Source of the DNA: a virus
Lineage: Duplodnaviria; Heunggongvirae; Uroviricota; Caudoviricetes
Direction: 5' to 3' (one strand)
Virus record (IMG/VR): IMGVR_UViG_3300044846_005772
Length of the DNA stretch: 64,000 nucleotides
Program-made: the position numbers and the translations under genes
Notes under the pieces: generated by a model
Seen by the model: the letters and a program-made list of their open reading frames with translations, nothing else
Databases searched by the model: none
What the model was told of the DNA's origin: nothing
Shown: positions 1 through 64,000 of the stretch, piece by piece
Layout: each line of letters begins with the position of its first letter
Numbering within the stretch: the stretch's first letter is position 1

Positions 1-764
1 CTGGAACTGTTAAGATTGACGAGAAATACTCGGATTTCTATAAGATGCAGGAAAATGTAGGCCCACTTGTTATGGTACTTTCGGCAAAGCACCTTATAGA
101 TAATAAGTATTCACCAAATATTAAGATCAAAATGGTTTATCTCAAGTATGATGAATCGAATGAGTACTTAAAGAAATATTGGGCATTGAAAGAAGATTCT
201 ATTCAAATGTATAAGAATGCCAAGGATTACGGCAGAGACATGTTGAATATAGAGAAGAAATTCATATACGAAAGTCAAGAAAGACTATCATTCATCTCAA
301 ATCTAGTAAAGAAGTTGGGCAAAAATACCTTGATTCTTTTCTCTGATGTAAAAAACGGTTACGGTAAATCTATTCAAGAAGCGATCTTTGAATGGAATCC
401 CAGAACCTATTACATTGATGGAGAAGTTGAAACAAATGTTAGGGATGAATATAAAGATGATATGGAAAAGGAGAATGATGTTATAATAGTCGCATCATAT
501 GGAACTTTTGCGACAGGTATTGACTTAAAGAATGTCCATCACATCATATTTGCAGAATCCACAAAAGCTGAGATAACGATTAGACAGTCAATCGGCCGAG
601 GTATGCGTAAGTTAGCTGAAAAAAATAAGGTCATCATATGGGATTTAATAGATGACCTTAGAGGGTATTCAGTAAAGCACTCAAAGGTGCGAGAGAAAAT
701 TTACGTTGAACAAGAATTTGAGATCGCTAAAAACGTTATTGATTTAACGAAGCTTTCTGTATAG
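1..764 (+). CDS. SF2 helicase, C-terminal domain (5' end truncated by window edge)
   Basis: Frame is open from nt 3. Helicase motifs V and VI are present (IIVASYGTFATGIDL, QSIGRGMR). Confidence 0.6.
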   Translation, partial: GTVKIDEKYSDFYKMQENVGPLVMVLSAKHLIDNKYSPNIKIKMVYLKYDESNEYLKKYWALKEDSIQMYKNAKDYGRDMLNIEKKFIYESQERLSFISNLVKKLGKNTLILFSDVKNGYGKSIQEAIFEWNPRTYYIDGEVETNVRDEYKDDMEKENDVIIVASYGTFATGIDLKNVHHIIFAESTKAEITIRQSIGRGMRKLAEKNKVIIWDLIDDLRGYSVKHSKVREKIYVEQEFEIAKNVIDLTKLSV

Positions 765-905
765 CAATCATTGAATCATAATACATTCCAAATACTTCAT
801 CTTCATATTCAGAAGTTCTGAAGAACTTTGAAAGATCGATGCTGATTTCATGATATGAAGAGTCTATTGAGAATCTAGCAAGTACCTTGGTTTTACGGCT
901 GTCCA

Positions 906-1115
906 TTAGTAACCAGTATAGTCATTCCAAGGCTCATCATCAAATAGCATATCAAGTCTCTTCTTTCTAGCTTCTTCAGATTCGTCTCCTTCTTCAGTTT
1001 CAATTGAGCTCTCCTCATATCCAGGCCACTCATTTGTGTCGAAATCTGGATCAGAATAATTTCCTTCGTTTACTTTAACGAATTCTTTAAAACCTAATAG
1101 TTTTGGATCATTCAT
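906..1115 (-). CDS. hypothetical acidic protein (69 aa)
   Basis: ORF only; Asp/Glu-rich. Confidence 0.3.
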   Translation of the reverse strand: MNDPKLLGFKEFVKVNEGNYSDPDFDTNEWPGYEESSIETEEGDESEEARKKRLDMLFDDEPWNDYTGY

Positions 1116-1312
1116 GTTAATGAATTATTTTTATTTTTTAGCAAGTACTCTAAGCATTCAACATGTTCCTGCATTTGCATTATGTTAAATCTTCGAATAG
1201 CTTTTTTTGGACCATGTAACATCATCTCCTTAATTACTTTAGCCAGTATATCATCTCCCCAAAGAGCAGCTGCTTCCAAAATAGTTGATACTTTGTTGCT
1301 AAATGATCCCAT
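1112..1312 (-). CDS. hypothetical protein (66 aa)
   Basis: ORF with 4-nt overlap to the downstream gene (operon-like). Confidence 0.3.
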   Translation of the reverse strand: MGSFSNKVSTILEAAALWGDDILAKVIKEMMLHGPKKAIRRFNIMQMQEHVECLEYLLKNKNNSLT

Positions 1313-1360
1313 TAGTTTTATTTATTTCTTATTCGCATATATTAACTTAATATGTGAGAA

Positions 1361-2026
1361 TCATCCTTTCCAGAAATATAAGAAGCTTTGGTGAAATCCT
1401 AAAACTACGTGATAGTTATTAAATCCTTTATCTAGAAAAAATTGAACGAATTTGGAGCGTTCAGTATCATCTCCTTCTTCATGAAATTCAATAAATATTT
1501 TCTGGATCTTATCCCAAGTAATTTGACTAACTTCTCTAAACACCTTTTTTTCATTTCCCTCAATATCACATTTCATGTAATCTATTCTTGTGATATTGTG
1601 CTTATCAAAAAATTCATCTAATGTTATGCACGGAATAGGCTGATGCTCCCAATAATTAGGCCACTTTGATATATCGATGACTCCTCTGGTCGTGCCAATT
1701 GCAATATTATCTACAATCCAGTGATAGTTTTTATTTTTATTTAGTGCTTCAAATACACCAGGATCAGGCTCAACACAATATATTTTAGAGCATCCATTTG
1801 ATTCTGCTCGAATGGCTGACATTCCAATATTTGCACCTAAATCTAAATATATGTCTCCGGGTTTTATTCCAGGACCATATGCATTTAATTCATCATGTAT
1901 TAGATTACCATATGCCATTGCGCCTTCCCAACCATACCTATTCGATAAATCTTCAATGGATCCTGAAGTATCCCAAGTTGAAATATCTAATTGTTTATCG
2001 TCCTTTGTATAAAATTTAGTGCGCAT
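1361..2026 (-). CDS. FkbM-family SAM-dependent methyltransferase
   Basis: Glycine-rich SAM motif DLGANIGMSAI; length 221 aa fits FkbM. Confidence 0.6.
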   Translation of the reverse strand: MRTKFYTKDDKQLDISTWDTSGSIEDLSNRYGWEGAMAYGNLIHDELNAYGPGIKPGDIYLDLGANIGMSAIRAESNGCSKIYCVEPDPGVFEALNKNKNYHWIVDNIAIGTTRGVIDISKWPNYWEHQPIPCITLDEFFDKHNITRIDYMKCDIEGNEKKVFREVSQITWDKIQKIFIEFHEEGDDTERSKFVQFFLDKGFNNYHVVLGFHQSFLYFWKG

Positions 2027-2040
2027 AGTTTATTTAACTA

Positions 2041-2811
2041 TTATTTACTCCCATTTAGTTTTTCAGTTCTTTCAATTTCATCAAAGATGGTCTCTAATTT
2101 CTTGATTATCGGATGACGAACTATATCTTCCTTACCTAGTTCAACTATACCAATTTCTTCAATTCCAGAAAAATGTTCTATTAGTATTTCCAAAGCGCTC
2201 TTCTCTTTCTTATTTACTGACTTTTGCTTAATGTCTCCCAAGAAGATCATCTTGGCATTATTTCCGATACGAGTTATTAGCGTTCTTAAGTTATCCTTTG
2301 AGATCTGTTGAGCTTCATCAACGATAATTATAGCATCATCTAATGTTACTCCAAGAGCAAATTTAATAGGTAGAATTTCAATGATTCCATTTGCCTTAAG
2401 TTCCTCAGTAGCAACCTTGCCGATAACTTTATGAAAATTACTAATGAATGGATACATATACATTTCCATCTTCTCTTCTAATGTTCCCTTTAAAAAACCA
2501 ATTTCCTCATCCTTAGGCACATTTACAGACTTGATAAGAACTATCTTCTTGTATGTTAATGCTTCATCCTTTATGAATTTCAATGCTCTTGCGCAAGACA
2601 GATAAGTTTTACCTGTTCCTGGAGGACCTGTCACAATTGAAATAACTTTGTCTTGGATAGCATCAATAACGTCCTTTTGAGATTTTGATTTACACTTAAT
2701 ATCAATCTTTCCAGATAATATTTTAGCATTGCTTAATAACTCTCTATCCCTATCCCAACCTGCAATATTTTCACTCTCTTCCTTTCTAGTTCTTTTGATT
2801 CCTTTTGCCAT
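2041..2811 (-). CDS. phoH: PhoH-like ATPase
   Basis: Walker A TGPPGTGKTYL and PhoH-like C-terminal layout; common in phages. Confidence 0.8.
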   Translation of the reverse strand: MAKGIKRTRKEESENIAGWDRDRELLSNAKILSGKIDIKCKSKSQKDVIDAIQDKVISIVTGPPGTGKTYLSCARALKFIKDEALTYKKIVLIKSVNVPKDEEIGFLKGTLEEKMEMYMYPFISNFHKVIGKVATEELKANGIIEILPIKFALGVTLDDAIIIVDEAQQISKDNLRTLITRIGNNAKMIFLGDIKQKSVNKKEKSALEILIEHFSGIEEIGIVELGKEDIVRHPIIKKLETIFDEIERTEKLNGSK

Positions 2812-2814
2812 ACT

Positions 2815-3465
2815 TTAATATATTTTTGCAGCGATTACTATACCCAATAATATTCGCATGTGATTTAATAAAAAGTTGTAATATGAAGTTACGACTTTAA
2901 GTTCGTCTGCTGTAAAACGATTCTCATTTACTTTTGAGCTCAATGTTCTAACCAATGTTCTTGTTTTTGCAGGCATATCTAATCCATGCACCTCTAATAA
3001 ATCATCAAGAAGACTCACAAAAATTCCACTACCTACAAAATTAAATCCTATCTCTTCTACAAACTCCAAGTTTTGTTTTATAGATTCTATCTTCTGTTGT
3101 AAACTATTTGAAGATATTCCCTTTGTTAATGATTCATTTGTTGAGTTCAATTTTTCAACTTCTCCGGATATTTCTTGCAAATACAAAAGATCTTGTGTGT
3201 ATAAAGTAACCATTGCTTGCGTTTCGCCGTCGACAAAATAAAAATTAATCATTTCAGGAGATTCTAGTCCCTGTACTTGACTTAGAATTATTGGTGATAT
3301 TCCCATCTTTTCAGGATCAAACGAATCTTTCTCCAGCACTATTTCATAGTCATCAAATGGAAAGGCTTGCAAGAAAGGCACTAGCTCATATAGCTCAGCT
3401 GCACTCTCATAGTCGTATTCTTCTTCCATCTTGCCACCTTTATTTTTATTTATTTTGAAAATCAA
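2815..3465 (-). CDS. hypothetical protein (216 aa)
   Basis: Long ORF, compact spacing with phoH. Confidence 0.5.
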   Translation of the reverse strand: MIFKINKNKGGKMEEEYDYESAAELYELVPFLQAFPFDDYEIVLEKDSFDPEKMGISPIILSQVQGLESPEMINFYFVDGETQAMVTLYTQDLLYLQEISGEVEKLNSTNESLTKGISSNSLQQKIESIKQNLEFVEEIGFNFVGSGIFVSLLDDLLEVHGLDMPAKTRTLVRTLSSKVNENRFTADELKVVTSYYNFLLNHMRILLGIVIAAKIY

Positions 3466-3600
3466 CCGACCGTATTTAATACTCTAGTCAAGCCGTAATT
3501 CTTTATCTAGGTGAATAGAAATATGGATAAATAATACAATAAATTAGCCTGAAGGGCAGGTCTCCTAAAACTTTATTCAAGGGTCTGTGTATAAAAATAC

Positions 3601-5025
3601 ATGGAAGACATTCAAAAAACGATTAAAAAGCTAGACTTAAAGCAAAATGCTATCAAGATCTTAATTAATTCTATATACGGAGCTTTTGGAAACAAATGGT
3701 TCTATTTCTATAATCCAGACATAGCACAATCAATTACTCTACAGGGCCAAGATCTTATCAAATTCTCAATCAAAGCAGTAAACCACTATTTTGCGGAGAA
3801 ATGGCATCTTGACTCTGAACTTCATGAAAAATTAGGAATATCTGGTTATAAAATTAATAAGATTGAAGAAGAAGCTGCAATTTACACAGACACTGACTCA
3901 ATCTACGTGCAATTCGATCCTGCTTTAAAATCAATTGAAGGTTATAATCCAGACAATGAAGAAGCTCTTAAGTTATGTATTGCAATTGATGATCTTAGAC
4001 TCTCTAGTTACTTTGATGCGTGCTTTGAGAAATATGGAAAAGTATTCAACACCAAGAATCGTTTGAAATTTAAACTTGAAAATCTTTCAGAACGTGGACT
4101 ATGGTTGAAGAAAAAGAATTATGTTATCAAGGTTTCGTATGAACCTAACTCAAAGCTTGAAGTTATTCCTAAAGATAAACGATATTTGATTATCAAGGGA
4201 CTTGAACCAGTTAAGAGCTCATATCCTACTTGGGCACGCGAACATCTCAAAAAGATGACTGACTATTTGCTTGCTCTCGGTCGTAACTTAAATTTAGAGC
4301 AAGATCTTATTCCTAAACTTCGTTCTCTTAAGGATGAGTTCAATACTCTCCATATTGAAGATATTGCGTTCAACTTCAACATCAGAGTTTACAACAAGTA
4401 CGTAGGTAGCGAGGAGAAACTCGACCTTAAGAAAGGAATATCGATCTTTCCTAGAGCAGCTGCATACCACAATCACCTTCTAATTAAGAAAGGACTGGAT
4501 CAGAAATACTCAAAGATCAGAGAAAAAGATAAAATTAAGTTTTACTATTGCGCTCCAAATGAGCATGAATTTGATGTGTTTGCGTATGTTCCTCAAGTAT
4601 TTCCTGATGAGATTGCTCCACCGATCGATCGAGATCTGCAATTCTTCAATTTAATAGTTGAACCTTTGAACAGGCAGCTCGAAGCAATGGGTGTAAACTC
4701 ACTAACTCCCGACCTAACTCGTCAAGTGGATTTCGTAAAGACTAAAACTAAGAAAGAGATTAAGGAGTCTGACTTCTTCCCGTTATACGTTATTAATAGA
4801 GCAACCTTGGAAACCAGCGAAGTTCCGGAGAAATTTTGGAAAGTTATCGGAAATCCAGAAGCTAAGGTATCCGATGATGATTTTGGCGAGTACTTGGCAA
4901 CTATTACGAGATATGGACTAAATTCAACTATTGTTCCAAAGATAGATCTTGAAAAGTACAAGAAGAAACTTATCAAGAAGATGGAGGAACCAATAGTTGA
5001 GGAGGTTGAGGAAAATGAAGATTGA
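3601..5025 (+). CDS. family B DNA polymerase, C-terminal fragment (motif B, motif C, thumb)
   Basis: N-terminus is KILINSIYGAFG (motif B, Kx3NSxYG); IYTDTDSIYV is motif C. An in-frame TAA lies 2 codons upstream of the ATG. No exonuclease domain or motif A is present. Confidence 0.8.
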   Translation: MEDIQKTIKKLDLKQNAIKILINSIYGAFGNKWFYFYNPDIAQSITLQGQDLIKFSIKAVNHYFAEKWHLDSELHEKLGISGYKINKIEEEAAIYTDTDSIYVQFDPALKSIEGYNPDNEEALKLCIAIDDLRLSSYFDACFEKYGKVFNTKNRLKFKLENLSERGLWLKKKNYVIKVSYEPNSKLEVIPKDKRYLIIKGLEPVKSSYPTWAREHLKKMTDYLLALGRNLNLEQDLIPKLRSLKDEFNTLHIEDIAFNFNIRVYNKYVGSEEKLDLKKGISIFPRAAAYHNHLLIKKGLDQKYSKIREKDKIKFYYCAPNEHEFDVFAYVPQVFPDEIAPPIDRDLQFFNLIVEPLNRQLEAMGVNSLTPDLTRQVDFVKTKTKKEIKESDFFPLYVINRATLETSEVPEKFWKVIGNPEAKVSDDDFGEYLATITRYGLNSTIVPKIDLEKYKKKLIKKMEEPIVEEVEENED

Positions 5026-6166
5026 TTTTCAAATGATGACTGGTTCCAAGTATGAAATAAGCGAGTTTATTAAGGATGTTCTTAAAGTTAGATTTCCAAA
5101 ATCTCCTCTAAAGCAAGAGATAAACGATGAGGATCCTGATAAAATCAATTTCGCATGTCCATACTGTGGAGATTCTGAAAAGGATCAGAACAAGAAGAGA
5201 GGTAATCTCTACTTGACCACCAAAACCTACAAGTGTTTTAATGATGGTTGCATGAAATGGGTTCCATTAAAGACCTTCATTTCTAATTTTGCAAGTAAAT
5301 ATGCATTAAGTATCCCTGATCTCGAGCTTCAAAGAACTGTTGATACTTCAAAAACTAAAGAACGAGAACTAAACATCATAGAGTTTTTAGTAGATAGGCG
5401 AATCGGAGATTCATTATTAAGCATAGAACAAGTAGCTTCTCGATTTTCTCTAACGCCTTGTGCTGAAGCGGAAATTGATTCTCCGATATATGAATACATT
5501 ACTAACCGTAAGTTAAATCATCTACCCGCTTTTGAGAAAAGCTGTTACTTTGATTCTAGAGAAGACAAAATCTATCTTTTTAATTTAGATAATTCATCCG
5601 GTAAAATATTAGGATTTGCTATTCGTCGAATTAGTAATGATTGGAAGGGGCCAAGATACGATATCCGAAACTATTCGGAATTGCAGAAGAGCGGATTAGT
5701 TCGAAGTATTAGCGATGAGTTTTTAGAAAAAATAAATTCAGTAAACAATTTCTTTAATATTTTAAACGTTGACTTTTCAAAACCTATTATGATAACTGAA
5801 GGTCAAATCGACTCAATGTTTCTAAACAATAGCATAGCAACTACTGGAGTAACTAAGAGCAAGAAGATCTTGGGAACCATTGTTAGCAAGAAGAATGCAA
5901 GAATCTTATTTGATCGTGACTCTGCAGGTAAAGGTGAAATGATTGATCTAATAAAGCAAGGCTACAAAGTTTTTCTTTGGAATAAACTAACGTATGATCT
6001 TCGACTAAAACATATGGGAAAATCGAAAGAGATTGATCTTATTAAAGATATTAATGATCTATATCGTTTTTTATCAGAATATGATAGCTCGATGGATTAC
6101 CAAAAATTCAATGTAGTAATCGAACAGTATTTCTCAGAGACAGCCTTCGACCTTATCTTTATCTAA
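5015..6166 (+). CDS. DnaG-like DNA primase (zinc ribbon + TOPRIM)
   Basis: Zinc ribbon CPYCGDS...CFNDGC. TOPRIM motifs ITEGQIDSMF (Glu) and LFDRDSAGKG (DxD). Start chosen at the ATG that overlaps the polymerase stop. Confidence 0.7.
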   Translation: MKIDFQMMTGSKYEISEFIKDVLKVRFPKSPLKQEINDEDPDKINFACPYCGDSEKDQNKKRGNLYLTTKTYKCFNDGCMKWVPLKTFISNFASKYALSIPDLELQRTVDTSKTKERELNIIEFLVDRRIGDSLLSIEQVASRFSLTPCAEAEIDSPIYEYITNRKLNHLPAFEKSCYFDSREDKIYLFNLDNSSGKILGFAIRRISNDWKGPRYDIRNYSELQKSGLVRSISDEFLEKINSVNNFFNILNVDFSKPIMITEGQIDSMFLNNSIATTGVTKSKKILGTIVSKKNARILFDRDSAGKGEMIDLIKQGYKVFLWNKLTYDLRLKHMGKSKEIDLIKDINDLYRFLSEYDSSMDYQKFNVVIEQYFSETAFDLIFI

Positions 6167-6189
6167 TAAATAGTAAAAAGGCTAAACAA

Positions 6190-6456
6190 ATGGCAAATGA
6201 AGAAACAGAATACAATCTCTCAGAAGAAGCATTGGAAAAACTCATCGACTTGGTCGGTTCTGAAGAGGATGTGGAGATGGCTGCTGAAGCTGCTCATGAC
6301 GATTTATTAAAAGCTTTCGAAGAAGGCGAGACAGAATATCAGGAAGGTAGTGTTCCTGAAAAACTAGCTCTTGCTGCATTAGTAGTTAAATTAGTTGAGT
6401 TAGGAAAGATTGGTCCTGAAGATGCTGATGCATTCATTTCAGAGAATCTCGACTAA
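6190..6456 (+). CDS. hypothetical acidic protein (88 aa)
   Basis: ORF, acidic, tight spacing. Confidence 0.45.
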   Translation: MANEETEYNLSEEALEKLIDLVGSEEDVEMAAEAAHDDLLKAFEEGETEYQEGSVPEKLALAALVVKLVELGKIGPEDADAFISENLD

Positions 6457-6465
6457 TACTACATA

Positions 6466-6969
6466 ATGGCAAAGAAAGAAAGAGATATTCATGACTTTCT
6501 AAAACCCCAAAACGGCAGAGTTCGTCAGGGATACTTTGTGCCTAAAAATCCTCAAAAATACAAGGGTGATCCGACCAAAGTAATTTACAGATCTAGTTGG
6601 GAATTTAAGTTTTTAGATTATTGTGATCAAAACGAACTAGTTGTTGAATACGCATCTGAACCTACTGGGATCCCATACTGGAACCCTATTCTAAAAAAGG
6701 AAAGTACTTATTGGGTAGACTGCTATATGGCAACCAGGCAGCTCGATGGATCGATAAAGAAGTGGCTGATTGAGATCAAGCCAAACAAATATCTAAATCC
6801 TCCCGAGTCTCCGAAGAGACTTACTGAGAAACAGACATTAAACTATGTGCGTCATGCAAAAGCATATATCATCAATGATGCTAAATTCAAAGCAGCAAAG
6901 GTGTACGCTCGTAAGAATAACATGGAGTTCGGGATAATTACTGAAAACTTTCTGTTTAACAAGGCGTAA
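6466..6969 (+). CDS. hypothetical protein (167 aa)
   Basis: ORF in a co-directional block. Confidence 0.5.
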   Translation: MAKKERDIHDFLKPQNGRVRQGYFVPKNPQKYKGDPTKVIYRSSWEFKFLDYCDQNELVVEYASEPTGIPYWNPILKKESTYWVDCYMATRQLDGSIKKWLIEIKPNKYLNPPESPKRLTEKQTLNYVRHAKAYIINDAKFKAAKVYARKNNMEFGIITENFLFNKA

Positions 6970-6979
6970 AAGATACTAG

Positions 6980-7651
6980 ATGAAAAAGTTTGAGGACATT
7001 ATTTCTAACCGAGCTGAGAGAACAATTTCTCAAGTTTTTGAACAAAGTGGGACTTCAGTCAATCGAGGAGAGTTGATTCCTGCATACTTTTATTCACTAT
7101 CTATTGAGATTCCAAATATAAATGAATCATGGATTCCTAGAAGTACTCAAGAGTACAGAGAGAACCCAGAAGGTTACATAACTGAAAAACAGTATTTTGA
7201 CCTTAATCCATGCGGTCTAATGCTACATCATGAGCGATGGAGAGAATTCTCTATACTTGTGAACTTAAAACCTATCCCACCAATATATCGAGCTAAATTA
7301 TTAGCAGTCTACTATACTTTAGCTAGACCACTAATTGAAAAGCTTTACTATTCTGAAAGGGTAGATGGAAATGAGGTTGAAAAACTACTTCCATTCAAGG
7401 AGAGAGGAACTCGTCATCTGCCATTTTATGGCATATCCCAAGACATGCTGCAGGCAGCTAGTGGTTTAAATTTAAACTATTCAATAAATAAATATAATTT
7501 AGAAGCTGTTAGGAATGCTAGAATCCTAGATTGGGACAAATTTGGAGAGCTTCCATTTGCAGCAATCGATTCTAGAGCAATGATGACTGCACCCAATATA
7601 GGAAGCATTGCGGATATTTTTGATAGATTCGAACAAAAACAACAAAGTTAA
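6980..7651 (+). CDS. hypothetical protein (223 aa)
   Basis: ORF; its stop overlaps the next start. Confidence 0.5.
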   Translation: MKKFEDIISNRAERTISQVFEQSGTSVNRGELIPAYFYSLSIEIPNINESWIPRSTQEYRENPEGYITEKQYFDLNPCGLMLHHERWREFSILVNLKPIPPIYRAKLLAVYYTLARPLIEKLYYSERVDGNEVEKLLPFKERGTRHLPFYGISQDMLQAASGLNLNYSINKYNLEAVRNARILDWDKFGELPFAAIDSRAMMTAPNIGSIADIFDRFEQKQQS

Positions 7652-9354
7652 TGGCTGGTTTTTTAGATACAAATGGCTTAGGAAGAGGAGGTTCAAAGTT
7701 CTCAGCGCTCAGCAAATTCGGGAACAGGTATGAAGATCTTCTTCTTAGAAACTCTCAGGCGATAGGTTTCGTTGAGGGTCAAATGCAATCTCGACTTGGT
7801 CGAAATGGAGCTGGCGACGATCTTTTAAGATATTCAATGGCTCTTTCAGATACTACTTCTAATCTTAGAAGCAAGGCAATTGCATTCTTTCAATTGGAGT
7901 ATACTACTAAAAGAGAGAGATTACGAGATGTTGCAGCAAATGGAGAAATAGAATTTGTATTAGACACTATCACAGATGATATGATCGTTTATGGAGAAGA
8001 TAATAGATTCTGTTATCCGAACGATATTACTGGAAAGATCTTATATAGAGGATCGAATAAACAACAGCGCTTAAATTTCCAAGAATCAGTAACCAAGAAT
8101 TATTCAGATACTTTCAACAAAATATATTCAACTTGGGGATTTACTGAGGGAATATCTGCATGGCAATACGCTTTTCAATTTTTGATAGAAGGTCATCTTT
8201 CCTTTGAAATCATTTACGATAATTTGGAAAAGCCTACTGAGATTATCGGGTTTAAGGAGCTTGATCCAGCGAGCTTAGCTCCTCAATTAACAAAGGACGC
8301 TAAGGGTAAATTATATCTTGTTTGGAATCAATATGACCCAACTACTGGTTCAACTAGGACGTTGACTGATTCTCAAGTAATCTACATATCGTATTCGAAC
8401 CACTTTAAAACAAAGCGCGTTTCATTCGTTGAACGTTTGATAAGATCATTCAATTTGCTTAGAGTCATTGAACATAGTAAGGTGATTTGGCACGTAATGA
8501 ATGCTCCAATACGTTTGCAAACAAGCGTGCCTATCGGATCTAAGAGTTTCCAAAAGGCGCAAGAGGACGTAAAAGAATTCATGAACTTATTGAAAGAAGA
8601 CGTTCAATTTAATGGAGACACTGGTGAAGTTCAAGTTGACGGTAAACCAAATATATTGTTCTATAAGAATTATGTGACTCCAGTAAATGATCAGAATCAA
8701 TCAGTTAAGATTGAGCCTTTACAAATGCCTGGACCAAACTTGTCTGGATCAGAGCTCCTAAATTATTTCTATAAGAAATTGAAGATGGATTCAAAGATTC
8801 CTTACTCAAGATGGGAAGGTCAATCTGGAATGGGAGCATTCACATTAAACGCTGAAGGTATTACAAGGGAAGAAATCAGATACCAAAAATTTATTAGAAG
8901 ACTACGTTCGGCTTTTTCTGAATTACTTGTAAAACCATGGTATCTACAGATGTGTCTTACTTATCCTGAATTGGCAGAAGATCATAAGTTCAATACTGCA
9001 ATGGGAATCATGTACAACGACGATAACGTGTTTGAGGAGATGAAGAAGAATGATTTAGATGCAAAACGTATCGCTTCATTTACTGCTAAGAAAGGAATAA
9101 TGAAAGATGACGGAACTCCTTATTTCTCGACAGAATACTTGATTCGAACTGAATTGCGATTGACTCAAGACGAAATTGATTCAAATAATCGATGGCTGGA
9201 ATCAGCAAAAGACGAACCTGTTGCTGGCGAAGGCGGCGAAGCACCCGCTCCTCCAGCTGGAGGAGGAGCTGCCCCAGCCCCAGCCGCACCAGAAGCAGCA
9301 GCCGGCTCTGAAACAATCGAGGGCGGAGAGACCAAAGGTACTGGCGCTCTATAA
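7651..9354 (+). CDS. large hypothetical virion-type protein (567 aa; portal-size) with Ala/Pro/Gly-rich C-terminal tail
   Basis: Long ORF; the C-terminal 40 aa are low-complexity (GEGGEAPAPPAGGGAAPAPAAPEAAAG), encoded by a local GC spike. No family assigned. Confidence 0.5.
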   Translation: MAGFLDTNGLGRGGSKFSALSKFGNRYEDLLLRNSQAIGFVEGQMQSRLGRNGAGDDLLRYSMALSDTTSNLRSKAIAFFQLEYTTKRERLRDVAANGEIEFVLDTITDDMIVYGEDNRFCYPNDITGKILYRGSNKQQRLNFQESVTKNYSDTFNKIYSTWGFTEGISAWQYAFQFLIEGHLSFEIIYDNLEKPTEIIGFKELDPASLAPQLTKDAKGKLYLVWNQYDPTTGSTRTLTDSQVIYISYSNHFKTKRVSFVERLIRSFNLLRVIEHSKVIWHVMNAPIRLQTSVPIGSKSFQKAQEDVKEFMNLLKEDVQFNGDTGEVQVDGKPNILFYKNYVTPVNDQNQSVKIEPLQMPGPNLSGSELLNYFYKKLKMDSKIPYSRWEGQSGMGAFTLNAEGITREEIRYQKFIRRLRSAFSELLVKPWYLQMCLTYPELAEDHKFNTAMGIMYNDDNVFEEMKKNDLDAKRIASFTAKKGIMKDDGTPYFSTEYLIRTELRLTQDEIDSNNRWLESAKDEPVAGEGGEAPAPPAGGGAAPAPAAPEAAAGSETIEGGETKGTGAL

Positions 9355-9372
9355 AAAATATTCATAAAAATT

Positions 9373-9401
9373 AAAACCGCTAGAGATCCTAGCGGTTTTT
9401 T
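9373..9401 (+). terminator. rho-independent terminator
   Basis: ccgctag-agatc-ctagcgg followed by T6. Confidence 0.7.
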
Positions 9402-9402
9402 A

Positions 9403-9804
9403 TTGTATAATAGTTTCATGAAAAGACTTTACACTTCTCCAAAGTTAAAGATTATGGAAAGTTCTATTCACGGATGGGGAGTCTTTGCAACTGGCGATAT
9501 TGAAGCATATTGTCTTCTTGAAGAAGCACCGATTGCAAAAATAGCAGATTACTCTCCAAATACAGTAGGTAACCTCTTAGAAGATTATAGATTTTTATGG
9601 CCTACTCGAGAACCATATTCAGAATTAGTAGTCGGCTTTGGTTTTTCTTCGTTATACAACCATAGTGATTCTCCAAATGCTGCATGGTCTCACAACTTAG
9701 AAAATAGAACATTAATTTTTAGGTCAATTAGAAAGATTAGTGCTGGCGAAGAGATAACTGTTTCTTATGGAGACCAGTATGCTTACAGTTTTAAAAACCA
9801 CTAA
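9403..9804 (+). CDS. SET-domain protein (putative lysine methyltransferase)
   Basis: GWGVFATGDI, YNHSDSPNA and GEEITVSYG motifs of the SET domain. Confidence 0.7.
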   Translation: MYNSFMKRLYTSPKLKIMESSIHGWGVFATGDIEAYCLLEEAPIAKIADYSPNTVGNLLEDYRFLWPTREPYSELVVGFGFSSLYNHSDSPNAAWSHNLENRTLIFRSIRKISAGEEITVSYGDQYAYSFKNH

Positions 9805-9815
9805 ATAAAAAATAT

Positions 9816-10094
9816 ATGCCACGTTTTACAGAACGATATGTCGAAGTTTATGTAGATATTGATGTTACAGTTGATGAGCTCTTATCTAAGTGCACACAAT
9901 CTGATATTAAAGATCTCATTAAAGCTTTGAAAGAAGAAGGTCATCTTAATACTGATTCTCTAGTCGAATCAGATACTGTTTCTCTACATGAGGGCGAATT
10001 CATAAGTAAATTGTCGAGCCTCTCTTCAAAATATTATTCAATGAGTAATGAAGATATTGAAAAGATTGAAGAACTACATAAGAAGTACTGTTGA
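9816..10094 (+). CDS. hypothetical protein (92 aa)
   Basis: ORF. Confidence 0.4.
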   Translation: MPRFTERYVEVYVDIDVTVDELLSKCTQSDIKDLIKALKEEGHLNTDSLVESDTVSLHEGEFISKLSSLSSKYYSMSNEDIEKIEELHKKYC

Positions 10095-10233
10095 TCAATT
10101 TGTGCGAAAGTACATATGCGACAGGTGCCCTGAAGAATTAGACGATTTATTTTAAGTTATTGAAGTAAGTAGGCACCAGACCTCTCACTTTGAATAAGTT
10201 AATCCCTAAGAAGAACCAAAAGATTAAGAAGAT

Positions 10234-10872
10234 ATGAAGACAAAATTTGCAGATACTTTTTTTGATAGTTTCAAAAGAATGGTAAACCGACAAAAATGGT
10301 ATTGGAAAACTTGGGACTTGTTTAGATACGACATACCAAACTTTTTCCGCAATCTCTGGATATTCCGTAAGAACTTATGGAACCACACTTGGTATAATGG
10401 GGACGGTTCTATCCTGCCTTGGGTAAAAACGGCAGTTGACGATATGTCCTGGAGGATTGAAAAACACGGACACGAAGTTGATGAGAGTCGTATGAAGAAA
10501 GTTGCAAAGATGAAACGACTATCATATCTTATCGATGTTTGTGTTCACGACACATTCATTGAAGACGCTGAAAAGGAGTTGGGAATGAAGATGATTTTAC
10601 ATGATTGGGAATTCAAGGAGATTGATGATGAGACTATTAATAATCCACTCGGAGAAGAGAATGAAAAATTATATGAACTGGTCGATAAGGATACACCTGA
10701 AGAAAAAGAACATAATCATAAAATAATAACTAGAGCCCACGAACTTCAAAAAGAATATTGGGAAGAGTTATGTTACATCATCAAAGGACCTGATTATGAT
10801 GCAATCCGAGAATCAGGTGAAGATTTTTACAAGAAACTTGATGGAACTGACATTCGTGGTTGGTGGGACTAA
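10234..10872 (+). CDS. hypothetical protein (212 aa, Trp-rich)
   Basis: ORF. Confidence 0.5.
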   Translation: MKTKFADTFFDSFKRMVNRQKWYWKTWDLFRYDIPNFFRNLWIFRKNLWNHTWYNGDGSILPWVKTAVDDMSWRIEKHGHEVDESRMKKVAKMKRLSYLIDVCVHDTFIEDAEKELGMKMILHDWEFKEIDDETINNPLGEENEKLYELVDKDTPEEKEHNHKIITRAHELQKEYWEELCYIIKGPDYDAIRESGEDFYKKLDGTDIRGWWD

Positions 10873-10882
10873 ATAAAAACAA

Positions 10883-11467
10883 ATGAACTATACAAACAGC
10901 CGACTTATCTCAAACGATCCAACTAATTGGTATTGGTTTGAACATGGTTTTTCAAACGAAGAGATACAGCGAGTCATTGAATTTGCATCACATCTAGAAA
11001 AATCTTCTGGAAAATTGTTGAGCTCAGTTGATGCAATTGAATCATACCGAAAAAGTGAAATTTCCTGGATATTTAGAGATCATGTTACCAATTGGTTATA
11101 TGAAAAGATTATTGGCATGGCAAATGAAGCTAACGAAAATCAGTATGGATATATTATGCTTCCATCGTTTGAGTCAATTCAATATACTGAATATCATGAA
11201 GGTGGAGGCCACTACGATTTTCATATAGACGTTGGTCAAGGTGTTGCAGCTACTCGAAAATTAAGCATAACTGTCCAACTCTCAGATCCATCAGAATACG
11301 ATGGAGGAGATTTTGGAATATTGCGTGGAAGAAACGAGGAGATTTTGCCAAAAGGTAAAGGGACTGTTTTAGTATTTCCTTCATTCTTACTACATAGGGT
11401 TTCACCAGTAACTAGAGGGACGCGTAGGAGTTTAGTAATGTGGCTAGGTGGATGTAGCTATCGTTAA
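10883..11467 (+). CDS. 2OG-Fe(II) oxygenase superfamily protein
   Basis: HxD (FHIDVG), distal His (LLHRV) and RxS (RRSLVMW) arrangement. Confidence 0.65.
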   Translation: MNYTNSRLISNDPTNWYWFEHGFSNEEIQRVIEFASHLEKSSGKLLSSVDAIESYRKSEISWIFRDHVTNWLYEKIIGMANEANENQYGYIMLPSFESIQYTEYHEGGGHYDFHIDVGQGVAATRKLSITVQLSDPSEYDGGDFGILRGRNEEILPKGKGTVLVFPSFLLHRVSPVTRGTRRSLVMWLGGCSYR

Positions 11468-11841
11468 TCGTATAGAACTGAGAAAGCGCTAGTCGATCCA
11501 TCAATATTGATGTTCAACATAGCTCCAATTCTATGTGACTGTCCTAACTCAAATACTTGAGAAGAAGCTGTTATTCTTCTATTTGAACTTTCAGGAACAA
11601 ATGCAGTTATCTGATTATTTGCCTCTTCAGTAAACTGTTCAATATCGATCTGGTATTCAAACAATCTACCTTCGATATTCAATCCAAAATTAGGTTCTCC
11701 TAAAACGTCTCCCTTAGAAGTTAATAGAGTCATTTTAACTTGAGTAAGAATTGCTTCCAATGGATCATACACCTCGATCTGATCTGGTATGTATCTAGGA
11801 TCCTCTTCAGGACGCATATAGAAATCTCTAACGTTTGCCAT
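11464..11841 (-). CDS. hypothetical protein (125 aa)
   Basis: ORF, first gene of a tightly packed leftward block. Confidence 0.45.
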   Translation of the reverse strand: MANVRDFYMRPEEDPRYIPDQIEVYDPLEAILTQVKMTLLTSKGDVLGEPNFGLNIEGRLFEYQIDIEQFTEEANNQITAFVPESSNRRITASSQVFELGQSHRIGAMLNINIDGSTSAFSVLYD

Positions 11842-11846
11842 AGTAA

Positions 11847-12581
11847 TTATTGTCTAGTTAAGAACAACCAATCTGGAGTGTTCTCTTTAGCCATCATAGT
11901 AGTTACTTCAGTCATTTCAGCAGTAGCTGCCTGAGTAATTGTTTGATAGTTTAAAGTTATTTCTCCAGGAAGAGTATAGTTAAATGTTTGTAGCATTTGT
12001 GCAAGTCTAACCTTAGAATGCGCACGAACATATCTTTGGAAAAGTTCGTCCTTGTACAAATATTCTTTATCTAATTTTTTTAAAACTTTAATAACTGCAT
12101 CTACTTTTGGAGATCTACCGACAACTGTCAACTTCTTGCTGTTCTTATTAAAGTCATATGAGACTGTGTCCAAAACAAATGCTTTAGTTAGGTCAAGAAA
12201 AGAAAAGATTGTTGTACGATACATTATAGATTCGCCAATGAATGGAGTCAAGTAAACTTCTGATCCTATAAACTTTTGCTCTCCGAAATCTCGGTCAATT
12301 GTTCCTAATATTGAATTTCCTCGAGTTTCCTTAAACTCAATAACTGCTTGCACACAGTCCGGAAGAGTAATCTGACGATTTGCTTTAAAAGCAGGATCAC
12401 CAAAAAGAGCAGTAGGCAATAGTATGTACTGTGGTTCTACTGCGTGCCTCCAGTTATCATAAAAATATTTAGTATCATTTTCCAGAATCCTCTTTAATTC
12501 TTTGTCGGGCAAAGAATATGGAATCATTCCGGAAAAGGTGATCTCATTATTAATATCTTCTAATAGTTCTCTTTCAGTCAT
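11847..12581 (-). CDS. hypothetical protein (244 aa)
   Basis: ORF. Confidence 0.5.
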   Translation of the reverse strand: MTERELLEDINNEITFSGMIPYSLPDKELKRILENDTKYFYDNWRHAVEPQYILLPTALFGDPAFKANRQITLPDCVQAVIEFKETRGNSILGTIDRDFGEQKFIGSEVYLTPFIGESIMYRTTIFSFLDLTKAFVLDTVSYDFNKNSKKLTVVGRSPKVDAVIKVLKKLDKEYLYKDELFQRYVRAHSKVRLAQMLQTFNYTLPGEITLNYQTITQAATAEMTEVTTMMAKENTPDWLFLTRQ

Positions 12582-12586
12582 GTTAA

Positions 12587-13030
12587 TTATTGATTTGATC
12601 CTGGTCCAAATCCAGTTCGATCATCACTAAATCTAACGCTAGATTTATCGATGTCTACATTGAATTTTTCATCTCCTAAATTTCTTCCCATTGCTCTTTG
12701 ATTCTTCTTAGCTGATACTTTATCTTGTTTACCGGCACGTTCAGCAGCATTGTTCATCATTTGGCCGACTAACTGTTGCTTCATCTTCTTCTTCCAATCG
12801 CTATGAAATATTAAATTCATTGCTCTTGTAATATCTACTTCCTCTATTTTTCCGTTATGTCTATTTGGATTTCTAACTGCCTTCTCATTAGCTATTTGCT
12901 GAGCTATTGCAAGAACTGAAGTATAAATGCCAGCAATAGCCGATTGTGCCATTCCAGTATAGTTGGTGACATACACTTGATTCTTCTTTTCAAAGATAAA
13001 ATCATCAAATGAATCTAAATGATCTTTCAT
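12587..13030 (-). CDS. hypothetical protein with N-terminal F-x-x-F-I-x-E motif
   Basis: N-terminus MKDHLDSFDDFIFE. Confidence 0.5.
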   Translation of the reverse strand: MKDHLDSFDDFIFEKKNQVYVTNYTGMAQSAIAGIYTSVLAIAQQIANEKAVRNPNRHNGKIEEVDITRAMNLIFHSDWKKKMKQQLVGQMMNNAAERAGKQDKVSAKKNQRAMGRNLGDEKFNVDIDKSSVRFSDDRTGFGPGSNQ

Positions 13031-13299
13031 TATGCAGTCGGTTGTATGTTTTTAGCGGCCTCTGCTTCAGCTGCTGCTTTTTGATTCTGTGCATTTACGC
13101 TAGCTGCTAATGCGTCATTATATTGCCTTTGAGCTTCTTGATATGCTTTATCCGCTAATGTTAATGCATTTTGAGCATTGTTCTTGGTAGTCAAAGCAGT
13201 TTCCATCTTCTGTTTCAAGCCTGCAATATCCCCTTCTCCGGTCGCCTGTTCGCTAACTTTCAAATTTTTAAAAGTATCATAGTCATTTAAGTATGCCAT
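13030..13299 (-). CDS. hypothetical Ala/Gln-rich coiled-coil protein
   Basis: ORF; start and stop overlap neighbours. Confidence 0.45.
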   Translation of the reverse strand: MAYLNDYDTFKNLKVSEQATGEGDIAGLKQKMETALTTKNNAQNALTLADKAYQEAQRQYNDALAASVNAQNQKAAAEAEAAKNIQPTA

Positions 13300-13547
13300 T
13301 ACTTGTTTATTTTTTTTAAAGCATTCATAAATTCCTTATAGCTTAATGCTTTCTTTTTTTTAGTAGCCTTTGGATTTCTTCCAAATGCGCTAACTGCTGG
13401 CGAACCTGCCAAGAATGGTGAATTATTCCAATGAGATGGCGGTTGACCTGACCCTCTAGCGTACATTGTGACTTTATTTGGTCTATAGTCATCTGGCTGA
13501 GGCAAAGAGTAATACTCGACTAGATATTGAGAAAAGTTCTTAGTCAT
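13299..13547 (-). CDS. hypothetical protein with N-terminal NFSQYLVE motif
   Basis: ORF. Confidence 0.45.
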   Translation of the reverse strand: MTKNFSQYLVEYYSLPQPDDYRPNKVTMYARGSGQPPSHWNNSPFLAGSPAVSAFGRNPKATKKKKALSYKEFMNALKKINK

Positions 13548-13912
13548 TATGCTCCAAATGTCGGTACGTTATATTCTTGATTAGGTGAACCTTGAGTAAA
13601 TTCTCCAAATGTTGGAACTGGCTCAGATAAAGTAGGTTCAGCTTGAGAAGTTGGCTCCATTGTAGGTTCCATTGTAGGCTCCATCACAGGCTCAGCTTCT
13701 GGGCTAAATGCAGTCATCACTGCAGGTTGCGCACAAATATCTGAAACTAATGTCTTTAATGAATCTAATTTATCAGATAAACTTGCGTCGTTTGCACAAC
13801 ATGCTTCGAGCTTTGTCATAAATTCAGAAAGTCCACAATTTGCAATTTCTTGAGAAAGTTCTGGCATTTCTACTGATTCATACATGCGATTCAATTTCTT
13901 ATAATTCTTCAT
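13547..13912 (-). CDS. hypothetical protein with EPTM tandem peptide repeats
   Basis: EPVMEPTMEPTMEPT repeat. Confidence 0.45.
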   Translation of the reverse strand: MKNYKKLNRMYESVEMPELSQEIANCGLSEFMTKLEACCANDASLSDKLDSLKTLVSDICAQPAVMTAFSPEAEPVMEPTMEPTMEPTSQAEPTLSEPVPTFGEFTQGSPNQEYNVPTFGA

Positions 13913-14149
13913 CTTTTACAGATCTTTTTTATTATTTATTCGAGATCGAAATCCAATTATCTAAGTATAAGATAACATGACAAAAGAACAAGAGTTATTA
14001 AAAAAAGAACTTAAGAAGGAGATACTTCAAAAGCTAGAAGCCATACAGAACTCAATAATTTCTGAAAAAGGAATAGACTCTCCTGAGTATTTTCAAATGT
14101 TAATAATGGTAGCCGACGATTTAGGTGATGTACTTCTTAATTGGGAAGA

Positions 14150-14758
14150 TTAAAATCCGTCTTGACTTCTCAAGTAAGCCGTCCTCAACGACATGTACGC
14201 ATCTTCCAAATTAGCTAAAACATACGGATGTTGTTTGTTATTCTTTCCTCGTTTAGAGACTAAGCCTTTCATAATCTCTGCCATTGTCATAATAGAATCA
14301 AGCTTTCGAGTAGGGCTTTCCATATGTTTTCTAAAAACTTCAGGGTCTTCGAAATCTTCTTCTGGTTCTTCCTCAAATCTACGATCTTTTGGAAACTCCA
14401 TTTCCATTTGATTTGGATTAGATCCGTATTCATATCTTTGGGCGCCTTCTGTATCTTGAGCTACACTAGCAGCTTGTTGAAAATCAAGATAGCTTTCATC
14501 CATTTTATTAATACGCATACGGATTTTAGCAATTTCGTCTTCAATTCTGTTTAATTCATCACCATATCTATTAGCATCGTCATCTGTCCAGTTTTCACCA
14601 GCCATTCCAGCTTCAGCTTCCATCTCAGCAAATACTTCTCTCATCTCATCTTTTAGATCAAGAATTCTTTCCTCAAGTTCTTGTCTTTTTGAAGTATGCT
14701 TTCTATTCTCATCTAATTTTGATGAAAAAGAATTAAAAGTATGTATGTGATTTTTCAT
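14150..14758 (-). CDS. hypothetical acidic coiled-coil protein, N-terminal FNSFSSKLDE motif
   Basis: ORF. Confidence 0.5.
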   Translation of the reverse strand: MKNHIHTFNSFSSKLDENRKHTSKRQELEERILDLKDEMREVFAEMEAEAGMAGENWTDDDANRYGDELNRIEDEIAKIRMRINKMDESYLDFQQAASVAQDTEGAQRYEYGSNPNQMEMEFPKDRRFEEEPEEDFEDPEVFRKHMESPTRKLDSIMTMAEIMKGLVSKRGKNNKQHPYVLANLEDAYMSLRTAYLRSQDGF

Positions 14759-14763
14759 ATCTC

Positions 14764-15384
14764 TTATTTTTTTAGGTGATTCATCAATACTCCACCCAAT
14801 GTTGCTGCACTAAATTTTAGTTCCTGAATAGTTGCATGTTCAAGTTCTTTCTTACGACCAGTATATTCAATTCCTAAAACCCCAATTATTCTACCTTCTG
14901 GGTTTTTTATAGCAAAGAGGTAAGAACTTCTAGTTCCATTTTCTTCAGCAATATATTTCAAGCCATATGTTGCAGTTTCCTCATCTCGATAGTCTGGAAT
15001 TATTACTTCTCCTGTTTTTACTATTTGCGATAGAGATTTACTAAAAAGATTAACTGGTATATTTTGGTATTGCAATCTAACTGAATCTTTTGCATGTCTA
15101 ACTACTTCAAAGAACATGCTAAATTTTTGTATTGATTTTCCAGTAGGATAATAGTGTCCTCCGTTATGAAATTGAAGTATCCATGCACGATCGACGCTCT
15201 TATCTGCAAGTATTCCATCTAACATTGAATTTACAACATCTGAATGCTCAACAGCTTCAGTTAACAAGTCTACTTTCTTATTATTCTTTTCCAAGTAAGA
15301 CTTTACAAATAGAATGAGAACTGGTCCTAAAACACCAGTAATAAAAGCAATACCAATCTCCATCATTTCCTTAGTTATCTGCAT
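14764..15384 (-). CDS. membrane-anchored hypothetical protein (206 aa)
   Basis: Single N-terminal hydrophobic helix. Confidence 0.5.
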   Translation of the reverse strand: MQITKEMMEIGIAFITGVLGPVLILFVKSYLEKNNKKVDLLTEAVEHSDVVNSMLDGILADKSVDRAWILQFHNGGHYYPTGKSIQKFSMFFEVVRHAKDSVRLQYQNIPVNLFSKSLSQIVKTGEVIIPDYRDEETATYGLKYIAEENGTRSSYLFAIKNPEGRIIGVLGIEYTGRKKELEHATIQELKFSAATLGGVLMNHLKK

Positions 15385-15394
15385 TATTTAAGGA

Positions 15395-15943
15395 TTACAT
15401 GTTGCAGCCACACTGCATGCCAAATTCTTGAGAATACCATGGATCCTCTTCAGGAACTTCTGCATCCATTGCTTTTTGAGTTCCGCAACTTGAACAAATT
15501 ACAATCGGACCAGCGTCCGCATATTCTTTATCAAGTAGTATAGAATCATCCATACAATCGTCGCAATCATCATACCTCTCCAGCAACCATTCTAAAGACT
15601 CATTTGTTTTTTTCTTAGGATTTGCTCCCATTTCTGGTTCAGGTGTCTCATCTTCTTCAGAAGACTCAGAAGATTCTGGTTTCTCTAGTTTAGTTGAATC
15701 AGCAGCTGATGAATTGAATTTAGGGGCTCCGTTTTCTCCAGGTTGAGGAGGAGTAGGCTCATCGCTAGTTGAGATAGGGCGATTTGGTTTTGGTTCAGGC
15801 GAACCATATGTTTCCTTATCGAAACCTTCTTTGAAATTATCTGCACTATGCGAGAATGTATCAAAGCTTGCAGCGGTATTTTGTTCAGAATCCTTCGAAA
15901 ATTTCGATGAGAATTCAGCAAAGTTTAAAACTCTTCCTGCCAT
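15395..15943 (-). CDS. Pro-rich protein with C-terminal Cys-rich zinc-finger-like domain; N-terminal NFAEFSSKF motif
   Basis: CDDCMDD...CSSCG...CGC cluster. Confidence 0.5.
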   Translation of the reverse strand: MAGRVLNFAEFSSKFSKDSEQNTAASFDTFSHSADNFKEGFDKETYGSPEPKPNRPISTSDEPTPPQPGENGAPKFNSSAADSTKLEKPESSESSEEDETPEPEMGANPKKKTNESLEWLLERYDDCDDCMDDSILLDKEYADAGPIVICSSCGTQKAMDAEVPEEDPWYSQEFGMQCGCNM

Positions 15944-15956
15944 GTTATTTGTTATT

Positions 15957-16418
15957 TTATAAGTGATTTATTATGTTTATGAACGTGTCCATTAATTCAG
16001 GATCCATAATATCACCTGAATCTAGAGAATTAAAGTAAGCTATCAATTCCTTGTTAGTTAGAATCCAACGTCCCTGATCAGTCTTAGTGCAATAGTTCGT
16101 TAGTATACCTCCTCGGTATTCGCCTCCGTACCATCCATATTTAGCTTGCGTTAAGTTAGTAGCCCAATGGCCTCGATCGAATTTATGTTGATATTTCCCT
16201 CCCTTAACGTCTTCCACTATAAACTTTACAATATCTGTATATCTTATCCCTTCATACCCAGATTGATAAATTTTATGAAGTACTCTAAAAGTAATAGTTG
16301 GAACATCAGTAGAATCTTTAGGAACTCTAATCCTTTGTCTTGACCCTTCCTTAGGCTGTGTAGGAATGTATTTACTACTTTCCTTCAAAAATGAATTAAA
16401 ACTCGCAAAAGCAGACAT
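15957..16418 (-). CDS. hypothetical protein, N-terminal FNSFLKE motif
   Basis: ORF. Confidence 0.5.
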   Translation of the reverse strand: MSAFASFNSFLKESSKYIPTQPKEGSRQRIRVPKDSTDVPTITFRVLHKIYQSGYEGIRYTDIVKFIVEDVKGGKYQHKFDRGHWATNLTQAKYGWYGGEYRGGILTNYCTKTDQGRWILTNKELIAYFNSLDSGDIMDPELMDTFINIINHL

Positions 16419-16493
16419 AGTCGTTCTTTCTTTTTATTTATTTTAAGAGAGCTCTTAAAAATTGTATATTAGTAAAAACAAATAGAATAAAAT

Positions 16494-16814
16494 ATGACGA
16501 GCGAAACAGTGACCGTAGAGTTGCCAAAGAGACTTGCATGGTTCGATTCAAATGGAGAACCGGGCTGGGTATCAAACATTCACAGATTGACTGAGGAGGA
16601 AGCCTCACAGATGGCAGATCTTTATGATTTTACTGAGGATGAAAGTTGTGAAACCTCATGGATCAACCGAGTTAATCGTGAATTACCTAAGGAGAACATA
16701 AGTAAAGTTATCCATGATTCGTTGATTGAGATGAGAAACGATCCTTCACTTTCACCAGCAATGGCGTACACCATTTCATTTCAGAAAAACTTCCCAAATG
16801 CAGATGGAATCTAA
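16494..16814 (+). CDS. hypothetical protein (106 aa)
   Basis: ORF. Confidence 0.45.
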   Translation: MTSETVTVELPKRLAWFDSNGEPGWVSNIHRLTEEEASQMADLYDFTEDESCETSWINRVNRELPKENISKVIHDSLIEMRNDPSLSPAMAYTISFQKNFPNADGI

Positions 16815-17100
16815 TACACCACGAGTAGTTCACTTTAAAAAAGAACCATGTGATGTGTATATAGGACGTCCTTCTAAATGGGGAAATCCTTTCACTCATA
16901 TCGATGACCGTAGGACTGCCGCAAAATACATTGTGAGCAATAGGGATGAAGCTGTTGCAAAGTACGAGGAATATATCTTAAAAGGAGAAGGTCAGCATTT
17001 ATTAGCTGACCTTCACGAGTTAAGAGGAAAAACATTAGGTTGTTGGTGTCATCCTAAGTCATGTCATGGAGACGTTTTGCTAAAACTAGCAAACTCTTAG
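16798..17100 (+). CDS. DUF4326-like protein
   Basis: YIGRPSKWGNPF ... GKTLGCWCHPKSCHGDVL pattern recalled for DUF4326; from memory only. Confidence 0.45.
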   Translation: MQMESNTPRVVHFKKEPCDVYIGRPSKWGNPFTHIDDRRTAAKYIVSNRDEAVAKYEEYILKGEGQHLLADLHELRGKTLGCWCHPKSCHGDVLLKLANS

Positions 17101-17258
17101 TGATTAACCTTGACCTGCGTAAGGTTTCTTGTACAACTTAGCATTCTTATTGCTTGACTGTTTAGTCTTAGCATGAATCCCAGGTCTCTTCTTCTTGGGT
17201 TTACTCTTGAATGCACTAGTTGTTTGTGTTTTAGTTTTGGCCATCTCTCTTATGCGGG

Positions 17259-17513
17259 TTATTTGTTAAACTTTCTAGACTTTTTAAAGGCTTTTTTCTT
17301 ATCCATTCCACCTGCTTTGTATTGAGCCATTTTAGCATCAGCGAAATCTGAATCTCCATCTCCATCCTGGTCAATTTTCTTAGTTGCTTTTTTAGCAGGT
17401 TTCTTTTTTGGCATCTTTACTTGAGTTTCTTCATCGGCGAAAAATTCATCCAAGTAATTCTTTTTGTTCTTTTTAGCTTCATTAACGAAACTATTGAAAT
17501 TGTGCAATTTCAT
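17259..17513 (-). CDS. small Lys-rich basic protein, N-terminal MKLHNFNSFVNE motif
   Basis: KKPAKKATKK stretch; candidate DNA-associated internal protein. Confidence 0.45.
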   Translation of the reverse strand: MKLHNFNSFVNEAKKNKKNYLDEFFADEETQVKMPKKKPAKKATKKIDQDGDGDSDFADAKMAQYKAGGMDKKKAFKKSRKFNK

Positions 17514-17523
17514 CTTCTACTTA

Positions 17524-17787
17524 TTATTTTTTCAAGTCATGTGACCAACTTTCATACGTATGAATTCGACCATTAATTCCATGGTGAGTTAGTGTATTTT
17601 GAGTGTATGAAAGCATAAATTCAGTAACTTCCTGCAAGTCATCTTTGCTTGTTGCAATATGGTCTTCTGCCCATGCATGCTCTTGTAAAATAGCGTCTAA
17701 TTGGTTCGGGTTGATTCGTCTTAGCTCTTCAATGTGTCTAGCCATCGAATCAAGGTTTGACAAGAACATTTGTGTAGATTCGGTCAT
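17524..17787 (-). CDS. hypothetical protein (87 aa)
   Basis: ORF. Confidence 0.45.
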   Translation of the reverse strand: MTESTQMFLSNLDSMARHIEELRRINPNQLDAILQEHAWAEDHIATSKDDLQEVTEFMLSYTQNTLTHHGINGRIHTYESWSHDLKK

Positions 17788-18707
17788 TATTTTTTAGTAG
17801 TTTTTTTAATAGCTTCCTCAACTGCTTTATGGATCTCAACCAATACATTCTTAATCTTTGCGATCTGCTCAGATTTTGATTCATTAACTCCACTGGCATT
17901 CATTAAATTCTTAGCTAAAGTTAATCTCTTATGCAAAGTAGAATCCTTTTTTCCAAGTTGAAGACCTTTTTTCTTAGGGTCTTTGTCCTTTTTCTTTAAT
18001 TTTTTCTCAGCCTTTTCAATATCTGCAAACGTAAGATCGTCATCTCCTAATTGTTTTTTAAGAGCGCCTTTCTTCATATCAATATCTTTAATCCATTGCT
18101 TATTTTTCTTAGCTTCTTGAACCGCCATGAAAGCATCAAATGTTGCTATCTTGCCTTCTGTTGCTATTCCCGGTAAAAGTTCAGCATCTGTTGGAATTTC
18201 ACTAGGTTCATTCATCATTGGCTCAGAAGGTTGAGCTTGCATTTCAGGCTGAGCAGTTGTTTGAATTCCCTGTTGAGCAACATTAATTTTAACAGGAGTC
18301 AATTGTCCGTTTACGTCAGCTACTGCTGCTTTTGAAGGATCATCTGGCGCTCTTAAGATTAAGTCGATCAATTGTTTTCCAGAAGCTAATTCATCAATTT
18401 GAGCGGAGGTTAAAGGAAGAATATATGAATCACTAACTGCCTCCGCATTCATTGAAACAGTAGGAACATCCTCATCAAAGTATACTTTGATTGTTTTTGA
18501 TTGTTTCTTAGCGTCTGACTGATTAGGATCTATTGCATACACTACTAATGAATCATCGACACTTTGGAATTCATTCTTTAAGTTAGCAATATTTTGAGCA
18601 GATATTTGTAAGTTCAAGTTTACTCCATTTTGTAATGCAAGATCTTGTGCAGTTTGTTGAATTGCTGCATCTTCGTATATCTTATTAAAATTTAGGTATT
18701 TGTACAT
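17787..18707 (-). CDS. hypothetical protein (306 aa), Lys-rich C-terminus
   Basis: ORF. Confidence 0.5.
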   Translation of the reverse strand: MYKYLNFNKIYEDAAIQQTAQDLALQNGVNLNLQISAQNIANLKNEFQSVDDSLVVYAIDPNQSDAKKQSKTIKVYFDEDVPTVSMNAEAVSDSYILPLTSAQIDELASGKQLIDLILRAPDDPSKAAVADVNGQLTPVKINVAQQGIQTTAQPEMQAQPSEPMMNEPSEIPTDAELLPGIATEGKIATFDAFMAVQEAKKNKQWIKDIDMKKGALKKQLGDDDLTFADIEKAEKKLKKKDKDPKKKGLQLGKKDSTLHKRLTLAKNLMNASGVNESKSEQIAKIKNVLVEIHKAVEEAIKKTTKK

Positions 18708-18726
18708 CCTATTTTCTTTTTTTTAT

Positions 18727-19461
18727 TTATTCTTCGTAGATTAATCGATACGCATCCTGCTGAGCGTTTATGATCTTCTCTATTGAACCGTCTCGTCGTA
18801 ATTCCTTGAAAGCTAGATTCTCTATTGAAAATTCTCCATCTTTCGCAAGACCTTCCTTGCGATCGTTTTGTATCTTTTTTCTAAATCTACCAATATAGTC
18901 ATATAATTCTTGAGCTTCTTCTGAATCTGCCTTCTTGAGGCGATCCATGATCTCAGACATCTCTGATTTAATTACTCTCACCTTTTCAGTAACGTCCCTC
19001 TCGTCGACCTTAGGTTCTTTCCAGGTAGGCGTAATTATCCACTGATTCTTAAGTATTGAAAATAGACCCGACGCTACGTGTTGTTCGTCTTTATGTTGAA
19101 CATAACATTCAACATCATGTCCTCTTAATTGAAGAGCATGGCGTTGGTTCCAGATAAACCTCTGACCGTCCAATGCTTTTCTAACAAGATCCTGATCTTG
19201 ATTGATTTGTCCAAAATCAATTATAAGGTGCACATCTAAGTCAGATGCATTCGTCCAATTGTAATTTGCTAGGGAACCGGTCAATTGAATATCATATAAT
19301 TCAATATCTAGCTTTAATGATTCCCAAAAATCATTTGCAATTGCAAGCAACTTTTCTCTAAGTGCTTCATCCATTTGCATGTTATTCCATACCTTTGGAC
19401 AGAGTTCACGGTGATATTCTACTTTCTCTGAGATGAATTTTGAAAAGCTATGTAATTTCAT
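18727..19461 (-). CDS. minimal nucleotidyltransferase-fold protein (pol-beta/CD-NTase-like signature), N-terminal MKLHSFSKFISE motif
   Basis: GS-x10-SDLDVHLIID fits the [GS]x9-13Dx[DE] signature. Confidence 0.45.
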   Translation of the reverse strand: MKLHSFSKFISEKVEYHRELCPKVWNNMQMDEALREKLLAIANDFWESLKLDIELYDIQLTGSLANYNWTNASDLDVHLIIDFGQINQDQDLVRKALDGQRFIWNQRHALQLRGHDVECYVQHKDEQHVASGLFSILKNQWIITPTWKEPKVDERDVTEKVRVIKSEMSEIMDRLKKADSEEAQELYDYIGRFRKKIQNDRKEGLAKDGEFSIENLAFKELRRDGSIEKIINAQQDAYRLIYEE

Positions 19462-19488
19462 GATATTATTTATTTAAGATCAGCAGTA

Positions 19489-20262
19489 TTATGCGAATCC
19501 TACTAAATTTGCTATCTTTTTGCCACCTTGTGCAACTAAGCTATTTCCACTATTTACTCTTGCATCTAACACAACTTGAACAAGCTGGTCAGTTACCTTT
19601 ATTCCAGATTTAACTGCATCATTTAGTTTATTAGCAAATTTCTGGAACCATCCACTTCCGTTCCACGTAGCATATATGAAATTAAATAGAAGACGGCCGT
19701 CTGAATTTACTAGAGCTAATGCTTCTGGTGAAAGATATTTTTGAGCAAGCCTTTCATATTCGGGCTTAATTATTTGCGCAGCTAATTCCAATAGTCTGGG
19801 TTGAATTGCAGAAGGTCCCTTTTCTCCCCATTTCCAAGTAGATCTAGCGTTTTGAGAATCAATAGTTTCCCAGAATTCTTTAGCTGCTGGCGTCTTGTAT
19901 TCATAGCTATCTAAATACTGCAGATCATCGATTGGATCTTTACCCTTTCTAGGAGTAGAGTAATATAGACCATGTCCTGCAAATCTATCTAATCCATACA
20001 TAGTTTCACCGCTTCCGGAATAACGAGTATCTTTTACACGACCGTCCTTCAACATATCTGGATGGTAATAACCTCCTTCAAGCTTTGCTATAACAAGCTT
20101 AGTTATTTCTATGAAGTCAGTTAAATCTTTTGAAACAGCTGCAGTAGATAAGCTTGGGCTCCATTGATTTATTGCATTAAATGAAGGAGTTCCAGACTTC
20201 ATTTCTAAAGTATTATCCGGAACTAGTGTATTCAAGTATTTTACTATTTTCTCAAGAACCAA
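19489..20262 (-). CDS. peptidoglycan hydrolase, GH108-like lysozyme
   Basis: LEGGYYHPDM and GSGETMYGLD resemble the GH108 EGGY motif. Confidence 0.5.
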   Translation of the reverse strand: MVLEKIVKYLNTLVPDNTLEMKSGTPSFNAINQWSPSLSTAAVSKDLTDFIEITKLVIAKLEGGYYHPDMLKDGRVKDTRYSGSGETMYGLDRFAGHGLYYSTPRKGKDPIDDLQYLDSYEYKTPAAKEFWETIDSQNARSTWKWGEKGPSAIQPRLLELAAQIIKPEYERLAQKYLSPEALALVNSDGRLLFNFIYATWNGSGWFQKFANKLNDAVKSGIKVTDQLVQVVLDARVNSGNSLVAQGGKKIANLVGFA

Positions 20263-20311
20263 TGGATCTAATCCAAATTCTGCTGCGATCTTATTAGAAT
20301 CTAATCCTACT

Positions 20312-21229
20312 TTATCTAACGTCTTTAGTGATCCGATTGGGATCTTTTTGAGTGTCTTTGCAAAATTTATCTAGTTCTTGAGCAATAGCCGTATCATCCT
20401 GTGCTTTAGACAATTGAGCTATTACTGGAGCTAGTGCCATTTTAGTTATTCCCATAATCATGTTTCTCATTATGGGATTTGATTTAATCTCTTCAGTGGT
20501 CGCAGCAGGTATAGTATCAGTAACCTTAGGATCAGTTACGGATTGTATGCTGGCTGCTGGATCAATTTGAGTACTCGTAGTCGACTCTGGTGCATCAATA
20601 TTTGAAGAAACACCAACGTTTCTAAGAGCTGCATTTACTGTTTCTGTTAATTTTTGATTAAATCCAGGTTCAGATCTATATTCTAAAAAAGGATCAATGA
20701 ATCCAAGTAATTCAGAGTCAGATAATTTACGACCCCTTTCAATATTCAAACCAACTCTATGACCTTCTCCGCTAAGTTCATCGTTTGTGTTTCCTTCAAT
20801 CGTTTTTAGTTGATCGTTTTCAAAACCAAGTACAATACCAGTATGTCCCTTTCCAGAAGCAGCGCCTCCTCTGCTTTTAATAAAGATCATCCCAGGTAAA
20901 ATTAATGATGTATTTTTTCTAGCAGAATCTATATTAATCTTCATAGATTCTGGTGAATTTTTCCACATGCTTAACACAGATGCACTTGTCTTGAATGGAG
21001 GATTTTCAGAGAAAGCTAAATCAAATATCCATGAAACAAAAGCTGCACACCATGCCGCTGGAGAATTTATACCAACGTTACTCAACATCTTCTTAATCTC
21101 TGGAGAATTATTTGAGCCAGCTGGAGTTTCTTTAACTTTACTGTTTTGTGCAACAGCTGTTGCAAATTTTTGTATAAGTTGATCTGGATTTTCTTTCTCC
21201 TTTAAATATTGACTAAATGATTTGAGCAT
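20312..21229 (-). CDS. CHAP-domain peptidoglycan peptidase/amidase; N-terminal SFSQYLKE motif
   Basis: Cys in PAAWCAAFVSW and His in GHTGIVLG form a CHAP-like dyad. Confidence 0.6.
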   Translation of the reverse strand: MLKSFSQYLKEKENPDQLIQKFATAVAQNSKVKETPAGSNNSPEIKKMLSNVGINSPAAWCAAFVSWIFDLAFSENPPFKTSASVLSMWKNSPESMKINIDSARKNTSLILPGMIFIKSRGGAASGKGHTGIVLGFENDQLKTIEGNTNDELSGEGHRVGLNIERGRKLSDSELLGFIDPFLEYRSEPGFNQKLTETVNAALRNVGVSSNIDAPESTTSTQIDPAASIQSVTDPKVTDTIPAATTEEIKSNPIMRNMIMGITKMALAPVIAQLSKAQDDTAIAQELDKFCKDTQKDPNRITKDVR

Positions 21230-21550
21230 TATAGTTAAAAGTTTAGCTTTTGATTATTTATTTTTAAAAAGATAGCTTATCTTTAAGAAGAACCAACTTG
21301 TCCATGCAAATAGACACCAAACTGACACAGCTATCGCTAATTTTAAAGATCTCATACTTTATTTATAGAGAACTATCGTGGAAACCTGAGTAAAAATTAA
21401 CATGAATTACGATAAACACGATAGAGAATTACTTTACGCAAAATTTAGAGAATGCTACCCAAATGGAAATAAGGAGAAACAAAGAAAATTTTCTCAAGAA
21501 ATTGCTGATTCTAGAGTCGGTGTGTACATAGAAATATTTTCTTCAAAAAA

Positions 21551-21922
21551 ATGAAAAAAGTTTTATTCTTCTTCGATGCTCCAAAATATCCATTACTATC
21601 ATGGTTTATAATATGCATAATATATTCAATATTGCGTGTATTCAAACTAAACAACAGTCTTATTCTGAGCATAGTCATTCAACTAATCGCATTTGACTGT
21701 TTCGAAATATATTTTCTAAATAGAATAAGAGAGAAGGTAGTTAAGAATCTAACTAAAGAATATGGACAATCGGCAGAAGATGCTATAATTCTTGATGAAG
21801 CTTTTGCTAGATATAGAAGAACGCTTTCATATTTATGGGTAATATTGCTGGCTATCGTGGTAACTTTTTGCCTAACTTTCACAATCTCGATATTATTAGA
21901 ATCGATCTTTGCTAATAAATAA
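21551..21922 (+). CDS. small multi-pass membrane protein (holin-like candidate)
   Basis: 2-3 hydrophobic segments in 123 aa. Confidence 0.35.
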   Translation: MKKVLFFFDAPKYPLLSWFIICIIYSILRVFKLNNSLILSIVIQLIAFDCFEIYFLNRIREKVVKNLTKEYGQSAEDAIILDEAFARYRRTLSYLWVILLAIVVTFCLTFTISILLESIFANK

Positions 21923-22361
21923 AGATATGGAGACACTTCAATTTACTACAAAATTACGATCTTCTGACGTAAGTGTGTATGGCGAACCTAAATTGGGTAG
22001 GGACTTTGGATATTCTGATTTTCCACAGTATGATCCAAAGATTCAAGATATTTACTTTGAAATACGTGACAAGCTAACCGTTACGTGGACAGCTGACCTT
22101 AGAATAGGCAAAGAAGGAATATTTGGGGCTGAAATCAACATCAATTCAATTGTTGGAGAAGCAGTACTTGATGTATGGTCTGAAGAAACAGACTACGACC
22201 GGACAATACCAATAGAAATGTCCATCAACTTCGCTGACTCTAGTGAGGACGAAGGATGGACATATCAGTTGGAATTTGATAGCTCTAAATTTGGACAAAT
22301 TTCAATAAATGATATTGAAATTCACCTAGATAAAAGAGAAGTCACAATAAACTTTGCCTAA
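21909..22361 (+). CDS. hypothetical protein (150 aa)
   Basis: ORF. Confidence 0.45.
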   Translation: MLINKDMETLQFTTKLRSSDVSVYGEPKLGRDFGYSDFPQYDPKIQDIYFEIRDKLTVTWTADLRIGKEGIFGAEININSIVGEAVLDVWSEETDYDRTIPIEMSINFADSSEDEGWTYQLEFDSSKFGQISINDIEIHLDKREVTINFA

Positions 22362-22362
22362 G

Positions 22363-22746
22363 TTATAGGTCATTTGCCGAGCCAGATGCAATGAATGCCA
22401 TGATGCTTCTGATGTTTCTCTGCTCGTTTGCAAGTTTCTCAAGGTTGATCTTAATCATTTGAATTTGCTTGTCTAAATCACCCAAGCTTGCTGCAATCTC
22501 ACATAGTTGCGGATGCGCCTTCGCTCTTTCAGAAAGAGCAGCATCACGAGACTCAGCGTTTGAATACACTTTCTTTCCATTGTCATCAACTTCGGTCAAG
22601 ATGTTCATCTTGATCTGTAACTCAAGATCAACTTGCTCATTTTTTAAGTCTTGACTCTTTTGTTGCAACTCCATTAATTGAGTTGACACTTCTGCGATTT
22701 GTGCAGGCAATTGATCTAAACGATCGATTAATTGCTGGTTTTTCAT
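22363..22746 (-). CDS. coiled-coil hypothetical protein
   Basis: Heptad-like Q/L/E-rich sequence. Confidence 0.45.
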   Translation of the reverse strand: MKNQQLIDRLDQLPAQIAEVSTQLMELQQKSQDLKNEQVDLELQIKMNILTEVDDNGKKVYSNAESRDAALSERAKAHPQLCEIAASLGDLDKQIQMIKINLEKLANEQRNIRSIMAFIASGSANDL

Positions 22747-23382
22747 TTATTTTTTAGTTTTAATGATTTTCTTTTTACGGATCGGTACTTGATACTTTAG
22801 CATCTTTTCAAGTTCAGCTAACGTTATCTCCTTTCCGACTGAGTCGTTTATTTTATTAGTAAACAGTAGAACATGCGTAACTTTCAGGGTCGATAGTGAT
22901 TGTACAACTTTCCAACAATATGTTGGAACTTGTATTCCTTTCTCAATAGTTCCTGTCCAAATTCCTCCAGTTATTATCAATAAGGAGTCTTTTTGAGATT
23001 CCTGTCTAATTGTTGTTTCCCAGACTTTCCAAGGACCTCGGTTTAGGTTCGGAGTCTGCGGTAGACAGTTATAGTATCTAAATGTCAATTCATCTTTAAC
23101 GCAATCATATGCAAAATCCTCAGCATTTGCTAAATGTCCTCTGTCAAAACCAGATCTAGTGTACTCCGAATTATCAACCATTGCTAATTCAGTATCATTT
23201 ATAAATCTAAATTTCGATCGACTACATTCTCCTCCTCCTTTCCAAAGAACATACTTTACATACATTGGTTGCTGTAAAGAGTATGAGTAATAAGATTGAT
23301 AAATTCCTCGATCGATTATCGTATCTTGAGAAAAGGAAAGTAGTTGTAATACGATCCCAAGAGTAAGTAGCATAAACTTCAT
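22747..23382 (-). CDS. secreted DNA/RNA non-specific endonuclease (NUC family)
   Basis: N-terminal signal peptide and DRGHLANAED active-site motif. Confidence 0.7.
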   Translation of the reverse strand: MKFMLLTLGIVLQLLSFSQDTIIDRGIYQSYYSYSLQQPMYVKYVLWKGGGECSRSKFRFINDTELAMVDNSEYTRSGFDRGHLANAEDFAYDCVKDELTFRYYNCLPQTPNLNRGPWKVWETTIRQESQKDSLLIITGGIWTGTIEKGIQVPTYCWKVVQSLSTLKVTHVLLFTNKINDSVGKEITLAELEKMLKYQVPIRKKKIIKTKK

Positions 23383-23406
23383 GATTCGCGTTTATGCTAT
23401 TTATTT

Positions 23407-23649
23407 TTAATAATCGTCTATTGAAGCTTTAACTTCAATCAGTTCGCCTTCGCCGTCTACGTAATCCATTCTCCATAAAGTAAGCTCATTATCTACTTTA
23501 GAGATCGCAGCCAAACCACAACCTTCACAAATGAATCCGGATTGCATGTAACCGTCATTTAAAGATTCAAATATCTCACGTATGTCAATGTCCGGTTTAA
23601 CGTCTTCGCCAAACATATGATTTGCGCATTTAGTACAAAAATCTGCCAT
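23407..23649 (-). CDS. small Cys-containing hypothetical protein
   Basis: CTKC...CEGC pairs. Confidence 0.4.
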   Translation of the reverse strand: MADFCTKCANHMFGEDVKPDIDIREIFESLNDGYMQSGFICEGCGLAAISKVDNELTLWRMDYVDGEGELIEVKASIDDY

Positions 23650-23724
23650 AGTAAAATTATACTCAATATTTGAAACATTTAAAAATAGTTATAACATTTT
23701 TTTGAAATTTAGTATAATTGATAC

Positions 23725-24294
23725 ATGAAAATAATCTTTTTGGATATTGACGGTGTGCTGAATTGCCAGGATGCGTATGCTGCCGGTGAATGCGAATATG
23801 TTGAATGGACTAATGGGGATCAACATCAAGCTTTTTGCTCATGGAGCAAAGAATGGTTGAATAAGCTGATTGCTGAAAGTGAGGCAAAGATCGTCATCAG
23901 CTCTACTTGGAGGCATTCAGGCATTGAATATATGAAAAAGGTTTGGGAACTTGAAGGTATGCCTGGCGAAATCATTGGACTTACCCCAAACTTTAGAGGA
24001 GACATCAATGGCTATACTGTACCTCGAGGATGTGAAATTGAGAAGTGGTTAAGAGACAATGGCTTTCATCATATTAATTGGAGCCGTGACGCGCAGAACG
24101 AAAACATTCAAAAATCTGGCATTGAAAACTATTTGATTATTGATGATGATAGTGATATGCTCTACAGCCAAAGACATAACTTTTTGCATGTGCTACCTTC
24201 ACCGAGAAACACTCGTGGATTTGACCGCGATCATTATGTAAAAGGCATGCAAATACTTAGTTGGACAGTAACAGAACAAACATACGGAATATGA
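23725..24294 (+). CDS. HAD-superfamily phosphatase / nucleotidase-like
   Basis: N-terminal IIFLDIDGVLN motif I. Confidence 0.55.
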   Translation: MKIIFLDIDGVLNCQDAYAAGECEYVEWTNGDQHQAFCSWSKEWLNKLIAESEAKIVISSTWRHSGIEYMKKVWELEGMPGEIIGLTPNFRGDINGYTVPRGCEIEKWLRDNGFHHINWSRDAQNENIQKSGIENYLIIDDDSDMLYSQRHNFLHVLPSPRNTRGFDRDHYVKGMQILSWTVTEQTYGI

Positions 24295-24590
24295 AAAGCA
24301 TAACAATAGCAGGAAGAACCTTCCAATACGAAACTTGGTGGGAATCATATGGCGAAGATATCGGATCAGAACCGGTGACAATTTTTTACGAAGGGACTAA
24401 AATTGTCACATATCGAAAGTGGTGGATATTCGGTCCAAAATTGGAGAAGGAAGTTCCAAGAGAAGTTTTTAGAATCTATGCAGATTCTAACGACATCGAC
24501 CTTTCAAAAAGTTGGTGGTTCAGTAGGATAAGCAATAAAGTAGAGCTTCTTAATCGTAAAGAAGAAATTGAAAAAGGAGAATTGATATAA
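24261..24590 (+). CDS. hypothetical Trp-rich protein
   Basis: ORF; the true start is probably the internal Met (MKSITIAG). Confidence 0.4.
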   Translation: MDSNRTNIRNMKSITIAGRTFQYETWWESYGEDIGSEPVTIFYEGTKIVTYRKWWIFGPKLEKEVPREVFRIYADSNDIDLSKSWWFSRISNKVELLNRKEEIEKGELI

Positions 24591-24591
24591 C

Positions 24592-25173
24592 ATGGTAAAT
24601 AACTTTGAACTAATAAAGAGCATACTTCAATTTAGAAGTGAGGATGATTTTTATCATTTACAGATAATCAAGCGAAAGAAGGAAAATCCAGAAATAGGAT
24701 CAAATTCATATGTGATAAAGACTTATTATATCACATCCGAATCTCATCTAGAAAAGCTATTTCCAGAGATAGTAAATCTTTGCGAGTTTAATAATGCACG
24801 AGCATGCATAAACTTGAATAGAAGATCCTTTGAGAGAATAGCGTTTCACGTTCTAAAGAAAGTAACTGATCAGATCATGAACAAGGATTTTAAGTCAGCT
24901 CGAAAGGCGTACGAGTCGGTGTGTGGAGAATACTCAGCTGATCCTGAAAAGAAATGGATTATCGATATTGATAATTTCGATGAGATCTTTGACCGAGAAG
25001 TTCAGATGTACATTGCAAGCTTGCAACCAATTGGAGCGAAAGTTATTGCAAATATTCCTACTAAGCACGGTCATCATCTTATCTGTTCTCCATTTAGGCT
25101 TGATGAATTTAAGCAAAAATACTCTGAGCTCGACATACATAAAGATAATCCAACAATCTTGTATATTCCTTAA
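24592..25173 (+). CDS. hypothetical protein (193 aa)
   Basis: ORF. Confidence 0.45.
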   Translation: MVNNFELIKSILQFRSEDDFYHLQIIKRKKENPEIGSNSYVIKTYYITSESHLEKLFPEIVNLCEFNNARACINLNRRSFERIAFHVLKKVTDQIMNKDFKSARKAYESVCGEYSADPEKKWIIDIDNFDEIFDREVQMYIASLQPIGAKVIANIPTKHGHHLICSPFRLDEFKQKYSELDIHKDNPTILYIP

Positions 25174-25205
25174 AACTTTAGATAAATTCCTAGTAAAAAA
25201 TAGTT

Positions 25206-25481
25206 ATGATTAGCAAAGTTAGAATAAGTATTGTGTTAATACTGATTGTAGTTTTTACAACAAGTATACTAATGTTCTTATCTGAAAGAAATACAAGGTC
25301 TTCTCTTTATAAAATAATTGCTCAGGACAAACAGTACTATTACACTAATTCGTATTCTGAGAAAGATGGATGCATAACTTTTACTCAAGAGAATCACAAT
25401 ATTCCATTGACTCAGAACAATGTGTACACAATAACTCTATGCGGCAACTTCACGATAATTCAACAAGTCTCCGCAAAATAA
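25206..25481 (+). CDS. small membrane hypothetical protein
   Basis: N-terminal TM helix; overlaps an alternative ORF. Confidence 0.3.
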   Translation: MISKVRISIVLILIVVFTTSILMFLSERNTRSSLYKIIAQDKQYYYTNSYSEKDGCITFTQENHNIPLTQNNVYTITLCGNFTIIQQVSAK

Positions 25482-25768
25482 GTTTGTTAGATTGGACTGT
25501 TAAGTCAGTTGATCATGAATGCGTTATCTTAGAAATATCTGAAAAAGTTTCTTTGGAAGATCTTCAGTTTAGTCTCATTGATGAAAATAGAATTCCAATA
25601 CTTAAAATCAAAGTAACTTCGCATAAGATAGAGATATGTTCTCATCTAGTTCGACCTACTTTTGCTCAACTTGGGGATTCAGTAAAATACGTAAAAGGCA
25701 GTGAATTGTGAACTTACACTTTTGCAAGTATTAAAACCTGACGAATTTTAAAAGTAAAAGATAAGTAG

Positions 25769-26527
25769 ATGAGAATAGCTGTCTGTTTATCAGGTCATAG
25801 TAGAAATTATCTACAAAACGTACCAAACTTTCCATTTGAAGTTGATTATTTTATCTCTTCGTGTATGGAATCTGGGTTACCTAATATACACACCCAATCT
25901 TTCATATCATATCATTCACAAAATAATGTTAGAACAGAGTTAGCTAATTTGAATGATATACTTACAAAGTATAATCCGAAAGCTTGGGAATTTTTATATG
26001 ATACTACTATACCTGCTGAAGTTGAAAGATATATTGGTCTAAAAACAAAAAATAACAGTTATTTACATCATATTGCTATGATGTTTTATCGTATCTATAG
26101 GGCAAATGTGTTAAAATCTGAACATGAAAGATCGTATAACTTCACATATGATTTCGTGATTAGAAGTAGATTCGATGTTAAAGTTAATTCATTTGAATTT
26201 GATCAAAATTATTTGTATATGTTGAAGGGTCCAGATGGGATTCTAGATCTATTCTTTGCAGGTAAATCATATATAATTGATTCAATATGTAACTGCTATC
26301 TATGGTTTATACAACAGAGTCCAGACTATCTTCAATCGTTCAATAATGCTGAAAATATTCTTTTTCACTATGTTTGTAATTTAAAATTGAATCAGCCTAT
26401 GTTGAACACGTTTACAATAACTTTCAATAAAGACTATCCAGTGCAATATAGCATAATCAAAAATGGTTTAATGAAGTCCTTCGATCAAGATAATCATGTA
26501 TTTCTTGATGACCTAAATATTTTATAA
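25769..26527 (+). CDS. putative glycan-biosynthesis protein, paralog 1 (GT-like N-terminus)
   Basis: Starts MRIAVCLSGHSR, identical to the next gene; tandem duplicate. Confidence 0.5.
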   Translation: MRIAVCLSGHSRNYLQNVPNFPFEVDYFISSCMESGLPNIHTQSFISYHSQNNVRTELANLNDILTKYNPKAWEFLYDTTIPAEVERYIGLKTKNNSYLHHIAMMFYRIYRANVLKSEHERSYNFTYDFVIRSRFDVKVNSFEFDQNYLYMLKGPDGILDLFFAGKSYIIDSICNCYLWFIQQSPDYLQSFNNAENILFHYVCNLKLNQPMLNTFTITFNKDYPVQYSIIKNGLMKSFDQDNHVFLDDLNIL

Positions 26528-26528
26528 A

Positions 26529-27227
26529 ATGAGAATTGCTGTTTGTTTATCAGGTCATAGTCGGTACTTTAATGAAATAATGTTGCCCGAATTGGATGCT
26601 GATTACTTTATATCAACATATAAACAAGATGGATATCGACCAGTACATACGATAGACAACCCAATCGCTTATCATTTTTTTGATCATGTCGATACAACGT
26701 CTGCGAATATTAATGATATATTGAATAAGTATAATCCTAAATCAATTATAATATCAGACGACACCTGCATAGAAAATATAAAGAATAAATTTGGCGATGC
26801 TTTGACTTATTCTGGTGTTATTATTAGAAATGTTGCATCAATGTTTTATAAAATAAAACAAGCGAATGATCTAAAAAAGCAATATGAAATTGACAATAAT
26901 TTCAAATATGATTTTGTTTTTAGATACAGATTCGATACTAAATTAGACAGCATTACTTTTAATAGATTAGACACGTCAATGTACATAAAAAATAAAGGAG
27001 AATCTTCTTTTTATGATATGATGTATGGTGGAAACAGTTATGTCATGGATATTGCATCGAACTGCTTCGACTGGATGATGCAGGAATCTATTGAAAATCT
27101 AGCAAAGTTGAAAGATGCTGAGCATATTTTATTTCAATACTTAAAAAAATCGTTACCGCATATTACACTTAATGATAATTTCAAATATACTTTCTATAGT
27201 TTAAGAGACGGGACATATACAATATGA
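26529..27227 (+). CDS. putative glycan-biosynthesis protein, paralog 2
   Basis: Shares MRIAVCLSGHSR...YNPK...FRYRFD blocks with paralog 1. Confidence 0.5.
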   Translation: MRIAVCLSGHSRYFNEIMLPELDADYFISTYKQDGYRPVHTIDNPIAYHFFDHVDTTSANINDILNKYNPKSIIISDDTCIENIKNKFGDALTYSGVIIRNVASMFYKIKQANDLKKQYEIDNNFKYDFVFRYRFDTKLDSITFNRLDTSMYIKNKGESSFYDMMYGGNSYVMDIASNCFDWMMQESIENLAKLKDAEHILFQYLKKSLPHITLNDNFKYTFYSLRDGTYTI

Positions 27228-28597
27228 AAAAAATTAAACTAATTATCTTTGATTTAGACGGTGTTCTAATTGATGCAAAGAATATACATTTTGATTCATT
27301 AAATCTAGCTCTAGGCGAATACGCTATTGACTGGGATGAACACTTATCAATTTATGATGGATTAAAAACTAGTCAAAAATTAGAAATGTTACATGATCGT
27401 AAAGGACTGCCTAGGGAAAATTTCAAGCGTATTTGGGAAGAAAAACAAAAATACACGTTAGCTTCTCTAAGTAAAGTAGGAGAATCTGATCGCCTTCGAG
27501 AGTGTATGTTCTCTCTTGCTAGTGATGGTTATAAAATAGCAGTCTGTTCAAACAGTATACGAAAAACCGTTTTAACTGTTTTATCTAAATTAGGTATAAT
27601 TGAATACATGGATTTGATTATATCTAATGAAGATGTTAAAAATTCAAAACCTCATCCTGAAATGTACTGGAAAGCTATTTCAATGATGAGTTGTTTACCT
27701 GAGGAGACACTAATAGTTGAGGATTCGCCGTATGGACTATTAGCAGCATCTAGGGCTAAAGCTAATATTCTAAGAGTCACGCATCCGAATGAAGTAACGT
27801 ATGATAGTTTACGTAAAAAAATAAATGAAATAAGCACAGGAAGTATTATGATAACACCTAAATGGAAAGATGAAAAACTAAATATACTCGTTCCGATGGC
27901 TGGTGCAGGAAGTAGATTCGAGCAAGCTGGTTATACTTTTCCAAAACCTCTTATCGACGTAAATGGGAAGCCTATGATACAAGTAGTAATTGAGAATTTG
28001 AATATTGACGCAAATTACATATTCGTTGTTCAAAAAGAGCACAGAGAAAAATATAATTTAGATACTATGCTATCTTTAATTGCGCCGGGCTGCAAAATTG
28101 TCGAAACTGACCGACTAACACAAGGAGCCGCATGTACAGCGCTTTTAGCTAAAGAACACATTGATAATGACTCACCATTATTCTTTGCAAATTCAGATCA
28201 ATTTGTTGAATGGGACTCAAATGAGTTTATGTATAAAATGAATGAAACTAATGCAGACGGAGGAATAGTTACTTTTAAAGCGGCTCATCCAAAATGGTCC
28301 TTTGCTAAAATAGATTTAGAGACAGGCTGCGTAACTGAAGTTGCTGAAAAAAATCCAATATCGGACGACGCAACAGTCGGCTATTACTACTGGAAAATAG
28401 GTTCAGATTTTGTTAAGTATGCGGAACGTATGATAGAAAAAAACATTAGAGTAAATAATGAGTTCTATGTATGTCCAGTCTTCAATCAAGCTATTGAAGA
28501 TAATAAAAAAATACGCACGTTTACTGCAGACAAAATGTGGGGCTTAGGAACGCCTGAAGATTTAAAATATTATATTGAAAATTATGGGAAAAACTAA
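27224..28597 (+). CDS. bifunctional HAD phosphatase/phosphomutase-like + sugar-phosphate nucleotidyltransferase
   Basis: N-terminal IIFDLDGVLIDA (HAD motif I). Second half LVPMAGAGSRFEQAGYTFPKPLIDVNGKPMIQ is an NTP-transferase glycine-rich loop. Confidence 0.7.
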   Translation: MKKIKLIIFDLDGVLIDAKNIHFDSLNLALGEYAIDWDEHLSIYDGLKTSQKLEMLHDRKGLPRENFKRIWEEKQKYTLASLSKVGESDRLRECMFSLASDGYKIAVCSNSIRKTVLTVLSKLGIIEYMDLIISNEDVKNSKPHPEMYWKAISMMSCLPEETLIVEDSPYGLLAASRAKANILRVTHPNEVTYDSLRKKINEISTGSIMITPKWKDEKLNILVPMAGAGSRFEQAGYTFPKPLIDVNGKPMIQVVIENLNIDANYIFVVQKEHREKYNLDTMLSLIAPGCKIVETDRLTQGAACTALLAKEHIDNDSPLFFANSDQFVEWDSNEFMYKMNETNADGGIVTFKAAHPKWSFAKIDLETGCVTEVAEKNPISDDATVGYYYWKIGSDFVKYAERMIEKNIRVNNEFYVCPVFNQAIEDNKKIRTFTADKMWGLGTPEDLKYYIENYGKN

Positions 28598-29165
28598 AAT
28601 TGAAGTTGGCGCGAATAGCGGCGTCGACACTGAATTACTAGCGAGCGATGGTTCTATCGTATATGCGTTTGAACCTACTCATGAACTATTGAACACTCTG
28701 TGGGATAGGTTTAAAGAAAATAATAATGTCAAAATATTGCCGTTTGCAGTTGATACTGAGAACGGATTTGCTACATTTAAAGTCGCAGGCCATTGGGACT
28801 GGGGCTGCAGTAGTTTACATGATTTTTCTGGCCAATGGGAAAGAGAAGATTTTCACGTAACTCATACTTATCAAGTGCCTAAAATAACATTATTCGATTT
28901 TTGTAATCTTTATAATATTACAAAAATAGATTATCTCTGGATTGACGCTCAAGGTAATGACTTTAATTGTTTGTTATCGTTGAAGGATAAAATCAATTTA
29001 GTCGTTGAGGGTAGATGCGAAGTCGCCTTAAATTTAGAATTGTATAAAGACACAAATAACCATATCAATTACGTAAAGCCATGGTTAGAAACACATGGAT
29101 TCACAGTTGAAATACATCCAGATGGAACATCGGCTGAAGCTAATTTGATATTTTATAGAAAATGA
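28575..29165 (+). CDS. FkbM-family methyltransferase
   Basis: GANSGVDTELLA SAM motif; size 196 aa. Confidence 0.55.
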   Translation: MKIMGKTKIEVGANSGVDTELLASDGSIVYAFEPTHELLNTLWDRFKENNNVKILPFAVDTENGFATFKVAGHWDWGCSSLHDFSGQWEREDFHVTHTYQVPKITLFDFCNLYNITKIDYLWIDAQGNDFNCLLSLKDKINLVVEGRCEVALNLELYKDTNNHINYVKPWLETHGFTVEIHPDGTSAEANLIFYRK

Positions 29166-29614
29166 AACTAATATCTCATAGAGGTAACATTCGTGGACCC
29201 ATTCAAGAATTAGAGAATAGTCCAGAGTATATTGAAACTGCAATAACTCTAGGCTTTGATGTGGAAGTAGATGTGAGAATAAGAAATAATAAATTATTTC
29301 TAGGTCATGATGAACCACAATTTGAATTAAGTATTAACTTTTTAGAAAAATATTATTCAAAATTATGGTTACATTGTAAGGAAATTGAAGTCATCGAAAA
29401 GTTTAACGAATTAGATCCGAATGGAACACATCTACATTACTTTTGGCATGAAAATGATGTAATGGCTCTAACAAGTAAAGGCAATATATGGGCATATCCC
29501 GGAAAGCAGCCTATTTTAAATAGCATAGCAGTTTTGCCCGAAATCAACGGTGATGACGTCTCTAAATGTTATGGAGTATGCAGTGATTTTATAACAAATT
29601 ATAGAAGTATATGA
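29162..29614 (+). CDS. glycerophosphodiester phosphodiesterase (GDPD)-like protein
   Basis: ISHRGN...ENS...A...GFDVEVDVR...LGHDE matches the GDPD N-terminal signature. Confidence 0.55.
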   Translation: MKLISHRGNIRGPIQELENSPEYIETAITLGFDVEVDVRIRNNKLFLGHDEPQFELSINFLEKYYSKLWLHCKEIEVIEKFNELDPNGTHLHYFWHENDVMALTSKGNIWAYPGKQPILNSIAVLPEINGDDVSKCYGVCSDFITNYRSI

Positions 29615-30267
29615 AAATAGAATTAAAGAAAGATCAGCGACTGTGGTTCACAAGCGATACTCACTATAATCATGCAAACATATGTAGTGCTACTACACGG
29701 TGGGTAGGCGCAGATAACTTAACTCGTAAATTTAGCTCCTTGGAGAGAATGAATGATGAACTAGTTTTTTGGATTAATCACCGTGTAGAGCAGGACGATA
29801 TTCTAATTCATCTAGGTGACTGGTCATTTGGCGGATTTGAAAGCATCAAAGCATTTAGGGATCGTATTGTATGCCAGAACGTACACCTAGTACTAGGTAA
29901 CCACGATCACCATATCCAACGAAACAAGGACGATGTACAAAGCTTATTCAGCTCAGTGCACGAATACTTGTACTTGGAAGTTAAACGTCCTGGTACTACT
30001 AAGAAGGATGCGATAGATCGATTCGCTTTTGTTTGTATGCACTATCCGATTGCTAGTTGGAACAATATGAACAACGGAGCCATTCACTTACATGGACACG
30101 TTCACTTACCTAATCACCTTAGAGTAGCTGATGGTAAAGCTATGGATGTTGGCGTTGATGGAAATAACTTAGAGCCAATTAGCATGGAAGAGGTTCTTCG
30201 AATAATGAACAAGCGACCAATCGCTAAATTGGCTCTTCCAAAAGATCATCATGAAAAAAGAATATAG
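29611..30267 (+). CDS. metallophosphoesterase
   Basis: DTHYNH, GDWSFG and GNHDHH motifs. Confidence 0.65.
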   Translation: MKIELKKDQRLWFTSDTHYNHANICSATTRWVGADNLTRKFSSLERMNDELVFWINHRVEQDDILIHLGDWSFGGFESIKAFRDRIVCQNVHLVLGNHDHHIQRNKDDVQSLFSSVHEYLYLEVKRPGTTKKDAIDRFAFVCMHYPIASWNNMNNGAIHLHGHVHLPNHLRVADGKAMDVGVDGNNLEPISMEEVLRIMNKRPIAKLALPKDHHEKRI

Positions 30268-30272
30268 TCTGT

Positions 30273-31391
30273 ATGTTTTTCGAAAATAGTAAAGTAAAAA
30301 TTAATTTAGAAAAGTTTACTGAATTTGATTCAGGAAAACTTGCATTACTTGCAGTAGAACATTCTCCAAATGACGTAGCAATAGTATTCTTTCCACATGA
30401 CATCAATATTGAATACAAAATATCTATACAAATAAATTCTATATGTTTTAAAGAGTATACAATAAAACAGCAAGACGTATTTTATGTAATTCTTAAAAGG
30501 ACGATTGGTTTTTTCGAAATAGAAATATCATCAGTTTTTCAAAAAGACAAGTATATTAATACTTTGAGTAATTTAGAAGAAAATGGGAGCATTAACATAA
30601 TCAAGCCAAGAATAACATTGTATTCAATTTGCTGGAATGAAGAAAAGATATTGCCTTTTTTCTTACAGCATTATTCTAAATTCGTAGATAAAATAATAAT
30701 ATTTGATAACGAGTCGACTGATGATTCTATTAAGATCATTCAAGAGTTTAATGAATGTAGCGTTGAGATTATTTCATATTCTACTAATAATAAGATAGAC
30801 GATCGTAAATACCTCGAGATAAAAAATAATTGCTGGAAATCAGATCCATCTGAGTATGTAATTGTTTGCGATTCTGATGAATTTTTAGCTAGTGAGTATG
30901 ATATTCTTGAATATCTTTCTAATAATACAGACATAGACGTTTTTACACCAACCGGTTTTGAAATGATTTCTGAGGTTTTTCCAAATCAATCAGAATCAAT
31001 AATTCAACAAGTATTGAATGGAAGACCCCACGCTGGGTTAAATAAGAGAATTTTGTTTAGACCAAATATGATATTTGAGATAGGATATTCTCCAGGATGC
31101 CACATTAATTATCCAGTAGGAATCAATCTTAACGTTAAAGAGAGCAATTTGGATCTTATTATGCTACATTATAAATGTCTATCCCTCGATTATTTTATAA
31201 GTAGAACCGCTATTTTGGGAACTAGGTTGAGCGATTTTAATCTAAACGTTAATGCAGGTTCTCATTATCTTCTTGAAGATTCAAATCAAATTAATATTTT
31301 CAATCAAATTCTTTTGAATTCAACGCAAGTGGTTTCTGAAAAAATCATAAAACGCTTTGAAAAAAGATCAAAGCGAACATGGAAAATATAA
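30273..31391 (+). CDS. glycosyltransferase family 2-like protein
   Basis: YSICWNEEKILPFFLQHY...IIIFDNESTDDS resembles a GT-A (GT2) N-terminal region. Confidence 0.5.
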   Translation: MFFENSKVKINLEKFTEFDSGKLALLAVEHSPNDVAIVFFPHDINIEYKISIQINSICFKEYTIKQQDVFYVILKRTIGFFEIEISSVFQKDKYINTLSNLEENGSINIIKPRITLYSICWNEEKILPFFLQHYSKFVDKIIIFDNESTDDSIKIIQEFNECSVEIISYSTNNKIDDRKYLEIKNNCWKSDPSEYVIVCDSDEFLASEYDILEYLSNNTDIDVFTPTGFEMISEVFPNQSESIIQQVLNGRPHAGLNKRILFRPNMIFEIGYSPGCHINYPVGINLNVKESNLDLIMLHYKCLSLDYFISRTAILGTRLSDFNLNVNAGSHYLLEDSNQINIFNQILLNSTQVVSEKIIKRFEKRSKRTWKI

Positions 31392-31617
31392 ATTTTTATT
31401 AAATCTTTTCAAAAATATAGTATAATAATCACATGAATAAAATACTTTTCACATCACTTCTGTTTATCGTAGCAAACACAGGCTTGCTATGGTTATGGAC
31501 GATCGTATTTCGATCAGCAATTCCTTGGGCAGCATGGATCGGAGTAGTAACTCACATCTTCGTTCTATTCAACTTGCCTTATTCAAAAATGTTTAAACAA
31601 TAAATCCAAAAATCAAA

Positions 31618-32394
31618 ATGAAAAAAGCTATTTACTTTAGCCTTATTGCAGTGGTATTCGCTGCATGTAACTCAGTTCAACCGAACTTTGAGGGAGTCTT
31701 AATGCAAAATTACGGACGAAACGGAGTACAAGATTTCACAATCGTTACTGGTAATCAGGGAATGTTGGGTCCGGGAACAGAACTGTATCAGGTACCTATG
31801 TACGAGCAAACAGCCGATCCACAGCAAGTTAGTATTACTGCAAAGGACGCAGGTGTATTCACAGTAGATCCTTCATTCACTTACGAAGCCATTAGAGGTA
31901 AGGGGATCGATGTTGTGTTCAACTATAAGCATACTGGCTTTGACGATAACATGGACAACTTGGAGAACATGATCCTCAATCCAATAGTAGTAAACGCATT
32001 CAGAGAGGAAGCTCGCAATTTTACAACGGACTCCCTAATGAATAACTTAAATGCATTTGAATCTAGAGTACAGGAGAGATTAAAGCAGGAATTTGAGATA
32101 AAGTTCTTTAAGCTTAACTCATTAACTTCTGGTCTAACTCCACCTGCTTCAATGGCGCAAGCAATTGAGCAACGTAATAATCAAAAGCAAATGGCAGAGC
32201 AAGTAAAGAACGAGTTGGAAGTTGCTCGCATGCAAAAGGAGAAAGCGCAAATCGAACAAGAAACTAATCGTATCAAATCTCAAGGGTTGACGAAGGAAAT
32301 CTTAATGGAGCGCTATATAGATGCGTTACGCTGGAGCAATAATAGAATCATCATAACTGACGGAAAAACACCAGTTCTCCTAAATCAAAACTAA
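31618..32394 (+). CDS. lipoprotein with SPFH/band-7-like C-terminal region
   Basis: Lipobox AACNS after a signal peptide; Ala/Glu/Gln-rich C-terminal helix typical of SPFH. Confidence 0.45.
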   Translation: MKKAIYFSLIAVVFAACNSVQPNFEGVLMQNYGRNGVQDFTIVTGNQGMLGPGTELYQVPMYEQTADPQQVSITAKDAGVFTVDPSFTYEAIRGKGIDVVFNYKHTGFDDNMDNLENMILNPIVVNAFREEARNFTTDSLMNNLNAFESRVQERLKQEFEIKFFKLNSLTSGLTPPASMAQAIEQRNNQKQMAEQVKNELEVARMQKEKAQIEQETNRIKSQGLTKEILMERYIDALRWSNNRIIITDGKTPVLLNQN

Positions 32395-32582
32395 AAATAT
32401 AAACTAGAGGAGCAGCAGTGCTCCTCTTTATTCTTTAAATATATGACAGCATTTTCACTTTGCATGGCTATTGGTTGGGTAGCATTAGTCGCTTCATGGA
32501 TAATTCCATGGACGATGAAAAACAAAAAAATTAGCAGAATCGTTGCAATGATATTGTCTGCATTTGCAGTAGGGATATTCAT
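32391..32582 (-). CDS. small membrane protein (63 aa)
   Basis: Two hydrophobic segments. Confidence 0.35.
   Translation of the reverse strand: MNIPTANADNIIATILLIFLFFIVHGIIHEATNATQPIAMQSENAVIYLKNKEEHCCSSSLYF
32406..32433 (+). terminator. rho-independent terminator
   Basis: agaggagca-gcag-tgctcctct followed by T-rich run. Confidence 0.6.
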
Positions 32583-32619
32583 AGCTAATGGAATTTATAT
32601 TCTTTTTAAATAAGAACTG

Positions 32620-33105
32620 ATGAGAAGAACAATAACACCAGAATCAGAAGAACAAGAATCGGAAGATTATTTTAGATCGTACGCGACTGTTTTCCTAGCT
32701 GGCTCAATTGAAATGGGAGAAGCTGAGGACTGGCAAACGAAAGTCATCAATTCATTTGATGAGAAAGATGAAGTCACTTTCTTTAATCCTAGAAGAGATG
32801 CTTGGGATTCTTCGTGGGAACAAGCACAATCTAATCCACAGTTCAATCATCAAGTAAACTGGGAGTTGAATCATTTAGACTCATGTGATATTGTCTTTAT
32901 GAACTTTATTCCAGGAACAAAGAGCCCTATCTCTTTACTTGAATTGGGAGCATATGGTCATCATAATAAAATGATAGTGTGCTGCCCTGAAGGTTTCTGG
33001 AGAAAAGGAAACGTTGATATTTTCTGCACTAGACAAAACATCCAAGTGTTTACTGATCTTACTGCAGCAATTGGTGCTCTACGAACTAAACTTGAAACCA
33101 TTTAA
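32620..33105 (+). CDS. nucleoside 2-deoxyribosyltransferase-fold protein
   Basis: VFLAGSIEMG ... SLLELGAYGH pattern of the PF05014-like fold. Confidence 0.45.
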   Translation: MRRTITPESEEQESEDYFRSYATVFLAGSIEMGEAEDWQTKVINSFDEKDEVTFFNPRRDAWDSSWEQAQSNPQFNHQVNWELNHLDSCDIVFMNFIPGTKSPISLLELGAYGHHNKMIVCCPEGFWRKGNVDIFCTRQNIQVFTDLTAAIGALRTKLETI

Positions 33106-33109
33106 CTAG

Positions 33110-34630
33110 ATGAATCCTCTACTATTAACAGACGGCTACAAGACTGGCCATCACCAACAGTATCCTAAAGGCACGACTTTAGTGTATTCTAACTTCACAC
33201 CACGTTCAAACAAGTACGCTCCTAAGGGATGTGATGCAGTTGTAGTATTCGGACCTCAAATGGTTATGATGCAATTGGACGAAATGTTTCAAAGAGACTT
33301 TTTTGATCGACCTAAGGATCTGGTTTGCGGAGAAATGAAAAGAGAACTTTCAGCATATCTAGGTACAGATTATGATGTTAGCCACTTTGAGGCGTTGCAT
33401 GATTTAGGCTATCTTCCAATTGCAGTTAAAGCATTGCCGGAAGGTACTAAGGCACCAATTAAGGTTCCAGTGTTGACTATTTACAACACACATCCTGACT
33501 TCTATTGGATCACAAATTATCTTGAAACAATTCTTTCCAACTTGCTGTGGAAACCAATGACGTCAGCTACTATCGCCCATCAGTACAGAAAGGTATTGAC
33601 ATGTTGGATGGAAAAGACAGATAAAGAAAGAGCATGGTTTGTGGATTGGCAAGGGCATGACTTTTCAATGCGAGGCATGGACTCAGTCGAGGCAGTCGTT
33701 AGTTCAGGCTTAGGTCACCTAACTTCCTTTCTAGGTTCCGATTCTCTACCAGCTATTCATGGTGCTAGAAAGTTCTATGGAGCTAGCGAGTTTGTTGCAG
33801 GTTCAGTTCCAGCTACAGAGCATTCGGTGATGTGCGCAGGCGGTAAGGAAGACGAGGTTGAAACGTTCCGCAGATTGTTAGAGACATATCCGAAAGGAAT
33901 CCTTTCAGTAGTATCTGATACATGGGATCTTTGGAAAGTTTGTACCGAACATGTGGTTACTTTGAAAGAAGAAATTATGGCTCGTGATGGTAAGTTAGTT
34001 ATTCGCCCTGACTCAGGTGACCCAGTAGATATTTTATGTGGTTCTATTCGTTTTGATAATAAAGAAGAATACGAAACGGAAAAAGCTGATGGAACATTAA
34101 GTAAAGCAAATCCATCTGAAAAAGGAGTTATCGAATTACTTTGGGATGTATTTGGAGGAACAGTAAACGAACAAGGATACAAAGTTCTTGACTCACATAT
34201 TGGAGCTATTTACGGTGACTCAATCACAATTGACAGAGCAGATGAGATTTGCAGACGTTTAGAAGCAAAAGGATTCGCATCAACAAACGTAGTGTTAGGT
34301 ATCGGTTCATTCACTTACCAATACAATACTCGTGATACATTTGGGTTTGCAATGAAAGCCACTTACGTAGAAGTTAAACACCAAGTAGAATCAGGAATCC
34401 CAGTGTTTGCAATTGAAGGTCGTGAGATTTTTAAAGACCCGATCACTGATGATGGAACAAAGAAATCAGCAACTGGTCTGTTGTGTGTTGAGGAGTTAGA
34501 TGGTGAAATTAAGTTATACGATAAAGTATCTTGGAATACAGAAGACACTGGCGTACTTCAACTTATCTATAAAGACGGCCAGCAATATAACGTTACATCA
34601 TTAGAAGATATCCGAAAAAAATTAAGATAA
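33110..34630 (+). CDS. nadV: nicotinamide phosphoribosyltransferase (NAMPT/NadV) family protein; could equally be a NARP1 Namat
   Basis: 506 aa, NAMPT-like throughout; adjacent to a PRPP-synthetase homolog. Confidence 0.75.
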   Translation: MNPLLLTDGYKTGHHQQYPKGTTLVYSNFTPRSNKYAPKGCDAVVVFGPQMVMMQLDEMFQRDFFDRPKDLVCGEMKRELSAYLGTDYDVSHFEALHDLGYLPIAVKALPEGTKAPIKVPVLTIYNTHPDFYWITNYLETILSNLLWKPMTSATIAHQYRKVLTCWMEKTDKERAWFVDWQGHDFSMRGMDSVEAVVSSGLGHLTSFLGSDSLPAIHGARKFYGASEFVAGSVPATEHSVMCAGGKEDEVETFRRLLETYPKGILSVVSDTWDLWKVCTEHVVTLKEEIMARDGKLVIRPDSGDPVDILCGSIRFDNKEEYETEKADGTLSKANPSEKGVIELLWDVFGGTVNEQGYKVLDSHIGAIYGDSITIDRADEICRRLEAKGFASTNVVLGIGSFTYQYNTRDTFGFAMKATYVEVKHQVESGIPVFAIEGREIFKDPITDDGTKKSATGLLCVEELDGEIKLYDKVSWNTEDTGVLQLIYKDGQQYNVTSLEDIRKKLR

Positions 34631-34634
34631 TTAC

Positions 34635-35513
34635 ATGAGTCAATTAAATTTAGAATATCCTGAAAAATCAGATATTAAGTATAAGATCAATAGGTTTCCT
34701 GACGGCCAACAAAGCATCACCTTAAACACAACTTGGGGATACTTGGATGTTGAGGTTCAGATAGTAAGTAGACTCAAAACATTTAGGGATCTTGAATTAG
34801 TTATTTGCGCAACGGCTGCTTTAAGAAATATAGGTTACTCCAAAATTTCTCTGTATGTTCCCTACTTCTTGGGCGCTAGGTCAGATCGTCGATTTAATGA
34901 TTGGGAAGCAAACTACTTGAAGGAAGTAATCTGTCCTATTGTTAATTCTCAAAAGTACCATTCGGTTACTGTGATGGACCCTCATTCGGATGTGCTGGAA
35001 GCCTGCCTAGAAAACTATCGATTGATAGATAATATCAACTTAGTCAAGTTTGCTCTTACAGATATTGATAACCGAAATGATGCTCGTGATCGAATCGTCA
35101 TAGTATCGCCAGACGCTGGTGCGCTAAAGAAGATTTACAAGGTAGCTGAGCATTTCAAAATTAGCAACTTGATCACAGCATCTAAGCACAGGGATATTGC
35201 GACTGGTAAGATAACTGAAACTGTTGTGCCGGAGTTGGAAAAGTATTCTGATAACCACGCATTCGTTATCGTTGACGACATCTGTGATGGAGGCAGAACT
35301 TTTATTGAAGCCTCAAAGGTAATCAAGCAAGCACACCCTTCAGCAAAAGTATATGCAATTGTGACACATGGAATATTTAGTAATAGCTTCTTGGAATTGA
35401 GTAGACACTTTACTAAGATGTACTCAACTAATAGTTACTCAGATATTGATGTTGAAAGCCACAGCGACTATACAGTAAGTAAGGACTTCCTAATGCAATT
35501 CAATATATTCTAA
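34635..35513 (+). CDS. prs: ribose-phosphate pyrophosphokinase (PRPP synthetase) family protein; could be an ADPR-PP synthetase (Adps) of NARP1
   Basis: IVSPDAGALKK and PRPP-binding IVDDICDGGRTF motifs. Confidence 0.7.
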   Translation: MSQLNLEYPEKSDIKYKINRFPDGQQSITLNTTWGYLDVEVQIVSRLKTFRDLELVICATAALRNIGYSKISLYVPYFLGARSDRRFNDWEANYLKEVICPIVNSQKYHSVTVMDPHSDVLEACLENYRLIDNINLVKFALTDIDNRNDARDRIVIVSPDAGALKKIYKVAEHFKISNLITASKHRDIATGKITETVVPELEKYSDNHAFVIVDDICDGGRTFIEASKVIKQAHPSAKVYAIVTHGIFSNSFLELSRHFTKMYSTNSYSDIDVESHSDYTVSKDFLMQFNIF

Positions 35514-35514
35514 G

Positions 35515-35700
35515 ATGGCTCTACTTGAATCACAATACAAATTGCACCTGCAGAAAAATCCAGAGCATTCACATTGGACGTATGACGAATGGTTGAAATG
35601 GCACGGAGATCAGTTAGCAGAATCCATTAGGAACTCGGATCCAAAAATATCTGATAATTTTCAGATAGGACCGGATGGAGCATACGAAGAGGATGACTAG
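35515..35700 (+). CDS. hypothetical protein (61 aa)
   Basis: Short ORF directly after prs. Confidence 0.35.
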   Translation: MALLESQYKLHLQKNPEHSHWTYDEWLKWHGDQLAESIRNSDPKISDNFQIGPDGAYEEDD

Positions 35701-35766
35701 AAGACATAGCTAGCCTTCTGGGATACTCAATACGTTAAGATAGCTAGTAAATCAGATTAAACTAAG

Positions 35767-35791
35767 AAAGGGACCAGTAGGTCCCTTTTTA
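35767..35791. terminator. bidirectional rho-independent terminator
   Basis: gggacc-agta-ggtccc with A-run upstream and T-run downstream. Confidence 0.7.
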
Positions 35792-35807
35792 ATTATTAAG
35801 ATAAGTA

Positions 35808-36086
35808 TTACTTCTTTTTAAGAGTTAAGTAATACTCAAGTCTAGAATGAATCTTCTCAGACAAGTTAACTGCATCTTCCAAAGCGGCTGGCTTTACAAT
35901 ACTCATTTTTGTCCAAAGTTCATCGCTCTCTTTTTCATACTTTGCTGAATCGAATTTACATGCAGCAAATGCCTGTGACTTAGCTTGTACGCAAGTTAAA
36001 GCAGTTTCAGAGTGGATCGTTAGTTTTTCTCTTTCTGGAGAAATCTCATCCTTATTTATGACAATTAGTGTTATATCGTATTTCAT
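35808..36086 (-). CDS. hypothetical protein (92 aa)
   Basis: ORF. Confidence 0.45.
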   Translation of the reverse strand: MKYDITLIVINKDEISPEREKLTIHSETALTCVQAKSQAFAACKFDSAKYEKESDELWTKMSIVKPAALEDAVNLSEKIHSRLEYYLTLKKK

Positions 36087-36103
36087 AATTTTTATTTTTT
36101 ATT

Positions 36104-38158
36104 TTAGCACCAGTTATAGAATGTATAATCGTTAGGCATTGAGTAGTCTCTCACAAAGTTCTCGTCGCTTAAATAGTATGGAGTTCCATCTGGCGTCACT
36201 GTCAAGTAAGAGGTTGCGTCACCAGAGACCATAAAGAAACGGTCAGATACTAATCGATAAGAGACAACATCTTCAATCGGATATCCAGTATCAATTGAAT
36301 TCAAGCGTGCTCCATAAATATCATACACATCAATAAACCAATTCGTATTTTGCCAAATATGCATTACCATATTTGCAGATACGTATAGTCTGACGTATCC
36401 AATTGAGTATTCAAAAGCTTCTGACATTCCAGCAGGACTAAGTAGTCTTGCAGTGTTATCGTCAAATTCAAAATAAGTAACACCTGCAGTGTGACCATTT
36501 ATGTCTTTCCATTGGGCTGAAGAAGAATTGTTATTCCAAAAATACGAATCATGTATAACTTTAGTAACTGTTCCAGCAACGCTGTCTCCTCCAGTAGGAC
36601 AATAAAAGTGTAGAGTTCCGTTATCAATATCCGATAACCAAAAAGTATTCCAATTTACGTCATATTGAGCTGGAATTATTCCATTTACCGCAAGCTCAGT
36701 TGAGCCAGTCTCTCCATTTACAACTAAATAGCTACCCGTATTCAACACAAGTATTGTAACATCACCACACACCATAAGATTAATCCCTGCATAATCGGCG
36801 TACGCCATGATGTCTTCATATACTGGAGCAGCATCCTTTCTAAGGGTTAATAAGTCTACTGAAGTCGTACTTTCAGATGCATTTATTACTAACTGAGGAC
36901 ACGTGTTCTCAATATTGGCAGTTTCAAATCCAAATGTTTCGCCTTCAGCTAAAGAAGGACTCCACTCAACGAATTCAGTTTCTCCTCCAAATAAAGTGAT
37001 TGTCGTAAAAGCAGTGTACCTATCCATTTTTCCATCGTATGTGCTATTCGAGTAGAAAAGAAACATTAAATTTTCAAATCCATTTAATGAATTGAAATAA
37101 TTCTCCGTTGGATCTAATCGAGAATAATAGCTATCCCAAAATGGATAAACAGATCTATCAATTACGTTAGAAACGGCAAGCGTTCTTGCAAGATTATCGT
37201 ATGCGTAAATAACGCTCTCACTAGAACCATTAGTTAGCATAAAACCAAATTTAGATGTACCATATGAGAAAGAATTTAGGCCATCTGCGTCAGAGATTTC
37301 AGTTAAAGAGTAATCAGCAAACGTTCCGTCCAGTTGAATTACTCGAAGTTTGTAAAAATAGCCATTCTCGTCTTCAAAGAATAAGGGTATACAGTTAGAA
37401 GTTGGATGATTTCTACTGCTATGATGATAGTTGCCTGCATCTTCGAGAAGATCAGTAATGTCTATTAGATTTCCATTAGGTCTGGCTAGAAATACTCTCG
37501 TTTGAGAACCGTCATATACGCTGACATTAAGAGTACCGTCGGATGAAGTATCCCAGTTAAACTCTCCAGTACTCACGTCCTGTATTGAATTTTCAATAGA
37601 TCTGCTAAATACCTCTTCTCCCATCCACCAATAGAATTTGGTGACAGTTTCTCTAACTTGAAAAGAAAGACCTACTGCTTTTCCGTCTGAGCTGAATGTG
37701 CTGAGATTATCCTTCCATGGAATAAATTCAAGTAAATTTCCTCCAGCATCAACGAACGCAGCCCAGTTATAATAATCGCTATATCTTCCTCCAATTAGTA
37801 TTGTTCCTCCATTATGCAAGAGTCTAAAGTATAGATAGTCAGTGTCGACTGTTTCTTCTCCCAAATCAAGAATTTCACTAAATGCGAAATTCGAAGTATC
37901 TGTTGTTTTAGCTACTGTTATTCCAACATGGCCGTTTTCTTGAAGAAAGCCAGCATGAAAAATTACTGGAGCAAATGCAACAATCGATTTAGGATTTTTG
38001 GGTTTTCCTGAACCTACTCCGGCTGCAGCTGATGCGCTAGTAGCTCCTCGAGCTTCAAAGATCTTCTTAGAGATTAGCTGATTCATCATATCTTCTTCGA
38101 TACGCTTTCTAATCTCCTTCTGTTCAGGAGTCTCATGTCCCCAGTTAATAAATGACAT
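36104..38158 (-). CDS. tail fibre / receptor-binding protein, paralog 1
   Basis: N-terminal MSFINWGHETPEQKEIRK anchor shared with two other genes; Gly/Ser linker; 684 aa. Confidence 0.6.
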   Translation of the reverse strand: MSFINWGHETPEQKEIRKRIEEDMMNQLISKKIFEARGATSASAAAGVGSGKPKNPKSIVAFAPVIFHAGFLQENGHVGITVAKTTDTSNFAFSEILDLGEETVDTDYLYFRLLHNGGTILIGGRYSDYYNWAAFVDAGGNLLEFIPWKDNLSTFSSDGKAVGLSFQVRETVTKFYWWMGEEVFSRSIENSIQDVSTGEFNWDTSSDGTLNVSVYDGSQTRVFLARPNGNLIDITDLLEDAGNYHHSSRNHPTSNCIPLFFEDENGYFYKLRVIQLDGTFADYSLTEISDADGLNSFSYGTSKFGFMLTNGSSESVIYAYDNLARTLAVSNVIDRSVYPFWDSYYSRLDPTENYFNSLNGFENLMFLFYSNSTYDGKMDRYTAFTTITLFGGETEFVEWSPSLAEGETFGFETANIENTCPQLVINASESTTSVDLLTLRKDAAPVYEDIMAYADYAGINLMVCGDVTILVLNTGSYLVVNGETGSTELAVNGIIPAQYDVNWNTFWLSDIDNGTLHFYCPTGGDSVAGTVTKVIHDSYFWNNNSSSAQWKDINGHTAGVTYFEFDDNTARLLSPAGMSEAFEYSIGYVRLYVSANMVMHIWQNTNWFIDVYDIYGARLNSIDTGYPIEDVVSYRLVSDRFFMVSGDATSYLTVTPDGTPYYLSDENFVRDYSMPNDYTFYNWC

Positions 38159-38189
38159 AAAGTACTTTTATTTTAGTTATTTATTTAGA

Positions 38190-38861
38190 CTAAACTAGAT
38201 CAAATAGAATAATCTCTGCTTCTGAGCTCGTTACGATCTCTATCTTGCTCTCCTCAGTATAACTAAGACCATCTCCCTCAATCAGGGAAAGTCCATTTAC
38301 TGTTGCTTCACCTAGCACAACATACAAGTAATATCTACGCGAAGAGTCTAATTCAAAAGTAAAATCTTGAGTAAAGATTCCAGCAAGAAGTCTAGCGTCC
38401 TGCTTGATGGGAAGTTTTTCAGTAATATTGCAAAAACGATTTAACTTATCTTCCCTTGTAAATTGGTACCATGCATACTCAGATTCAGTTTCGGTGACAT
38501 TTGGCTGAATCCACAGTTGTAAGTATCTATTTTGTTCATCAGTTGAGTTTCCTTCAGTGTGCCATATGCTTTTTCCAGCGCTCATTCGTTGAACTGCGCC
38601 TGCTGGAATATCCATATTGTTTCCATGACTATCAGTATGTCTGCACTTCCCTTTAACTACGTATCCAAATATTTCCATGTTGTTATGTTCGTGCCATGGA
38701 ACATGACCATTTGGTTCAACTCGATCATCGTTAATGGTCTGAAGATGACCAAAATTCATGTAGGCAGGGTCATAATACCCTGGAAAGCTGAATGTTCTAT
38801 ATGAATTTATCCAACTTGCTCTAGGATTTCCTCTAGTGTGATGCGGTCTGTGTATTATCAT
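38190..38861 (-). CDS. pirin-like cupin protein
   Basis: HTRGNPRASW...NGHVPWHEHNNMEI...RHTDSHGN...MSAGKSIWHTE matches pirin HxH...E metal site and RHxDS signature. Confidence 0.7.
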   Translation of the reverse strand: MIIHRPHHTRGNPRASWINSYRTFSFPGYYDPAYMNFGHLQTINDDRVEPNGHVPWHEHNNMEIFGYVVKGKCRHTDSHGNNMDIPAGAVQRMSAGKSIWHTEGNSTDEQNRYLQLWIQPNVTETESEYAWYQFTREDKLNRFCNITEKLPIKQDARLLAGIFTQDFTFELDSSRRYYLYVVLGEATVNGLSLIEGDGLSYTEESKIEIVTSSEAEIILFDLV

Positions 38862-38868
38862 ACTTTGA

Positions 38869-39459
38869 TTAACACCAAGAGTTCTTATCGATTACTGGAG
38901 TATACAAGGTAAATTTAGCAGGAAACAAGAAGGTTCCACCTAATGGAGTTCCGGCAGTATCGTCATTTAGCATCCAATCTGGGTCAGATGGATCGATTGG
39001 TAAAACTCTAAATTTATTCAAATTTGAGTAATATGCGAATTTAGCTAGTCCGCTGCTTACTGCGCTACCCTCAGCCCAAACAACATTGTAGACATATCCA
39101 GTACTTCCGCTACTTGGGTGAATTGCCATTATGCTATCTTCAAGCTCCTGGGTAACACCAGTTCCTTCGTATGCCATGATAAGATTCTCGGATTCAGCTA
39201 CATCAAATCCGTAAGTGTCGCCTTGCTCTACTGGAGTTATTGTGTCCCAAGGAGATACTCCTGTGAATGAGGTAGGCGTTATGGTAAATGAAGGTGTAGC
39301 TGGTCCACCTGAACCTGCTCCACTTGCAGAAGCGCTAGAAACTCCAGACCTTGCTTCAAATACTTTTCTTAACATTAGCTGATGAGAATCATGCTCTTCC
39401 AACTTTTTACGAATTTCCTTTTGTTCAGGAGTCTCATCTCCCCAATTGATAAATGGCAT
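38869..39459 (-). CDS. short tail-fibre-like protein, paralog 2
   Basis: MPFINWGDETPEQKEIRK anchor. Confidence 0.55.
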   Translation of the reverse strand: MPFINWGDETPEQKEIRKKLEEHDSHQLMLRKVFEARSGVSSASASGAGSGGPATPSFTITPTSFTGVSPWDTITPVEQGDTYGFDVAESENLIMAYEGTGVTQELEDSIMAIHPSSGSTGYVYNVVWAEGSAVSSGLAKFAYYSNLNKFRVLPIDPSDPDWMLNDDTAGTPLGGTFLFPAKFTLYTPVIDKNSWC

Positions 39460-39475
39460 ATTACTTGTTTATTTT

Positions 39476-41209
39476 TTAAAATTCAGTTACTAAGAAATAT
39501 TTAGACACTTCGGAGTATTGACCAGAATTAGCATTCGCAAATACTCCAGTAGGCTTTCCAATATCTTTTGGACCGACTGCTATTATTTCCTTAGGAGTTC
39601 CGTCATTATCGATAACCCAGTTGGCTCCATTATAATATATGTAGACACTCTCTTCACCGTTTCCAAACCAGTCATACGACGCTGTCCAATAGTTAATATT
39701 AAATATTTTATCTGGTAGATTCGCGTCAGCCACAAATAATTGCCTGTCCTGGTCGTCGAACACTCTTAACTGGCCAGTCTTTGGTTTAGGATGTACTGTT
39801 GTTCCAGGAAGTACGGATCCGTCTAACACTGATTGGAATGCGCTAGTGTCGTCGGGTCCAACTACATAAATAACGTCTTGTGAATTCTGTAGTCTATTAG
39901 TAGTAAGATCAGCTTCTATGCGAAATGTCTGCTCTCCATATGTGTCATCTGGTGTCTCCGACCATGGTGAAACTGTGAAGTCATATGTATTATTTCCTGA
40001 GTCCGAAAGAACTAGTGTTATCGCCGGTGTCCACCCATCATTAGTTGAAGAGAGCTTTACGGTACTTCCGATTATTGAATCACCAGTAACCTTAAACTTA
40101 AAATATCCAGTGTATGGATCAGCTTCAATTATTGATACAATGTTGTCTGCTGGAGGCTTGACTCCGCCACCATCACCTGGATAAACATCAGCTGAATACG
40201 TTTCAAAAAGAGTATCGAATACTGCAACATCAGAAGTATCATCATATAACTTTTCAACAACATCTGCTATGAAATCAGTTGAACCTATTGTGTAATCAAC
40301 TAGAAGAATGCTCAATCTACTAGAAGTAGGTAAATTTTGAGAGACTAACTGTTTTATGGTGTTTGCTTCAACTTCTCCTGCTTTACGTAACGCAAAGTAT
40401 TCATTCAAGTCAACTTGACCTAGTGTAAGAGATAGAGCTAATGCTGTTCTGCTTGTTCCAGCAAACTCAATATCACTGTCCAGTATCGTATCATTCTCAA
40501 CGCCAGCTGACTCTAATAAATACTCTGCCTTCCGTATAGGAGTTATTAATGATTGGTATGCATCGGTCGGAACATATCCGTCTCTTTTTATTCGGTCAGA
40601 ATCTTCTTCGCTGAACTCATATTCTAACAATTCACTAAAAATATTAAGAGTGCTTTCCCACTCAGAATAATCTTTAAATGATGTGTCTGCTATTAAGTTT
40701 GGAGCAGATGACAGTATTGTCGTTATTTGATTTACGTGATTTACTGAAACATTTGAGCTCATTGGAGCAGGCGTGTATCCTAAATCAGCGCCTCCACCAA
40801 CTGCGTATATTGGAGCGTATCGCTTAATCAGATTCCCAGTAGAATAGTCATACAACACCCATTGAGGATTAAACTTAGTAAAGTTTGCTACGCCAGTAGA
40901 ATCAGTGGTTGCGTACTCTGTACCCAACTGAGACTCATCTAATACTATTGTATTGCCTTCGCTATTTACATACGAAGTATTTTGTTCCCAACCTATCTTT
41001 ACAACGGCTCCAGTTATAATACTTCCTTGAACAGTTACTCCGAAACTCCCCGGCCCTGCACCTGAAATTGAAGAAGCTGATTGCTCACTAATTTTTTGAG
41101 CTTCGAACATTTTTCTAGCCATCATTTGACGGATGGCTTCCTGCTCCTCAAATCTTCTTCTCATTTCCTTCTGTTCAGGAGTTTCATGTCCCCAATTGAT
41201 AAATGACAT
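39476..41209 (-). CDS. tail fibre / receptor-binding protein, paralog 3
   Basis: MSFINWGHETPEQKEMRR anchor; 577 aa. Confidence 0.6.
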   Translation of the reverse strand: MSFINWGHETPEQKEMRRRFEEQEAIRQMMARKMFEAQKISEQSASSISGAGPGSFGVTVQGSIITGAVVKIGWEQNTSYVNSEGNTIVLDESQLGTEYATTDSTGVANFTKFNPQWVLYDYSTGNLIKRYAPIYAVGGGADLGYTPAPMSSNVSVNHVNQITTILSSAPNLIADTSFKDYSEWESTLNIFSELLEYEFSEEDSDRIKRDGYVPTDAYQSLITPIRKAEYLLESAGVENDTILDSDIEFAGTSRTALALSLTLGQVDLNEYFALRKAGEVEANTIKQLVSQNLPTSSRLSILLVDYTIGSTDFIADVVEKLYDDTSDVAVFDTLFETYSADVYPGDGGGVKPPADNIVSIIEADPYTGYFKFKVTGDSIIGSTVKLSSTNDGWTPAITLVLSDSGNNTYDFTVSPWSETPDDTYGEQTFRIEADLTTNRLQNSQDVIYVVGPDDTSAFQSVLDGSVLPGTTVHPKPKTGQLRVFDDQDRQLFVADANLPDKIFNINYWTASYDWFGNGEESVYIYYNGANWVIDNDGTPKEIIAVGPKDIGKPTGVFANANSGQYSEVSKYFLVTEF

Positions 41210-41228
41210 ATTTTGTGTTTATTTTATT

Positions 41229-41432
41229 TTATTTATTCGGTAGAGTTACGATAAGGCCCGCATCCCATATAAGAAAATTGAGCCCCATCACCATATTAGT
41301 TCCCCTAAACCCATTACGATTTAAAACAAATACTGGGCTTGGAATAGGCGTAATCTGATAAAAACTATCCTCAAAACTAAATGTTCGGTGTAAATACACA
41401 CTTAGTGTAAATCTCTTAAATATTTTGTTCAT
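41229..41432 (-). CDS. hypothetical protein (67 aa)
   Basis: ORF. Confidence 0.3.
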   Translation of the reverse strand: MNKIFKRFTLSVYLHRTFSFEDSFYQITPIPSPVFVLNRNGFRGTNMVMGLNFLIWDAGLIVTLPNK

Positions 41433-41456
41433 ATACTAGTATTTATATCAAAAGAA

Positions 41457-41480
41457 AGGCCGGAGTTTTCCGGCCTTTTA
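41457..41480 (-). terminator. rho-independent terminator
   Basis: ggccgga-gttt-tccggcc flanked by A and T runs. Confidence 0.65.
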
Positions 41481-41497
41481 AATTACTCTTTGATAAC

Positions 41498-43735
41498 TTA
41501 CTTGTATATTTTATAGACTTCAAAGCGATCAGAATAAACTTCTTTGACGATATACATACCACTGGGTAGATCAGCGAAATTATCGATGTTTAATTTTACG
41601 CCAGTCACCGTATAGAAAATATAAGATGGAGTCTCAAGTACTTCATTATTTAGAATTTCATTTGTTGCAATTCTATTTACAATAAAATCAACAGTATTAT
41701 TTGAAGTATTTCCATCATCCGTGAAACCATTTACTGTCATAATTTTTAGTTGATATGTATTTGTCGAGCCAACTGGAACGGCACAGTTGTTAGTACTTCC
41801 GCAAAGATTTAAACTAATATAACTGTTTGGTCCAGGCAAAAAAGTAGACTGTCCGGGTAAAAGATTACCTGACCAATTTACAGTGACTGAGCATCCAAAC
41901 GCTGACGTACAAGTCAGCCACTTTCTATAATATGAAAGGCTAGTGATCGGAGTGGTTCCTTGATTAGTTATTCTCCATCGTACGTTAACTATTTGAGAGG
42001 AAGTCGTTAAAGGATTTGAAGTTGGCATAGCTAATTCTACGCTAACGTCGGTTCCTACAAATAGCGGATCATTTACTATGAATTGTGAAAGGGCAACATT
42101 ATCAGATTGGATATCGTCAGAGTATCCTAAATCATAGTTTATTTTAACTAGCACATATTTTGTTCCCTGTGGACCGCTTACTGTACGTTGCATAGAAACT
42201 GGTGAACTTGCCAAATTTGCACCTAACTCTACAGTATCGGTAGAAAGTATGGTGTCATCCGAGTCTCCCCATATCGTATTAGTCGAGTATCTAGTTTGCA
42301 CAAGAACGCTAACTTCTTCCAGAGTAGGTTGTGAAGTTACTGCATTAAATGAAATAGCTAGCGTGTCACCTATGTTCAACATGGCAGGAGAAAGAGCCAA
42401 TCCACTAACTGTAAAATTATGTTTTGGAGCAGGCGGTGGAGGTGGAGGAGTACCTGGACCAGGAGTCATCAACACAGCCGAGTGTAGATTTATTCTACCA
42501 TAACCCAGTTCATTGCTCCTGGTTCCATATGGCCATGCTGCATTATTTGAGTAAACATATCCGCCAACTTTATCGCATGACATGGAAAGTATTTGAAGTA
42601 TTTCATCGTCTGTCAATTCCCAATTTTTATATGCGATAATTGCGGAGGCAGCTGCTGTTATTGGACATGAGAATGAAGTTCCGCTTACGCTCCTGTAGTT
42701 TTCAATCCCATATCCGTCAACTCCTACACGGTCAGTCGTTCTTATAGAACTGCCGGGCGCAGAAATATCACAGATTTGGCCATAATTTGAGAAGGATGAT
42801 CTAAAGTCCAACGACGTAGTTGCACCTACTCCCCATACTGCTGAATAATTTGCAGGATATTGCGCAGCTGTGCCAGAGTATCCGTTCCCAGAAGATGCAA
42901 ACACCATCATTCCCTTACCGCCTCTTCCATTTGTTCTGGCTGACTGGAAGGCAGCGTCCAATGCAGCAGAATAGCTGCTTCCTCCATATGACATGGCAAT
43001 GGCAACGCAATTAGGATTAGACATAGCTGCATTAACTGCCGCGATTTGTATAGAAGATGTGGTTGAAAAGGAACCACCTGCATATACAGCAGACATTATG
43101 TTAATTGGCATAACCTTCACGAAGTTATTGCCGACACTACTAACTCCAAGTCCATTGTTAGTAACTGCTGCAATTGTGCCTGAACATGCAGTTCCATGAT
43201 TATCATATGCATTTGCATAAGGTATCGAGCTTGAACCATTTACTGCATTATATGGACTGTCTATGTTCCCAGCCAAGTCAGGGTGAGTTAGGTCTAAGCC
43301 TCCGTCAAACATCGCGACTGAAACCCATGGATTATTTTGAGGCAGAGCATCCCATGCTTCGGGTGCATCTATATCACGATCAGTAGATTGGGAAAGATGC
43401 CAACATTGGGAAAATTCAGTATCGTTTGGAATGTAGTCATGTTCGTAATCCATAACCTCATCACGATACACTTTTTCAATAAAACTCTTACGAGTCAACT
43501 CTAATTCAATATCAGAGATTTGAAGATCTGCTGCTACTTCGACTAGATACCAGCCTAAAGCTGAGTATTCCTTTACAATTTTTAAGCGGTTAAGCTCAAA
43601 GAAAGATTGTGTGGTACTTTCCTGTCCCTTTACCGGAACAACGATGAGCTGACGTTCAGCATTTGCAAAAAGATCTTGTGCAAATGCCTGTGCTGAGATG
43701 ATAAGACCCAACACTAGTGATAATAGTAATTTCAT
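41498..43735 (-). CDS. secreted subtilisin-like serine peptidase (S8) with T9SS C-terminal sorting domain
   Basis: Signal peptide MKLLLSLVLGLIISAQA. DHGTACSG (His region) and SGTSFSCPITAAASAII (Ser region). C-terminus LPSGMYIVKEV...YKIYK resembles Por/T9SS CTD motifs D and E. Confidence 0.7.
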   Translation of the reverse strand: MKLLLSLVLGLIISAQAFAQDLFANAERQLIVVPVKGQESTTQSFFELNRLKIVKEYSALGWYLVEVAADLQISDIELELTRKSFIEKVYRDEVMDYEHDYIPNDTEFSQCWHLSQSTDRDIDAPEAWDALPQNNPWVSVAMFDGGLDLTHPDLAGNIDSPYNAVNGSSSIPYANAYDNHGTACSGTIAAVTNNGLGVSSVGNNFVKVMPINIMSAVYAGGSFSTTSSIQIAAVNAAMSNPNCVAIAMSYGGSSYSAALDAAFQSARTNGRGGKGMMVFASSGNGYSGTAAQYPANYSAVWGVGATTSLDFRSSFSNYGQICDISAPGSSIRTTDRVGVDGYGIENYRSVSGTSFSCPITAAASAIIAYKNWELTDDEILQILSMSCDKVGGYVYSNNAAWPYGTRSNELGYGRINLHSAVLMTPGPGTPPPPPPAPKHNFTVSGLALSPAMLNIGDTLAISFNAVTSQPTLEEVSVLVQTRYSTNTIWGDSDDTILSTDTVELGANLASSPVSMQRTVSGPQGTKYVLVKINYDLGYSDDIQSDNVALSQFIVNDPLFVGTDVSVELAMPTSNPLTTSSQIVNVRWRITNQGTTPITSLSYYRKWLTCTSAFGCSVTVNWSGNLLPGQSTFLPGPNSYISLNLCGSTNNCAVPVGSTNTYQLKIMTVNGFTDDGNTSNNTVDFIVNRIATNEILNNEVLETPSYIFYTVTGVKLNIDNFADLPSGMYIVKEVYSDRFEVYKIYK

Positions 43736-43990
43736 TTATATAGAATATTTTTATTGAATTATTGAAATGATCTGCATTTCAAGCTAACCTTCATCCACGT
43801 GGATGCACATATTCTAACATAGAGCAAGAGCTCAGAAGCAAAGGACGTTGAACTCTTAGGTTCAATTTCACCAGAGAGGTGAACACGAAAACAATCAAAT
43901 AAGCTAGGTATAACTATTTATACGAGAAAAGTGAAGAGACGTCGGTGCAATCTAAAAACGCTGTGTTTTTATCGAGGTCTCTCCACTGAG

Positions 43991-44065
43991 TGGTAGGTCC
44001 ACCAGGAATCGAACCTGGAATAGAAGCTTAGAAGGCTACTGTTATATCCATTTAACTATGGACCC
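43991..44065 (-). tRNA. tRNA-Arg (anticodon TCT)
   Basis: Acceptor GGGTCCA/TGGACCT, T-arm CCAGG-TTCGATT-CCTGG, anticodon loop CTTCTAA, encoded CCA. One mismatch in the anticodon stem. Confidence 0.55.
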
Positions 44066-44073
44066 AAATAAGC

Positions 44074-44123
44074 AAAGGTCAGCTTCTCTATCCGTGTGGT
44101 ATTTCACGAGCTGACCTTTTAGT
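44074..44123. terminator. long-loop hairpin, possible terminator
   Basis: aaaggtcagc ... gctgaccttt inverted repeat. Confidence 0.4.
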
Positions 44124-44133
44124 TTAAATTATT

Positions 44134-44877
44134 TTAGGAAATTTTACCTAAAGTAAATTCTCCATTCTCGTAAACGAGATACTGTTTTTCCTCAAGAGCG
44201 TCTATGAAGTAATAGCGATTGCCTGTTGACTTTCCTTCTATGTCGATCTTACGTACACCGGTGTGTCCGGCTATTTGGATATGCTTCTCCTTTAGGAAGG
44301 TGTCCCGGTTCCCACTCATCAAGCTCGCAGGACGTATCCAGATGGGGGTTTGAGTTTTTGAATCTCCATAAGGATCCCAACCATTAAAGGTAAATTTAGC
44401 AGGCCTGTATTTCCAAAGGTCGTTCACGAAATCGGAGATGCTCTGCTCACCAGTCTCATCATACCCATTTTGAGTTACCAACCACGAATGACCGATTCCT
44501 GCATGCGAACAGATGATGTCGTCCAACTGATAGCACATTTGTAAATGGTGAGAGTTTTCCTCAAGCAACTGTCGTATTACTGGCGCAGCACCGTGCTGAT
44601 AACCCGAATAGGTCTCTCCGCCTGGATAGTAATGGTAATCGTGATTACCTATGAGCATGATAACTTGGGTCTTGCGTTGAGTGTCCGTACCTTCATCAGT
44701 AAATGAAGTCTCCTTGTACTCAATGATCTCCTTGAAATTATGTAGCTGTTCGGTCGTGCCTATGTCAAAGCTGTCAAAGTAGTCGCCGACGAAGACCACA
44801 TGATCCGCATTTTCCTTCTCCACAATCTCCTTCCAAATAGATCTGCCGTGGATATCGCCTATGAATATTGTTTTCAT
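44134..44877 (-). CDS. PPP-family Ser/Thr phosphatase / ApaH-like metallophosphoesterase
   Basis: GDIHGR, GDYFDSFDIG and GNHDYH motifs. Confidence 0.7.
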   Translation of the reverse strand: MKTIFIGDIHGRSIWKEIVEKENADHVVFVGDYFDSFDIGTTEQLHNFKEIIEYKETSFTDEGTDTQRKTQVIMLIGNHDYHYYPGGETYSGYQHGAAPVIRQLLEENSHHLQMCYQLDDIICSHAGIGHSWLVTQNGYDETGEQSISDFVNDLWKYRPAKFTFNGWDPYGDSKTQTPIWIRPASLMSGNRDTFLKEKHIQIAGHTGVRKIDIEGKSTGNRYYFIDALEEKQYLVYENGEFTLGKIS

Positions 44878-45104
44878 CTAGATTGATTATTTTTTATCCT
44901 AGCCCTCAGACCTTCCCAGTAACCCGACTCATGTCGGTACCTATGTACCGGCCCAAGTTCATCCGGAAAAGCGGTGAGCATGCGCGAGGAGTTTTGAGTG
45001 TCCGCTAACATGAAAGTGTTTACCAAGCTTGTGTGGAAGCTACCGGCCGTGCCGATGCTCCAATAGTAGAGTTCCCACTCCCATCTGTTTATTTCCTTAT
45101 CCAT
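44874..45104 (-). CDS. hypothetical protein
   Basis: ORF overlapping the upstream stop. Confidence 0.35.
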   Translation of the reverse strand: MDKEINRWEWELYYWSIGTAGSFHTSLVNTFMLADTQNSSRMLTAFPDELGPVHRYRHESGYWEGLRARIKNNQSR

Positions 45105-45303
45105 CGATTAATGCTGTTAAAAATACTCCAACATAGAACACAAAGAAGGCTGGGATCCAAGTAACTAAAAGTGCCAACATCTGAATGGCGTCATACTTTT
45201 GGAATGCAAAATAGATCGGAGACACAAAGATGCAGATGGCAGCTATCGAAAAGATCGAGATCGTGATCAGGGCCAGAACTCCTCTTAATTTTCTAGTTTT
45301 CAT
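45097..45303 (-). CDS. small membrane protein
   Basis: Two TM-like segments. Confidence 0.35.
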   Translation of the reverse strand: MKTRKLRGVLALITISIFSIAAICIFVSPIYFAFQKYDAIQMLALLVTWIPAFFVFYVGVFLTALIDG

Positions 45304-45344
45304 ATCAGTTTTATTTTTTCTATTATACTAAGATCCTTGGGAAT

Positions 45345-45629
45345 TTACTCCAGGATCTGGACTTTATTTTGGGTCTCAATCCAAACCTTAGCACCACAAC
45401 TTAGCGGTTTATCCGGAGAGTAGATTATCCTGCAGGCTTCCTTGCCATTCTCATCATACACTATTGCCTGGTGACCGTACTCATTTGACTTATATGTTTT
45501 ACAAGTAAGCACGGGTCGATTCTCCTCGTCCTTGGAGTTCGCCTTGATATTATGCTGATTAACGTGGATTATCGTTTTCATCGGGTGCATGATTAAAGTA
45601 TTGCGGCGTCCATTCGCTGTCCGGTTCAA
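45345..45629 (-). CDS. hypothetical protein
   Basis: ORF; overlaps the next ORF in another frame. Confidence 0.3.
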   Translation of the reverse strand: MNRTANGRRNTLIMHPMKTIIHVNQHNIKANSKDEENRPVLTCKTYKSNEYGHQAIVYDENGKEACRIIYSPDKPLSCGAKVWIETQNKVQILE

Positions 45630-45921
45630 GATCGCTGCCGATTGATGTTACGTGAGACCTGACGTCTCGACCGTTTTGGTTCAGGAGACGAATGTTATGC
45701 TTGATGGCGGCAAACGGCCTCCCTCCAACATGCACCAACTCAAATTCCACATTGGGTTCGGCTAGTATCCTGGCATCAAGGTTATCGAAGATCCTGTCGA
45801 GTTCAGCCAGGTCTGCCCTTTCCTGAGGATGTAGGTCCACGCAGAATGTGGATCCACTATCATCGACGTACGAGATCTCCCAACCTCTGCTCGGATGTTT
45901 TTGCATGGTGCCCTGCATCAA
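45559..45921 (-). CDS. hypothetical protein
   Basis: ORF. Confidence 0.35.
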   Translation of the reverse strand: MMQGTMQKHPSRGWEISYVDDSGSTFCVDLHPQERADLAELDRIFDNLDARILAEPNVEFELVHVGGRPFAAIKHNIRLLNQNGRDVRSHVTSIGSDLEPDSEWTPQYFNHAPDENDNPR

Positions 45922-46118
45922 ATATCCGTTTTGTTTCTAAAAATAAATTCCTTATGGTCTTCGTCCTTCATCGATGCTCCCTGCAGCCACTCATAAAATT
46001 CGTCAGCCGCCCGTAATACAGTTTTCGTACCCCCATGTATTCCCATAGTTCTCTTCGTCTCTTCCATGGCCATCTGCAGGGCCACTTGACGATTTGTGTA
46101 AAACTTAATGTTACTCAT
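45918..46118 (-). CDS. hypothetical protein
   Basis: ORF. Confidence 0.35.
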   Translation of the reverse strand: MSNIKFYTNRQVALQMAMEETKRTMGIHGGTKTVLRAADEFYEWLQGASMKDEDHKEFIFRNKTDI

Positions 46119-46404
46119 GTTGCTTTCTTTTTATATTATACTCCAGTATTTGAGAAGGATTTTACTACGGAGTAAATCAAAAAATTGTGCTCAAGATTGG
46201 ACTTGCACCAATACGTTCCTTCGAACTCGTTACCTTAGCGTCTACTATCGGGTACTACATGATTACCTCGCTTCCGCCACTTGAGCATATGTAAAACACA
46301 CTCTCAAGCATTCTACTTCCCGCCCCTACACAAATGCGTAGCACGAAATTGTATCTTACTTAGCCCGTCGCTCGCGGTATGGGTACTTGAGTTTATGTGT
46401 TTCG

Positions 46405-46482
46405 TACCCCCTGAGAGACTCGAACTCTCACCCGAAGACTAGATCCTAAGTCTAGCGCGTCTACCGATTCCGCCAAAGGGGC
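46405..46482 (-). tRNA. tRNA-Leu-like (anticodon TAG), class II D-arm
   Basis: GCGGAATCGGTAGACGC D-arm, anticodon arm CTAGA-CTTAGGA-TCTAG, T-arm GAGAG-TTCGAGT-CTCTC, acceptor GCCCCTT/AGGGGGT. The variable region is only ~9 nt. Confidence 0.45.
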
Positions 46483-46692
46483 ATGATGGAAAACTTGGCT
46501 ACCATACGCGTCGATATGGTCAAGAATTGATTGATGGTTGGTTCCCCATCACCTGATGCCGTGCACAGCAGAGCAGGATCTCCTACATAACAACCCGGGG
46601 CATGATTACTCTCCGTTAAGGTTGCGATCCTCTGAGAGCCGGGTTCTCTTTCAACGGTGCTAATCCGTCCTATGTTAGCTGTTTTCCATTTG

Positions 46693-46829
46693 TAGTCAGG
46701 ACAGGAATCGAACCTGCATAAGTGTTACTGTGCTTCGCACTCCATTTGGTTATTATCAGGCTTTGTGTGAGGTCGCATCTCGTGCTAAACTGTTTTACCC
46801 AAATGACGTTACCATTCCGCCACCTGACT
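46693..46829 (-). tRNA. tRNA-like element 1 (class II ends, 137 nt, aberrant core)
   Basis: 5' AGTCAGGTGGCGGAATGGTAACG and 3' CAGGTTCGATTCCTGTCCTGACTA; no canonical anticodon arm is foldable by eye. Confidence 0.3.
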
Positions 46830-46983
46830 ATTTGTTTACTTTATCATTCCAATTACAATGGCTACAATTTCTAACCATGCAATTATTCCAAAAAATATGT
46901 ATGGTAATCTAAAATCATCCCATGTAGGTTTTTTAAATAACAAAAGAACTTTTAATGCTTCAATCATAACATTGTTGTTTTAG

Positions 46984-47085
46984 TAGTCAGGACAGGATTC
47001 GAACCTGTATGAGATGGTCAAAGCTTTCGCTGCATCTTACGTGGAACTTTGCGGGATCCTGCGTCTACCATTCCGCCACCTGACT
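46984..47085 (-). tRNA. tRNA-like element 2 (102 nt)
   Basis: Same ends (GCGGAATGGTAGACGC D-arm, ACAGG-TTCGAAT-CCTGT T-arm). Candidate anticodon arm GGATC-CCGCAAA-GTTCC has a mismatch and C33. Confidence 0.3.
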
Positions 47086-47161
47086 ATGTTGTTTAGTGGG
47101 ACTCATACCACCATGCTTCATTGCCTTGTATCATGTTTTTTGTTTAAGTTAATTTGTTTAG

Positions 47162-47273
47162 TAGTCAGGACAGGATTCGAACCTGTAAATCTCCAAAATA
47201 AAACTATCTCGAGTTCATTTTATTTCTTAAGGAGTCCATTAGATGGAGCGTCTACCAGTTCCGCCACCTGACT
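47162..47273 (-). tRNA. tRNA-like element 3 (112 nt)
   Basis: Same ends; the core contains a TCCAT-CTA-ATGGA hairpin instead of an anticodon arm. Confidence 0.3.
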
Positions 47274-47279
47274 ATTGTT

Positions 47280-47552
47280 TTACTTACTTACGTAATCCAT
47301 CATCTCACGCATCTTAAGAATCAGCAATTCCATCTCATCCTTATTGAGATACATCCTTGAACTTCCAGTCTTGTCGTCTAACTCCTTGGTTTCCACGATA
47401 ATTCCATTGAACCCCTCGGTTGGATATACATCAACGTTCTGCTCTTCAGTTGCGATTACGACTTTGTGCCAAACTTTATTTTTCATAGCTCTATTTTTAT
47501 TAGTAGTCAGGACAGGATTCGAACCTGTAACCGTAGCAGAGACGGTGCACAT
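47280..47552 (-). CDS. hypothetical protein between tRNA-like elements
   Basis: ORF. Confidence 0.4.
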   Translation of the reverse strand: MCTVSATVTGSNPVLTTNKNRAMKNKVWHKVVIATEEQNVDVYPTEGFNGIIVETKELDDKTGSSRMYLNKDEMELLILKMREMMDYVSK

Positions 47553-47590
47553 CGGGAGGAAACAGCGTCTACCAATTCCGCCACCTGACT
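47504..47590 (-). tRNA. tRNA-like element 4 (87 nt, class II length; anticodon loop CTCCCGA)
   Basis: Segment lengths fit a class II tRNA exactly (GCGGAATTGGTAGACGC; variable arm ACCGT-CTCTGCT-ACGGT; discriminator A). The anticodon stem GTTTC/TGTGC pairs poorly. Confidence 0.4.
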
Positions 47591-47593
47591 ATA

Positions 47594-47881
47594 TTATTCG
47601 CTGCACGGCTGGAACCATGCTTCCCGCTGCACGTATCTCTGACTTAGGGACAGCTGATCCAAGGAGAATGACGCCACCTCGGACTCCACTATAGTAAATT
47701 CAAATCCGTCCTGCACATAGGTCTCAACATGCTTTACCTTTCTGCCCAGCTTACTGGGAAAGTAGGGTCCAAAATTACCCAAAGTCCTGTACACGCCAGA
47801 CCCAATCAAAATCTCCTTGGCCTGTTGCATCTCACCAGCCTGTTCAGCACGGCCGTTAACGTATAACTTAGCAGCTCCCAT
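47594..47881 (-). CDS. hypothetical protein (first GC-rich gene)
   Basis: ORF; composition shifts here. Confidence 0.4.
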   Translation of the reverse strand: MGAAKLYVNGRAEQAGEMQQAKEILIGSGVYRTLGNFGPYFPSKLGRKVKHVETYVQDGFEFTIVESEVASFSLDQLSLSQRYVQREAWFQPCSE

Positions 47882-48014
47882 ATCTTTTTACTTTTAACTA
47901 ATATACACAAGTATCCTGCTAGATTAAAAAAGAAAATTGGTTAAATTAGCCAGGTAGCAGAGACCACAATAGAATACCCCTTGATCAGGACAGGTATAGA
48001 GACACCTGGAAAAC

Positions 48015-48072
48015 AAGTGCACCAGCTAGCCAACGTAAGTACACCAGCTGTCAGGAATAAGTGCACCAGCTA
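48015..48072. repeat. three 14-15 bp direct repeats (iteron-like): AAGTGCACCAGCTAG / AAGTACACCAGCTG / AAGTGCACCAGCTAG
   Basis: Read directly; ~22 bp spacing. Confidence 0.75.
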
Positions 48073-48137
48073 GGGGACCCATGCTACACCAGACCAGGCA
48101 GCAGACAGTACCCCGTGTCATGCAACCCTACCTCCGT

Positions 48138-48206
48138 GCCATGTCACCACCATGTCACCACCATGTCACCACCATGTCACCATCATGTCATCGCCATGTC
48201 ATCGCC
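48138..48206. repeat. 11-bp tandem repeat array, about 6 copies of C(A/G)CCATGTCA(C/T)
   Basis: Read directly. ORF-track peptides here (MSPPCHHHV...) are repeat artefacts. Confidence 0.8.
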
Positions 48207-48395
48207 TACAAAAAGCATATACTATTTTGCAAGTATGGGCGCCTCTTACTACGGAGTCCCATTCTGGGTGCCCAGAGGACAACAGGATGCAGCGAGCCTT
48301 GGGGGTAGCGCCTCGAGGGCGATCCATGGCGATCCACCAGGTGTTCCTGCACGGATAAATAACTAAAAGCGCGCGGAGCCGGGACTACGGAGTCC

Positions 48396-49100
48396 GTGCA
48401 GGAGGGCAGAATTATGTACAGGCACGAAGCAGTGGAATACTTGGGGGTCACCTACTCCAAGTTTAGGCGCATGGTGAACAACGGTAACATCAGGTTTACC
48501 GACATGCCGGGTAATCGCAGGATCTATTGGGACGAGGACATCTACCGGGTAGCAGGTAGGCGTAAGGGGCAGAGCGCTAACCAATGCGTGCTCTACTGTC
48601 GGGCCGGCGGCAAACGCGCTAAGACGCTCTTACAGGAACAGAAGCTCCGGTGCACGCGTTGGGCGACCGAGAACGGGTATAGCTTTGACAGGATCTACGA
48701 GGAGTCTGCTCTATCTCAGGACTGGGAAGCCGAACGTCGACCCGCCTTCTACGAGTTACTCAAAGACTGTAGGGACGGTCAGATTAGCATGGTGGTCGTG
48801 GAGACCCCGTGCAGGCTCTCTCGCTGGCACCTGCCCCTCTTCATGAATATCTTGGATTCCTATAACGTGAATCTCTTTATCATCAACAGGCTAGTACAAC
48901 AGCCGGAGTATCTACAGGAACAGGTGGAGGAACTCGTATGGATTACTGAGGAAGCGCAACGACAACGTGAGAATGGCTGGGCGCCGCGCAAGATGCTGGA
49001 GGCGAAGAAGCGCCGTGACAGGGGCCAGGTAATCTGGGCGAAACCCAATCCCGAGATGGGGCACGATCCTGATCAGCACGCGCTTGGCGATCTACTCTAA
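48396..49100 (+). CDS. N-terminal HTH (MerR/excisionase-like) + serine-recombinase-fold domain lacking the catalytic Ser
   Basis: VLYCRAGG in place of YxRVSS. Resolvase-like blocks GYSFDRIYEE, RPAFYELL and ISMVVVETPCRLSR. IS607-TnpA-like domain order. Confidence 0.5.
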   Translation: MQEGRIMYRHEAVEYLGVTYSKFRRMVNNGNIRFTDMPGNRRIYWDEDIYRVAGRRKGQSANQCVLYCRAGGKRAKTLLQEQKLRCTRWATENGYSFDRIYEESALSQDWEAERRPAFYELLKDCRDGQISMVVVETPCRLSRWHLPLFMNILDSYNVNLFIINRLVQQPEYLQEQVEELVWITEEAQRQRENGWAPRKMLEAKKRRDRGQVIWAKPNPEMGHDPDQHALGDLL

Positions 49101-49283
49101 GCCGGGACTACGGAGTCCGCCGGAAACGCGTCCTGCACGGTCGAGCCCCGATTCCCATGGTACAGGAGCCACTACGGAGTCCCGACGGGCAGGGGCCCAG
49201 CTCTCCCGTACGGGCGCCCGCGGGTAGGAGCCAAAAAAAGGGAGCGCTCGGCTCCCATGGGTTTACTACGGAGTAGACTCTAG

Positions 49284-49889
49284 TTATGCTGGAAAGTTCT
49301 TCTTGATCTGACCACGAATGATCCTTTCCTGGGTGTATTCATTGACGTCAGTGATCTCCTCGTTTACTCGACGAGCTAGCTCTGCATCGATGTTGCCGTC
49401 CCATGATCCTTCAACCATCGCGTTGACCAGGCTGTAACTACCCGATATATCTTCGATCGTGTTCTCCCTTTCGTTATTGGTCCAATCAACCGCAACGTTA
49501 AACCAGAAACCTACTGACAGGTACTTCTCGTCGGGATACATTGCATCGAACTCAGCATCTCCTGTCTGGGTGGGAAATACTAGCAGGTCCAAGCCGGCCT
49601 CGCTACTGCTGCTCGATTCGTTTGCCATGTCGGTCAGAGCCGAATCTCCCCATGGACCTTCAACCAGCTCAACTCCTACCAGGGTCAGGTCGTTTGGTAT
49701 GTTGGCCAGGCCCTTCGCGGCATGGATGCATAGTTGATTACACATTTCATTTATCGCATCTCTCTGCTCTTGGCTGAGGTCGTCATGCCAGTTAAGCTGA
49801 TTACCTACTACCTTGAATAGGGTAGGGAAACTAGACCAATCTACGGAGTGGCTCTTCTCGTTCTCCAGGATGGGTTTAATGTACTTCAT
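49284..49889 (-). CDS. hypothetical protein (201 aa)
   Basis: ORF, GC-rich; contains one CTACGGAGTGG motif in frame (HSVD). Confidence 0.5.
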   Translation of the reverse strand: MKYIKPILENEKSHSVDWSSFPTLFKVVGNQLNWHDDLSQEQRDAINEMCNQLCIHAAKGLANIPNDLTLVGVELVEGPWGDSALTDMANESSSSSEAGLDLLVFPTQTGDAEFDAMYPDEKYLSVGFWFNVAVDWTNNERENTIEDISGSYSLVNAMVEGSWDGNIDAELARRVNEEITDVNEYTQERIIRGQIKKNFPA

Positions 49890-49930
49890 TAGTTCTTCTA
49901 TTTGATAATATTTATCTGTTCTATCTAAAC

Positions 49931-49953
49931 AAAGAAAGGGCCCGAAGGCCCTT
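49931..49953 (-). terminator. rho-independent terminator
   Basis: gggcc-cgaa-ggccc with flanking A and T runs. Confidence 0.6.
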
Positions 49954-49970
49954 CCTCTGATTATGATAGG

Positions 49971-51146
49971 TTACAGGTTAGCGTACTGTGCGAATTCCAA
50001 ATCGTATCCTGCACGGGTTCCCTTAGCGAATAGGGTGCCAGCGTCCTGCTTCAGCTCGGCCTTGCCGTTAAGTTCGAAGCCAGAGTTGTTTGATCCCAAG
50101 AAGGTAAGAGAGTTCACAACGTCCCAGATCGACATGCCGGTCTTGACGAAACTCTTCTGCTTCTCTCCCAATCGCATTGGGTCTTGGCCCTTCTGCACGA
50201 TGCGTGCCATTGTACGAGAGTAGCCAGGGAAGTACTGATCCGCGATCGAAGAGTTATAGATCTTCTTCAAATCAGGATCGATCTCGACCAACATGCTCTG
50301 CGACTTACGCATGGCGTTCTCCACTTCCAACAGGCTGGCCTTGGTCTCAACAGCTCGGTTCAAGGTGGAGCCGAATGCAGTCGGTACGAAGCCGGCTTTC
50401 TCCATGTCCCCGATCTTGTTAAGGAAGATCTTAATCTCCTCGGCACTGGTGCCTCCTAAGCGAAAGTTCTCGCTGAAGTTAAGTTCTCTGTTGCCGCCGA
50501 TCGCACCTTGTCCTAGGCTAACCCGTAGGCCATTAGAACATACTAATCGCTGGTTGTATGACTCAGCATAAGTATCACGGTTGGTCTGCACGATCGAGAA
50601 ACCGAACTTAAAGAACTCGTCCTTACCTGCCTGAGCGAAGCCAACTTCCTGGTTGTTCAAGAGGTTCACGCTCACGTTGTTGGTGTAGGGATCCACATCG
50701 ATCGTCTCAATCATCAGGCTCGGAGTGTCGTTCAACAGGCGCTCTGTGATATCGAAGACAGTATCGTTAGAGATCTTACGGAAGTTCTTGGGTGCGCAGA
50801 TATCAACGATCAACTTCGTGTTAGGATTAGCAATCAACATTACTTCGCCCTTGCCCTTCTGCGCACGGTAATCCTTGAGAGCGTTGATCAGGTGCACCGC
50901 GATCTTGTCATCGGAGTTCTTCATGAACTCGCTAGTAAAGCTACGGTTCAACTTCAGCATCGACGCCAAACGATGGAAGAAGGAATCGCTAACGCCCACA
51001 GGAACGCCGCCGATTTCGATCTTACCCTTACGTAGGGAGTCAGATGTCATGTTGATTGAGGAGATGGGCACGATCTTGGTGGCCTTCTCGGTACGGTTAA
51101 GCGTGTCTCGCATTTCCGTAAATTGTTCTTGAGTTACCTGTTTCAT
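49971..51146 (-). CDS. DUF932-like phage/plasmid protein (391 aa)
   Basis: Size and an RLVCSNG motif recalled for DUF932/TIGR03299; from memory only. Confidence 0.4.
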   Translation of the reverse strand: MKQVTQEQFTEMRDTLNRTEKATKIVPISSINMTSDSLRKGKIEIGGVPVGVSDSFFHRLASMLKLNRSFTSEFMKNSDDKIAVHLINALKDYRAQKGKGEVMLIANPNTKLIVDICAPKNFRKISNDTVFDITERLLNDTPSLMIETIDVDPYTNNVSVNLLNNQEVGFAQAGKDEFFKFGFSIVQTNRDTYAESYNQRLVCSNGLRVSLGQGAIGGNRELNFSENFRLGGTSAEEIKIFLNKIGDMEKAGFVPTAFGSTLNRAVETKASLLEVENAMRKSQSMLVEIDPDLKKIYNSSIADQYFPGYSRTMARIVQKGQDPMRLGEKQKSFVKTGMSIWDVVNSLTFLGSNNSGFELNGKAELKQDAGTLFAKGTRAGYDLEFAQYANL

Positions 51147-51219
51147 ATTTTATGATTGATTAGTTTAGTAAATATACTACATTACTATTTATTCTAAAAA
51201 TAAATGCACACCCTTTTTA

Positions 51220-52362
51220 TCAAAGGGTTGCACTCTCTTCCTGCACGGCGGGCTGCTCGTCCTGCTGGGAATCTCCCTCTTGCAGGTCCTCTCCCAACTT
51301 AAAGATCTCCTCGAAGCGGCGGCCCATGTCAACTCGACGAGTCATCTCACTGTTCTCAATCTCTCTCATCTCCTCGGTCTCGTTGAAGCGGTCCACATCG
51401 TACACAACCTGACCTTCTTGTAAGAAGTAGTATAGACGCTTGCCGACCGCACTGCCGCCTCGACGGTTCTTGGAGAACTCGACGTAGCGTTTGCCTGATA
51501 GATCGAATCGGATCTCCAACATCGCTGTGGTTGCGTGCTTGAGGTAGGTTGAGCCGACATATGTACCACCCTTCGTCATGTGTTGGATGGCAAAGACAGC
51601 TGAACCCTTGGTCTCGGCAGAATCGATCATCAAGCCTGTCAACCAAGACTCGGCTCGGGTAGAAGTCCAATGGTGTACTTCCTTGATCTTCACCAACACG
51701 TCCTGATAGGAGTCCAAGATGATGATGTCATAGTCGCCGTTAAACGCCTGTTCCATGATACCCGTTACCTGACCTGACTTCACATAGTCCATCAACAACA
51801 GTGTAGGAACCTTCGCGATGCTTGGCGTCTTCTTGTAATAGAATAAGATATCGTTGCGTGTCATCTCGCTGGAGATGTACAACACTCTAGCATCGGGCTG
51901 CTGTTCCTGAATGCTGGCGATCATGTCCAACATTACGGTTGACTTACCGACACCGGACTCACCGATAACGATATTCACGGTGCCGCCATATGTGCCGCCG
52001 CCTTCCTCATGATCGGAGAACAGGTCGTCGATCTTCTTGCCAGTTCGATAGAGCTTGAAGTTGGGAAACTCCATGTCCTCTACTGTTACTACATTGAGAG
52101 TCAAAGGTTCTTGTGGGACTACGGAGTGAATGACCCCTGGTGCAGCTGCTGGCTCGAGACGCTCCTGGCCGATATGACCTTCTGTGACAATCTTCTTCAA
52201 GACTCCATTAAAGGATGAGTAGCTGATGTCCGCATCGGGCATGTGAGATACGATCTGAGCATGCAGATCCAACACCTTGCCTCTTGGCACTAGTCCATTG
52301 TGTACGTCGTTGAACCATTGACGGATAACCTGTTCCTTTTTACCACCTGTGATTTGTATCAT
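51220..52362 (-). CDS. RecA-fold ATPase (DnaB-C-terminal / AAA_25-like)
   Basis: Walker A GESGVGKST and Walker B IIILDSYQD. Confidence 0.55.
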   Translation of the reverse strand: MIQITGGKKEQVIRQWFNDVHNGLVPRGKVLDLHAQIVSHMPDADISYSSFNGVLKKIVTEGHIGQERLEPAAAPGVIHSVVPQEPLTLNVVTVEDMEFPNFKLYRTGKKIDDLFSDHEEGGGTYGGTVNIVIGESGVGKSTVMLDMIASIQEQQPDARVLYISSEMTRNDILFYYKKTPSIAKVPTLLLMDYVKSGQVTGIMEQAFNGDYDIIILDSYQDVLVKIKEVHHWTSTRAESWLTGLMIDSAETKGSAVFAIQHMTKGGTYVGSTYLKHATTAMLEIRFDLSGKRYVEFSKNRRGGSAVGKRLYYFLQEGQVVYDVDRFNETEEMREIENSEMTRRVDMGRRFEEIFKLGEDLQEGDSQQDEQPAVQEESATL

Positions 52363-52420
52363 ATTCTTAGAGTTATTAAGTTATTGAGCTAATATACAAC
52401 GAAAAATTGGGAAAGTACAA

Positions 52421-52924
52421 CTATTTGGTGAGAAATTCCAAACGTTGTTTCTGTGCGGGCGAGAGCTTCTCGAAACTTCCAACCTCGTTCAGGATGTCTA
52501 GCAACTCGTCAAGGTCCAACTCGCAAGTCTCGTTCTCTACTACGGAGTGGCTGGCTTCGGGCTGCTCGCCCTTGCTCGCATCAGCTACTCTACCTCTGAG
52601 CTCGTCGACCGCATCGCAACCTCCTTTGAAGAAAGCATCGACCACGTTCTCGACAATATCTAAAGTTGCGAAGTTATATCCATTACGGGAGTTGGCATCG
52701 AATGCAACGACTGGCAAGATATCGTTATGTTCAGCAGCGACGTTACGGAATATCTCAGCACATTCTGACGGGCTGAATTCCGTTTCTACTAAGCTCAACA
52801 CTCCGCCTGGGAAAGGAAGGCCTACTGCCTTGTCGAGACTGCCTTGAGTGATTGTTGTCATCGCAACAACATCTCCACTTAGGGGAGTGTCTACCCCAAA
52901 TCTGAAAATTACTACTTTGTTCAT
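52421..52924 (-). CDS. hypothetical protein (167 aa)
   Basis: ORF. Confidence 0.5.
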   Translation of the reverse strand: MNKVVIFRFGVDTPLSGDVVAMTTITQGSLDKAVGLPFPGGVLSLVETEFSPSECAEIFRNVAAEHNDILPVVAFDANSRNGYNFATLDIVENVVDAFFKGGCDAVDELRGRVADASKGEQPEASHSVVENETCELDLDELLDILNEVGSFEKLSPAQKQRLEFLTK

Positions 52925-53013
52925 GTTATTATGTTTTAGAGTTATTAAGCTATATTACCACGAATAATCATAACTTCGACGAAAAGTTTCCGAAGTTATT
53001 AACAGTCAATTGT

Positions 53014-53220
53014 TCATAACTCCTCGACAGAAACGACCTCCTCAACGATTAGCGTCGGCCAGAAGATTCCACAAATTCTCTTTAAACCTTGACGCTCGTG
53101 CCAGAACTGGCTAGCTGCTCTTGCAGTTTGCGGGTCAAGTTGGGTTACTGCTGATTGGAATAGCTCATGCGCAACTCCGTTGGGCGAGCTTAAGCGTACT
53201 GTGATTTTGACTTGTTGCAT
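53014..53220 (-). CDS. small hypothetical protein (68 aa; start corrected)
   Basis: The ORF-track N-terminal extension translates the promoter module (YIYSIILNN). Start placed at the Met after it. Confidence 0.4.
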   Translation of the reverse strand: MQQVKITVRLSSPNGVAHELFQSAVTQLDPQTARAASQFWHERQGLKRICGIFWPTLIVEEVVSVEEL

Positions 53221-53333
53221 GTTGTTTAGAATTATAGAGTAAATATAACACGATAAAACGACAAAGTACAACGTTTCCGAAAATAAGTTTCCTGCACGGG
53301 CGGAGCCCCCATGCTCGGAATTCCTATCGTGCA
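53216..53333 (-). promoter_or_regulatory. repeated early-promoter module copy 1 (variant A) with CCTGCACGG/CGTGCAGG hairpin
   Basis: tagagtaaatataacacgataaaacgacaaagtacaacgtttccgaaaataagtttcctgcacgg ... cgtgcagg. Confidence 0.6.
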
Positions 53334-53563
53334 GGAGGTATGCCGATTGCCACGAACGTGCAACCATCCAGCGAATCCCTACCCACGAATAATAGATCGC
53401 AATTATACGCGTCATGGTGGCGCTTCTCCCAGCGAATCGTATCGCCGCTTGCGAAGGTAACTGGACACCCAGGTGGAGGTTGAGACCAGTCCCTCACAGC
53501 GACCTGATCGTACTTGCTCTCGCAAGAGATCAAGACCAAACATAGAATACTTATATACTTCAT
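53324..53563 (-). CDS. small lipoprotein (79 aa)
   Basis: MKYISILCLVLISC lipobox; the 3' end runs into the module hairpin. Confidence 0.45.
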   Translation of the reverse strand: MKYISILCLVLISCESKYDQVAVRDWSQPPPGCPVTFASGDTIRWEKRHHDAYNCDLLFVGRDSLDGCTFVAIGIPPAR

Positions 53564-53905
53564 TTAATAAGATTTTACTTTAAATATTGATGCCTTCACG
53601 TCGGTCATGCTGGCCTTATTGCCAAGGTCAACCTTATAAGATACTTTTATTTTTTCCAAGCATGCACGGTACGCACGGTTAGCTTCGGTGATTCCGCCTA
53701 AGAATAGAGCAAGCTCGTAAGCCTTTGCGAAAGTATCACAGACCATCGTGGTCTCACGCACGGCCAAACCCGGCTCCTTGTCCGGGCTGGGCTCTTGCGC
53801 GAATCCCATGACTATGTACTTATCCTTCTTTGCCATCGATTTTCTTTTCCATGTTAAATAGGACAGCACATCGCTCGTAGTTCTCCTTCTGCTCATAGTG
53901 TTCAC
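53564..53905 (-). CDS. hypothetical protein (start uncertain; may begin at internal MAKKDKY)
   Basis: ORF overlaps the upstream gene. Confidence 0.4.
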   Translation of the reverse strand: MNTMSRRRTTSDVLSYLTWKRKSMAKKDKYIVMGFAQEPSPDKEPGLAVRETTMVCDTFAKAYELALFLGGITEANRAYRACLEKIKVSYKVDLGNKASMTDVKASIFKVKSY

Positions 53906-54080
53906 GGACCTTGCGTAAAGCCTTGAGCTTGTTCTCGGAATCCTCGCTCTTCTCGCCTACCTTGTCTGGCCAGCTAGATATAGTAGAATACACAAGCTCC
54001 ATGAACTTGTCCTCGTCCTGAGCTCGCAGCTGCATCAAGCGCTGAATCAGGTCAGGATCCTTGAATGGGTCGAACTTCAT
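53820..54080 (-). CDS. hypothetical protein (86 aa)
   Basis: ORF; ATGA overlap with the upstream gene. Confidence 0.45.
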   Translation of the reverse strand: MKFDPFKDPDLIQRLMQLRAQDEDKFMELVYSTISSWPDKVGEKSEDSENKLKALRKVREHYEQKENYERCAVLFNMEKKIDGKEG

Positions 54081-54388
54081 ACTCGTACTGCGTTAATTGA
54101 ATCTATTGTTCTCTTCCATATGGCAGCAGCGGAATCCGTACCGAACTTCTCGTCCAATTCTACTGTCAAGCAGCGAACTCCTTGCTTGATATCTTGCATG
54201 ACGGCCGGCGATACTTTAGCATCGCAGACGTCGGTCACGATACCGCGCGCAATCAAGTCTGACATGTCCGAGAGCAAGTCATAATAGACTGCTGTTGCTT
54301 CAAATACTTCCACCAACTTGGTCGGTGAGTAACTAGCGATCACTTCCTTGGTGACGTCTAGTACATTATCTCCATCGTATACCTTCAT
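54077..54388 (-). CDS. hypothetical protein (103 aa)
   Basis: ORF in the sigma operon. Confidence 0.45.
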   Translation of the reverse strand: MKVYDGDNVLDVTKEVIASYSPTKLVEVFEATAVYYDLLSDMSDLIARGIVTDVCDAKVSPAVMQDIKQGVRCLTVELDEKFGTDSAAAIWKRTIDSINAVRV

Positions 54389-54402
54389 CTTACTTATATT
54401 AG

Positions 54403-55116
54403 TTATTTAGACATTACTTCCAATGCGCTCTTCGCGATCTGACAAACACGGATCTGAGTAAGACCGAATTCCTCAGCAACTTCAGCGCTGCTACGTGGCT
54501 CCTCATAGCCGATGCCGTACAGCATCTTCATGATAGCATGGTCACGATCCTTGAGGCGAGCTAATCGACGTTTCAACTCATGATCAACAAACTCGTCATT
54601 GATCACGTGATAGATATCGGGTTGACAGTTAGCATAACGTTCGCCGACCGTCGTCTCGCTGTCTTCTGAGATGGGCGCATCCAATTGTACAGGTCGGAAG
54701 TTGGGTGTTTCCAAACCCGCTTTCTTCTTCTTGTAAACATCGTATTCCTGATTCATGGGAATCCTAACGATTTTACCGACGGTCGCGACCGCCTCGTTAC
54801 AGTGCTTGCGAATCCATAGACTGGCATAGGTAGAAAATCGTGTATCTCTATCTGCGGTAAAACGTTCAGCTGCTGCGATCAGACCCAAGTTACCTTCTTG
54901 GATTAGGTCATCGATTGGAACGCCCTGACCGATAAATCGATTGGCGATCTTCACCACCAACTTTAGGTTATGACGAACTAATTCGTCCACCGCACGACGA
55001 TCGCCGGTCTGGATTCTAGCAGCTAGTGCATGCTCTTCTTCCTTGCTAAGAGGAGATAATCCCTTAATGGTCTTGAAATATTTTGGAAGACCTTCTGTTG
55101 ATTCGAATTTAGACAT
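54403..55116 (-). CDS. RNA polymerase sigma factor, sigma-70 family (regions 2, 3, 4)
   Basis: Region 2 DLIQEGNLGLIAAAERF...FSTYASLWIRK; region 4 SSAEVAEEFGLTQIRVCQIAKSALEVM. Confidence 0.8.
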   Translation of the reverse strand: MSKFESTEGLPKYFKTIKGLSPLSKEEEHALAARIQTGDRRAVDELVRHNLKLVVKIANRFIGQGVPIDDLIQEGNLGLIAAAERFTADRDTRFSTYASLWIRKHCNEAVATVGKIVRIPMNQEYDVYKKKKAGLETPNFRPVQLDAPISEDSETTVGERYANCQPDIYHVINDEFVDHELKRRLARLKDRDHAIMKMLYGIGYEEPRSSAEVAEEFGLTQIRVCQIAKSALEVMSK

Positions 55117-55228
55117 ATGTTTTTTTTGAGTTAGTTATAAAGCTAATGTAAACTGATAATTTTAAAAAGTACAACGTTTGCGAAACTATTTTTCCTGCAC
55201 GGTGGGGAGTACAAGTTAGCCGTGCAGG
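55117..55228 (-). promoter_or_regulatory. early-promoter module copy 2 (variant A) + hairpin
   Basis: aaaagtacaacgtttgcgaaa...tttcctgcacgg-17 nt-ccgtgcagg. Confidence 0.6.
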
Positions 55229-55233
55229 AATGA

Positions 55234-55413
55234 TTACATATGTTTCATAGCATTGTGCTTGGCTTCTAACACCTTAGCGTAATGTTCCCAGTTTACGTAA
55301 TTTACATCGTATCCTTCGTTAATCATCTTAGCACGACGGGTTTCCACCATCTTGGAAAAATTGATTCTTGTGCTTGCAGACAAGCGATCAAAGATATTCT
55401 TAAACATTTTCAT
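55234..55413 (-). CDS. small protein (59 aa), not in ORF track
   Basis: ATG directly after a module; translation MKMFKNIFDRLS...; stop placed by hand count. Confidence 0.35.
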   Translation of the reverse strand: MKMFKNIFDRLSASTRINFSKMVETRRAKMINEGYDVNYVNWEHYAKVLEAKHNAMKHM

Positions 55414-55494
55414 AGTTATTAGTTTAGAGTTAAGTAAATATAAAATGAAAAAATGGAAAAGTACAACGTTTCTTAAATTAAATTTCCTGCACGG
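55414..55494 (-). promoter_or_regulatory. early-promoter module copy 3 (variant A)
   Basis: tagagttaagtaaatataaaatgaaaaaatggaaaagtacaacgtttcttaaattaaatttcctgcacgg. Confidence 0.55.
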
Positions 55495-55650
55495 TCAAGC
55501 TTGGTCCTGCTCCTCGGCTGCGCTCGTGCGTGAGTTTAGGTTGCGAGACGTGCAGCGCCAGCAAGTAACAGCTGTTGCTTTATCATCTACTTTGTCTACC
55601 TTCTCCCCACAGATTTTACAGTTTAGGGATTTAAAGCTTTTGCTCTTCAT
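55495..55650 (-). CDS. small zinc-ribbon protein (51 aa), not in ORF track
   Basis: MKSKSFKSLNCKICGEK...CWRCTSRN (CxxC...CxxC). Confidence 0.35.
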   Translation of the reverse strand: MKSKSFKSLNCKICGEKVDKVDDKATAVTCWRCTSRNLNSRTSAAEEQDQA

Positions 55651-55675
55651 GGATTATTGATTATTTTTTATACAC

Positions 55676-55710
55676 AAAAAAGGGAGAAGATGTATTACAC
55701 CCTCTCCCTC
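55676..55710 (-). terminator. rho-independent terminator
   Basis: gggaga-15 nt loop-tctccc with an A-run on the + strand (T-run in gene sense). Confidence 0.55.
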
Positions 55711-55729
55711 AATCTGTTCCAAACTTGGA

Positions 55730-55951
55730 TTACGCAGTGATCTTGCGGCGACCTACCATTTTGTAAGCTGCGTTTACGATCTCGTTGCTTGGGTTGTTGC
55801 TCTCTCCTCTGAGAACGCGAGCCACATGCGACTTGTCATAGCCAGTTCTTACTGCTAATTCTGCGATGTCGCCACGACGTAGGCGAACTGATACTGCTGC
55901 TCTCTTCTCATTTACTGAAGTAGAGCTTTTCATTGTTGCTGTTTTCTTCAT
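55730..55951 (-). CDS. small putative DNA-binding (HTH-like) protein
   Basis: GDIAELAVRTGYDKSHVARVLRG helix-turn-helix-like segment. Confidence 0.4.
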   Translation of the reverse strand: MKKTATMKSSTSVNEKRAAVSVRLRRGDIAELAVRTGYDKSHVARVLRGESNNPSNEIVNAAYKMVGRRKITA

Positions 55952-56081
55952 AATACTTAAATAGTTAATGTATTATCTTATACTACAACAAGTTAAAAGG
56001 TTTTACTACGGAGTAGATAATTTTCTATTTTCCGGGCCAGGTAAAGAACATGTTTAACTATCAGTTTACTACGGAGTAACC

Positions 56082-56255
56082 TTAGTCTTCCTGGGAATAG
56101 CGATACTTCTTACGACTATACGCTCGTGGGTTGGGTTCGCTGCGCTGCCTGAACCTGCCGTCTAGGGCTCCTTGTTCCAGCATCTGCTGGCGCTGTGCTG
56201 TACGGGCAGCCGCTACTTGATTCCAACTTCCAGTTATTTTAATCTTGCGTTTCAT
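56082..56255 (-). CDS. small basic protein (57 aa), not in ORF track
   Basis: MKRKIKITGSW...; last gene of a three-gene operon. Confidence 0.3.
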   Translation of the reverse strand: MKRKIKITGSWNQVAAARTAQRQQMLEQGALDGRFRQRSEPNPRAYSRKKYRYSQED

Positions 56256-56266
56256 GATACACTTAT

Positions 56267-56491
56267 TTATTCTCCAGTTACTAGTATCTCGTCACCACCG
56301 ACTATGACAGTTGTACCTAGGATATCGTCGATAAAGAGAATCTCGCCTGATTCTGTCTCGAACAGGAAGTCATCGCTCCATTCAGCACCATCCATCTCTC
56401 TAAAAAGATTCGCGATTTCTTCCGGTTCGCCGTAGACCTGCTCGTGCCCCCAGTTATCTAGGGTTTCAGTTATCTTGATTATCTTGTGCAT
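56267..56491 (-). CDS. hypothetical acidic protein (74 aa)
   Basis: ORF. Confidence 0.45.
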   Translation of the reverse strand: MHKIIKITETLDNWGHEQVYGEPEEIANLFREMDGAEWSDDFLFETESGEILFIDDILGTTVIVGGDEILVTGE

Positions 56492-56492
56492 A

Positions 56493-56762
56493 TCAATTAG
56501 TTGTTTGGGTTACTACTAATATTAATGCCTCCTGACCCGAACTCAACGAGCGCCATGCTCCTTTTTCCAGGTCAAAGAATCTTACGCTCGCGTCGGTTGA
56601 TGTACCATTACCATTGGGTCGTAATGTTTCCGGAATCATGGAAAGATTCACGGTTCCCACCGCCGTGCGTAAAGTGCCATCCAACTTGCGGAAGGCAAAT
56701 GTTACTGCACCTTCTCTGAGTCTTGCTCTTAGTGCGTCCTTGCTGATTTCTTGAAATACCAT
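56493..56762 (-). CDS. hypothetical protein (89 aa)
   Basis: ORF directly downstream of a module. Confidence 0.45.
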   Translation of the reverse strand: MVFQEISKDALRARLREGAVTFAFRKLDGTLRTAVGTVNLSMIPETLRPNGNGTSTDASVRFFDLEKGAWRSLSSGQEALILVVTQTTN

Positions 56763-56924
56763 ACTTATATTGTTTAGAAGTTATAAGTAAATATAAACTG
56801 ATAATTTTAAAAAGTACAACGTTTTTGAAAATAAGTTTCCTGCACGGACTCCACCCGGCAAGCATGGGATCCCGGCCCGTGCAGGAGAGACCTCATGAAA
56901 AAAGGGACCGAAGTCCCTTTAGTC
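56763..56924 (-). promoter_or_regulatory. complete module copy 4: promoter (variant A) + CCTGCACGG-29 nt-CCGTGCAGG hairpin + GGGAC-CGAA-GTCCC terminator
   Basis: Read directly. Confidence 0.7.
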
Positions 56925-56943
56925 AAGTTATGTAAGATATACA

Positions 56944-57243
56944 TTATACTAACTCCTTCACCGATTCCAGATACTTCTCGATCTTCTTGAGATAGCTGAC
57001 AGCTGATCGCTTGTCCGGAAAGTATGCCCACATCTGACAGGATTCGGAATCCCAAGTAATGTTCTCCGGACTTCCGACCTTCTCCTTCAGGTGATCTTCA
57101 ACATCGTACGCGCTCCCATAGTCTCGGAAGCGGTATTCAGGTTTTGGCGAGCCAGTTAGTGACCAGCTCTTACCGTTGTTAGAGTAGCCGTCGTTGTAGA
57201 TAACGAATCCGGTCTTTGAAACGATTTCTTCTTGTTTTTTCAT
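56944..57243 (-). CDS. hypothetical protein (99 aa; start corrected to MKKQEE)
   Basis: The track extension translates the module. Confidence 0.45.
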   Translation of the reverse strand: MKKQEEIVSKTGFVIYNDGYSNNGKSWSLTGSPKPEYRFRDYGSAYDVEDHLKEKVGSPENITWDSESCQMWAYFPDKRSAVSYLKKIEKYLESVKELV

Positions 57244-57328
57244 GACTATATTATTTAGAGTTATAGTGTAAATATAACACGACTCTAGTAAATTGGTACT
57301 CACAAGTGAAACTATTCTTCCTGCACGG
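57244..57328 (-). promoter_or_regulatory. module copy 5 (variant B: gtaaattggtactcacaagtgaaactattcttcctgcacgg)
   Basis: Read directly; left hairpin arm only. Confidence 0.55.
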
Positions 57329-57348
57329 TCGCTCCCCGACAAGCTTCT

Positions 57349-57615
57349 TTACTCCTCCCCTTCAGGAAAGAGCTTAGCCCAGCCAGCTGGAGAAATGCCG
57401 GAGATCACGAACTCTCTATTCTCTGCGGGCTCGTTTCCCAAGCAAGTATAGATTCTTTCTCCTAGGCAGAATCTGCGCAGACCTTCGGTTGGCATCTCGC
57501 ATTCCCATTCCTTGCCAGTAATTACGCATTTACCCCAAACTCGTGAGTGAGTCTCATTGATTGGGGTGTAGAATCTCTCATCCACGAGAGATAGGGGATA
57601 ATCTTTATTTTCCAT
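57349..57615 (-). CDS. hypothetical protein (88 aa)
   Basis: ORF. Confidence 0.45.
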   Translation of the reverse strand: MENKDYPLSLVDERFYTPINETHSRVWGKCVITGKEWECEMPTEGLRRFCLGERIYTCLGNEPAENREFVISGISPAGWAKLFPEGEE

Positions 57616-57790
57616 GTTTAATTGTTTCTTTTGGTTGGCCTATTGTGTCGTCGTCAAATGCAGGTTCCAAAGTTGTTGGGTCTACCCATACTGAATCCTG
57701 CATGGAAGTTTCTCGTGAAATCCCGGGCTTGTCGAGGGGCACGCTCGTGCAGGAAGCAAGTATAATTGACAGTGTAATAATTCTAATCAT
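57605..57790 (-). CDS. small lipoprotein (61 aa)
   Basis: MIRIITLSIILASC lipobox. Confidence 0.4.
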   Translation of the reverse strand: MIRIITLSIILASCTSVPLDKPGISRETSMQDSVWVDPTTLEPAFDDDTIGQPKETIKHGK

Positions 57791-57824
57791 AAGATAATAA
57801 TACTAAATAATCAAGCTAATTAAA

Positions 57825-57849
57825 AGAAAAATGGGAACTAACGTTCCCA
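57825..57849 (-). terminator. rho-independent terminator
   Basis: tgggaac-taac-gttccca with A-run upstream on the + strand. Confidence 0.6.
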
Positions 57850-57889
57850 TCCTCTTAACTCTAAAACATATATAACTAATCAACAAACA

Positions 57890-58243
57890 TTAGTTCCAGG
57901 TAATCTCGGCTCGATTTGCCTTGATCTTGATCTCAGCTCCTTCCTTCAAGGTAACTGATCCGAATGGGGTGTTCATCGTCCATGCAGGAGCAGATGCAGT
58001 AGTTACTGATCTTTTGCGTGGGGCACGACTTACTTTTGTTGTCTCTTTATATTCTACAATCAAACCCGCTTTCTTCATCTTGCTGATGTGTGAATACACG
58101 GTTTGGCGAGAGACTTTTAGAAGGTCTGCGATTACAGGAGCTTTTACACCTGTTCCGACCATGATTGCGATTTGACGGCGAGCGTCTTCAACTTGAGCAC
58201 GAGTGCTGCGATTTCTTCTTGTTTGATTAGTAATTTTTTTCAT
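57890..58243 (-). CDS. HTH transcriptional regulator-like protein
   Basis: VIADLLKVSRQTVYSHISKMKKAGLI helix-turn-helix. Confidence 0.5.
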   Translation of the reverse strand: MKKITNQTRRNRSTRAQVEDARRQIAIMVGTGVKAPVIADLLKVSRQTVYSHISKMKKAGLIVEYKETTKVSRAPRKRSVTTASAPAWTMNTPFGSVTLKEGAEIKIKANRAEITWN

Positions 58244-58311
58244 GACTTTAAATTATGAATTAAATATACTATAGTTTCTCACCAGATTAAAATAAATTTA
58301 CTACGGAGTAG

Positions 58312-58845
58312 CTATATTTCATCCTCTTCTTCAAAAGCTTCGTCAAGATCGGCCTGCCCTGAAGCTGAATATCCTTCTTCCAAGATGTTGTATAATCTGT
58401 GGCACTCGTCGATTCTCCATTTCTCGGTGGCCGCTTGGATTCCGTCCAACAACTCGTCGGTCAGGTCCTCATGCTCCTCGCTATCGATGTTCATGCTACA
58501 CGTCATCTCGTGAGAGTATCGACTTGTGCTGCGCTCCGACGAGATAAGAAGATTCTCAAACAGGAGTTCCAACAACTTCTCCATCTCCTCATCCATCGGC
58601 AGGACCTTATGTAAATTGTATCTAGCTGTGAACTCTCGCGGATCTATCGACGAGCCTTCGCCCTTCCAATACTCGCTCTCAATTAAATACGTAAGAAATT
58701 GCTTGTTTACGACATCGCGTGCATCAAAGGTAAAGCTTGCGCCGTCACCTTGGCTCCAAAAGCCCGTGAACTGCACGTCGTCTACATCCACGCCTACCAT
58801 AAACATGGTTGCTTTAAAGTCAGTGATGTATTCATCGTACCACAT
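58312..58845 (-). CDS. acidic hypothetical protein (possible DNA-mimic/anti-restriction-like)
   Basis: Strongly acidic, DEAFEEEDEI C-terminus; no family assigned. Confidence 0.45.
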   Translation of the reverse strand: MWYDEYITDFKATMFMVGVDVDDVQFTGFWSQGDGASFTFDARDVVNKQFLTYLIESEYWKGEGSSIDPREFTARYNLHKVLPMDEEMEKLLELLFENLLISSERSTSRYSHEMTCSMNIDSEEHEDLTDELLDGIQAATEKWRIDECHRLYNILEEGYSASGQADLDEAFEEEDEI

Positions 58846-59006
58846 AGTTATATTGTTTAGAAGTTATGAGTAAATATAAAACGATAATCTTAAAAAGTAC
58901 AACGTTTCCGAAACTAAATTTCCTGCACGGCCGAGATCCCGGTTTTGGGGCGGCCGACCATGCAGGAGAGCTCACAAAGAAAAAGGGACGCAAGGCCCCT
59001 TCATCA
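58846..59006 (-). promoter_or_regulatory. module copy 6 (variant A) + hairpin (cctgcacgg/ccatgcagg) + imperfect GGGAC terminator
   Basis: Read directly. Confidence 0.65.
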
Positions 59007-59021
59007 GTAAAGCCAATTAGA

Positions 59022-59435
59022 CTATTCCTTCAACGCATCAATCACTCTCATTGGCATCTTAGAGGATCCATACGCAGCCGCAACCAACCACTCTCCTTCC
59101 TGTGTGAATAGGTAGCCGAACTCCTCAATATCTCCCTTAAAGAATTCTAGCACTGACTTGTGCGTTTGCTGGCTAAACTCCTCACCACGATCCCGGTGGT
59201 ACGCGACAGTAACGCCACCTTCTGGGTTAGAGAAGTTGTGAGGTCCACTAGGCTCTAGTCTCTCTTGCAGGGAACTTAGACTTCCCAACGCGATTAGGGC
59301 CTTCACCTTTTCAGGGGTGTTGTAATGGTCTATTAAAGTTTGACCATTGTGAGATGGGTAGCCATCCCAGTGACAGTAGATAGAAACGACGGTCTTGTCT
59401 TCCATCTCCATTGCGATTCTTGAGCGTGTTGCCAT
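59022..59435 (-). CDS. hypothetical protein (137 aa; start corrected to MATRSR)
   Basis: The track extension translates the module. Confidence 0.45.
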   Translation of the reverse strand: MATRSRIAMEMEDKTVVSIYCHWDGYPSHNGQTLIDHYNTPEKVKALIALGSLSSLQERLEPSGPHNFSNPEGGVTVAYHRDRGEEFSQQTHKSVLEFFKGDIEEFGYLFTQEGEWLVAAAYGSSKMPMRVIDALKE

Positions 59436-59596
59436 AGTTATTATTATTTTAGAATTATAGAGTAAATATAAAATGAAAAAATGGAAAAGTACAACGTTTG
59501 CGAAACTATTTTTCCTGCACGGGCACTTTCCCGGCCTAGCACGGATTACAGCCCGTACAGGAGTGCTCACAAGAAAAAAGGGACCAAAGTCCCTTT
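59436..59596 (-). promoter_or_regulatory. module copy 7 (variant A) + hairpin + GGGACC-AAA-GTCCC terminator
   Basis: Read directly. Confidence 0.65.
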
Positions 59597-59617
59597 TCAA
59601 TATATTACTATTAAGAA

Positions 59618-60289
59618 TTACAGAGCAAGTCTTCTATTAAGATCAGATCTTCTAATATAGATGTATGGGAAATCCCAGTTTGCACCATTCCATTCTGCTA
59701 CTTTGACAGTTCCACCATCCTTAGTTGGGCACTCATGAAGATCTATTTGATTGCTTCCAGGAGATCCTGACCAAACTTCATCTTGCCAAATTTCCTTACT
59801 GTTACAGCTTGACATCTTAGCATAGTATTCATTAAACTCCCAACCTTCATCATTAGCAAGATCAGGATGACCTACTATGATAGGATCATAATCATCATTC
59901 CAATCAATTAAGCAAACAATATCTTCTGGGCTTGCACCAAGAGTATCAGCAATAGCTCTGAAACCTGATTTAACTGATTCGATTTCATCATCTTCAGCAT
60001 CAGGTCCAAGGTTTTGAATAGCCTCTTCCTCATTTTCGATCAAGTTTTGAAGATCTAAAAAATCAGTATCAACTTGGATTGATTGTGGATTATCAATATC
60101 ATTAGCATCAACCTCAAATGTTCCATTCTTTGAACACCCAATTGTATACATAGCTTTTCCACTTTTAGAAAAATACACATTATCTATTCTACAGGTATCA
60201 CCATCAAAGAAATCAACATAATCACCTATTGAGAATTTGTGTGAGTTACTTTCATTTAAGAAGTTTTCAAATGTTTGTAAATGTTTCAT
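59618..60289 (-). CDS. hypothetical protein with N-terminal MKHLQTFENFLNE motif
   Basis: ORF. Confidence 0.5.
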   Translation of the reverse strand: MKHLQTFENFLNESNSHKFSIGDYVDFFDGDTCRIDNVYFSKSGKAMYTIGCSKNGTFEVDANDIDNPQSIQVDTDFLDLQNLIENEEEAIQNLGPDAEDDEIESVKSGFRAIADTLGASPEDIVCLIDWNDDYDPIIVGHPDLANDEGWEFNEYYAKMSSCNSKEIWQDEVWSGSPGSNQIDLHECPTKDGGTVKVAEWNGANWDFPYIYIRRSDLNRRLAL

Positions 60290-60472
60290 ACTTAATTTTT
60301 TAGTTATTTATTTTTTAGTTATAGAGTAAATATAATATGACTTCTGTAAATTGGTACTCACAAGTGAAACTATTCTTCCTGCACGGGCGGAGTAGTGCAG
60401 ATGTCAAGCAACTGAAACAATTGCGACCGTGCAGGAGAGACCTCATGAAAAAAGGGACTCATCGTCCCTTTT
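60290..60472 (-). promoter_or_regulatory. module copy 8 (variant B) + CCTGCACGG-40 nt-CCGTGCAGG hairpin + GGGAC-TCATC-GTCCC terminator
   Basis: Read directly. Confidence 0.7.
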
Positions 60473-60496
60473 CCATTACTACGGAGTAGCCCGTTT

Positions 60497-60895
60497 CTAC
60501 TCCTCGTTCTGGACAAACGCCTTATGTCCCCAGTGAGTGGCTCCTACGAAAGCATACTGGTGCTGATTGTACAGGTTGGTGTTGTACCATTTATCGTTGA
60601 TGTCTCCCACCGTGATTTGAGAGAGCAACTGCTCATCCGCAATCACAACCTTCTTGCCCTTCATCGCAAACACGGTTAACCAGAAATCAAAGCCGTCCTC
60701 GTCGGGCTGGAACTGAATCGTCTGGATCGTTCCTTTCTTATAGGCTCTGAATACATGGTACACATCTCGTTCCATGCAATCAACTGCCGTTAGAAAGCCT
60801 GCCTTGACCTTGATGATCGCTCTGAACTTGCCTGAGCGACCTTTGATTTGGTTGACCGCATTGATGTCGCGAATTAATACTTTTAAATTTTTCAT
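60497..60895 (-). CDS. hypothetical protein (132 aa; start corrected to MKNLKV)
   Basis: The track extension translates the module. Confidence 0.45.
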   Translation of the reverse strand: MKNLKVLIRDINAVNQIKGRSGKFRAIIKVKAGFLTAVDCMERDVYHVFRAYKKGTIQTIQFQPDEDGFDFWLTVFAMKGKKVVIADEQLLSQITVGDINDKWYNTNLYNQHQYAFVGATHWGHKAFVQNEE

Positions 60896-61054
60896 GTCTT
60901 TATTTTTTAGAGTTAAGTAAATATAACACGATAATCTTAAAAAGTACAACGTTTCCGAAATTAAATTTCCTGCACGGGCTCTCCCCGGCTAGCAGGCCAG
61001 CAAACACCGTGCAGGAGAGCTCACAAGAAAAAAGGGACCGGTTTGGTCCCTTTA
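60896..61054 (-). promoter_or_regulatory. module copy 9 (variant A) + hairpin + GGGACC-GGTTT-GGTCCC terminator
   Basis: Read directly. Confidence 0.7.
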
Positions 61055-61072
61055 CTGTTACTACGGAGTAAG

Positions 61073-61279
61073 CTAATCCTGCCCGTCCAAGAAGTCTAGG
61101 ATCTCTTCCACCTCTGCTGGATCGTCCACTTCGTACCCGTCCTTGGTTCTAACTTCCGTGTCAATGATCTTGTCGCGCTCATCATAGTAATCCTTTACGA
61201 CCACTACTGATCCTGAATCGAGCTGCACACGGCTTTCGACCATCTTAACCACCTGCGTTGTCTTGCTTAGTAATTCCAT
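61073..61279 (-). CDS. hypothetical acidic protein (68 aa)
   Basis: ORF. Confidence 0.4.
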   Translation of the reverse strand: MELLSKTTQVVKMVESRVQLDSGSVVVVKDYYDERDKIIDTEVRTKDGYEVDDPAEVEEILDFLDGQD

Positions 61280-61303
61280 GTTGATTAGTTTAATTGGTTA
61301 TTA

Positions 61304-61528
61304 TTATCTTTCAAGTATCACGAACGATCCAAATTCTCGATCAAACACCTTGATCAGGTTCTCGTAATCGGATGACATCATCTCGGCATTGATTTCTCCT
61401 CTCTTCTTTGGATCCCAGCCAAGTTGCTTGCCAAAGTCGTTTGCCATGCCGAGTAGCACGAACGCGTTTCCGTCGGGCCCAGTCAGGTCAATCACGATCT
61501 GCTTGTTCTCTTGCTTTTTTCTAATCAT
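61304..61528 (-). CDS. hypothetical protein (74 aa)
   Basis: ORF. Confidence 0.4.
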   Translation of the reverse strand: MIRKKQENKQIVIDLTGPDGNAFVLLGMANDFGKQLGWDPKKRGEINAEMMSSDYENLIKVFDREFGSFVILER

Positions 61529-61683
61529 ATCGCGTGCATGTTAGAGATTATTACTTCTGCCTCCTCAAGGCTTTTTACAGGGATGAGTTGGCCCGCACCC
61601 ACAACGTAATGTCCGTCCCATATGGTAAGGGTTCGTGGAGGCCCGCTTGTGTCGATGGTGATCCCATCAGAAAATCTTAGCAT
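61525..61683 (-). CDS. small hypothetical protein (52 aa; start corrected to MLRFSDG)
   Basis: The track extension translates the module. Confidence 0.35.
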   Translation of the reverse strand: MLRFSDGITIDTSGPPRTLTIWDGHYVVGAGQLIPVKSLEEAEVIISNMHAI

Positions 61684-61843
61684 AGTTATGTTGTTTAGAA
61701 TTATAGAGTAAATATAAACTGAAATAATTAAAAAGTACAACGTTTTTGAAATTAAATTTCGTGTACGGTCGTTCCAAGACAAGCTTGCCGGGAGACGCCG
61801 TGCAGGAGTACTCACCCTAAAAAAGGGACCAAAGTCCCTTTTT
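61684..61843 (-). promoter_or_regulatory. module copy 10 (variant A) + degenerate hairpin + GGGACC-AAA-GTCCC terminator
   Basis: Read directly. Confidence 0.65.
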
Positions 61844-61846
61844 CAA

Positions 61847-62269
61847 TTAGTCAATAGTTAGCATGAATGCGGTGCCGTCCCAATCGTCCGGTATTTCTAT
61901 CTCATCAAGCTCCTTCACAAACTTCTCTGCTGTCTTAATAAGTTGTTCACGGGTATTAACCTTAGATATATTAAAGAAAATTATCTTGTCATTGACTGAT
62001 GAATACAACTCAAGATCGGGACCAGTGTCTGCATCTCCATCTACCGTACGTGATACTTTACTTCCCTGTTCCGCGTCATTTGCGAACTTTAGGATTCTTT
62101 CTGCGACTCCACGCAACTTTGATAATGAATCGATTTCGCCAAGATCAATCTTCTTTGTGGATTTGCCTGCCGTAATCTCAAGATAGTCATGAGATATTTC
62201 ATTAACAAACTCATTTCCTCTGTGTCCTTCATTAATAAATTCTGAAAAATTCTTAATTTCCATTGTCAT
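61847..62269 (-). CDS. hypothetical protein with N-terminal KNFSEFINE motif
   Basis: ORF. Confidence 0.5.
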   Translation of the reverse strand: MTMEIKNFSEFINEGHRGNEFVNEISHDYLEITAGKSTKKIDLGEIDSLSKLRGVAERILKFANDAEQGSKVSRTVDGDADTGPDLELYSSVNDKIIFFNISKVNTREQLIKTAEKFVKELDEIEIPDDWDGTAFMLTID

Positions 62270-62353
62270 AGTTATTTGTTTTAGTTATAGAGTAAATATA
62301 AACTGAAATAATTAAAAAGTACAATGTTTCCGAAACTAAATTTCCTGTACCGC

Positions 62354-63025
62354 TTAGCCATGGTGCCACTCCGCGGAGAGCTCTTGCAGGAGAGTTCCGA
62401 AAGAATCGATGAATAATTCAAGGTCACCAACTGGTAGGGCTCTCACCGTATCCCGAGTGCTATGACATCGACTCCAATTGCTCAGGTCAGGAGAACCATC
62501 CTCATGCACCGGACATGGCTGGACTAGGCACGCGTTTAATCCCTTACGGCGAAGTACGACTGAGTCGTTGAATGGAACCTTTACCCTTGGGGCGGAGCTT
62601 AGTCTCTCAATCGCCTCGCCGATTTCCGAATCGCAATAGCCGACTAGCCAATGATCTCCTCCCTCACCGGCAAGTTCGAGGTTAATAATCCATTCTACAT
62701 CGGGTCCGCTCTGAGACCAGGACAGGGCGCCCAACCCACCCACTTCCTCGTGGTCAAAGATAACACAGCTGAGCCAGGGATTGCGGCGGACTAACTCCAA
62801 GCAGGCGATGCAGGCCGCCGAGTTATCGTTCGCGTTCTCGCTCTTTGGATTCACTATATCCCAGTGCGCGCTGATCCAGTACGGTCCATCACCGATCACA
62901 AGATTCAACGACCCGTCCTGGTCAAGGATTCTAGGTCTAAGACCCAAGCAACGCGCGGAGCGAACGATATGTTCTAGCCTGTTCTTGGATTTACATAAGC
63001 TGCGGAGTCTCTCTCTTATCTTCAT
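62354..63025 (-). CDS. hypothetical protein (223 aa); its 3' end overlaps a decayed module copy
   Basis: ORF. Confidence 0.45.
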   Translation of the reverse strand: MKIRERLRSLCKSKNRLEHIVRSARCLGLRPRILDQDGSLNLVIGDGPYWISAHWDIVNPKSENANDNSAACIACLELVRRNPWLSCVIFDHEEVGGLGALSWSQSGPDVEWIINLELAGEGGDHWLVGYCDSEIGEAIERLSSAPRVKVPFNDSVVLRRKGLNACLVQPCPVHEDGSPDLSNWSRCHSTRDTVRALPVGDLELFIDSFGTLLQELSAEWHHG

Positions 63026-63094
63026 AATTATTATTATACTAAATGGCCCTCCTAAATTTCAGAAGGGCCAATGTGATCACTACGGAGTGGACTC

Positions 63095-63283
63095 TTACTC
63101 CATTATGCTTATCCCGCAATTGATGAGATCGACCCTGAGGTCAGCATCACCTCTTAGTTTATCAATCCCATTTTGCGAGAAAATAACTGTTGGGCCCTGT
63201 AAGGAAATGACGTAATCTGTTTCGACGAATCCCGCTAAACGCAATAACGAAATCGCCTTTTCAATAATTTTCTTTTTGTTCAT
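63095..63283 (-). CDS. small hypothetical protein (62 aa; start corrected to MNKKKII)
   Basis: The track extension translates the module. Confidence 0.35.
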   Translation of the reverse strand: MNKKKIIEKAISLLRLAGFVETDYVISLQGPTVIFSQNGIDKLRGDADLRVDLINCGISIME

Positions 63284-63437
63284 AGTTAAAATTTTAGAGT
63301 TAAGTAAATATAAAAAGAAATAATTAAAAAGTACAACGTTTAGAAAAATAAGTTTCCTGAACGGTCGCTCCACGACAAGCATGCCAAGCGTGGCCGTGCA
63401 GGAGTACTCACAAAGAAAAAGGGACTCATGTCCCTTT
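63284..63437 (-). promoter_or_regulatory. module copy 12 (variant A) + hairpin + GGGAC-TCAT-GTCCC terminator
   Basis: Read directly. Confidence 0.7.
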
Positions 63438-63460
63438 AACCAACCAACTAACCCTTAACT

Positions 63461-63646
63461 CTAATCCCGAATCTCTTGATCCCGTAATCCATCCACTGCG
63501 TGACCAAGTGCGGCCAACTCCATCTCAATTCCCTCATTCATCTCAGGATCGTTCTCATCCTGAATGGATTCGAAGATTGCCTGTAATTCCCATCCTAACT
63601 CCTCGATCTTATCGAGGATTTCGTCCCATTTTTCTTGATTTGTCAT
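63461..63646 (-). CDS. small acidic protein (61 aa; start corrected to MTNQEKW)
   Basis: The track extension translates the module. Confidence 0.35.
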   Translation of the reverse strand: MTNQEKWDEILDKIEELGWELQAIFESIQDENDPEMNEGIEMELAALGHAVDGLRDQEIRD

Positions 63647-63776
63647 AGTTATATTGTTTAAAGTTATGATGTAAATATAAAAAGAAATAATTAAAAAGTA
63701 CAATGTTTTGAAAAATATTATTCCTGCATGGGGCCCGAGCTCTCATGTACACGAGTCTAGCTTTCGACCGTGCAGG
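63647..63776 (-). promoter_or_regulatory. module copy 13 (variant A) + hairpin, leftward
   Basis: Read directly. Confidence 0.65.
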
Positions 63777-63851
63777 AAATTTAGTTTCGTCGATGAGTAC
63801 CAATTTAAAGGAGTCGTATTATATTTACTCTATAATTCTAAAACAAATAAC
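63777..63851 (+). promoter_or_regulatory. mirrored module copy (variant B, reverse complement) driving the rightward gene
   Basis: aaatttagtttcgtcgatgagtaccaatttaaaggagtcgtattatatttactctataa is the reverse complement of variant B. Confidence 0.6.
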
Positions 63852-64000
63852 CATGACAAAGATTAGCGCTTTTATTGGAGACACACGCATGCCAGGCGGA
63901 TCCGCTGAGTCGATCAAGAGGGATTACGATTTGGACGTTCACATGTACGAGGATGGAACCTTCCAGGTTGAGGGAGCCAAGGAAGATGTTGATGCCTATT
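63852..64000 (+). CDS. hypothetical protein, 5' part (truncated by window end)
   Basis: ATG follows the mirrored module; open to the window end. Confidence 0.4.

Follow-up and report, generated by a model that had tools for sequence, protein, structure and literature searches.

What kind of gene keeps the ends of a tRNA while replacing its middle? The question is raised by four minus-strand elements in a 64,000-nt stretch of phage DNA (the window, meaning the whole stretch that was analysed), each of which begins and ends like a class-II tRNA and encloses a core of its own. An earlier note on this DNA proposed that the elements were leucine tRNAs interrupted by insertions or introns, pseudogenes retained for their ends, serial integration scars, or tRNA-like processing signals. 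The analysis presented here favours another reading: the elements are probably modular phage noncoding RNA genes, in which a tRNA-Leu-derived frame (the chassis) would serve processing and stability and the variable core (the payload) would be functional.

Elements of the cluster and their neighbours

The Rfam tRNA model (RF00005) matches the minus strand at four places (E1 to E4, Table 1) with 35.8-46.6 bits, compared with a gathering score of 29. These matches coincide to the nucleotide with the four elements of the earlier note, and the element lengths are reproduced. As had been described, the acceptor stem, Leu-type D-arm, and T-arm are common to E1-E4 and the middles are wholly different; the pattern AGTCAGGTGGCGGAA has four exact occurrences, whereas 0.75 matches are expected with up to three mismatches allowed. 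The ends had been called identical, which holds for the frame common to all four but not for E1 and E3, which carry sequence variants: E1 is set apart from the other elements by GCAGG, the T-loop UUCGAUU, and the D-arm GGUAACGU, and the E3 variant is GGAACUGG. The common 3' block is present, but it measures 25 nt rather than the claimed 27 nt. All four elements have T at position -1 and AC at positions 73/74.

The absence of a convincing anticodon arm is confirmed by ARAGORN, which does not recognize four standard tRNAs but calls one of the four, E4, as a dubious Arg-CCG, and leaves the other three uncalled. The Rfam alignments skip 29-76 nt of the anticodon region in three of the four elements; in E2, a variable region of 31 nt is inserted. 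The E2 core has an anticodon-arm-like stem, whose loop (CCGCAAA) has no U33, next to a long extra arm capped by a GAAA tetraloop; the E3 payload contains a long hairpin whose 14-nt loop is invariant. A covariance model (R1) trained on 46 chassis stripped of their payloads, all from members outside the window, places the elements in a family of RNAs with an AGUCAGG chassis: E4, E2, and E3 are matched whole and E1 in two pieces, its halves scoring 29.0 and 10.8 bits.

Table 1. Features in and around the element cluster, in order of position
Feature	Coordinates	Strand	Remarks
Canonical tRNA-Arg(UCU)	43991..44065	-	ARAGORN and Rfam; edge of the tRNA/ncRNA region
E5, divergent chassis-like element (tentative)	46188..46286	-	R1 23.5 bits, E 3e-4
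Candidate conserved structured RNA	46296..46403	-	MFE z-score -2.0
Canonical tRNA-Leu(UAG)	46404..46482	-	ARAGORN; Rfam 56.4 bits; absent from the earlier note
freshwater-1 RNA (RF02979)	46526..46587	-	72.1 bits, gathering score 72; absent from the earlier note
E1, chassis element	46693..46829	-	137 nt; payload 88 nt; Rfam tRNA 35.8 bits
Small hydrophobic-looking ORF, 43 aa	46836..46967	-	start 16 nt after E2; stop 6 nt before E1
E2, chassis element	46984..47085	-	102 nt; Rfam tRNA 46.6 bits; R1 59.9 bits
E3, chassis element	47162..47273	-	112 nt; Rfam tRNA 38.4 bits; R1 47.7 bits
Small ORF, 68 aa from ATG at 47486	47280..47486	-	start 17 nt past the E4 3' end; stop 6 nt before E3
E4, chassis element	47504..47590	-	87 nt; payload 36 nt; Rfam tRNA 40.5 bits; R1 61.7 bits, E 5.6e-15
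Small ORF, 95 aa	47594..47881	-	stop codon 3 nt before the E4 5' end

The "degenerate fragments" reported at 46200-46300 are instead one complete, divergent fifth element, E5, which is tentatively assigned to the chassis family. Its acceptor stem is GCUCAAG/CUUGAGC, its D-loop has an insertion, and its T-loop is UGCAAGU. The two canonical tRNAs of the window score 18.1 and 11.0 bits on R1, below E5. ARAGORN makes no call for E5 and there is no Rfam match; the MFE z-score of +1.2 belongs to 46194-46297, a stretch slightly offset from E5, from which the final 6 nt of the 3' acceptor half are missing.

The D-arm of the tRNA-Leu(UAG) is almost identical to the chassis D-arm. Another locus (L015) also has a freshwater-1 RNA within its tRNA/element cluster, at 70.1 bits, just under the gathering score of 72. 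The candidate RNA beside E5 is 90.8% identical over 109 nt to a second locus (L002), in which a chassis element follows directly. Gaps between elements and ORFs in the window are 3-17 nt; the 68-aa ORF has nucleotide-level (blastn) matches in two loci (L024 and L043), and the 95-aa ORF has no match in Pfam or PHROG. The cluster had been placed exactly at a compositional junction; the GC shift is real but gradual, from 0.33-0.37 up to about 42 kb to 0.43-0.53 beyond. A serine-recombinase ORF lies at 48396-49100, 0.8 kb from the elements, and the phage encodes a HAD_SAK_2 (RNA-repair-type phosphatase) domain. Pfam and PHROG scans of the window proteins detected no CCA-adding enzyme, RNA ligase, or Ro60.

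The chassis and its family

The chassis sequence is AGUCAGG...ACAGGUUCGAAUCCUGU-CCUGACU-A. It comprises a 7-bp acceptor stem (AGUCAGG/CCUGACU) with discriminator A73, a class-II Leu-type D-arm, the T-arm ACAGG-UUCGAAU-CCUGU, and a 15-48 Levitt pair. The Rfam alignments and pair statistics reveal features of canonical tRNAs: the 7-bp acceptor stem, a D-arm with G18G19, a T-arm with a UUCRANY loop, and the discriminator. Retained nucleotides include U8, A14, G18G19, the T-loop U54U55C56, and G53-C61 (247/247), together with A73 (182 of 189), the D-loop AAU(U)GGUAG, and the T-loop UUCGAAU. The Levitt pair is A15-U48 in 199 of 247 elements, with C48 in five of the nine G15 cases, and U3-A70 is present in 243 of 247. 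D-loop insertions also occur among chassis elements.

Standard pairs make up at least 97% of the chassis helices. Covariation was assessed in a sample that was anchored on the payload and is therefore unbiased for the chassis. In this sample, 99.6% of cells pair, and double changes are found in 10 of 25 pairs; shuffles gave 1.4±1.0 (0/500), and slid controls gave 0-3. A hand tally of the 3' acceptor-half variants listed for a fixed 5' half gives 12 wobble-preserving changes within the helix and no disruptive ones. Substitutions keep RNA pairing on one strand, in that G.U is seen inside the helix and A.C is not.

At least 330 elements in 211 loci belong to the family, with 294 distinct sequences of 55-246 nt. 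The exact 24-mer spanning the T-arm and 3' acceptor half is present in at least 120 viral contigs, and the 5' 16-mer of the chassis in at least 120 further contigs. Almost all carriers are contigs of uncultured phages. The chassis is found in none of 50,697 deposited phages and in no isolate genome: a scan of 185,579 species genomes gave 18 matches, all of them non-canonical and on MAG contigs, and no cellular parent tRNA. Bin names of the MAGs, the sole source on this point, suggest Bacteroidota as the likely hosts. Long and variable length is specific to this acceptor; elements with other acceptors in the same loci measure 71-75 or 85-87 nt. ORF clustering over 139 loci revealed no linked protein partner (the best family occurs in just 15) and no recombinase or integrase consistently near the elements. 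Full-text literature searches returned no description of such a family; the chassis RNAs constitute a large and apparently undescribed phage RNA family.

Payload conservation and gene context

Payloads fall into at least 235 unrelated types (clusters) of about 20-130 nt, ranging from a tetraloop hairpin to more than 100 nt. Each consists of one to three helices that take the place of the anticodon and variable arms and differ from copy to copy. Orthologous cores are 85-97% identical and their 300-nt flanks are at noise level; one payload type occurs in 43 contigs, with neither flank common in 636 of 666 pairs and discordant flanks in 4 of 666. Payload stems undergo compensatory changes around conserved loops. 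In an orthologue of E3 (locus L056), compensatory changes are present and the D-arm has diverged, and an orthologue of E2 (locus L068), the only one recovered by a dedicated scan, is 95% identical over 117 nt between unrelated flanks. The payloads of E1 and E4 are singletons in the sample, so selection on these two is inferred from the family. Payloads are not junk: between unrelated flanks, orthologues retain 85-97% identity, and their differences include compensatory ones.

Known RNA families were not recovered inside the payloads. When 14 element-rich loci were scanned with Rfam at permissive settings, only tRNA and freshwater-1 matches appeared, and k-mer enrichment, in search of a common payload motif, yielded only residual D-arm pieces. 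The longest runs of complementarity to the window are 10-11 nt, no better than in shuffles, and antisense action against window genes was rejected on this ground. The MFE z-scores of the cores are only mildly negative (mean -0.5).

Conserved ends, variable middles, and shuffled flanks would also be expected of DNA-level elements, whose ends would be recombination or att sites (scars or integron-attC-like borders) or homology arms for gene shuffling. A few pairs with one common flank only, and the serine-recombinase ORF near the cluster, fit this reading. It is nevertheless very unlikely: RNA pairing is preserved on one strand, conservation extends to the Levitt pair and to the nucleotides of tRNA tertiary contacts, the orientation is always that of the tRNAs, discordant flanks are confined to those 4 pairs, and no recombinase is consistently nearby. 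The serial integration scars of the earlier note can be set aside, since both halves of a covarying fold are always present, hundreds of cores occur, and neither a cellular parent tRNA nor a linked integrase was found; att-site duplication was rejected on the presence of both halves in every copy, the lack of a parent tRNA in the 185,579 species genomes, and the lack of a conserved neighbour protein.

That the elements are pseudogenes kept for their ends was half right: selection on the ends is strong, but the cores too are conserved (85-97%) and covarying. Simple decay of tRNA pseudogenes would account for the aberrant anticodon region, yet its probability is next to nil given the extreme conservation of the chassis, the covarying helices over at least 211 loci, and the conserved payloads. 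An unconventional decoding tRNA-Leu (with an intron, a giant variable arm, or a suppressor role) is highly improbable. The scores exceed the Rfam tRNA gathering threshold, the D-arm is of Leu type, A73 is present, and "Leu" is somewhat enriched among ARAGORN calls (27 of 144); however, the elements do not show the 5-bp anticodon stem, 7-nt loop (U33, purine 37), and fitting anticodon of a decoding tRNA: most members lack a 7-nt anticodon loop with U33, and ARAGORN calls only 38 of 247, with scattered anticodons. Payloads that extend from a tetraloop hairpin to over 100 nt, with hundreds of cores in one frame, also argue against decoding. Introns, as first proposed, are not supported: run in intron mode on 247 members, ARAGORN gave 144 calls whose putative anticodons span 22 specificities, and a consistent anticodon arm did not emerge. 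The inserts also fall short of the size of group I introns.

The gene context of the family is that of tRNAs. Element-tRNA pairs are co-oriented in 186 cases and opposed in none. U precedes the element in 83%, and C follows the discriminator in 97% of the family, with an A-rich trailer thereafter; canonical tRNAs of the same phages have the same -1/+74 context. Nearest ORFs are co-oriented at a ratio of 490:106, and about 30% abut an element within 20-40 nt. A sigma-70-type scan detected no excess of promoters or terminators near elements over chance.

This context supports part of the earlier proposal of tRNA-like processing signals, but payload conservation indicates that the elements are more than punctuation. 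As pure punctuation, the frame would be an RNase P/Z cleavage signal that parts polycistronic mRNAs, as mitochondrial tRNAs do, and the core would be filler. Abutting co-oriented ORFs, the tRNA-like -1/+74 context, free payload length with invariance confined to RNase P-relevant parts, and the weak z-scores of the cores are consistent with this alternative. It is rather unlikely, as payloads in unrelated contexts remain 85-97% conserved where even the D-arm has drifted, and loops are conserved while stems covary. Furthermore, any ordinary tRNA could punctuate, and a dedicated invariant chassis would therefore be unneeded.

Under the preferred reading of modular noncoding RNA genes, elements would be transcribed together with neighbouring small ORFs and canonical tRNAs and then cut out by the host enzymes that mature tRNAs. 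RNase P would cleave at U-1/A+1, and a 3' cut near A73/C74 would be followed by CCA addition. Stable L-shaped RNAs would then accumulate, with the chassis as a processing and stability handle (and possibly also a handle for LeuRS or EF-Tu), and each payload would do a specific job, probably binding a host or phage macromolecule. If so, the tRNA maturation pathway would be a general platform for noncoding RNA expression in phages, and the family a reservoir of at least 235 types of selected structured RNAs, a good source in which to seek RNAs that inhibit or regulate host processes in the manner of aptamers.

Leucine identity and comparison with known systems

Generic processing does not explain the near-invariance of the acceptor and T-stem sequences. 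One account of this invariance across unrelated phages, and of the several copies per genome, is a decoy or sponge for a host factor that reads the acceptor, T-arm, or elbow (a tRNA-targeting defence nuclease or toxin, an aaRS, or EF-Tu), with an active chassis and payload diversity secondary. The HAD_SAK_2 domain hints that RNA-targeting conflicts are relevant to this phage, and bioRxiv 10.1101/2023.03.15.532788 describes phage tRNAs that counter tRNA-directed defences. A decoy is unlikely, however: it leaves the strong conservation and structure of individual payloads unexplained, and what known anticodon nucleases recognize is the anticodon loop, missing from chassis elements.

E. coli LeuRS needs A73, A15-U48, G18G19, A20a, and D/T-loop contacts, whereas the anticodon and variable arm are dispensable, and a minimal tRNALeu without both is still charged (reviewed in PMC9976931). 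Chassis RNAs may be leucylated, because their conserved nucleotides coincide with this class-II identity set (A73, A15-U48, G18G19, A20a, and the D/T contacts) and because LeuRS ignores exactly the two arms that the payload replaces. The set is that of E. coli rather than of the likely hosts (Bacteroidota, as suggested by the bin names), and its nucleotides are also largely those required by any L-shaped tRNA. A Leu anticodon is absent from most family members. The match between conserved positions and the identity set provides a sharp, testable hypothesis of anticodon-less aminoacylated viral RNAs in bacteria.

A more ambitious reading, possible but doubtful, is a natural, portable "RNA display" in uncultured, mostly freshwater phages. 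A single leucylatable tRNA-Leu-derived chassis would be read by host tRNA enzymes, and possibly by LeuRS and EF-Tu, and its invariant sequence would double as a recognition handle and as the homology arms through which payloads are swapped; hundreds of structured payloads exchanged among unrelated phages would form an arsenal for host takeover or counter-defence. Such a payload pool would be analogous to the pools of protein "moron" and anti-defence genes. A practical consequence concerns annotation: spurious anticodons assigned by tRNA finders and Rfam (e.g., the "tRNA-Arg CCG" of this window) inflate and distort censuses of phage tRNAs, and with chassis elements scored as tRNAs, inferences about codon usage and recoding are distorted too.

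The tRNA-like domain of tmRNA is similar in that its ends form an acceptor stem and T-arm, while the anticodon arm gives way to a large insertion. It has a reduced D-region and is aminoacylated independently of any anticodon. In contrast to tmRNA, the chassis has U3-A70 rather than G3:U70, a full canonical D-arm, a far smaller size, and neither a tag ORF nor a pseudoknot series; an ARAGORN tmRNA search of the window was negative, and no Rfam tmRNA match was found. T4 stable RNAs species 1 and 2 (rnaC and rnaD) are likewise small RNAs encoded among phage tRNA genes, and the rnaC 3' end has a tRNA-like T-arm (CCGGGUUCGAAUCCCGG) and an acceptor-like 3' strand. They lack the common chassis sequence, however, and gave no match to the Rfam tRNA model (the best score is 17.5 bits to tRNA-Sec). 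Homology was rejected as a generic T-arm resemblance, and neither rnaC nor rnaD is known to belong to a hypervariable family.

The TMERs (tRNA-miRNA-encoding RNAs) of murine gammaherpesvirus 68 and the MALAT1 mascRNA use a tRNA-like module to recruit RNase P/Z and release a linked functional RNA. These are eukaryotic systems with cargo 3' or 5' of the tRNA-like unit, whereas chassis cargo replaces the anticodon arm. GOLLD is found in lake metagenomes. Like the chassis elements, GOLLD and ROOL are enigmatic structured phage RNAs that adjoin tRNAs and are probably co-transcribed with them, but they are very large and lack a tRNA frame (PMC5737381). YrlA (Y RNA-like) RNAs, some of which are phage-encoded, also join a tRNA-like domain to another functional module (PMC4201824). 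Their topology is inverted, with an internal tRNA-like part and ends that form a Ro-binding stem, whereas chassis ends form the acceptor stem; no YrlA Rfam match was found in the window and no TROVE/Ro60 domain among its scanned proteins. The aminoacylatable tRNA-like structures (TLS) of plant RNA viruses retain aaRS identity elements with an altered anticodon-arm architecture (PMC7749636, PMC8127992, PMC10870377), but they are 3'-terminal cis elements of RNA genomes with pseudoknots, whereas each chassis element is a gene in its own right in a DNA phage and has a true acceptor helix.

The engineered tRNA scaffold of Ponchon and Dardel, used to express recombinant RNA (discussed in PMC3753655), retains the acceptor, D-, and T-arms and exchanges the anticodon arm for an arbitrary structured RNA, much as in the chassis elements; thanks to this frame, the RNA is processed by tRNA enzymes and shielded from nucleases. 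Unlike the man-made scaffold, the chassis is natural, phage-borne, and derived from a class-II (Leu) tRNA, with hundreds of evolved payloads and D-loop insertions as well. If the reading favoured here is true, the chassis RNAs would give the synthetic scaffold its first counterpart in nature.

The element cluster and its surroundings

Portal_T4 and a family-B DNA polymerase mark the window as part of a T4-like myovirus. It carries four tRNA-shaped elements, E1 to E4, in which a common chassis (acceptor stem, Leu-type D-arm and T-arm) encloses a variable payload, or core. Each starts with AGUCAGG-UG-GCGGAA... and ends with ...[A/G]CAGG-UUCGA(A/U)U-CCUGU-CCUGACU-A. The 15-mer AGTCAGGTGGCGGAA has four exact copies in the window (0.75 matches are expected at three or fewer mismatches). 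When the region is re-read on its own strand, the positions assigned to E1 to E4 in the earlier note prove exact, but that note overlooked the minus-strand orientation, the canonical tRNA-Leu(UAG) and the freshwater-1 RNA.

Features of the window
Feature	Position	Strand	Remarks
ORF with a poly(A)-polymerase-like nucleotidyltransferase match	18727-19461	-	weak match, E 3e-4, below cut-off
HAD_SAK_2 ORF ("Swiss-army-knife" RNA-repair phosphatase)	23725-24294	+	E 5e-21
E5, tentative fifth element	46188-46286	-	
Candidate structured RNA	46296-46403	-	~105 nt, long closing stem, MFE z-score -2.0
tRNA-Leu(UAG), canonical	46404-46482	-	within element cluster
freshwater-1 RNA (RF02979)	46526-46587	-	Rfam; between tRNA-Leu and E1
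E1	46693-46829	-	chassis element; Rfam tRNA match
E2	46984-47085	-	chassis element; Rfam tRNA match
E3	47162-47273	-	chassis element; Rfam tRNA match
E4	47504-47590	-	chassis element; Rfam tRNA match and ARAGORN Arg(CCG)
11-bp tandem repeat CCATGTCACCA, x5.7	48139-48201		adjoins serine recombinase
Serine recombinase, N-terminal HTH	48396-49100	+	Resolvase + HTH_17; PHROG "transposase"; 53% GC patch

All four elements pass the gathering threshold of the Rfam tRNA model (35.8-46.6 bits, threshold 29); the model's alignments skip 29-76 nt at the position of the anticodon arm and variable region in three of the four and insert a 31-nt variable region in E2. In keeping with the earlier note, which had seen no convincing anticodon arm, ARAGORN calls E4 alone among them, and that call is an unconvincing one. 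Many chassis elements in other contigs are likewise labelled tRNAs with arbitrary anticodons by ARAGORN and Rfam, and intron mode adds "Pyl", "SeC" and "Stop" calls. In viral metagenomes, this labelling of E4 and of the family at large is an origin of falsely annotated tRNAs or suppressors.

A covariance model trained on 46 chassis with the payload removed, all from members outside the window, scores E4 at 61.7 bits, E2 at 59.9, E3 at 47.7 and E1 in two pieces (29.0 and 10.8). What had been described as a degenerate fragment is now delimited as E5 and outscores the two canonical tRNAs of the window on this model (23.5 bits, E 3e-4, versus 18.1 and 11.0); it is tentatively placed in the family as a fifth, divergent member whose D-loop holds an insertion. 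Such a second insertion, between A15/U16 and G18 and additional to the payload, is also found in loci L209, L226, L227, L231, L235 and L096 from other contigs; in the L209 group it accompanies a payload that other contigs carry without it.

The freshwater-1 motif appears to be a component of phage tRNA/ncRNA clusters, since it recurs in the tRNA/chassis cluster of L015 (4124-4186; 70.1 bits, just under the gathering score of 72). The candidate structured RNA, which may be one more conserved non-coding RNA, is 90.8% identical over 109 nt to positions 2365-2472 of L002, an otherwise unrelated contig in which a chassis element starts 2 nt further on. The spacer between freshwater-1 and E1 (46588-46692, minus strand) is 77% identical to L052 6781-6900, folds weakly (z-score -0.66) and possibly represents a leader or one more RNA. 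The serine recombinase and its adjoining repeat are possibly an IS607-like insertion bordering the RNA cluster; the vicinity of the recombinase shows no recognisable TnpB.

The HAD_SAK_2 ORF and the weak nucleotidyltransferase match together give a hint of a role for RNA repair and RNA-end chemistry in this phage. Of two overlapping plus-strand ORFs (3601-5025 and 4997-6166), only the first shows the family-B DNA polymerase signal, and over just part of its length, which may mean a split or frameshifted gene. An ORF for a TnsA-like endonuclease (6466-6969, plus strand) lies 300 nt downstream, with an 88-aa ORF between. GC content rises from about 0.35 (0.33-0.37) to 0.43-0.53 past ~42-44 kb. 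In this right arm (~42000-64000), small minus-strand ORFs predominate and a sigma-70-family factor is encoded at 54403-55116; the arm may reflect true mosaicism or a chimeric assembly.

Distribution and fold of the chassis

At least 120 IMG/VR contigs contain the 24-nt T-arm and 3' acceptor half without mismatch, often in several copies, and a 5' 16-mer search adds a further carrier set among the matches listed. At least 330 chassis elements are present in 211 fetched loci; distinct sequences number at least 294 (55-246 nt, median 104), and the cores form at least 235 similarity clusters, with 206 singletons among the matches listed. In a search of these loci for any acceptor plus T-arm frame, unbiased as to acceptor, long variable length is tied only to the AGUCAGG-type acceptor and its one-nucleotide variants, and all other acceptors in chassis-bearing loci belong to canonical lengths (71-75 or 85-87 nt). 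The scan of 185,579 species genomes indicates that the chassis is without a cellular parent: it occurs in only 18 contigs, all from MAGs of lakes, streams or effluent, about half of them in Bacteroidota bins, and the copies extractable from them (20 of 20) are non-canonical, again with other cores. All 50,697 deposited phage genomes lack it, Rfam scans of the window and element-rich loci reveal no dedicated family, and the full-text literature searched does not describe such an RNA family.

Standard pairing at the positions of the acceptor and T-stem holds in at least 97% of 247 distinct elements, and the departures are nearly all G.U wobbles or double compensations. Circularity is avoided by a second sample drawn by payload rather than by chassis. 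The payload type GCCAUUGGGG-N5-CCAAGAAAG is found in 43 viral contigs, with nearly all copies inside a tRNA-like frame: about 36 have the standard frame, and the non-standard ones are fully compensated (acceptor AGUGGUA/UGCCGCU; T-stems GUAGG/CCUAC, ACAUG/CAUGU and GUUGG/CCAGC). In the copy of locus L113, the D-arm and 5' half are not recognisable. The RNAalifold consensus for the payload-drawn sample (22 distinct rows) contains the acceptor, D-stem, T-arm and one payload helix. In that sample, 99.6% of cells are paired; both-sided changes affect 10 of 25 pairs, versus 1.4±1.0 in shuffles (0 of 500 as high) and 0-3 in slid controls. This covariation indicates that the chassis is a tRNA fold under selection. 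It effectively excludes the tRNA pseudogenes proposed in the earlier note; intron-containing or decoding tRNAs are effectively excluded as well.

Where the 3' acceptor half varies and the 5' half is fixed, 12 within-helix transitions keep wobble pairing and none disrupt the helix (our own tally of the variants listed), so selection acts on the RNA of the element strand rather than on DNA. Sites of DNA-level recombination would explain part of the pattern but are at odds with this strand-specific covariation. The tertiary core of tRNA is also conserved (U8, A14, G18G19 and a U54U55C56 T-loop), with G53-C61 in 247 of 247 elements. The last nucleotide of the insert is nearly always U48, paired to A15 (199 of 247), and five of the nine elements with G15 have C48. 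Acceptor and T-stem sequences themselves are near-invariant among unrelated phages, possibly reflecting a sequence-specific partner or homology-driven payload exchange.

Payloads and gene context

Many pairs of orthologous cores from different contigs are 85-97% identical, with 300-nt flanks at noise level. The 95% identity of E2 to L068 is confined to the element, E3 is 83% identical to L056, and in the 43-member payload family neither flank is shared in 636 of 666 pairs. Payload stems covary around the conserved loop GCUGGGUAA (UUGAA/UUCAA versus AGCAA/UUGCU), in a second stem (GGUCCA/UGGACG versus GGCCCA/UGGGCG) and in E3, where AAAUAAAA/UUUUAUUU contrasts with GAAUAGAA/UUUUAUUC about an invariant 14-nt loop and the D-arm has drifted. 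Constrained folds place one to three additional helices between D-arm and T-arm, GNRA tetraloops recur by eye among element sequences, and the thermodynamic signal of the cores is weak by itself (mean z-score -0.5). The cores are, on this comparative evidence, not junk. Pure punctuation signals, or decoys working through the chassis, would each explain part of the observations and leave payload conservation unaccounted for. Payloads of element-rich loci match no Rfam family; no motif common to payloads, no antisense target in the window and no linked protein across the loci was found.

All 186 neighbouring pairs of an element and a canonical tRNA are on the same strand (0 opposite), and nearest ORFs are co-oriented in 490 cases versus 106, about 30% lying within 20-40 nt. 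In the window, stop codons lie 3 nt before E4 and 6 nt before both E3 and E1, and start codons 17 nt after E4 and 16 nt after E2. Element ends have U at -1 (83%), A73 (96%) and then C (97%) and an A-rich trailer; canonical tRNAs of the carrier phages follow the same pattern (U at -1 in 71%, N73-C-AAA). Sigma-70-type promoters and intrinsic terminators show no excess at the elements. This arrangement is what would be expected from co-transcription followed by excision through tRNA maturation.

Proposed mechanism and comparison with known systems

The elements would be modular RNAs with a chassis derived from tRNA-Leu, co-transcribed with their neighbours and cut out via the tRNA maturation pathway. 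The chassis would allow cutting by RNase P, processing of the 3' end and CCA addition and would confer stability and a compact L-shape; the payload would have a function specific to each copy. Escherichia coli LeuRS needs A73, the A15-U48 Levitt pair, G18G19, A20a and D/T-loop contacts; the anticodon arm and long variable arm are dispensable, and charging persists in a minimal tRNALeu that has neither (PMC9976931). The conserved and variable parts of the chassis elements coincide exactly with these required and dispensable parts, so the RNAs might be leucylated and hence bound by EF-Tu; we regard this as somewhat doubtful because any L-shaped tRNA needs those nucleotides.

We rate the family as belonging to the tRNA-like non-coding RNAs, a kind already known; there is a substantial chance that chassis plus payload is a new principle, a portable RNA system. 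In phage T4 (locus L121), rnaC (species 1 RNA; 2909-3047, minus strand) mimics a tRNA in part: its end consists of a perfect T-arm of tRNA type (CCGGGUUCGAAUCCCGG) and an acceptor-like strand paired to a stretch within the RNA. The Rfam tRNA model fails to detect this mimic. T4 rnaC/rnaD, the MHV68 TMERs, YrlA, plant-virus TLSs and GOLLD/ROOL have only single aspects in common with chassis elements. The nearest natural analogue by architecture is the tRNA-like domain of tmRNA, whose hallmarks, G3:U70 and a tag ORF, are missing here, and the nearest by function is the engineered tRNA scaffold.

Follow-up and report, generated by a model that had tools for sequence, protein, structure and literature searches.

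The window analysed here is the whole stretch of 64,000 nucleotides of viral DNA, and its segment at 47.9-49.3 kb is a module conserved among large uncultivated phages of one lineage, whose portal is of the T4 type. The module forms a local strand switch that consists of one gene (48414-49100), which encodes a 228-aa protein resembling the TnpA transposases of the IS607 family and lacking their catalytic serine. This gene occurs once in the 64 kb, and it holds a syntenic position in every relative with enough flanking sequence, including phage contigs of up to 270 kb. A gene for a 391-aa DUF932-like protein and a gene for a RadA-like ATPase adjoin it, with position and orientation kept in L004-L009, L011 and L052-L056; in L012 and L013 the 391-aa gene is absent, and the RadA-like ATPase gene lies directly downstream of the tnpA-like gene. 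The 391-aa neighbour was considered as a replication factor and rejected, its top matches being DUF932/TIGR03299-like proteins without an assigned function (predicted model of modest quality, pLDDT 64). Searches with positions 47000-50500 by megablast and blastn gave zero matches to the DNA of known phages. The GC content of the module is 0.55-0.66, except for a 79-bp AT-rich stretch at its left end (27.8% GC), which is also the expected promoter region of a leftward 95-aa gene. The features of the module are as follows.

47882..47960 (79 bp), no strand: AT-rich stretch between the start of the leftward 95-aa gene and the iterons; GC 0.278, lowest 40-mer 0.225
48015..48096, plus strand: distal iterons, three AAGTRCACCAGCT(A)G copies at 48015, 48037 and 48059 (22-bp spacing) and a degenerate ACACCAGACCAGG copy at ~48084-48096
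48139..48204, plus strand: six 11-bp units CCATGTCAYCN in tandem, each about one helical turn from the next (Tandem Repeats Finder, repeat search)
48196..48223, plus strand: sigma-70-like promoter, ATGTCA-16 nt-TATACT (consensus scan, 9 of 12 matches); the last unit of the 11-bp array supplies the -35 hexamer
48248..48257, plus strand: 10-mer ACTACGGAGT, copy 1, at -166 from the ATG; most relatives examined have a copy at -125 to -196
48318..48337, plus strand: promoter-proximal pair GGCGATCCAT GGCGATCCAC, period 10 (Tandem Repeats Finder)
48354..48362, plus strand: GATAAATAA box, T4-late-promoter-like; (G/T)ATAAATAA in every related locus examined
48377..48396, plus strand: 20-bp direct repeat AGCCGGGACTACGGAGTCCG, copy 1, exact, in the 5' leader; holds 10-mer copy 2 (48384-48393)
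48414..49100, plus strand: gene of the serine-less IS607-TnpA-like protein, 228 aa (Pfam, PHROG, NCBIfam, PDB alignment, AlphaFold2, Foldseek)
49100..49119, plus strand: 20-bp direct repeat, copy 2, its first base coinciding with the last one of the stop codon; holds 10-mer copy 3 (49107-49116)
49120..49235, no strand: conserved non-coding block with TCCTGCACGG, CCATGG, 10-mer copy 4, GACGGGCAGGGG and CTCCCGTACGGGC; motifs shared with L001, L003 and the main clade
49171..49180, plus strand: 10-mer copy 4, within the downstream conserved block
49230..49256, minus strand: intrinsic terminator of the convergent leftward operon, GGGAGCCGAGCGCTCCC then T7
49265..49274, plus strand: 10-mer copy 5, 9 nt past the stop codon of a leftward 201-aa gene

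A TnpA-like protein without the catalytic serine

The gene is preceded by AGGAGG 8-9 nt 5' of its ATG. In Pfam, the protein matches Resolvase (PF00239) over residues 59-182 with an E-value of 3.2e-13, and HTH_17/MerR_1 weakly over residues 5-46; it also matches PHROG 6620 'transposase' (E 1.1e-18) and the NCBIfam IS607 transposase model NF033518 (E 8e-23), the latter with 80.9 bits, which is under the family cut-off of 110. The AlphaFold2 model (pLDDT 79) consists of a winged helix (residues 1-48), a resolvase fold with a long E helix (residues 57-186) and a C-terminal tail, which is basic, predicted to be disordered, and ends in LGDLL; in the serine-less family this end is conserved as L(S/G)DL(M/L). 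When the model was searched with Foldseek, the top 22 PDB matches (E <= 0.001) were all serine recombinases, and the best were catalytic domains of IS607-family TnpA proteins (3lhk, 3lhf, 3ilx, 6dgc and 6dgb; E 2e-8 to 5e-5, target TM-score 0.7-0.79). In the alignment with MJ0014 (PDB 3lhk), YARVS pairs with YCRAG, so that the catalytic serine corresponds to Gly65 in the 228-aa protein, and the DRLTR motif reads CRLSR. Neither the nucleophile position nor the ~8 residues around it hold a serine, the nearest hydroxyl residue being Thr71 at +6. The initial annotation had proposed, from the sequence, a MerR/excisionase-like HTH fused to a serine-recombinase fold in IS607-TnpA order with its catalytic serine missing, and had suggested an AlphaFold run; the Pfam, AlphaFold2 and Foldseek results agree with the proposed fold and domain order, and the alignment with 3lhk agrees with the loss of the serine.

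At least 142 protein clusters are related to the 228-aa protein (E < 1e-5). In an alignment of 76 sequences, the nucleophile column contains A in 43, N in 12, G in 10, P in 5, T in 4 and S in only 2, and yet Y61, R63, R109, R134 and R137 are invariant, among which Y61, R63, R134 and R137 are the equivalents of the active-site residues Tyr6, R8, R68 and R71, respectively. The Asp that precedes R134 is replaced by Cys in the 228-aa protein as well as in 16 of the 76 relatives. The dN/dS ratio of the serine-less gene is 0.057-0.11. As 74 of the 76 proteins lack the serine, with the arginines invariant, a low dN/dS and conserved synteny, the loss of the nucleophile is a trait of the family, as judged from these sequences, and not decay. 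With the HTH kept, the nucleophile lost and the gene under purifying selection, the 228-aa protein is probably, as had been suggested, an inactivated recombinase retained as a DNA-binding protein; strand exchange by it is predicted to be negative, the nucleophile being absent.

The setting of these genes also differs from that of their serine-containing counterparts in IMG/VR. A downstream ORF of 355-564 aa is found in 17 of 20 serine-containing loci, whereas a large downstream ORF is absent in all 18 serine-less loci. When three of these ORFs were scanned, two turned out to be TnpB (OrfB_IS605), and the third, a 533-aa ORF (L025) common to eight serine-containing loci, had no Pfam match. In the window, no same-strand ORF follows the 228-aa gene, which is hence without tnpB. 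The GenBank phage collection contains no member of the family; tblastn against it with the 228-aa protein of the window and the main-clade protein P0006 gave ordinary IS607 transposases alone, with at most 34% identity.

Repeats and motifs around the gene

The three direct repeats about 22 bp apart that had been noticed upstream of the gene were found again; exact matches to AAGTRCACCAGCT occur in the 64 kb at 48015, 48037 and 48059 only, with a repeat unit of 13-15 bp, and the degenerate fourth copy retains ACCAG at ~48088. Repeats with a 22-24-bp period and a CCAG core lie at the same place in L021, L052, L054, L055, L009 and L001, though their sequences differ from one relative to another. 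By eye, 7 of the 8 bases of the E. coli Chi sequence match the iteron core in reverse complement, which is probably coincidental. The tandem array downstream of the iterons, for which some six copies had been reported, indeed comprises six 11-bp units; Tandem Repeats Finder gave 48139-48201 with a period of 11, 5.7 copies, 92% matches and a score of 105, by far the best tandem repeat of the window. Further copies of CCATGTC (<=1 mismatch) lie at -301 and -90 from the ATG. Two independent metagenome contigs of the same phage, L056 and L058, both end inside this array, as is typical of assemblies that break where a repeat is real. L001, the closest relative (protein identity 91%, HTH almost the same), lacks the array, which, judging from this comparison, may have expanded recently in this lineage instead of being an essential site. 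Iterons and short phased arrays as such, on the other hand, are a kind of feature that is conserved in this intergenic region across the phage family.

The sigma-70 consensus scan gave three sites against 2.0 expected, and the site at 48196-48223 is assigned as a putative promoter by its consensus match; the TATAYA box is kept in L001. Closer to the gene, GCGATCCAY is shared with L003 and with L001, which has two copies at a distance of 20 bp, and the pair occupies the position at which relatives carry arrays of TTGCCAY, TGCTCAC or TACTCA. Generally, the interval from the 10-mer to the ATAAATAA box in relatives contains four to seven phased direct repeats of 7-9 bp, frequently accompanied by an inverted copy, e.g. 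TTGCCAT five times in L011, TTGCCAC four times in L017, TGCTCAC six times in L012 and TACTCAA four times in L015. These proximal repeats appear to track the recognition helix of the HTH, NACRKW and NGLRKW going with TGCCAC, STVRRY with CTCA, NTLKAW with GCTATCAA and SKFRRM with CCAYG, a match judged visually from around a dozen loci rather than by a statistical test. It has been shown that TnpA of the IS607 family spreads from a nucleation site of four 9-bp direct repeats in helical phase, and that IS607 ends combine short direct-repeat motifs with an imperfect inverted repeat (PMC6188088); phased upstream repeats that track the recognition helix fit with what such a protein binds. The promoter-proximal repeats also look, by eye, like DnaA boxes, probably by coincidence. 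The (G/T)ATAAATAA box lies 22-91 nt 5' of the start codon in all related loci examined, the second serine-less clade included. As a general late promoter KATAAATAA was rejected, for the window contains three copies against 3.65 expected, and the weight given to the box lies wholly in its invariance at this locus.

The repeat that stands out most at the locus is the 10-mer ACTACGGAGT, which, like the 20-bp direct repeats and the downstream block, was absent from the initial annotation. Its 14 copies in the window all lie on one strand. Of 117 copies in 15 loci, 32 fall within the 500 bp upstream of the gene, which amounts to a roughly tenfold enrichment, and the serine-less gene itself usually contains one copy; excision of this in-frame 10-mer from main-clade genes was considered as a way to regain the serine and discarded, as the spacing to the conserved Gln misfits. 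The 10-mer is present in 18 of 18 serine-less loci and in 0 of 20 serine-containing IS607 loci. Its copies are co-oriented within each locus, on the strand of the gene in 17 of the 18 loci and all flipped in L019. In a second serine-less clade, the gene is preceded by 57-58-bp tandem arrays that contain a clade-specific variant, ACTAGGGAGT. While the recognition helix varies, the 10-mer stays constant, and the residues of the catalytic pocket are invariant. Complementarity between its flanks was barely over that of shuffled sequence (first pair 0.47, shuffled 0.41; second pair 0.42, shuffled 0.34; none at further pairs), hence the 10-mer was treated as a sequence motif and not as a hairpin. 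In L001 and L037, the 10-mer with a 30-nt insert folds as a three-way junction with z-scores of -1.4 to -2.1; a ribozyme was rejected for this expanded form, given the weak z-scores, the lack of an Rfam match and junction strands that misfit the hammerhead core. Copy 1 of the 20-bp repeat is located inside an 11-bp perfect inverted repeat (48345-48355 and 48393-48403); the segment 48377-48396 is absent in L003 and carries a 30-nt insert in L001. The polar, strand-uniform 10-mer poses a puzzle of its own, comparable with those of Chi, KOPS and the T5 nick sites.

Downstream of the gene, a sub-block of ~36 bp within the block at 49120-49235 is inverted in L012 and L015. Structured RNA was rejected for this block, the RNAalifold covariation term being +0.31 with compensatory changes in 1 of 28 pairs, and Rfam giving no match. 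Since the sub-block is inverted between lineages and shows neither RNA covariation nor an Rfam match, the block more likely represents protein-binding DNA motifs than a structured RNA, as far as these alignments tell.

Possible functions of the module

The explanation that we favour, and consider probable though with ample room for doubt, is that the module comprises a domesticated, catalytically dead IS607-family TnpA together with the DNA repeats on which it assembles, and that it regulates itself. The protein would have kept its DNA-binding winged helix at the N-terminus, a resolvase fold in which the arginines that bind phosphate are preserved, and the long E helix for oligomerisation; with the nucleophile missing, it would bind and probably bridge DNA, and cutting or rejoining should be impossible. 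If the protein behaves like IS1535 TnpA, its dimers would nucleate in a cooperative manner on short direct repeats in helical phase, here the GCGATCCAY pair and the 11-bp CCATGTCAC array, which have a CCAYG core in common, and would then spread along the DNA. As these predicted sites overlap the sigma-70-like promoter and lie just upstream of the invariant ATAAATAA box, the minimum outcome of assembly would be autoregulation of the tnpA-like gene. Candidate roles of the whole complex are an early-to-late switch, the start of replication, or the organisation of the DNA. What counts against this explanation is that L001 lacks the 11-bp array despite its nearly identical HTH, and that three conserved motif classes are left without a reader, i.e. 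the 22-bp CCAG-core iterons, the 10-mer and the downstream block, none of which changes along with the recognition helix; another surface of the protein, or other factors, probably recognise them.

Several alternatives have to be weighed against a domesticated TnpA. A still-mobile IS607 insertion with another nucleophile, or a decaying pseudogene, would account for the IS607-type domain order and fold, and for direct-repeat motifs on both sides of a gene that is bracketed by an exact 20-bp direct repeat; with no serine at or around the nucleophile position, tnpB missing, a dN/dS of 0.06-0.11 and a syntenic position in all relatives with enough sequence, this reading is largely refuted, and we regard it as highly improbable. 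The 20-bp repeats, moreover, are not element ends, because L003 lacks the upstream copy. Helically phased tandem repeats beside the gene of a DNA-binding protein could also form a partition centromere of the parC, parS or tubC kind bound by that protein, as the initial annotation had considered, but no gene for a ParA-, ParM- or TubZ-type NTPase lies within ~4 kb on either side, where the sole ATPase is RadA/Sms-like, the genome context points to a large phage carrying a T4-type portal, and the array is absent in the nearest relative, L001, which leaves a partition locus with hardly any probability. A replication origin, the other function proposed for the locus, is plausible from its sequence. 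If it were of the iteron type, the DNA would open at the 22-bp iterons and the AT-rich stretch beside them, and the TnpA-like protein or a partner would act as an origin-binding initiator, autoregulated by way of the promoter-proximal repeats in the manner of plasmid Rep proteins. Three to four iterons at a spacing of two helical turns beside a region of low GC, the retention of such repeats in position among relatives while their sequences differ, and promoter direct repeats plus an inverted copy that match a Rep-iteron-operator layout all point in this direction, as do the RadA/Sms-like ATPase gene 2 kb away and the conserved hydrophobic-acidic C-terminal tail, which resembles T4 clamp-binding epitopes. 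The tnpA-like gene is furthermore located at a local strand switch, and T4 origins lie where transcription switches strand (PMC3016281). However, the protein falls outside all known initiator families, and searches of Pfam, PHROGs and NCBIfam revealed no Rep-family initiator among its neighbours. GC skew, which had been proposed as a check, follows the gene strand, with minima at ~4 and 23 kb and a 1-kb blip alone, not a larger inflection, at 48 kb; the orientation of the 10-mer does not change across the locus either. Even the evenly spaced 12-nt iterons of T4 oriE are without an established link to origin activity (PMC3016281). Taken together, an iteron-type origin appears rather unlikely to us.

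The polar 10-mer suggests other readings. The arginine pocket of the protein might dock on this crossover-like sequence, leading to synapsis or looping of the ~20-kb region that carries the co-oriented copies, or to a strand-specific nickase activity. The enrichment of the 10-mer upstream of the gene, its strict association with serine-less loci, the variant arrays of the second clade, the common orientation of the copies, and a constant 10-mer and invariant pocket beside a variable recognition helix are all consistent with such docking; co-occurrence, on the other hand, could simply result from shared phage ancestry, and another conserved phage protein could read the motif. Hydrolysis of DNA, or reading of 10 bp through the catalytic domain, is moreover not known from any serine recombinase, and we judge this engagement improbable. 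Along the same line, the serine-less transposase and the polar 10-mer, ACTA(C/G)GGAGT, might constitute a previously undescribed phage system, which we think quite unlikely. In such a system, a dead or re-purposed resolvase domain would dock on about one co-oriented site per 1.5-2 kb of a ~20-kb GC-richer segment, with the repeat-rich region at its own gene as the loading centre. Either the protein would synapse or compact this segment, or one strand would be marked, e.g. by site-specific nicks that serve as clamp-loading 'enhancers' of T4-type late transcription, an outcome that would fit the clamp-epitope-like C-terminal tail.

Comparison with known systems

The family is a large one, with 142 or more protein clusters on contigs that reach 270 kb and an unusually rich set of conserved DNA motifs, and the locus offers an entry point to a putative nucleoprotein machine of uncultivated large phages, be it an origin, a timing switch or a genome organiser. 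Its closest known relatives in both sequence and structure are the IS607-family TnpA proteins (IS607, IS1535, ISC1926; 6dgb, 6dgc, 3lhk, 3ilx), with which the 228-aa protein shares the MerR/excisionase-type HTH, the resolvase domain and the E helix; as at the ends of IS1535, short helically phased direct repeats lie beside the gene. Unlike these transposases, it lacks the catalytic serine and tnpB, has a fixed position in phage genomes, and carries an extra disordered basic tail with the L(S/G)DL(M/L) end, scoring 80.9 against 110 in NCBIfam. Repeated motifs occur on both sides of the gene, with phased direct repeats upstream, and element ends are not definable; in addition, the phage locus carries further conserved motif classes that set it apart from the IS607 family.

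Among origins, the locus resembles T4 oriE (repEA/repEB) in belonging to a phage with a T4-type portal, and in its evenly spaced syntenic direct repeats with a small gene alongside, near a change of the transcribed strand. The repeat periods are, however, 22 bp and 11 bp here against the 12-nt iterons of oriE, and the protein encoded beside them, a dead transposase, has no relationship to RepEB. Iteron plasmids, such as R6K with its gamma origin and pi protein, similarly have direct repeats spaced by some two helical turns next to an AT-rich region, and the direct repeats plus inverted copy at the promoter of the adjacent DNA-binding gene in the relatives recall their autoregulated Rep; their Rep is a winged-helix protein, whereas a resolvase fold is found here, no DnaA boxes were identified at the locus, and the setting is a lytic-type phage genome. 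The Tn3/gamma-delta resolvase with its res site likewise pairs a serine-recombinase-fold protein with multiple sites upstream of its own gene, which overlap the promoter and bring about autoregulation, the sites and the autoregulation being predicted in our case. The domain order is reversed here, catalysis should not be possible, and the repeats are phased direct repeats instead of the three inverted-repeat subsites of res.

Domestication of transposases is well known in eukaryotes, and for IS605/IS607-type elements the known domesticated case is the partner gene tnpB, as in TldR. In the literature, we found no described IS607-type serine transposase that lacks the nucleophile and is conserved as a core syntenic gene. 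The parallel with TldR is close, in that a gene of an IS605/IS607-type element has lost catalysis and a phage keeps a sequence-specific DNA binder, predicted as such here; it is tnpA and not tnpB that has been retained, however, and targeting would be protein-based, whereas TldR is RNA-guided and its function has been shown experimentally.

A conserved IS607-like protein lacking the catalytic serine

Sequence searches group the 228-aa protein encoded at 48414-49100 (+) with the IS607 transposases: in Pfam it matches Resolvase (E 3.2e-13) and, weakly at its N terminus, HTH_17/MerR_1, and it also matches PHROG 6620 'transposase' (E 1e-18) and the NCBIfam IS607 transposase (E 8e-23; 80.9 bits, under the curated cut-off of 110). 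In an AlphaFold2 model (76 homologues, pLDDT 79), residues 1-48 form a winged helix, which a linker joins to a resolvase fold with a long E helix (57-186); residues 192-228 are a disordered tail. All of the model's closest PDB matches are catalytic domains of IS607-family TnpA. As YARVS of MJ0014 (PDB 3lhk) aligns with YCRAG of the protein, the nucleophile position is Gly65. The domain order and the loss of the catalytic serine noted in the initial annotation, for which structure prediction had been suggested as a check, are thus both borne out.

Only two close relatives, 91% and 74% identical to the protein, came from an initial search, and each reads YCR(A/V)GG; a profile search seeded by syntenic IMG/VR homologues extended the family to at least 142 clusters. 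Across 76 aligned sequences, the residues at the nucleophile position are A (43), N (12), G (10), P (5), T (4) and S (2), and Tyr61, Arg63, Arg109, Arg134 and Arg137 are invariant. Purifying selection on the gene is shown by the dN/dS against the two close relatives (0.057 and 0.11), and, judged from these alignments, the serine loss is design, not decay. Of the 38 IMG/VR loci compared, some of which are not independent of each other, none of the 18 serine-less ones has a large ORF downstream of the gene, and 17 of the 20 serine-containing ones have one of 355-564 aa; TnpB (OrfB_IS605) was found in two of the three such ORFs scanned against Pfam, the third (533 aa in locus L025, common to eight loci) having no Pfam match. 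By this comparison, the serine-less genes are shown to be without tnpB. The view of the protein as an inactivated recombinase probably retained for DNA binding holds, given the purifying selection and synteny. We found no members in the searched GenBank phage collection, and no description of the serine-less family in the literature.

The tail (residues 198-228; 49006-49097) is a disordered basic linker with a strongly conserved hydrophobic-acidic C-terminus, which is DLSDLM in 71 of 120 family members and LGDLL in the window protein.

Genomic setting and repeats around the gene

Features of the locus
47594-47881 (-), leftward 95-aa ORF
48015, 48037 and 48059, three exact copies of the iteron AAGTRCACCAGCT
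48139-48201, 11-bp array, 5.7 copies with 92% matches, the strongest tandem repeat of the window
48345-48354 and 49131-49140 (+), ~60.44 and ~61.02 kb (-), further repeated motif (C)TCCTGCACGG
48377-48396 and 49100-49119, exact 20-bp direct repeat AGCCGGGACTACGGAGTCCG bracketing the gene
48414-49100 (+), gene for the 228-aa protein
49120-49235, conserved non-coding block between the gene and the convergent terminator
49971-51146 (-), 391-aa syntenic neighbour, DUF932/TIGR03299-like predicted fold (model pLDDT 64)
51220-52362 (-), RadA/Sms-like ATPase, syntenic neighbour

Since almost all genes at ~36-64 kb run leftward, the 228-aa gene is a lone inverted gene, separated from the 95-aa ORF by the intergenic region 47882-48413, and its place and direction are unchanged in all relatives whose flanking sequence is long enough to tell. 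Contigs that carry the gene reach 213-270 kb. The convergent leftward operon reads [201 aa]-[391 aa, DUF932-like]-[RadA/Sms-like ATPase]-...-[sigma-70-type factor]; the 391-aa gene, missing from relatives L012 and L013, is highly conserved (>315 clusters), and an 82.7-kb public contig encodes an identical protein. The portal is of T4 type, with its nearest relatives in metagenomic huge phages.

Elsewhere in the window, GC steps at ~42-44 kb from 35.5% (1-40 kb) to 45% (44-64 kb), reaching up to 66% near the module. Rfam places a 'freshwater-1' RNA motif (gathering score) and two unusually long tRNA-like matches (137 and 102 nt) at 46526-46587, 46693-46829 and 46984-47085, all (-); the latter two, not called by ARAGORN, may be tRNA genes with inserts. 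A DNA polymerase match (3601-5025 +) is limited to the C-terminal part of PHROG polymerase profiles. The next ORF (389 aa, 4997-6166 +) overlaps it and ends in AFDLIFI; the phage polymerase may be split or interrupted.

The three direct repeats and the roughly six-copy array initially reported upstream of the gene were recovered, together with a fourth, degenerate iteron at ~48088. Comparison with relatives shows a conserved order of elements in the upstream region, which comprises, from distal to proximal, repeats of 22-24-bp period with a CCAG core, one copy of a 10-mer, ACTACGGAGT, at -125 to -196, short direct repeats at 8-13-bp spacing, in many cases with a single inverted copy after them, and an invariant (G/T)ATAAATAA box before the start codon. 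The short repeats vary among phages, following the putative recognition helix.

Short repeats and putative recognition helices
TTGCCAY: NACRKW or NGLRKW
TGCTCAC or TACTCA: STVRRY
GCTATCAA: NTLKAW
GCGATCCAY and CCATGTCAC, common CCAYG core: SKFRRM (window clade)

The GCGATCCAY pair (48318-48337) is kept in relatives L001 (the closest) and L003, but the 11-bp array is not in L001, where CCAG-type repeats occupy its place; from this comparison, the array is therefore best seen as such sites having expanded in one lineage. Two independent contigs of the same phage (L056 and L058) both end within the array, whose last unit supplies the -35 hexamer of a candidate sigma-70-like promoter (ATGTCA-16 nt-TATACT). 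The iteron core CACCAGC (48019-48025 and in the two other iterons) is the reverse complement of GCTGGTG, 7/8 bases of E. coli Chi, and CTGGT-containing repeats recur in relatives; the resemblance is probably coincidence.

Beyond the initial annotation, we found the bracketing 20-bp repeat, the downstream block and the polar 10-mer. The 20-bp copies lie 18 nt before the ATG and from the last base of the stop codon; the upstream one is absent from L003. Both copies in L001 (277-321, 1029-1073) carry a 30-nt two-hairpin insert with compensatory changes between them and no Rfam match, and one copy in L037 (160-204) is similarly split at the identical point (ACTA / insert / CTA(C/G)GGAG). Of the (C)TCCTGCACGG copies, one is directly next to the ATAAATAA box, another comes after the stop-codon 20-bp copy and two come after terminators of leftward genes; 48345-48355, holding the first, forms a perfect 11-bp inverted repeat with 48393-48403. 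The downstream block is conserved in primary sequence (CCATGG, GCGGGCAGGG, CCAGAGAC, CTCCCGTGTACGGG and ACGACGCGCGATAG), with no RNA covariation found in it, and a ~36-bp sub-block, CTCCCGTGTACGGGCG...ACGACGCGCGATA, has opposite orientations in L012 and L015 versus L016, L020 and L004.

A polar 10-mer centred on the locus

The pattern CTACGGAGT has 15 occurrences in the window, where 0.16 would be expected, always on the + strand and within 46.1-63.1 kb, the GC-richer right-hand third; these sites (46164-63088) are 14 copies of ACTACGGAGT and one of TCTACGGAGT (49840-49849). Five surround the serine-less gene. Copies stand 2-9 nt past the stop codon of a leftward gene, in front of a terminator or TATAAT-like box, or within coding sequence. 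In 15 loci with 117 copies in total, the 500 bp preceding the gene hold 32 and the gene's first 500 bp hold 13 (background 0.21 per 500 bp). Related phages keep the 10-mer, and its distribution has the serine-less transposase gene at its centre. None of the 20 serine-containing IS607 loci contains it.

Within every locus the copies share one orientation, which is that of the gene in 17 of 18 serine-less loci; all are inverted in L019/L008. The gene itself contains one copy in the main clade, placed precisely at the nucleophile position and encoding GTTES. The RadA-like ATPase gene keeps a copy in a variable linker in 8/8 relatives checked, encoding (H/D)SVV, or GTTES if the motif is inverted; as the peptides differ, the 10-mer appears to be conserved as DNA. 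The complementarity of its flanks is unconvincing, which leaves no clear case for a hairpin. A second serine-less clade carries the variant ACTAGGGAGT in a 57-58-bp tandem array of 4-5 copies upstream of the gene.

Possible roles of the locus

We suggest that the winged helix would bind the phased short repeats, as in IS607 TnpA, and that the bound protein could build a cooperative, possibly bridging complex controlling the gene's own promoters. The recognition helix varies; the 22-bp iterons, 10-mer, downstream block and arginine pocket are constant, and it is an attractive idea that the crippled catalytic domain may still dock on the 10-mer, a putative target.

The initial interpretation stands in part, namely for the inactivated recombinase, and its origin/partition side is a hypothesis. 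A replication origin is a possible role: the iterons, the AT-rich flank (27.8% GC at 47882-47960, 53-66% in the remainder of the module), the T4 oriE precedent, the conserved multi-motif assembly site and a protein tail resembling T4 clamp-binding epitopes speak for it, but the suggested GC-skew check gave no signal at 48 kb, positive evidence for an origin was not found, and the protein is not among known initiators. A role in partition is unlikely, as no gene for a partition NTPase was found within about 4 kb on either side.

The locus is best read as an IS607 TnpA that has been domesticated, accompanied by repeat arrays that are its candidate cognate sites, and an unexplained polar genome motif is centred on the same locus. 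The family's hydrophobic-acidic C-terminus recalls the tails by which T4 gp43, gp55 and gp33 bind the clamp. IS1535 TnpA begins cooperative assembly on four 9-bp direct repeats in helical phase and spreads afterwards (PMC6188088), and the known binding targets of IS607-family TnpA are of the same kind as the short phased repeats of these loci.

Follow-up and report, generated by a model that had tools for sequence, protein, structure and literature searches.

Organization of the repeated module

The window, a 64,000-nucleotide stretch of DNA, is derived from an uncultured freshwater phage that has a T4-like portal and a contig of at least 82.7 kb. The host is probably a member of the Bacteroidota, because the genes are poor in Shine-Dalgarno sequences (a Shine-Dalgarno-like 4-mer in only 1 of 50 genes) and have leaders rich in A in a survey of 50 genes, the best isolate matches of the portal are Prevotella Lak phages, and a scan with the sigma-70 consensus gave 32 sites against 25.6 expected, showing no enrichment.

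A module of about 130 bases, comprising a terminator, a split palindrome, and a promoter, is repeated in this DNA. Every copy lies within 48.3–63.8 kb (Table 1): the split palindrome is present 17 times and the promoter type 14 times, with 13 minus-strand copies and a single plus-strand one. The sequence-only reading had located this repeat correctly, and the copies far outnumber those expected from shuffles: CCTGCACGG with at most one mismatch was matched 33 times (3.5 expected), AACGTTGTACTTTT with at most two mismatches 11 times (0.67 expected), the palindrome core CCTGYA-N20-48-TRCAGG 13 times (0.19 expected), all at 48346–63776, and AAGGGAC-N3-8-GTCCCTTTT 10 times (0 expected). The box TTATATTTAC occurs exactly 12 times on the minus strand (53248–63680) and once on the plus strand (63819), and a variant box replaces it in the module of the sigma gene. 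Variants A and B were as described, with B at 57268–57366, 60326–60470, and, on the plus strand, 63768–63828. The module does not precede almost every gene of the right arm, as had been proposed, but 13 of the 26 minus-strand genes at 53014–63646.

The full module would start with an intrinsic terminator closing the upstream gene, followed by a 12-nt linker and the split palindrome, (T)CCTGCACGG, a G+C-rich spacer of about 29 nt, and CCGTGCAGG(A). A putative UP-element-like A/T tract, a -33-like TTG(TAC), and a -7-like TAtaTTTA box would come next, and the module would end with a leader of about 25 nt that is rich in A and has no Shine-Dalgarno sequence.

Table 1. Modules, palindromes, and candidate regulatory genes in the window
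Feature	Position	Strand	Details
Palindrome	48346-48402		loop 39; ends 11 nt before ATG of recombinase-like gene; ACTCCGTAGT copy abuts one arm
IS607-family-like serine-recombinase homologue	48414-49100	+	N-terminal excisionase-type HTH; no catalytic serine
Palindrome	49132-49166		loop 17; shortly downstream of recombinase-like gene; ACTCCGTAGT copies around
Palindrome	51240-51286		CCTGCAAGA-29-CCGTGCAGG; in C-terminal tail of DnaB-like gene
Module A, no terminator	53239-53335	-	palindrome 53291-53335, loop 27; -7 box 53248-53239; cassette-difference site; L arm in end of upstream ORF
Phage sigma-70-family factor	54403-55116	-	regions 1.2, 2 and 4
Sigma-gene module	55142-55228	-	palindrome 55194-55228, loop 17; variant -7 box TTACATTAGC 55151-55142; orthologous sites in L030, L051, L052
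Module A, no terminator	55434-55532	-	degenerate L arm CACGCACGA; R arm 55486-55494; -7 box 55443-55434; L arm and 29-nt loop within upstream 51-aa ORF
Module A	56787-56919	-	terminator 56900-56919; palindrome 56839-56885, loop 29; -7 box 56796-56787
Module B, no terminator	57268-57366	-	degenerate L arm CCTGAAGGG; R arm 57320-57328; -7 box 57277-57268; L arm in upstream ORF, stop codon inside 29-nt loop
Palindrome	57697-57753		CCTGCACGA-39-CCATGCAGG; within 61-aa lipoprotein-like ORF; promoter lacking at 42 nt
117-aa winged-HTH protein	57890-58243	-	own promoter without palindrome
Module A	58870-59002	-	terminator 58982-59002; palindrome 58922-58966, loop 27; -7 box 58879-58870; cassette-difference site
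Module A	59462-59595	-	terminator 59576-59595; palindrome 59514-59561, loop 30, L arm CCTGTACGG; -7 box 59471-59462
Module B	60326-60470	-	terminator 60450-60470; palindrome 60378-60435, loop 40; -7 box 60335-60326
Module A	60917-61052	-	terminator 61030-61052; palindrome 60969-61015, loop 29; -7 box 60926-60917
Module A	61708-61840	-	terminator 61821-61840; palindrome 61760-61806, loop 29, R arm CCGTACACG; -7 box 61717-61708
Module A, no terminator	62292-62390	-	palindrome 62344-62390 (CCTGCAAGA-29-CGGTACAGG), in 3' end of M28-peptidase-like ORF; -7 box 62301-62292
Module A	63304-63436	-	terminator 63417-63436; palindrome 63356-63402, loop 29, R arm CCGTTCAGG; -7 box 63313-63304
Divergent double module	63671-63828	both	single palindrome 63723-63776, loop 36
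Divergent, leftward variant A	-7 box 63680-63671	-	ATG 63646; arm 42 nt from own TTATATTTAC
Divergent, rightward variant B	-7 box 63819-63828	+	ATG 63853; arm 42 nt from own TTATATTTAC

Predicted promoters and terminators

The conserved 70 nt, the end of which always lies 20–25 nt upstream of an ATG, is best read as a promoter, in agreement with the sequence-only reading. The mean pairwise identity among 13 copies was 0.95 in the -7 box, 0.77 in the A/T tract, and 0.68 in the -33 region. The TTG sits 21 nt upstream of the -7 box, which counts against the promoter reading; a spacing of about 19 nt is optimal in Flavobacterium. The proposed fit to the Bacteroidetes sigma-A consensus stood in five of six positions of the -7 box (TATATTTA against TAnnTTTG), but the final G is missing. 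The TAnnTTTG motif has been described as Bacteroidetes-specific (PMC10309648). The -7 box is kept in every related lineage, even where sigma identity falls to 52%, and the parts upstream of it differ. Judging from sequence, the promoters would be read by either the host sigma-A or the phage sigma factor, and the latter could read the modules.

Among the presumed decayed copies, those at 52363–52440 and 52925–53013 proved to be a second promoter class (TATATTAGC / TAATATAGC) with no palindrome, whereas 51147–51219, 49100–49283, and 48346–48402 do hold palindromes, located off the 42-nt position described below. In two related lineages (L035 and L058), most promoters of the same type have no G+C-rich element, suggesting that the palindrome is not a general promoter requirement; the G+C-rich element in these lineages goes with terminators, at a variable distance (21–58 nt).

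The GGGAC-loop-GTCCC stem followed by T6 is a canonical intrinsic terminator where it is present. It was found in only seven of the 13 minus-strand modules, and thus is an optional part, contrary to the description of three parts in each copy. The terminator is missing at 63776, 62390, 57366, 55532, 55228, and 53335; in these modules, the upstream ORF extends into the palindrome.

Position and conservation of the palindrome

The distance from the promoter-proximal R arm to the TTATATTTAC box is exactly 42 nt in all 14 promoters of the window, in both variants A and B, and it is also 42 nt in the related lineage L030. A single palindrome is shared by the two divergent promoters, one arm serving each. 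The palindrome is present in all six terminator-less modules and is also found inside ORFs, indicating that it is either tied to the promoter or an independent element. Four of the 17 palindromes lie off the 42-nt position, one of them in the 5' part of an ORF without an evident promoter. The palindrome in the helicase tail (51240–51286) precedes the next -7 box (GTATATTTAC at 51177) by 62 nt and is kept in L030 with an arm spacing of 28 instead of 29 nt and the same 62-nt distance. The L arm there is in another frame and encodes a different peptide, indicating that selection acts on the nucleotides.

The arms are conserved relative to the loop, as had been stated: the mean pairwise identity among the 13 copies was 0.84 for the L arm and 0.90 for the R arm, compared to 0.27–0.33 for the loop, and the same relation holds at orthologous sites of relatives with 71–85% identical sigma factors. 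On the other hand, the loop length, which had been called free, has a mode of 29 nt within a range of 17–40 nt; among 36 distinct modules, 19 have a loop of 29 nt and 27 have one of 27–30 nt, with outliers of 17, 36, 37, and 40 nt. Three copies seemingly without an L arm have a degenerate one (6–7 of 9 bases) at exactly 29 nt. The loops are 60% G+C amid A/T-rich intergenic sequence. In other lineages, a different palindrome is found at the homologous place, GTCTCTGG immediately upstream of the A/T tract and TCTCTG..CAGAGA with a gap of 1–31 nt.

Recombination between module copies

Whole gene cassettes distinguish strains that are approximately 98% identical. The breakpoints are located inside modules, and the crossovers fall in stretches of shared sequence, 29 and 16 nt long. 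Five strains (L015, L017, L018, L020, and L022) possess an additional 79-aa gene at the 53239–53335 site. The crossover took place within GTTATATTTACTCTATAATTCTAAACAA (29 nt shared), and the junction in the window corresponds to the upstream copy until this stretch and to the downstream copy beyond it. L015 also has an extra 87-aa gene at 58870–59002, with a crossover within CAGGAAATTTAGTTTC (16 nt shared). At 56885, the palindrome alone has been swapped between unchanged flanks; L015, L017, and L039 carry CCTGTAAGA and an unrelated 37-nt loop. The loop of 60969–61015 recurs in inverted orientation where L015 begins, and the breakpoint coincides with the arm.

Of the options raised from the sequence alone, only that of a cassette boundary has direct evidence, namely these breakpoints; its MITE-like part did not hold, because crossovers in ordinary shared sequence point to homologous recombination rather than transposition. 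With at least 14 directly repeated copies of the module, such recombination deletes, inserts, and swaps whole genes between close strains. The crossovers need only general homologous recombination, and thus recombination may be a by-product of the repeat and not its function. The same gain and loss of gene cassettes by recombination is seen with the PeSL elements of T4-type phages, which offer a precedent (PMC2839356, PMC4122927).

Possible roles of the palindrome

We place a probability of roughly 55% on the reading that the modules serve as self-contained cassettes expressing small early genes, the palindrome being a DNA-level protein-binding element, and that the cassettes recombine between copies. 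An RNA hairpin appears unlikely. The palindrome would be read through from the upstream gene, and its 9-bp G+C stem would serve in 3'-end protection, processing, or back-up termination, for which loop length is irrelevant. Indeed, the element is always at or just past the 3' end of a gene and is certainly co-transcribed with the upstream ORF in the six terminator-less modules; predicted stems range from -10 to -33 kcal/mol, a tolerance of 17–40-nt loops is natural for hairpins, and the L5/R5 pair (C-G in 17, U-G in 6, and U-A in 3) outlines a possible wobble path. However, covariation between the arms was no better than in shuffles (0.089 and 0.091, respectively), with no compensatory changes. 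Arm changes are mostly uncompensated, and sense-strand A-C or other mismatches (R5 G>A without a partner, R3 G>A, L9 G>A, and R8 G>C) are at least as common as wobble-preserving changes. In the common L-arm form CCTGTAAnA, the three inner pairs, one third of the stem, are broken. The sub-palindromes noted in the loops do not exceed the self-complementarity of shuffled loops (mean z of -0.09 for the loop and -0.2 for the whole element), and no Rfam family matched. These results speak against the structural hairpin that had been described. The palindrome is behind a canonical terminator in seven modules and would rarely be transcribed there, and neither the 42-nt distance nor the sharing by divergent promoters is explained. 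The suggested second termination or processing hairpin is also unlikely, since the invariant distance is to the promoter and not to the terminator.

Distinctly unlikely, too, is a functionless palindrome in a module spread by duplication of an ancestral divergent promoter pair, its arms kept alike by gene conversion while the loop drifts. The divergent copy at 63723–63776 illustrates a way in which promoter-proximal motifs can come to form an inverted pair, recombination between copies is demonstrably frequent, and the same promoters run without the palindrome in other lineages. Gene conversion would, however, homogenize the loops as well, but these differ at the random level and retain their 29-nt mode and high G+C content, different lineages preserve the helicase-tail copy at the nucleotide level in a different reading frame, and the L arm is kept even where it is forced inside the upstream ORF. 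We regard as very improbable a recombination site or mobile-unit end similar to integron attC, REP/RAYT, or MITE elements, at which a dedicated enzyme moves or inverts cassettes. The conserved arms with a variable centre, the position between cassettes, the inverted loop in L015, the palindromes flanking the recombinase-like gene, and those inside ORFs, where Rickettsia palindromic elements also occur, would fit such a site, as would two independent junctions at the R arm (L015-2733 and L044), in which the L arm, loop, and R arm are as in the window and are followed by different promoters. Yet the sole recombinase homologue seen has no catalytic serine in any of the four lineages, no tyrosine recombinase, RAYT, or transposase was found among the ORFs examined, and target-site duplications were not seen. 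Other junctions lie elsewhere in the module (-7 box and leader), always in shared sequence, and the arms show no resemblance to the attC R boxes (GTTRRRY).

As a protein-binding element, the palindrome would be a lineage-specific site in double-stranded DNA, located at about -55 to -100, and may be an operator, an activating site, or an insulator through which a single factor would control the entire set of early genes. The varying arm-to-arm spacing (17, 27–30, and 36–40 nt) counts against this reading, because a rigid dimer on B-DNA would not tolerate such variation. Dimers of the IS607 transposase TnpA bind multiple repeats at variable spacing (PMC6188088), and the conserved IS607-like recombinase homologue is the most attractive candidate for the binder. 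Its best family is the IS607 transposase (E = 8e-23, below the curated cut-off), the serine of the YxRVS motif is replaced by G, A, V, or A in the four lineages, and its gene is bracketed by two palindromes. Lineages with a different palindrome also have a different HTH in this protein, a link between HTH and arm sequence that comprises one evolutionary contrast only. The winged-HTH protein encoded at 57890–58243 may be a second candidate.

Architecture of the repeated intergenic module

The small genes between 53.2 and 63.8 kb of the window form an array in minus-strand sense, and one intergenic sequence recurs throughout it. Most products of the genes in this region are 50-220 aa in length and lack a Pfam match. 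A full module consists, in order, of a terminator (GGGAC-loop-GTCCC followed by T6), a 12-nt linker cttGTGAGctCT, the left (L) arm CCTGCACGG of a split palindrome, a spacer, and the right (R) arm CCGTGCAGG; the R arm is followed by AAATTTAATTTC, GGAAACGTTGTAC, ~15 nt, the −7 box TTATATTTAC, CTCTATAAYT, and another ~15 nt up to the ATG. When compared with shuffled sequences, CCTGCACGG with at most one mismatch gave 33 matches versus 3.5 expected, AACGTTGTACTTTT gave 11 versus 0.67, the terminator pattern AAGGGAC-N3-8-GTCCCTTTT gave 10 versus 0, and the palindrome core CCTGYA-N20-48-TRCAGG gave 13 versus 0.19, all of the last within 48346-63776. The palindromes total 17 once four copies with degenerate arms are counted. 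Thirteen of the 17 are linked to promoters, of which there are 14 in 10.6 kb, one palindrome serving a divergent pair at 63671-63828. The mean pairwise identity among the 13 minus-strand copies is 0.95 in the −7 box, 0.90 in the R arm, and 0.84 in the L arm, and lies at the random level (0.27-0.33) in the spacer. The data show that the module is a real and highly non-random repeat, in which a split palindrome and a promoter-like block, with or without an intrinsic terminator, keep a fixed geometry.

These results modify a sequence-only reading of the window in several respects. That reading had assigned a terminator, a hairpin, and a promoter to each copy. The terminator is found in only 7 of the 13 minus-strand modules; the promoter part is present in the remaining six as well, and the upstream ORFs of these six enter or cross the palindrome. 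Where present, the terminator lies 12 nt ahead of the palindrome and promoter and has the features of an intrinsic terminator (a 5-9-bp GGGAC/GTCCC stem, a 3-6-nt loop, and T5-T6). The module had also been placed in front of almost every right-arm gene, but it precedes 13 of the 26 minus-strand genes, the others being co-transcribed or having other promoters. The loop, described as free in length, is 29 nt in 19 and 27-30 nt in 27 of 36 distinct modules collected from the window and related contigs (outliers, 17, 36, 37, and 40 nt), and three copies seemingly without an L arm have a 6-7/9 match at exactly 29 nt, within the upstream ORF. The sub-palindromes proposed inside the loops were not borne out: the spacers, with a G+C content of 60%, show no folding beyond that of shuffled versions (mean z, −0.09 for the spacer and −0.2 for the element as a whole). 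On the other hand, the distinction of variants A and B, with B copies at 57244, 60330, and 63777, was right, and the conservation of the arms relative to the spacer holds both within the genome and among relatives, in alignments of the copies and of orthologous sites.

Coordinates of features in the window (positions 5' to 3'; strand where assigned)
Feature	Position	Strand	Context
Palindrome	48346-48402		Ends 11 nt ahead of the ATG of the recombinase homolog
Palindrome	49132-49166		Directly past the stop codon of the recombinase homolog
Palindrome	51240-51286		In the C-terminal tail of a DnaB-like gene; 62 nt ahead of the next −7 box
Palindrome	57697-57753		Within a 61-aa lipoprotein-like ORF
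Terminator	56900		
Terminator	58982		
Terminator	59576		
Terminator	60450		
Terminator	61030		
Terminator	61821		
Terminator	63417		
Recombinase homolog	48414-49100	+	IS607-like
Sigma gene	54403-55116	-	Sigma-70-family factor
Winged-HTH gene	57890-58243	-	117 aa
Second promoter class	52363-52440		
Second promoter class	52925-53013		
Second promoter class	55142-55151		
Promoter of early HTH gene	58244-58311		117-aa product
Promoter of early HTH gene	55952-56081		73-aa product
ACTCCGTAGT (example)	63079-63088	-	
ACTCCGTAGT (example)	61060-61069	-	
ACTCCGTAGT (example)	60478-60487	-	
ACTCCGTAGT (example)	58300-58309	-	
ACTCCGTAGT (example)	56068-56077	-	
ACTCCGTAGT (example)	56005-56014	-	
ACTCCGTAGT (example)	49265-49274	-	
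ACTCCGTAGT (example)	49171-49180	-	
ACTCCGTAGT (example)	49107-49116	-	
ACTCCGTAGT (example)	48384-48393	-	
ACTCCGTAGT (example)	48248-48257	-	
Iteron-like repeat	48018-48075		GTGCACCAGCT, three copies
11-nt tandem repeat	48128-48204		CCATGTCACCA, five to six copies
Freshwater-1 RNA match	46526-46587	-	Inside the phage tRNA cluster
Over-long tRNA-like gene	46693-46829	-	137 nt
Over-long tRNA-like gene	46984-47085	-	102 nt
Over-long tRNA-like gene	47162-47273	-	112 nt
tRNA-Arg	47503-47590		Called tRNA

Association of the palindrome with the promoter

The distance from the R arm to TTATATTTAC is exactly 42 nt in 14 of 14 promoters of the window, in variants A and B alike, although the two variants differ at about half of the positions in between. 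The same distance is found in L030, a contig of a related lineage whose sigma factor is 71% identical. At 63723-63776, a single palindrome lies between divergent promoters, each of which has its own arm at 42 nt. In addition, the palindrome is retained in all six terminator-less modules, and contigs L052 and L053 of related lineages exhibit the order palindrome-terminator-palindrome-promoter. The placement indicates that the palindrome belongs with the promoter and not with the terminator.

Palindromes also occur within ORFs and around the recombinase homolog (see the table), and L053 has an additional one in the N-terminal part of a lipoprotein ORF. In the L030 counterpart of the palindrome at 51240-51286, the arm spacing is 28 nt (29 nt in the window) and the 62-nt distance is identical, despite the L arm being in another reading frame and the peptide between the arms being unrelated to that of the window. 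The selection at this site is thus on the DNA sequence and not on the protein.

Promoter type and host

The −7 box TATATTTA, present in 13 copies, matches five of the six defined positions of the TAnnTTTG motif (PMC10309648), with A replacing the final G. A second promoter class, TA(T/C)ATTAG, has this G but carries A at position 7. In variant A (GTTGTAC), the TTG lies 21 nt ahead of TATATTTA; in variant B, it lies 26 nt ahead, with the position of GTAC unchanged, and in L032, a relative, the distance is 18 nt for a TTTG. For the sigma-A of Bacteroidota, a −33 element TTG/TTTG located ~19 bp upstream of the −7 element is the optimal spacing. A Shine-Dalgarno-like 4-mer was found in only 1 of 50 genes, and the leaders are A-rich; the near-absence of Shine-Dalgarno motifs together with A-rich leaders is typical of Bacteroidota. 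The 5/6 match of the −7 box and the fitting context suggest that the block is a Bacteroidota-type promoter. The scarcity of Shine-Dalgarno-like motifs, the A-rich leaders, and the unenriched sigma-70 scan described below make a Bacteroidota host very likely, but not proven. A scan of a genome collection for the palindrome retrieved neither a host nor a prophage, and yielded mostly single chance matches in G+C-rich genomes. With its natural variants, at least 14 in number, this set of promoters could be of use in defining strong promoters and upstream elements in Bacteroidota, a phylum with poorly charted promoter rules.

The block could also be read as a sigma-70 promoter, TTGTAC-N18-TATATT. 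We rejected this reading because the −35 hexamer matches at only three of six positions and the arrangement fails in relatives such as L032, which has the box TACTTTTA. A sigma-70 consensus scan showed no enrichment (32 sites versus 25.6 expected) and did not pick up the modules as a class.

Other promoters were noticed in the same region. Promoters of the second class have a −7 box of TA(T/C)ATTAGC or TAATATAGC instead of TATATTTAC; they are placed ahead of the first genes of the replication module, where the palindrome is missing, and ahead of the sigma gene, where it is present. In L030 this class is likewise found ahead of replication genes. The promoters of the two early HTH genes are of another type, with ACTCCGTAGTAAA ahead and no palindrome. 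The array switches direction at ~63750, and the segment 63853-64000 (plus strand) continues in contigs L041 and L045, in which the plus-strand genes past the window end bear the same modules; the window thus holds one arm only of a divergent early region. One plus-strand module of L045, CCTGTAACA-29-CCTTACAGG, has an arm pair with two compensated positions.

Exchange of cassettes inside modules

Whole genes distinguish the window from contigs with which it shares 98% identity. Five of these contigs (L015, L017, L018, L020, and L022) carry an extra 79-aa gene at window position 53222, with its own terminator, palindrome, and promoter. At this junction, the window is identical to the upstream module of L015 up to GTTATATTTACTCTATAATTCTAAACAA and to the downstream module of L015 beyond it. 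In L044, another of these contigs, the same upstream palindrome is joined to a third promoter. L015 has an extra 87-aa gene at 58930, where the crossover lies inside CAGGAAATTTAGTTTC. Three events were identified between the window and the 98%-identical contigs, and the stretches of common module sequence to which crossovers map are 29 nt and 16 nt long. At 56885, only the palindrome is exchanged, for another L-arm form with an unrelated 37-nt spacer, and the flanks are unchanged; a three-gene ancestor would give this pattern through two alternative deletions. The spacer of 60969-61015 is found inverted at the start of L015, beside a different gene.

All mapped crossovers lie within sequence common to both parental modules, and general homologous recombination is therefore sufficient to explain them. 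Close genomes differ by cassettes exchanged inside modules, and the presence or absence of whole cassettes among 98%-identical genomes provides direct population evidence of this exchange. The recombination is probably a consequence of the repetition, exploited by the phage population.

Relatives and conservation of the element

Homologs of the sigma factor with 45-85% identity delineate a large phage family, and contigs of five further lineages were compared with the window. In all lineages compared, the −7 box (TTATATTTAC, TTACTTTTAC, or TTACATTTAC) and the A-rich leader are kept, and the gene order is similar. The CCTGYA..TRCAGG palindrome is kept in L030 and L051-L053 (sigma identity, 71-85%); at the orthologous site ahead of the sigma gene in these contigs, the arms differ at 1-5 of 18 positions, and the spacer is wholly different in L030 and L051. 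L032, L035, and L058 (52-56%) have a different −33 region, CCCCGATTTTT or CAAACATTTTTTAC, and most of their promoters directly follow the preceding stop codon. Where a terminator is present in these three, the next segment is G+C-rich and contains a palindrome of another sequence, TCTCTG..CAGAGA, whose arms are 1-31 nt apart. A copy of GTCTCTGG is often located directly ahead of the A/T tract, the place taken by CCGTGCAGG in the window. The arm sequence is therefore younger than the position of the element and its character as an inverted repeat. This age pattern is as expected of a DNA-binding protein co-evolving with its site, and it would fit a hairpin too.

Genes for a T4-type portal, a DNA polymerase, NAMPT, and the sigma factor are present in the window. 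The best isolate matches of the portal are Prevotella Lak phages, and there is no close isolate relative. When 14 kb were searched for near-identical sequence among 50,697 phage records, no match was obtained. A pattern search of the viral contigs of IMG/VR gave single chance matches only, from which the phage was taken to be absent from IMG/VR. A pattern scan of metagenomes found eight short contigs only, all of the same population. The exact sigma protein is present on 12 metagenome contigs, including several JGI (IMG) contigs, and the longest is recorded as 82.7 kb.

The single multi-copy case in the genome-collection scan was a MAG binned as Lachnospiraceae, five contigs of which (L083, L096, L110, L111, and L117; CAMWSA01...) contain a repeated palindromic element whose arms, TTCCTGCACGG ... 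CCGTGCAGGAA, are the same. Its loops are 23-28 nt and self-complementary, which makes the element REP-like, and no phage promoter parts are near. The likeness of the arms in this unrelated genome is probably due to convergence.

Nature of the palindrome and its candidate binders

The palindrome may act as a folded structure, in RNA or as a cruciform, or as a DNA-level site for a protein. Base pairs were counted in an alignment of 32 distinct arm pairs, each extended by four bases per side. The outer seven pairs (TCCTG.A / T.CAGGA) are paired in 97-100% of the sequences and essentially invariant, and are thus uninformative on structure; the inner three pairs are paired in 60-78% only. The covariation score was 0.089 versus 0.091 in shuffles, a comparison with low power for the near-invariant outer seven pairs, and the fraction of paired cells was 67.1% versus 67.3%. 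The few double changes (L5/R5 T-A in three modules and L7/R3 A-T in one) are outnumbered by uncompensated changes, some of which give mismatches, not wobbles, in the sense strand. With CCTGTAAnA, a frequent L-arm form, a third of the stem is lost on its inner side. Physically, a cruciform is unlikely when the center is 29 nt long and G+C-rich, and an RNA hairpin would lie behind a good terminator in seven modules. Given the covariation at shuffle level, the loops that fold like shuffled ones, the often unpaired inner positions, the unlikely cruciform, and the preceding terminators, the structural reading is unsupported and appears unlikely. A search of Rfam at a permissive threshold found no family for the palindrome. 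A CRISPR-like reading was also rejected, since the arms are inverted and not direct and the spacer length varies. We infer that the palindrome is a candidate DNA-level protein-binding element.

One candidate binder is the recombinase homolog located between two of the palindromes. It has an excisionase-type HTH (residues 5-36) followed by a serine-recombinase catalytic domain, the domain order of IS607. The best-matching family is the IS607 transposase NF033518 (E = 8e-23, residues 5-177), with a score of 80.9 bits that is below the curated cut-off of 110, and the PDB matches are MJ0014 and the TnpA proteins of ISC1904 and ISC1926. The gene occupies the same genome position in every lineage examined. 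In a profile alignment with the solved structures (YARVS), the nucleophilic serine of Y-x-R-V-S is replaced by G in the window (YCRAGG), A in L035 and L054 (YCRVAG), V in L032 (YTRVVG), and A in L058 (YSRVAG), while the downstream arginines are retained. Because of this replacement, the protein is very probably no longer a recombinase, and an active site-specific recombinase was rejected on the same ground; the homolog looks like a transposase that has been domesticated and is inactive. Unrelated viral contigs (L056) encode a true IS607-type protein in which the serine is present. IS607 TnpA dimers bind multiple short repeats with variable spacing (PMC6188088), and the HTH region of the window lineage differs from that of the three lineages with the TCTCTG palindrome. 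These two points, the second from a single lineage contrast, make the homolog a candidate binder of the palindrome. The 117-aa winged-HTH protein, whose own promoter has no palindrome, is likewise a putative binder.

A more far-reaching scheme, which we consider unlikely, is that of a transposase turned regulator. The nucleophile-less IS607-type homolog, fixed in every lineage, would bind lineage-specific palindromes (CCTGCA..TGCAGG here and TCTCTG..CAGAGA in the sister lineages), so that the early ORFan cassettes would, as an entire array, be insulated or switched by a single domesticated protein of mobile-element origin. The sites would double as a substrate for integron-like turnover, and the sense-strand motif ACTCCGTAGT could be a second class of site.

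The iteron-like and tandem repeats at 48018-48204 adjoin the recombinase homolog. Analogous GCCTGGTC.. repeats are found at the same place in L032, L035, and L058. They may represent a replication origin or packaging site.

Comparison with known systems

T4-type phages possess promoter-early stem-loop (PeSL) cassettes (Arbiol, Comeau & Krisch 2010, PMC2839356; Comeau et al. 2014, PMC4122927), motifs that join a promoter to a terminator in the hyperplastic regions of RB49/phi1, T4/PST, and KVP40/nt-1 and that were proposed to let ORFans travel with their own expression signals. The module resembles them as a conserved ~100-nt composite in which a stem-loop terminator and an A/T-rich upstream tract accompany a promoter of the strong early type, predicted here, and the start of translation; in both, many copies lie between small ORFan genes in a plastic region. 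In both systems, close relatives gain, lose, or replace motif-flanked genes with crossovers inside the motif, and the phage studied here has a T4-type portal. There are also differences. PeSLs have sigma-70 −35/−10 promoters with a Shine-Dalgarno sequence, in T4-like myoviruses of Gram-negative hosts, whereas the promoter here is probably of the Bacteroidota −33/−7 type, without Shine-Dalgarno; the terminator lies upstream of the promoter here but overlaps it in PeSLs; and PeSLs lack the extra 9-bp inverted repeat around a ~29-nt spacer, which is placed 42 nt from the −7 box and also occurs alone and in ORFs. The promoter and terminator activities of PeSLs and their mini-circles have been demonstrated experimentally, whereas the activities of the present modules are predicted. 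We file the module as one that would work like a PeSL but is not a strict member, differing in promoter type, translation signals, and the extra palindrome. The idea that repeated promoter-terminator modules express ORFans and allow their safe trading would then no longer be confined to T4-type phages of Proteobacteria but would include an uncultured lineage from freshwater with apparent Bacteroidota-type promoters. In its architecture, the module is recognizable as a modified form of a described principle, in a host phylum that is probably new for it; the unexplained part is the palindrome, with its possible link to a dead transposase. This extra part shows clear signs of nucleotide-level selection.

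Other systems resemble the module in single aspects. The halovirus HF2 has intergenic repeats of 29 and 58 bp that carry promoters and, as predicted here, act ahead of many genes (PMC8707807); it is an archaeal virus with archaeal promoters, and the abstract mentions neither a terminator nor a split palindrome for its repeats. At the subterminal repeats of IS607 TnpA and the res sites of Tn3/gamma-delta, a serine-recombinase-family protein binds short direct and inverted repeats with variable spacing (PMC6188088), and a family member is located between two palindromes here. The phage protein differs in having no nucleophilic serine, so that no recombination is expected of it; the repeats extend over 15 kb ahead of unrelated genes, and the binding here is putative. 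Resolvase represses promoters that overlap res. Integron attC sites are likewise imperfect inverted repeats with conserved ends and a center variable in length and sequence, at the 3' end of each arrayed cassette, but the window has no R/L box consensus and no promoterless cassettes, and its junctions resemble homologous and not site-specific exchange. The arms CCTGCACGG / CCGTGCAGG do not match the attC core sites (R''/R' RYYYAAC / GTTRRRY), and no integron integrase or tyrosine recombinase was found among the subset of window ORFs examined. REP/BIME elements are also high-copy short palindromes past stop codons with a conserved stem sequence; the palindrome here is at a fixed distance from a promoter, to which REPs are not so tied. 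The loops of REPs are short, a GTAG-type tetranucleotide is present 5', and RAYT transposases accompany them; none of these features was found here, in the case of RAYTs among the ORFs examined. Literature searches on Flavobacterium or Cellulophaga phages found no comparable elements.

A second motif and the tRNA region

The motif ACTCCGTAGT occurs in 14 exact copies in 46164-63088 (minus strand), all on the gene-sense strand, versus 1.9 expected. It usually lies 2-12 nt past a stop codon, ahead of a terminator or the next promoter, and five copies cluster around the recombinase homolog gene. Over five lineages, 51 distinct copies were found, 100% of them on the sense strand, so that the conservation of the motif exceeds that of the palindrome arms and of the −33 region. 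Complementarity of its flanks beyond ACT/AGT (the fourth pair) is about at the chance level, and Rfam at a permissive threshold has no family for it. The motif could be a putative site of a conserved DNA- or RNA-binding factor, such as the WYL_2/Sm-like protein or the recombinase homolog. At 56005-56077, two copies are 63 nt apart with non-coding sequence between them, and the doublet recurs with other filling in L030 and L051.

In the tRNA cluster, the segment matching the Rfam freshwater-1 RNA (RF02979) scored 72.1 bits versus a gathering score of 72 (E = 3e-15). The three over-long tRNA-like genes match the Rfam tRNA model end to end but are not called by ARAGORN. They share the 3' half AGTCAGGACAGGATTCGAACCTG with the called tRNA-Arg, and may carry introns or insertions.
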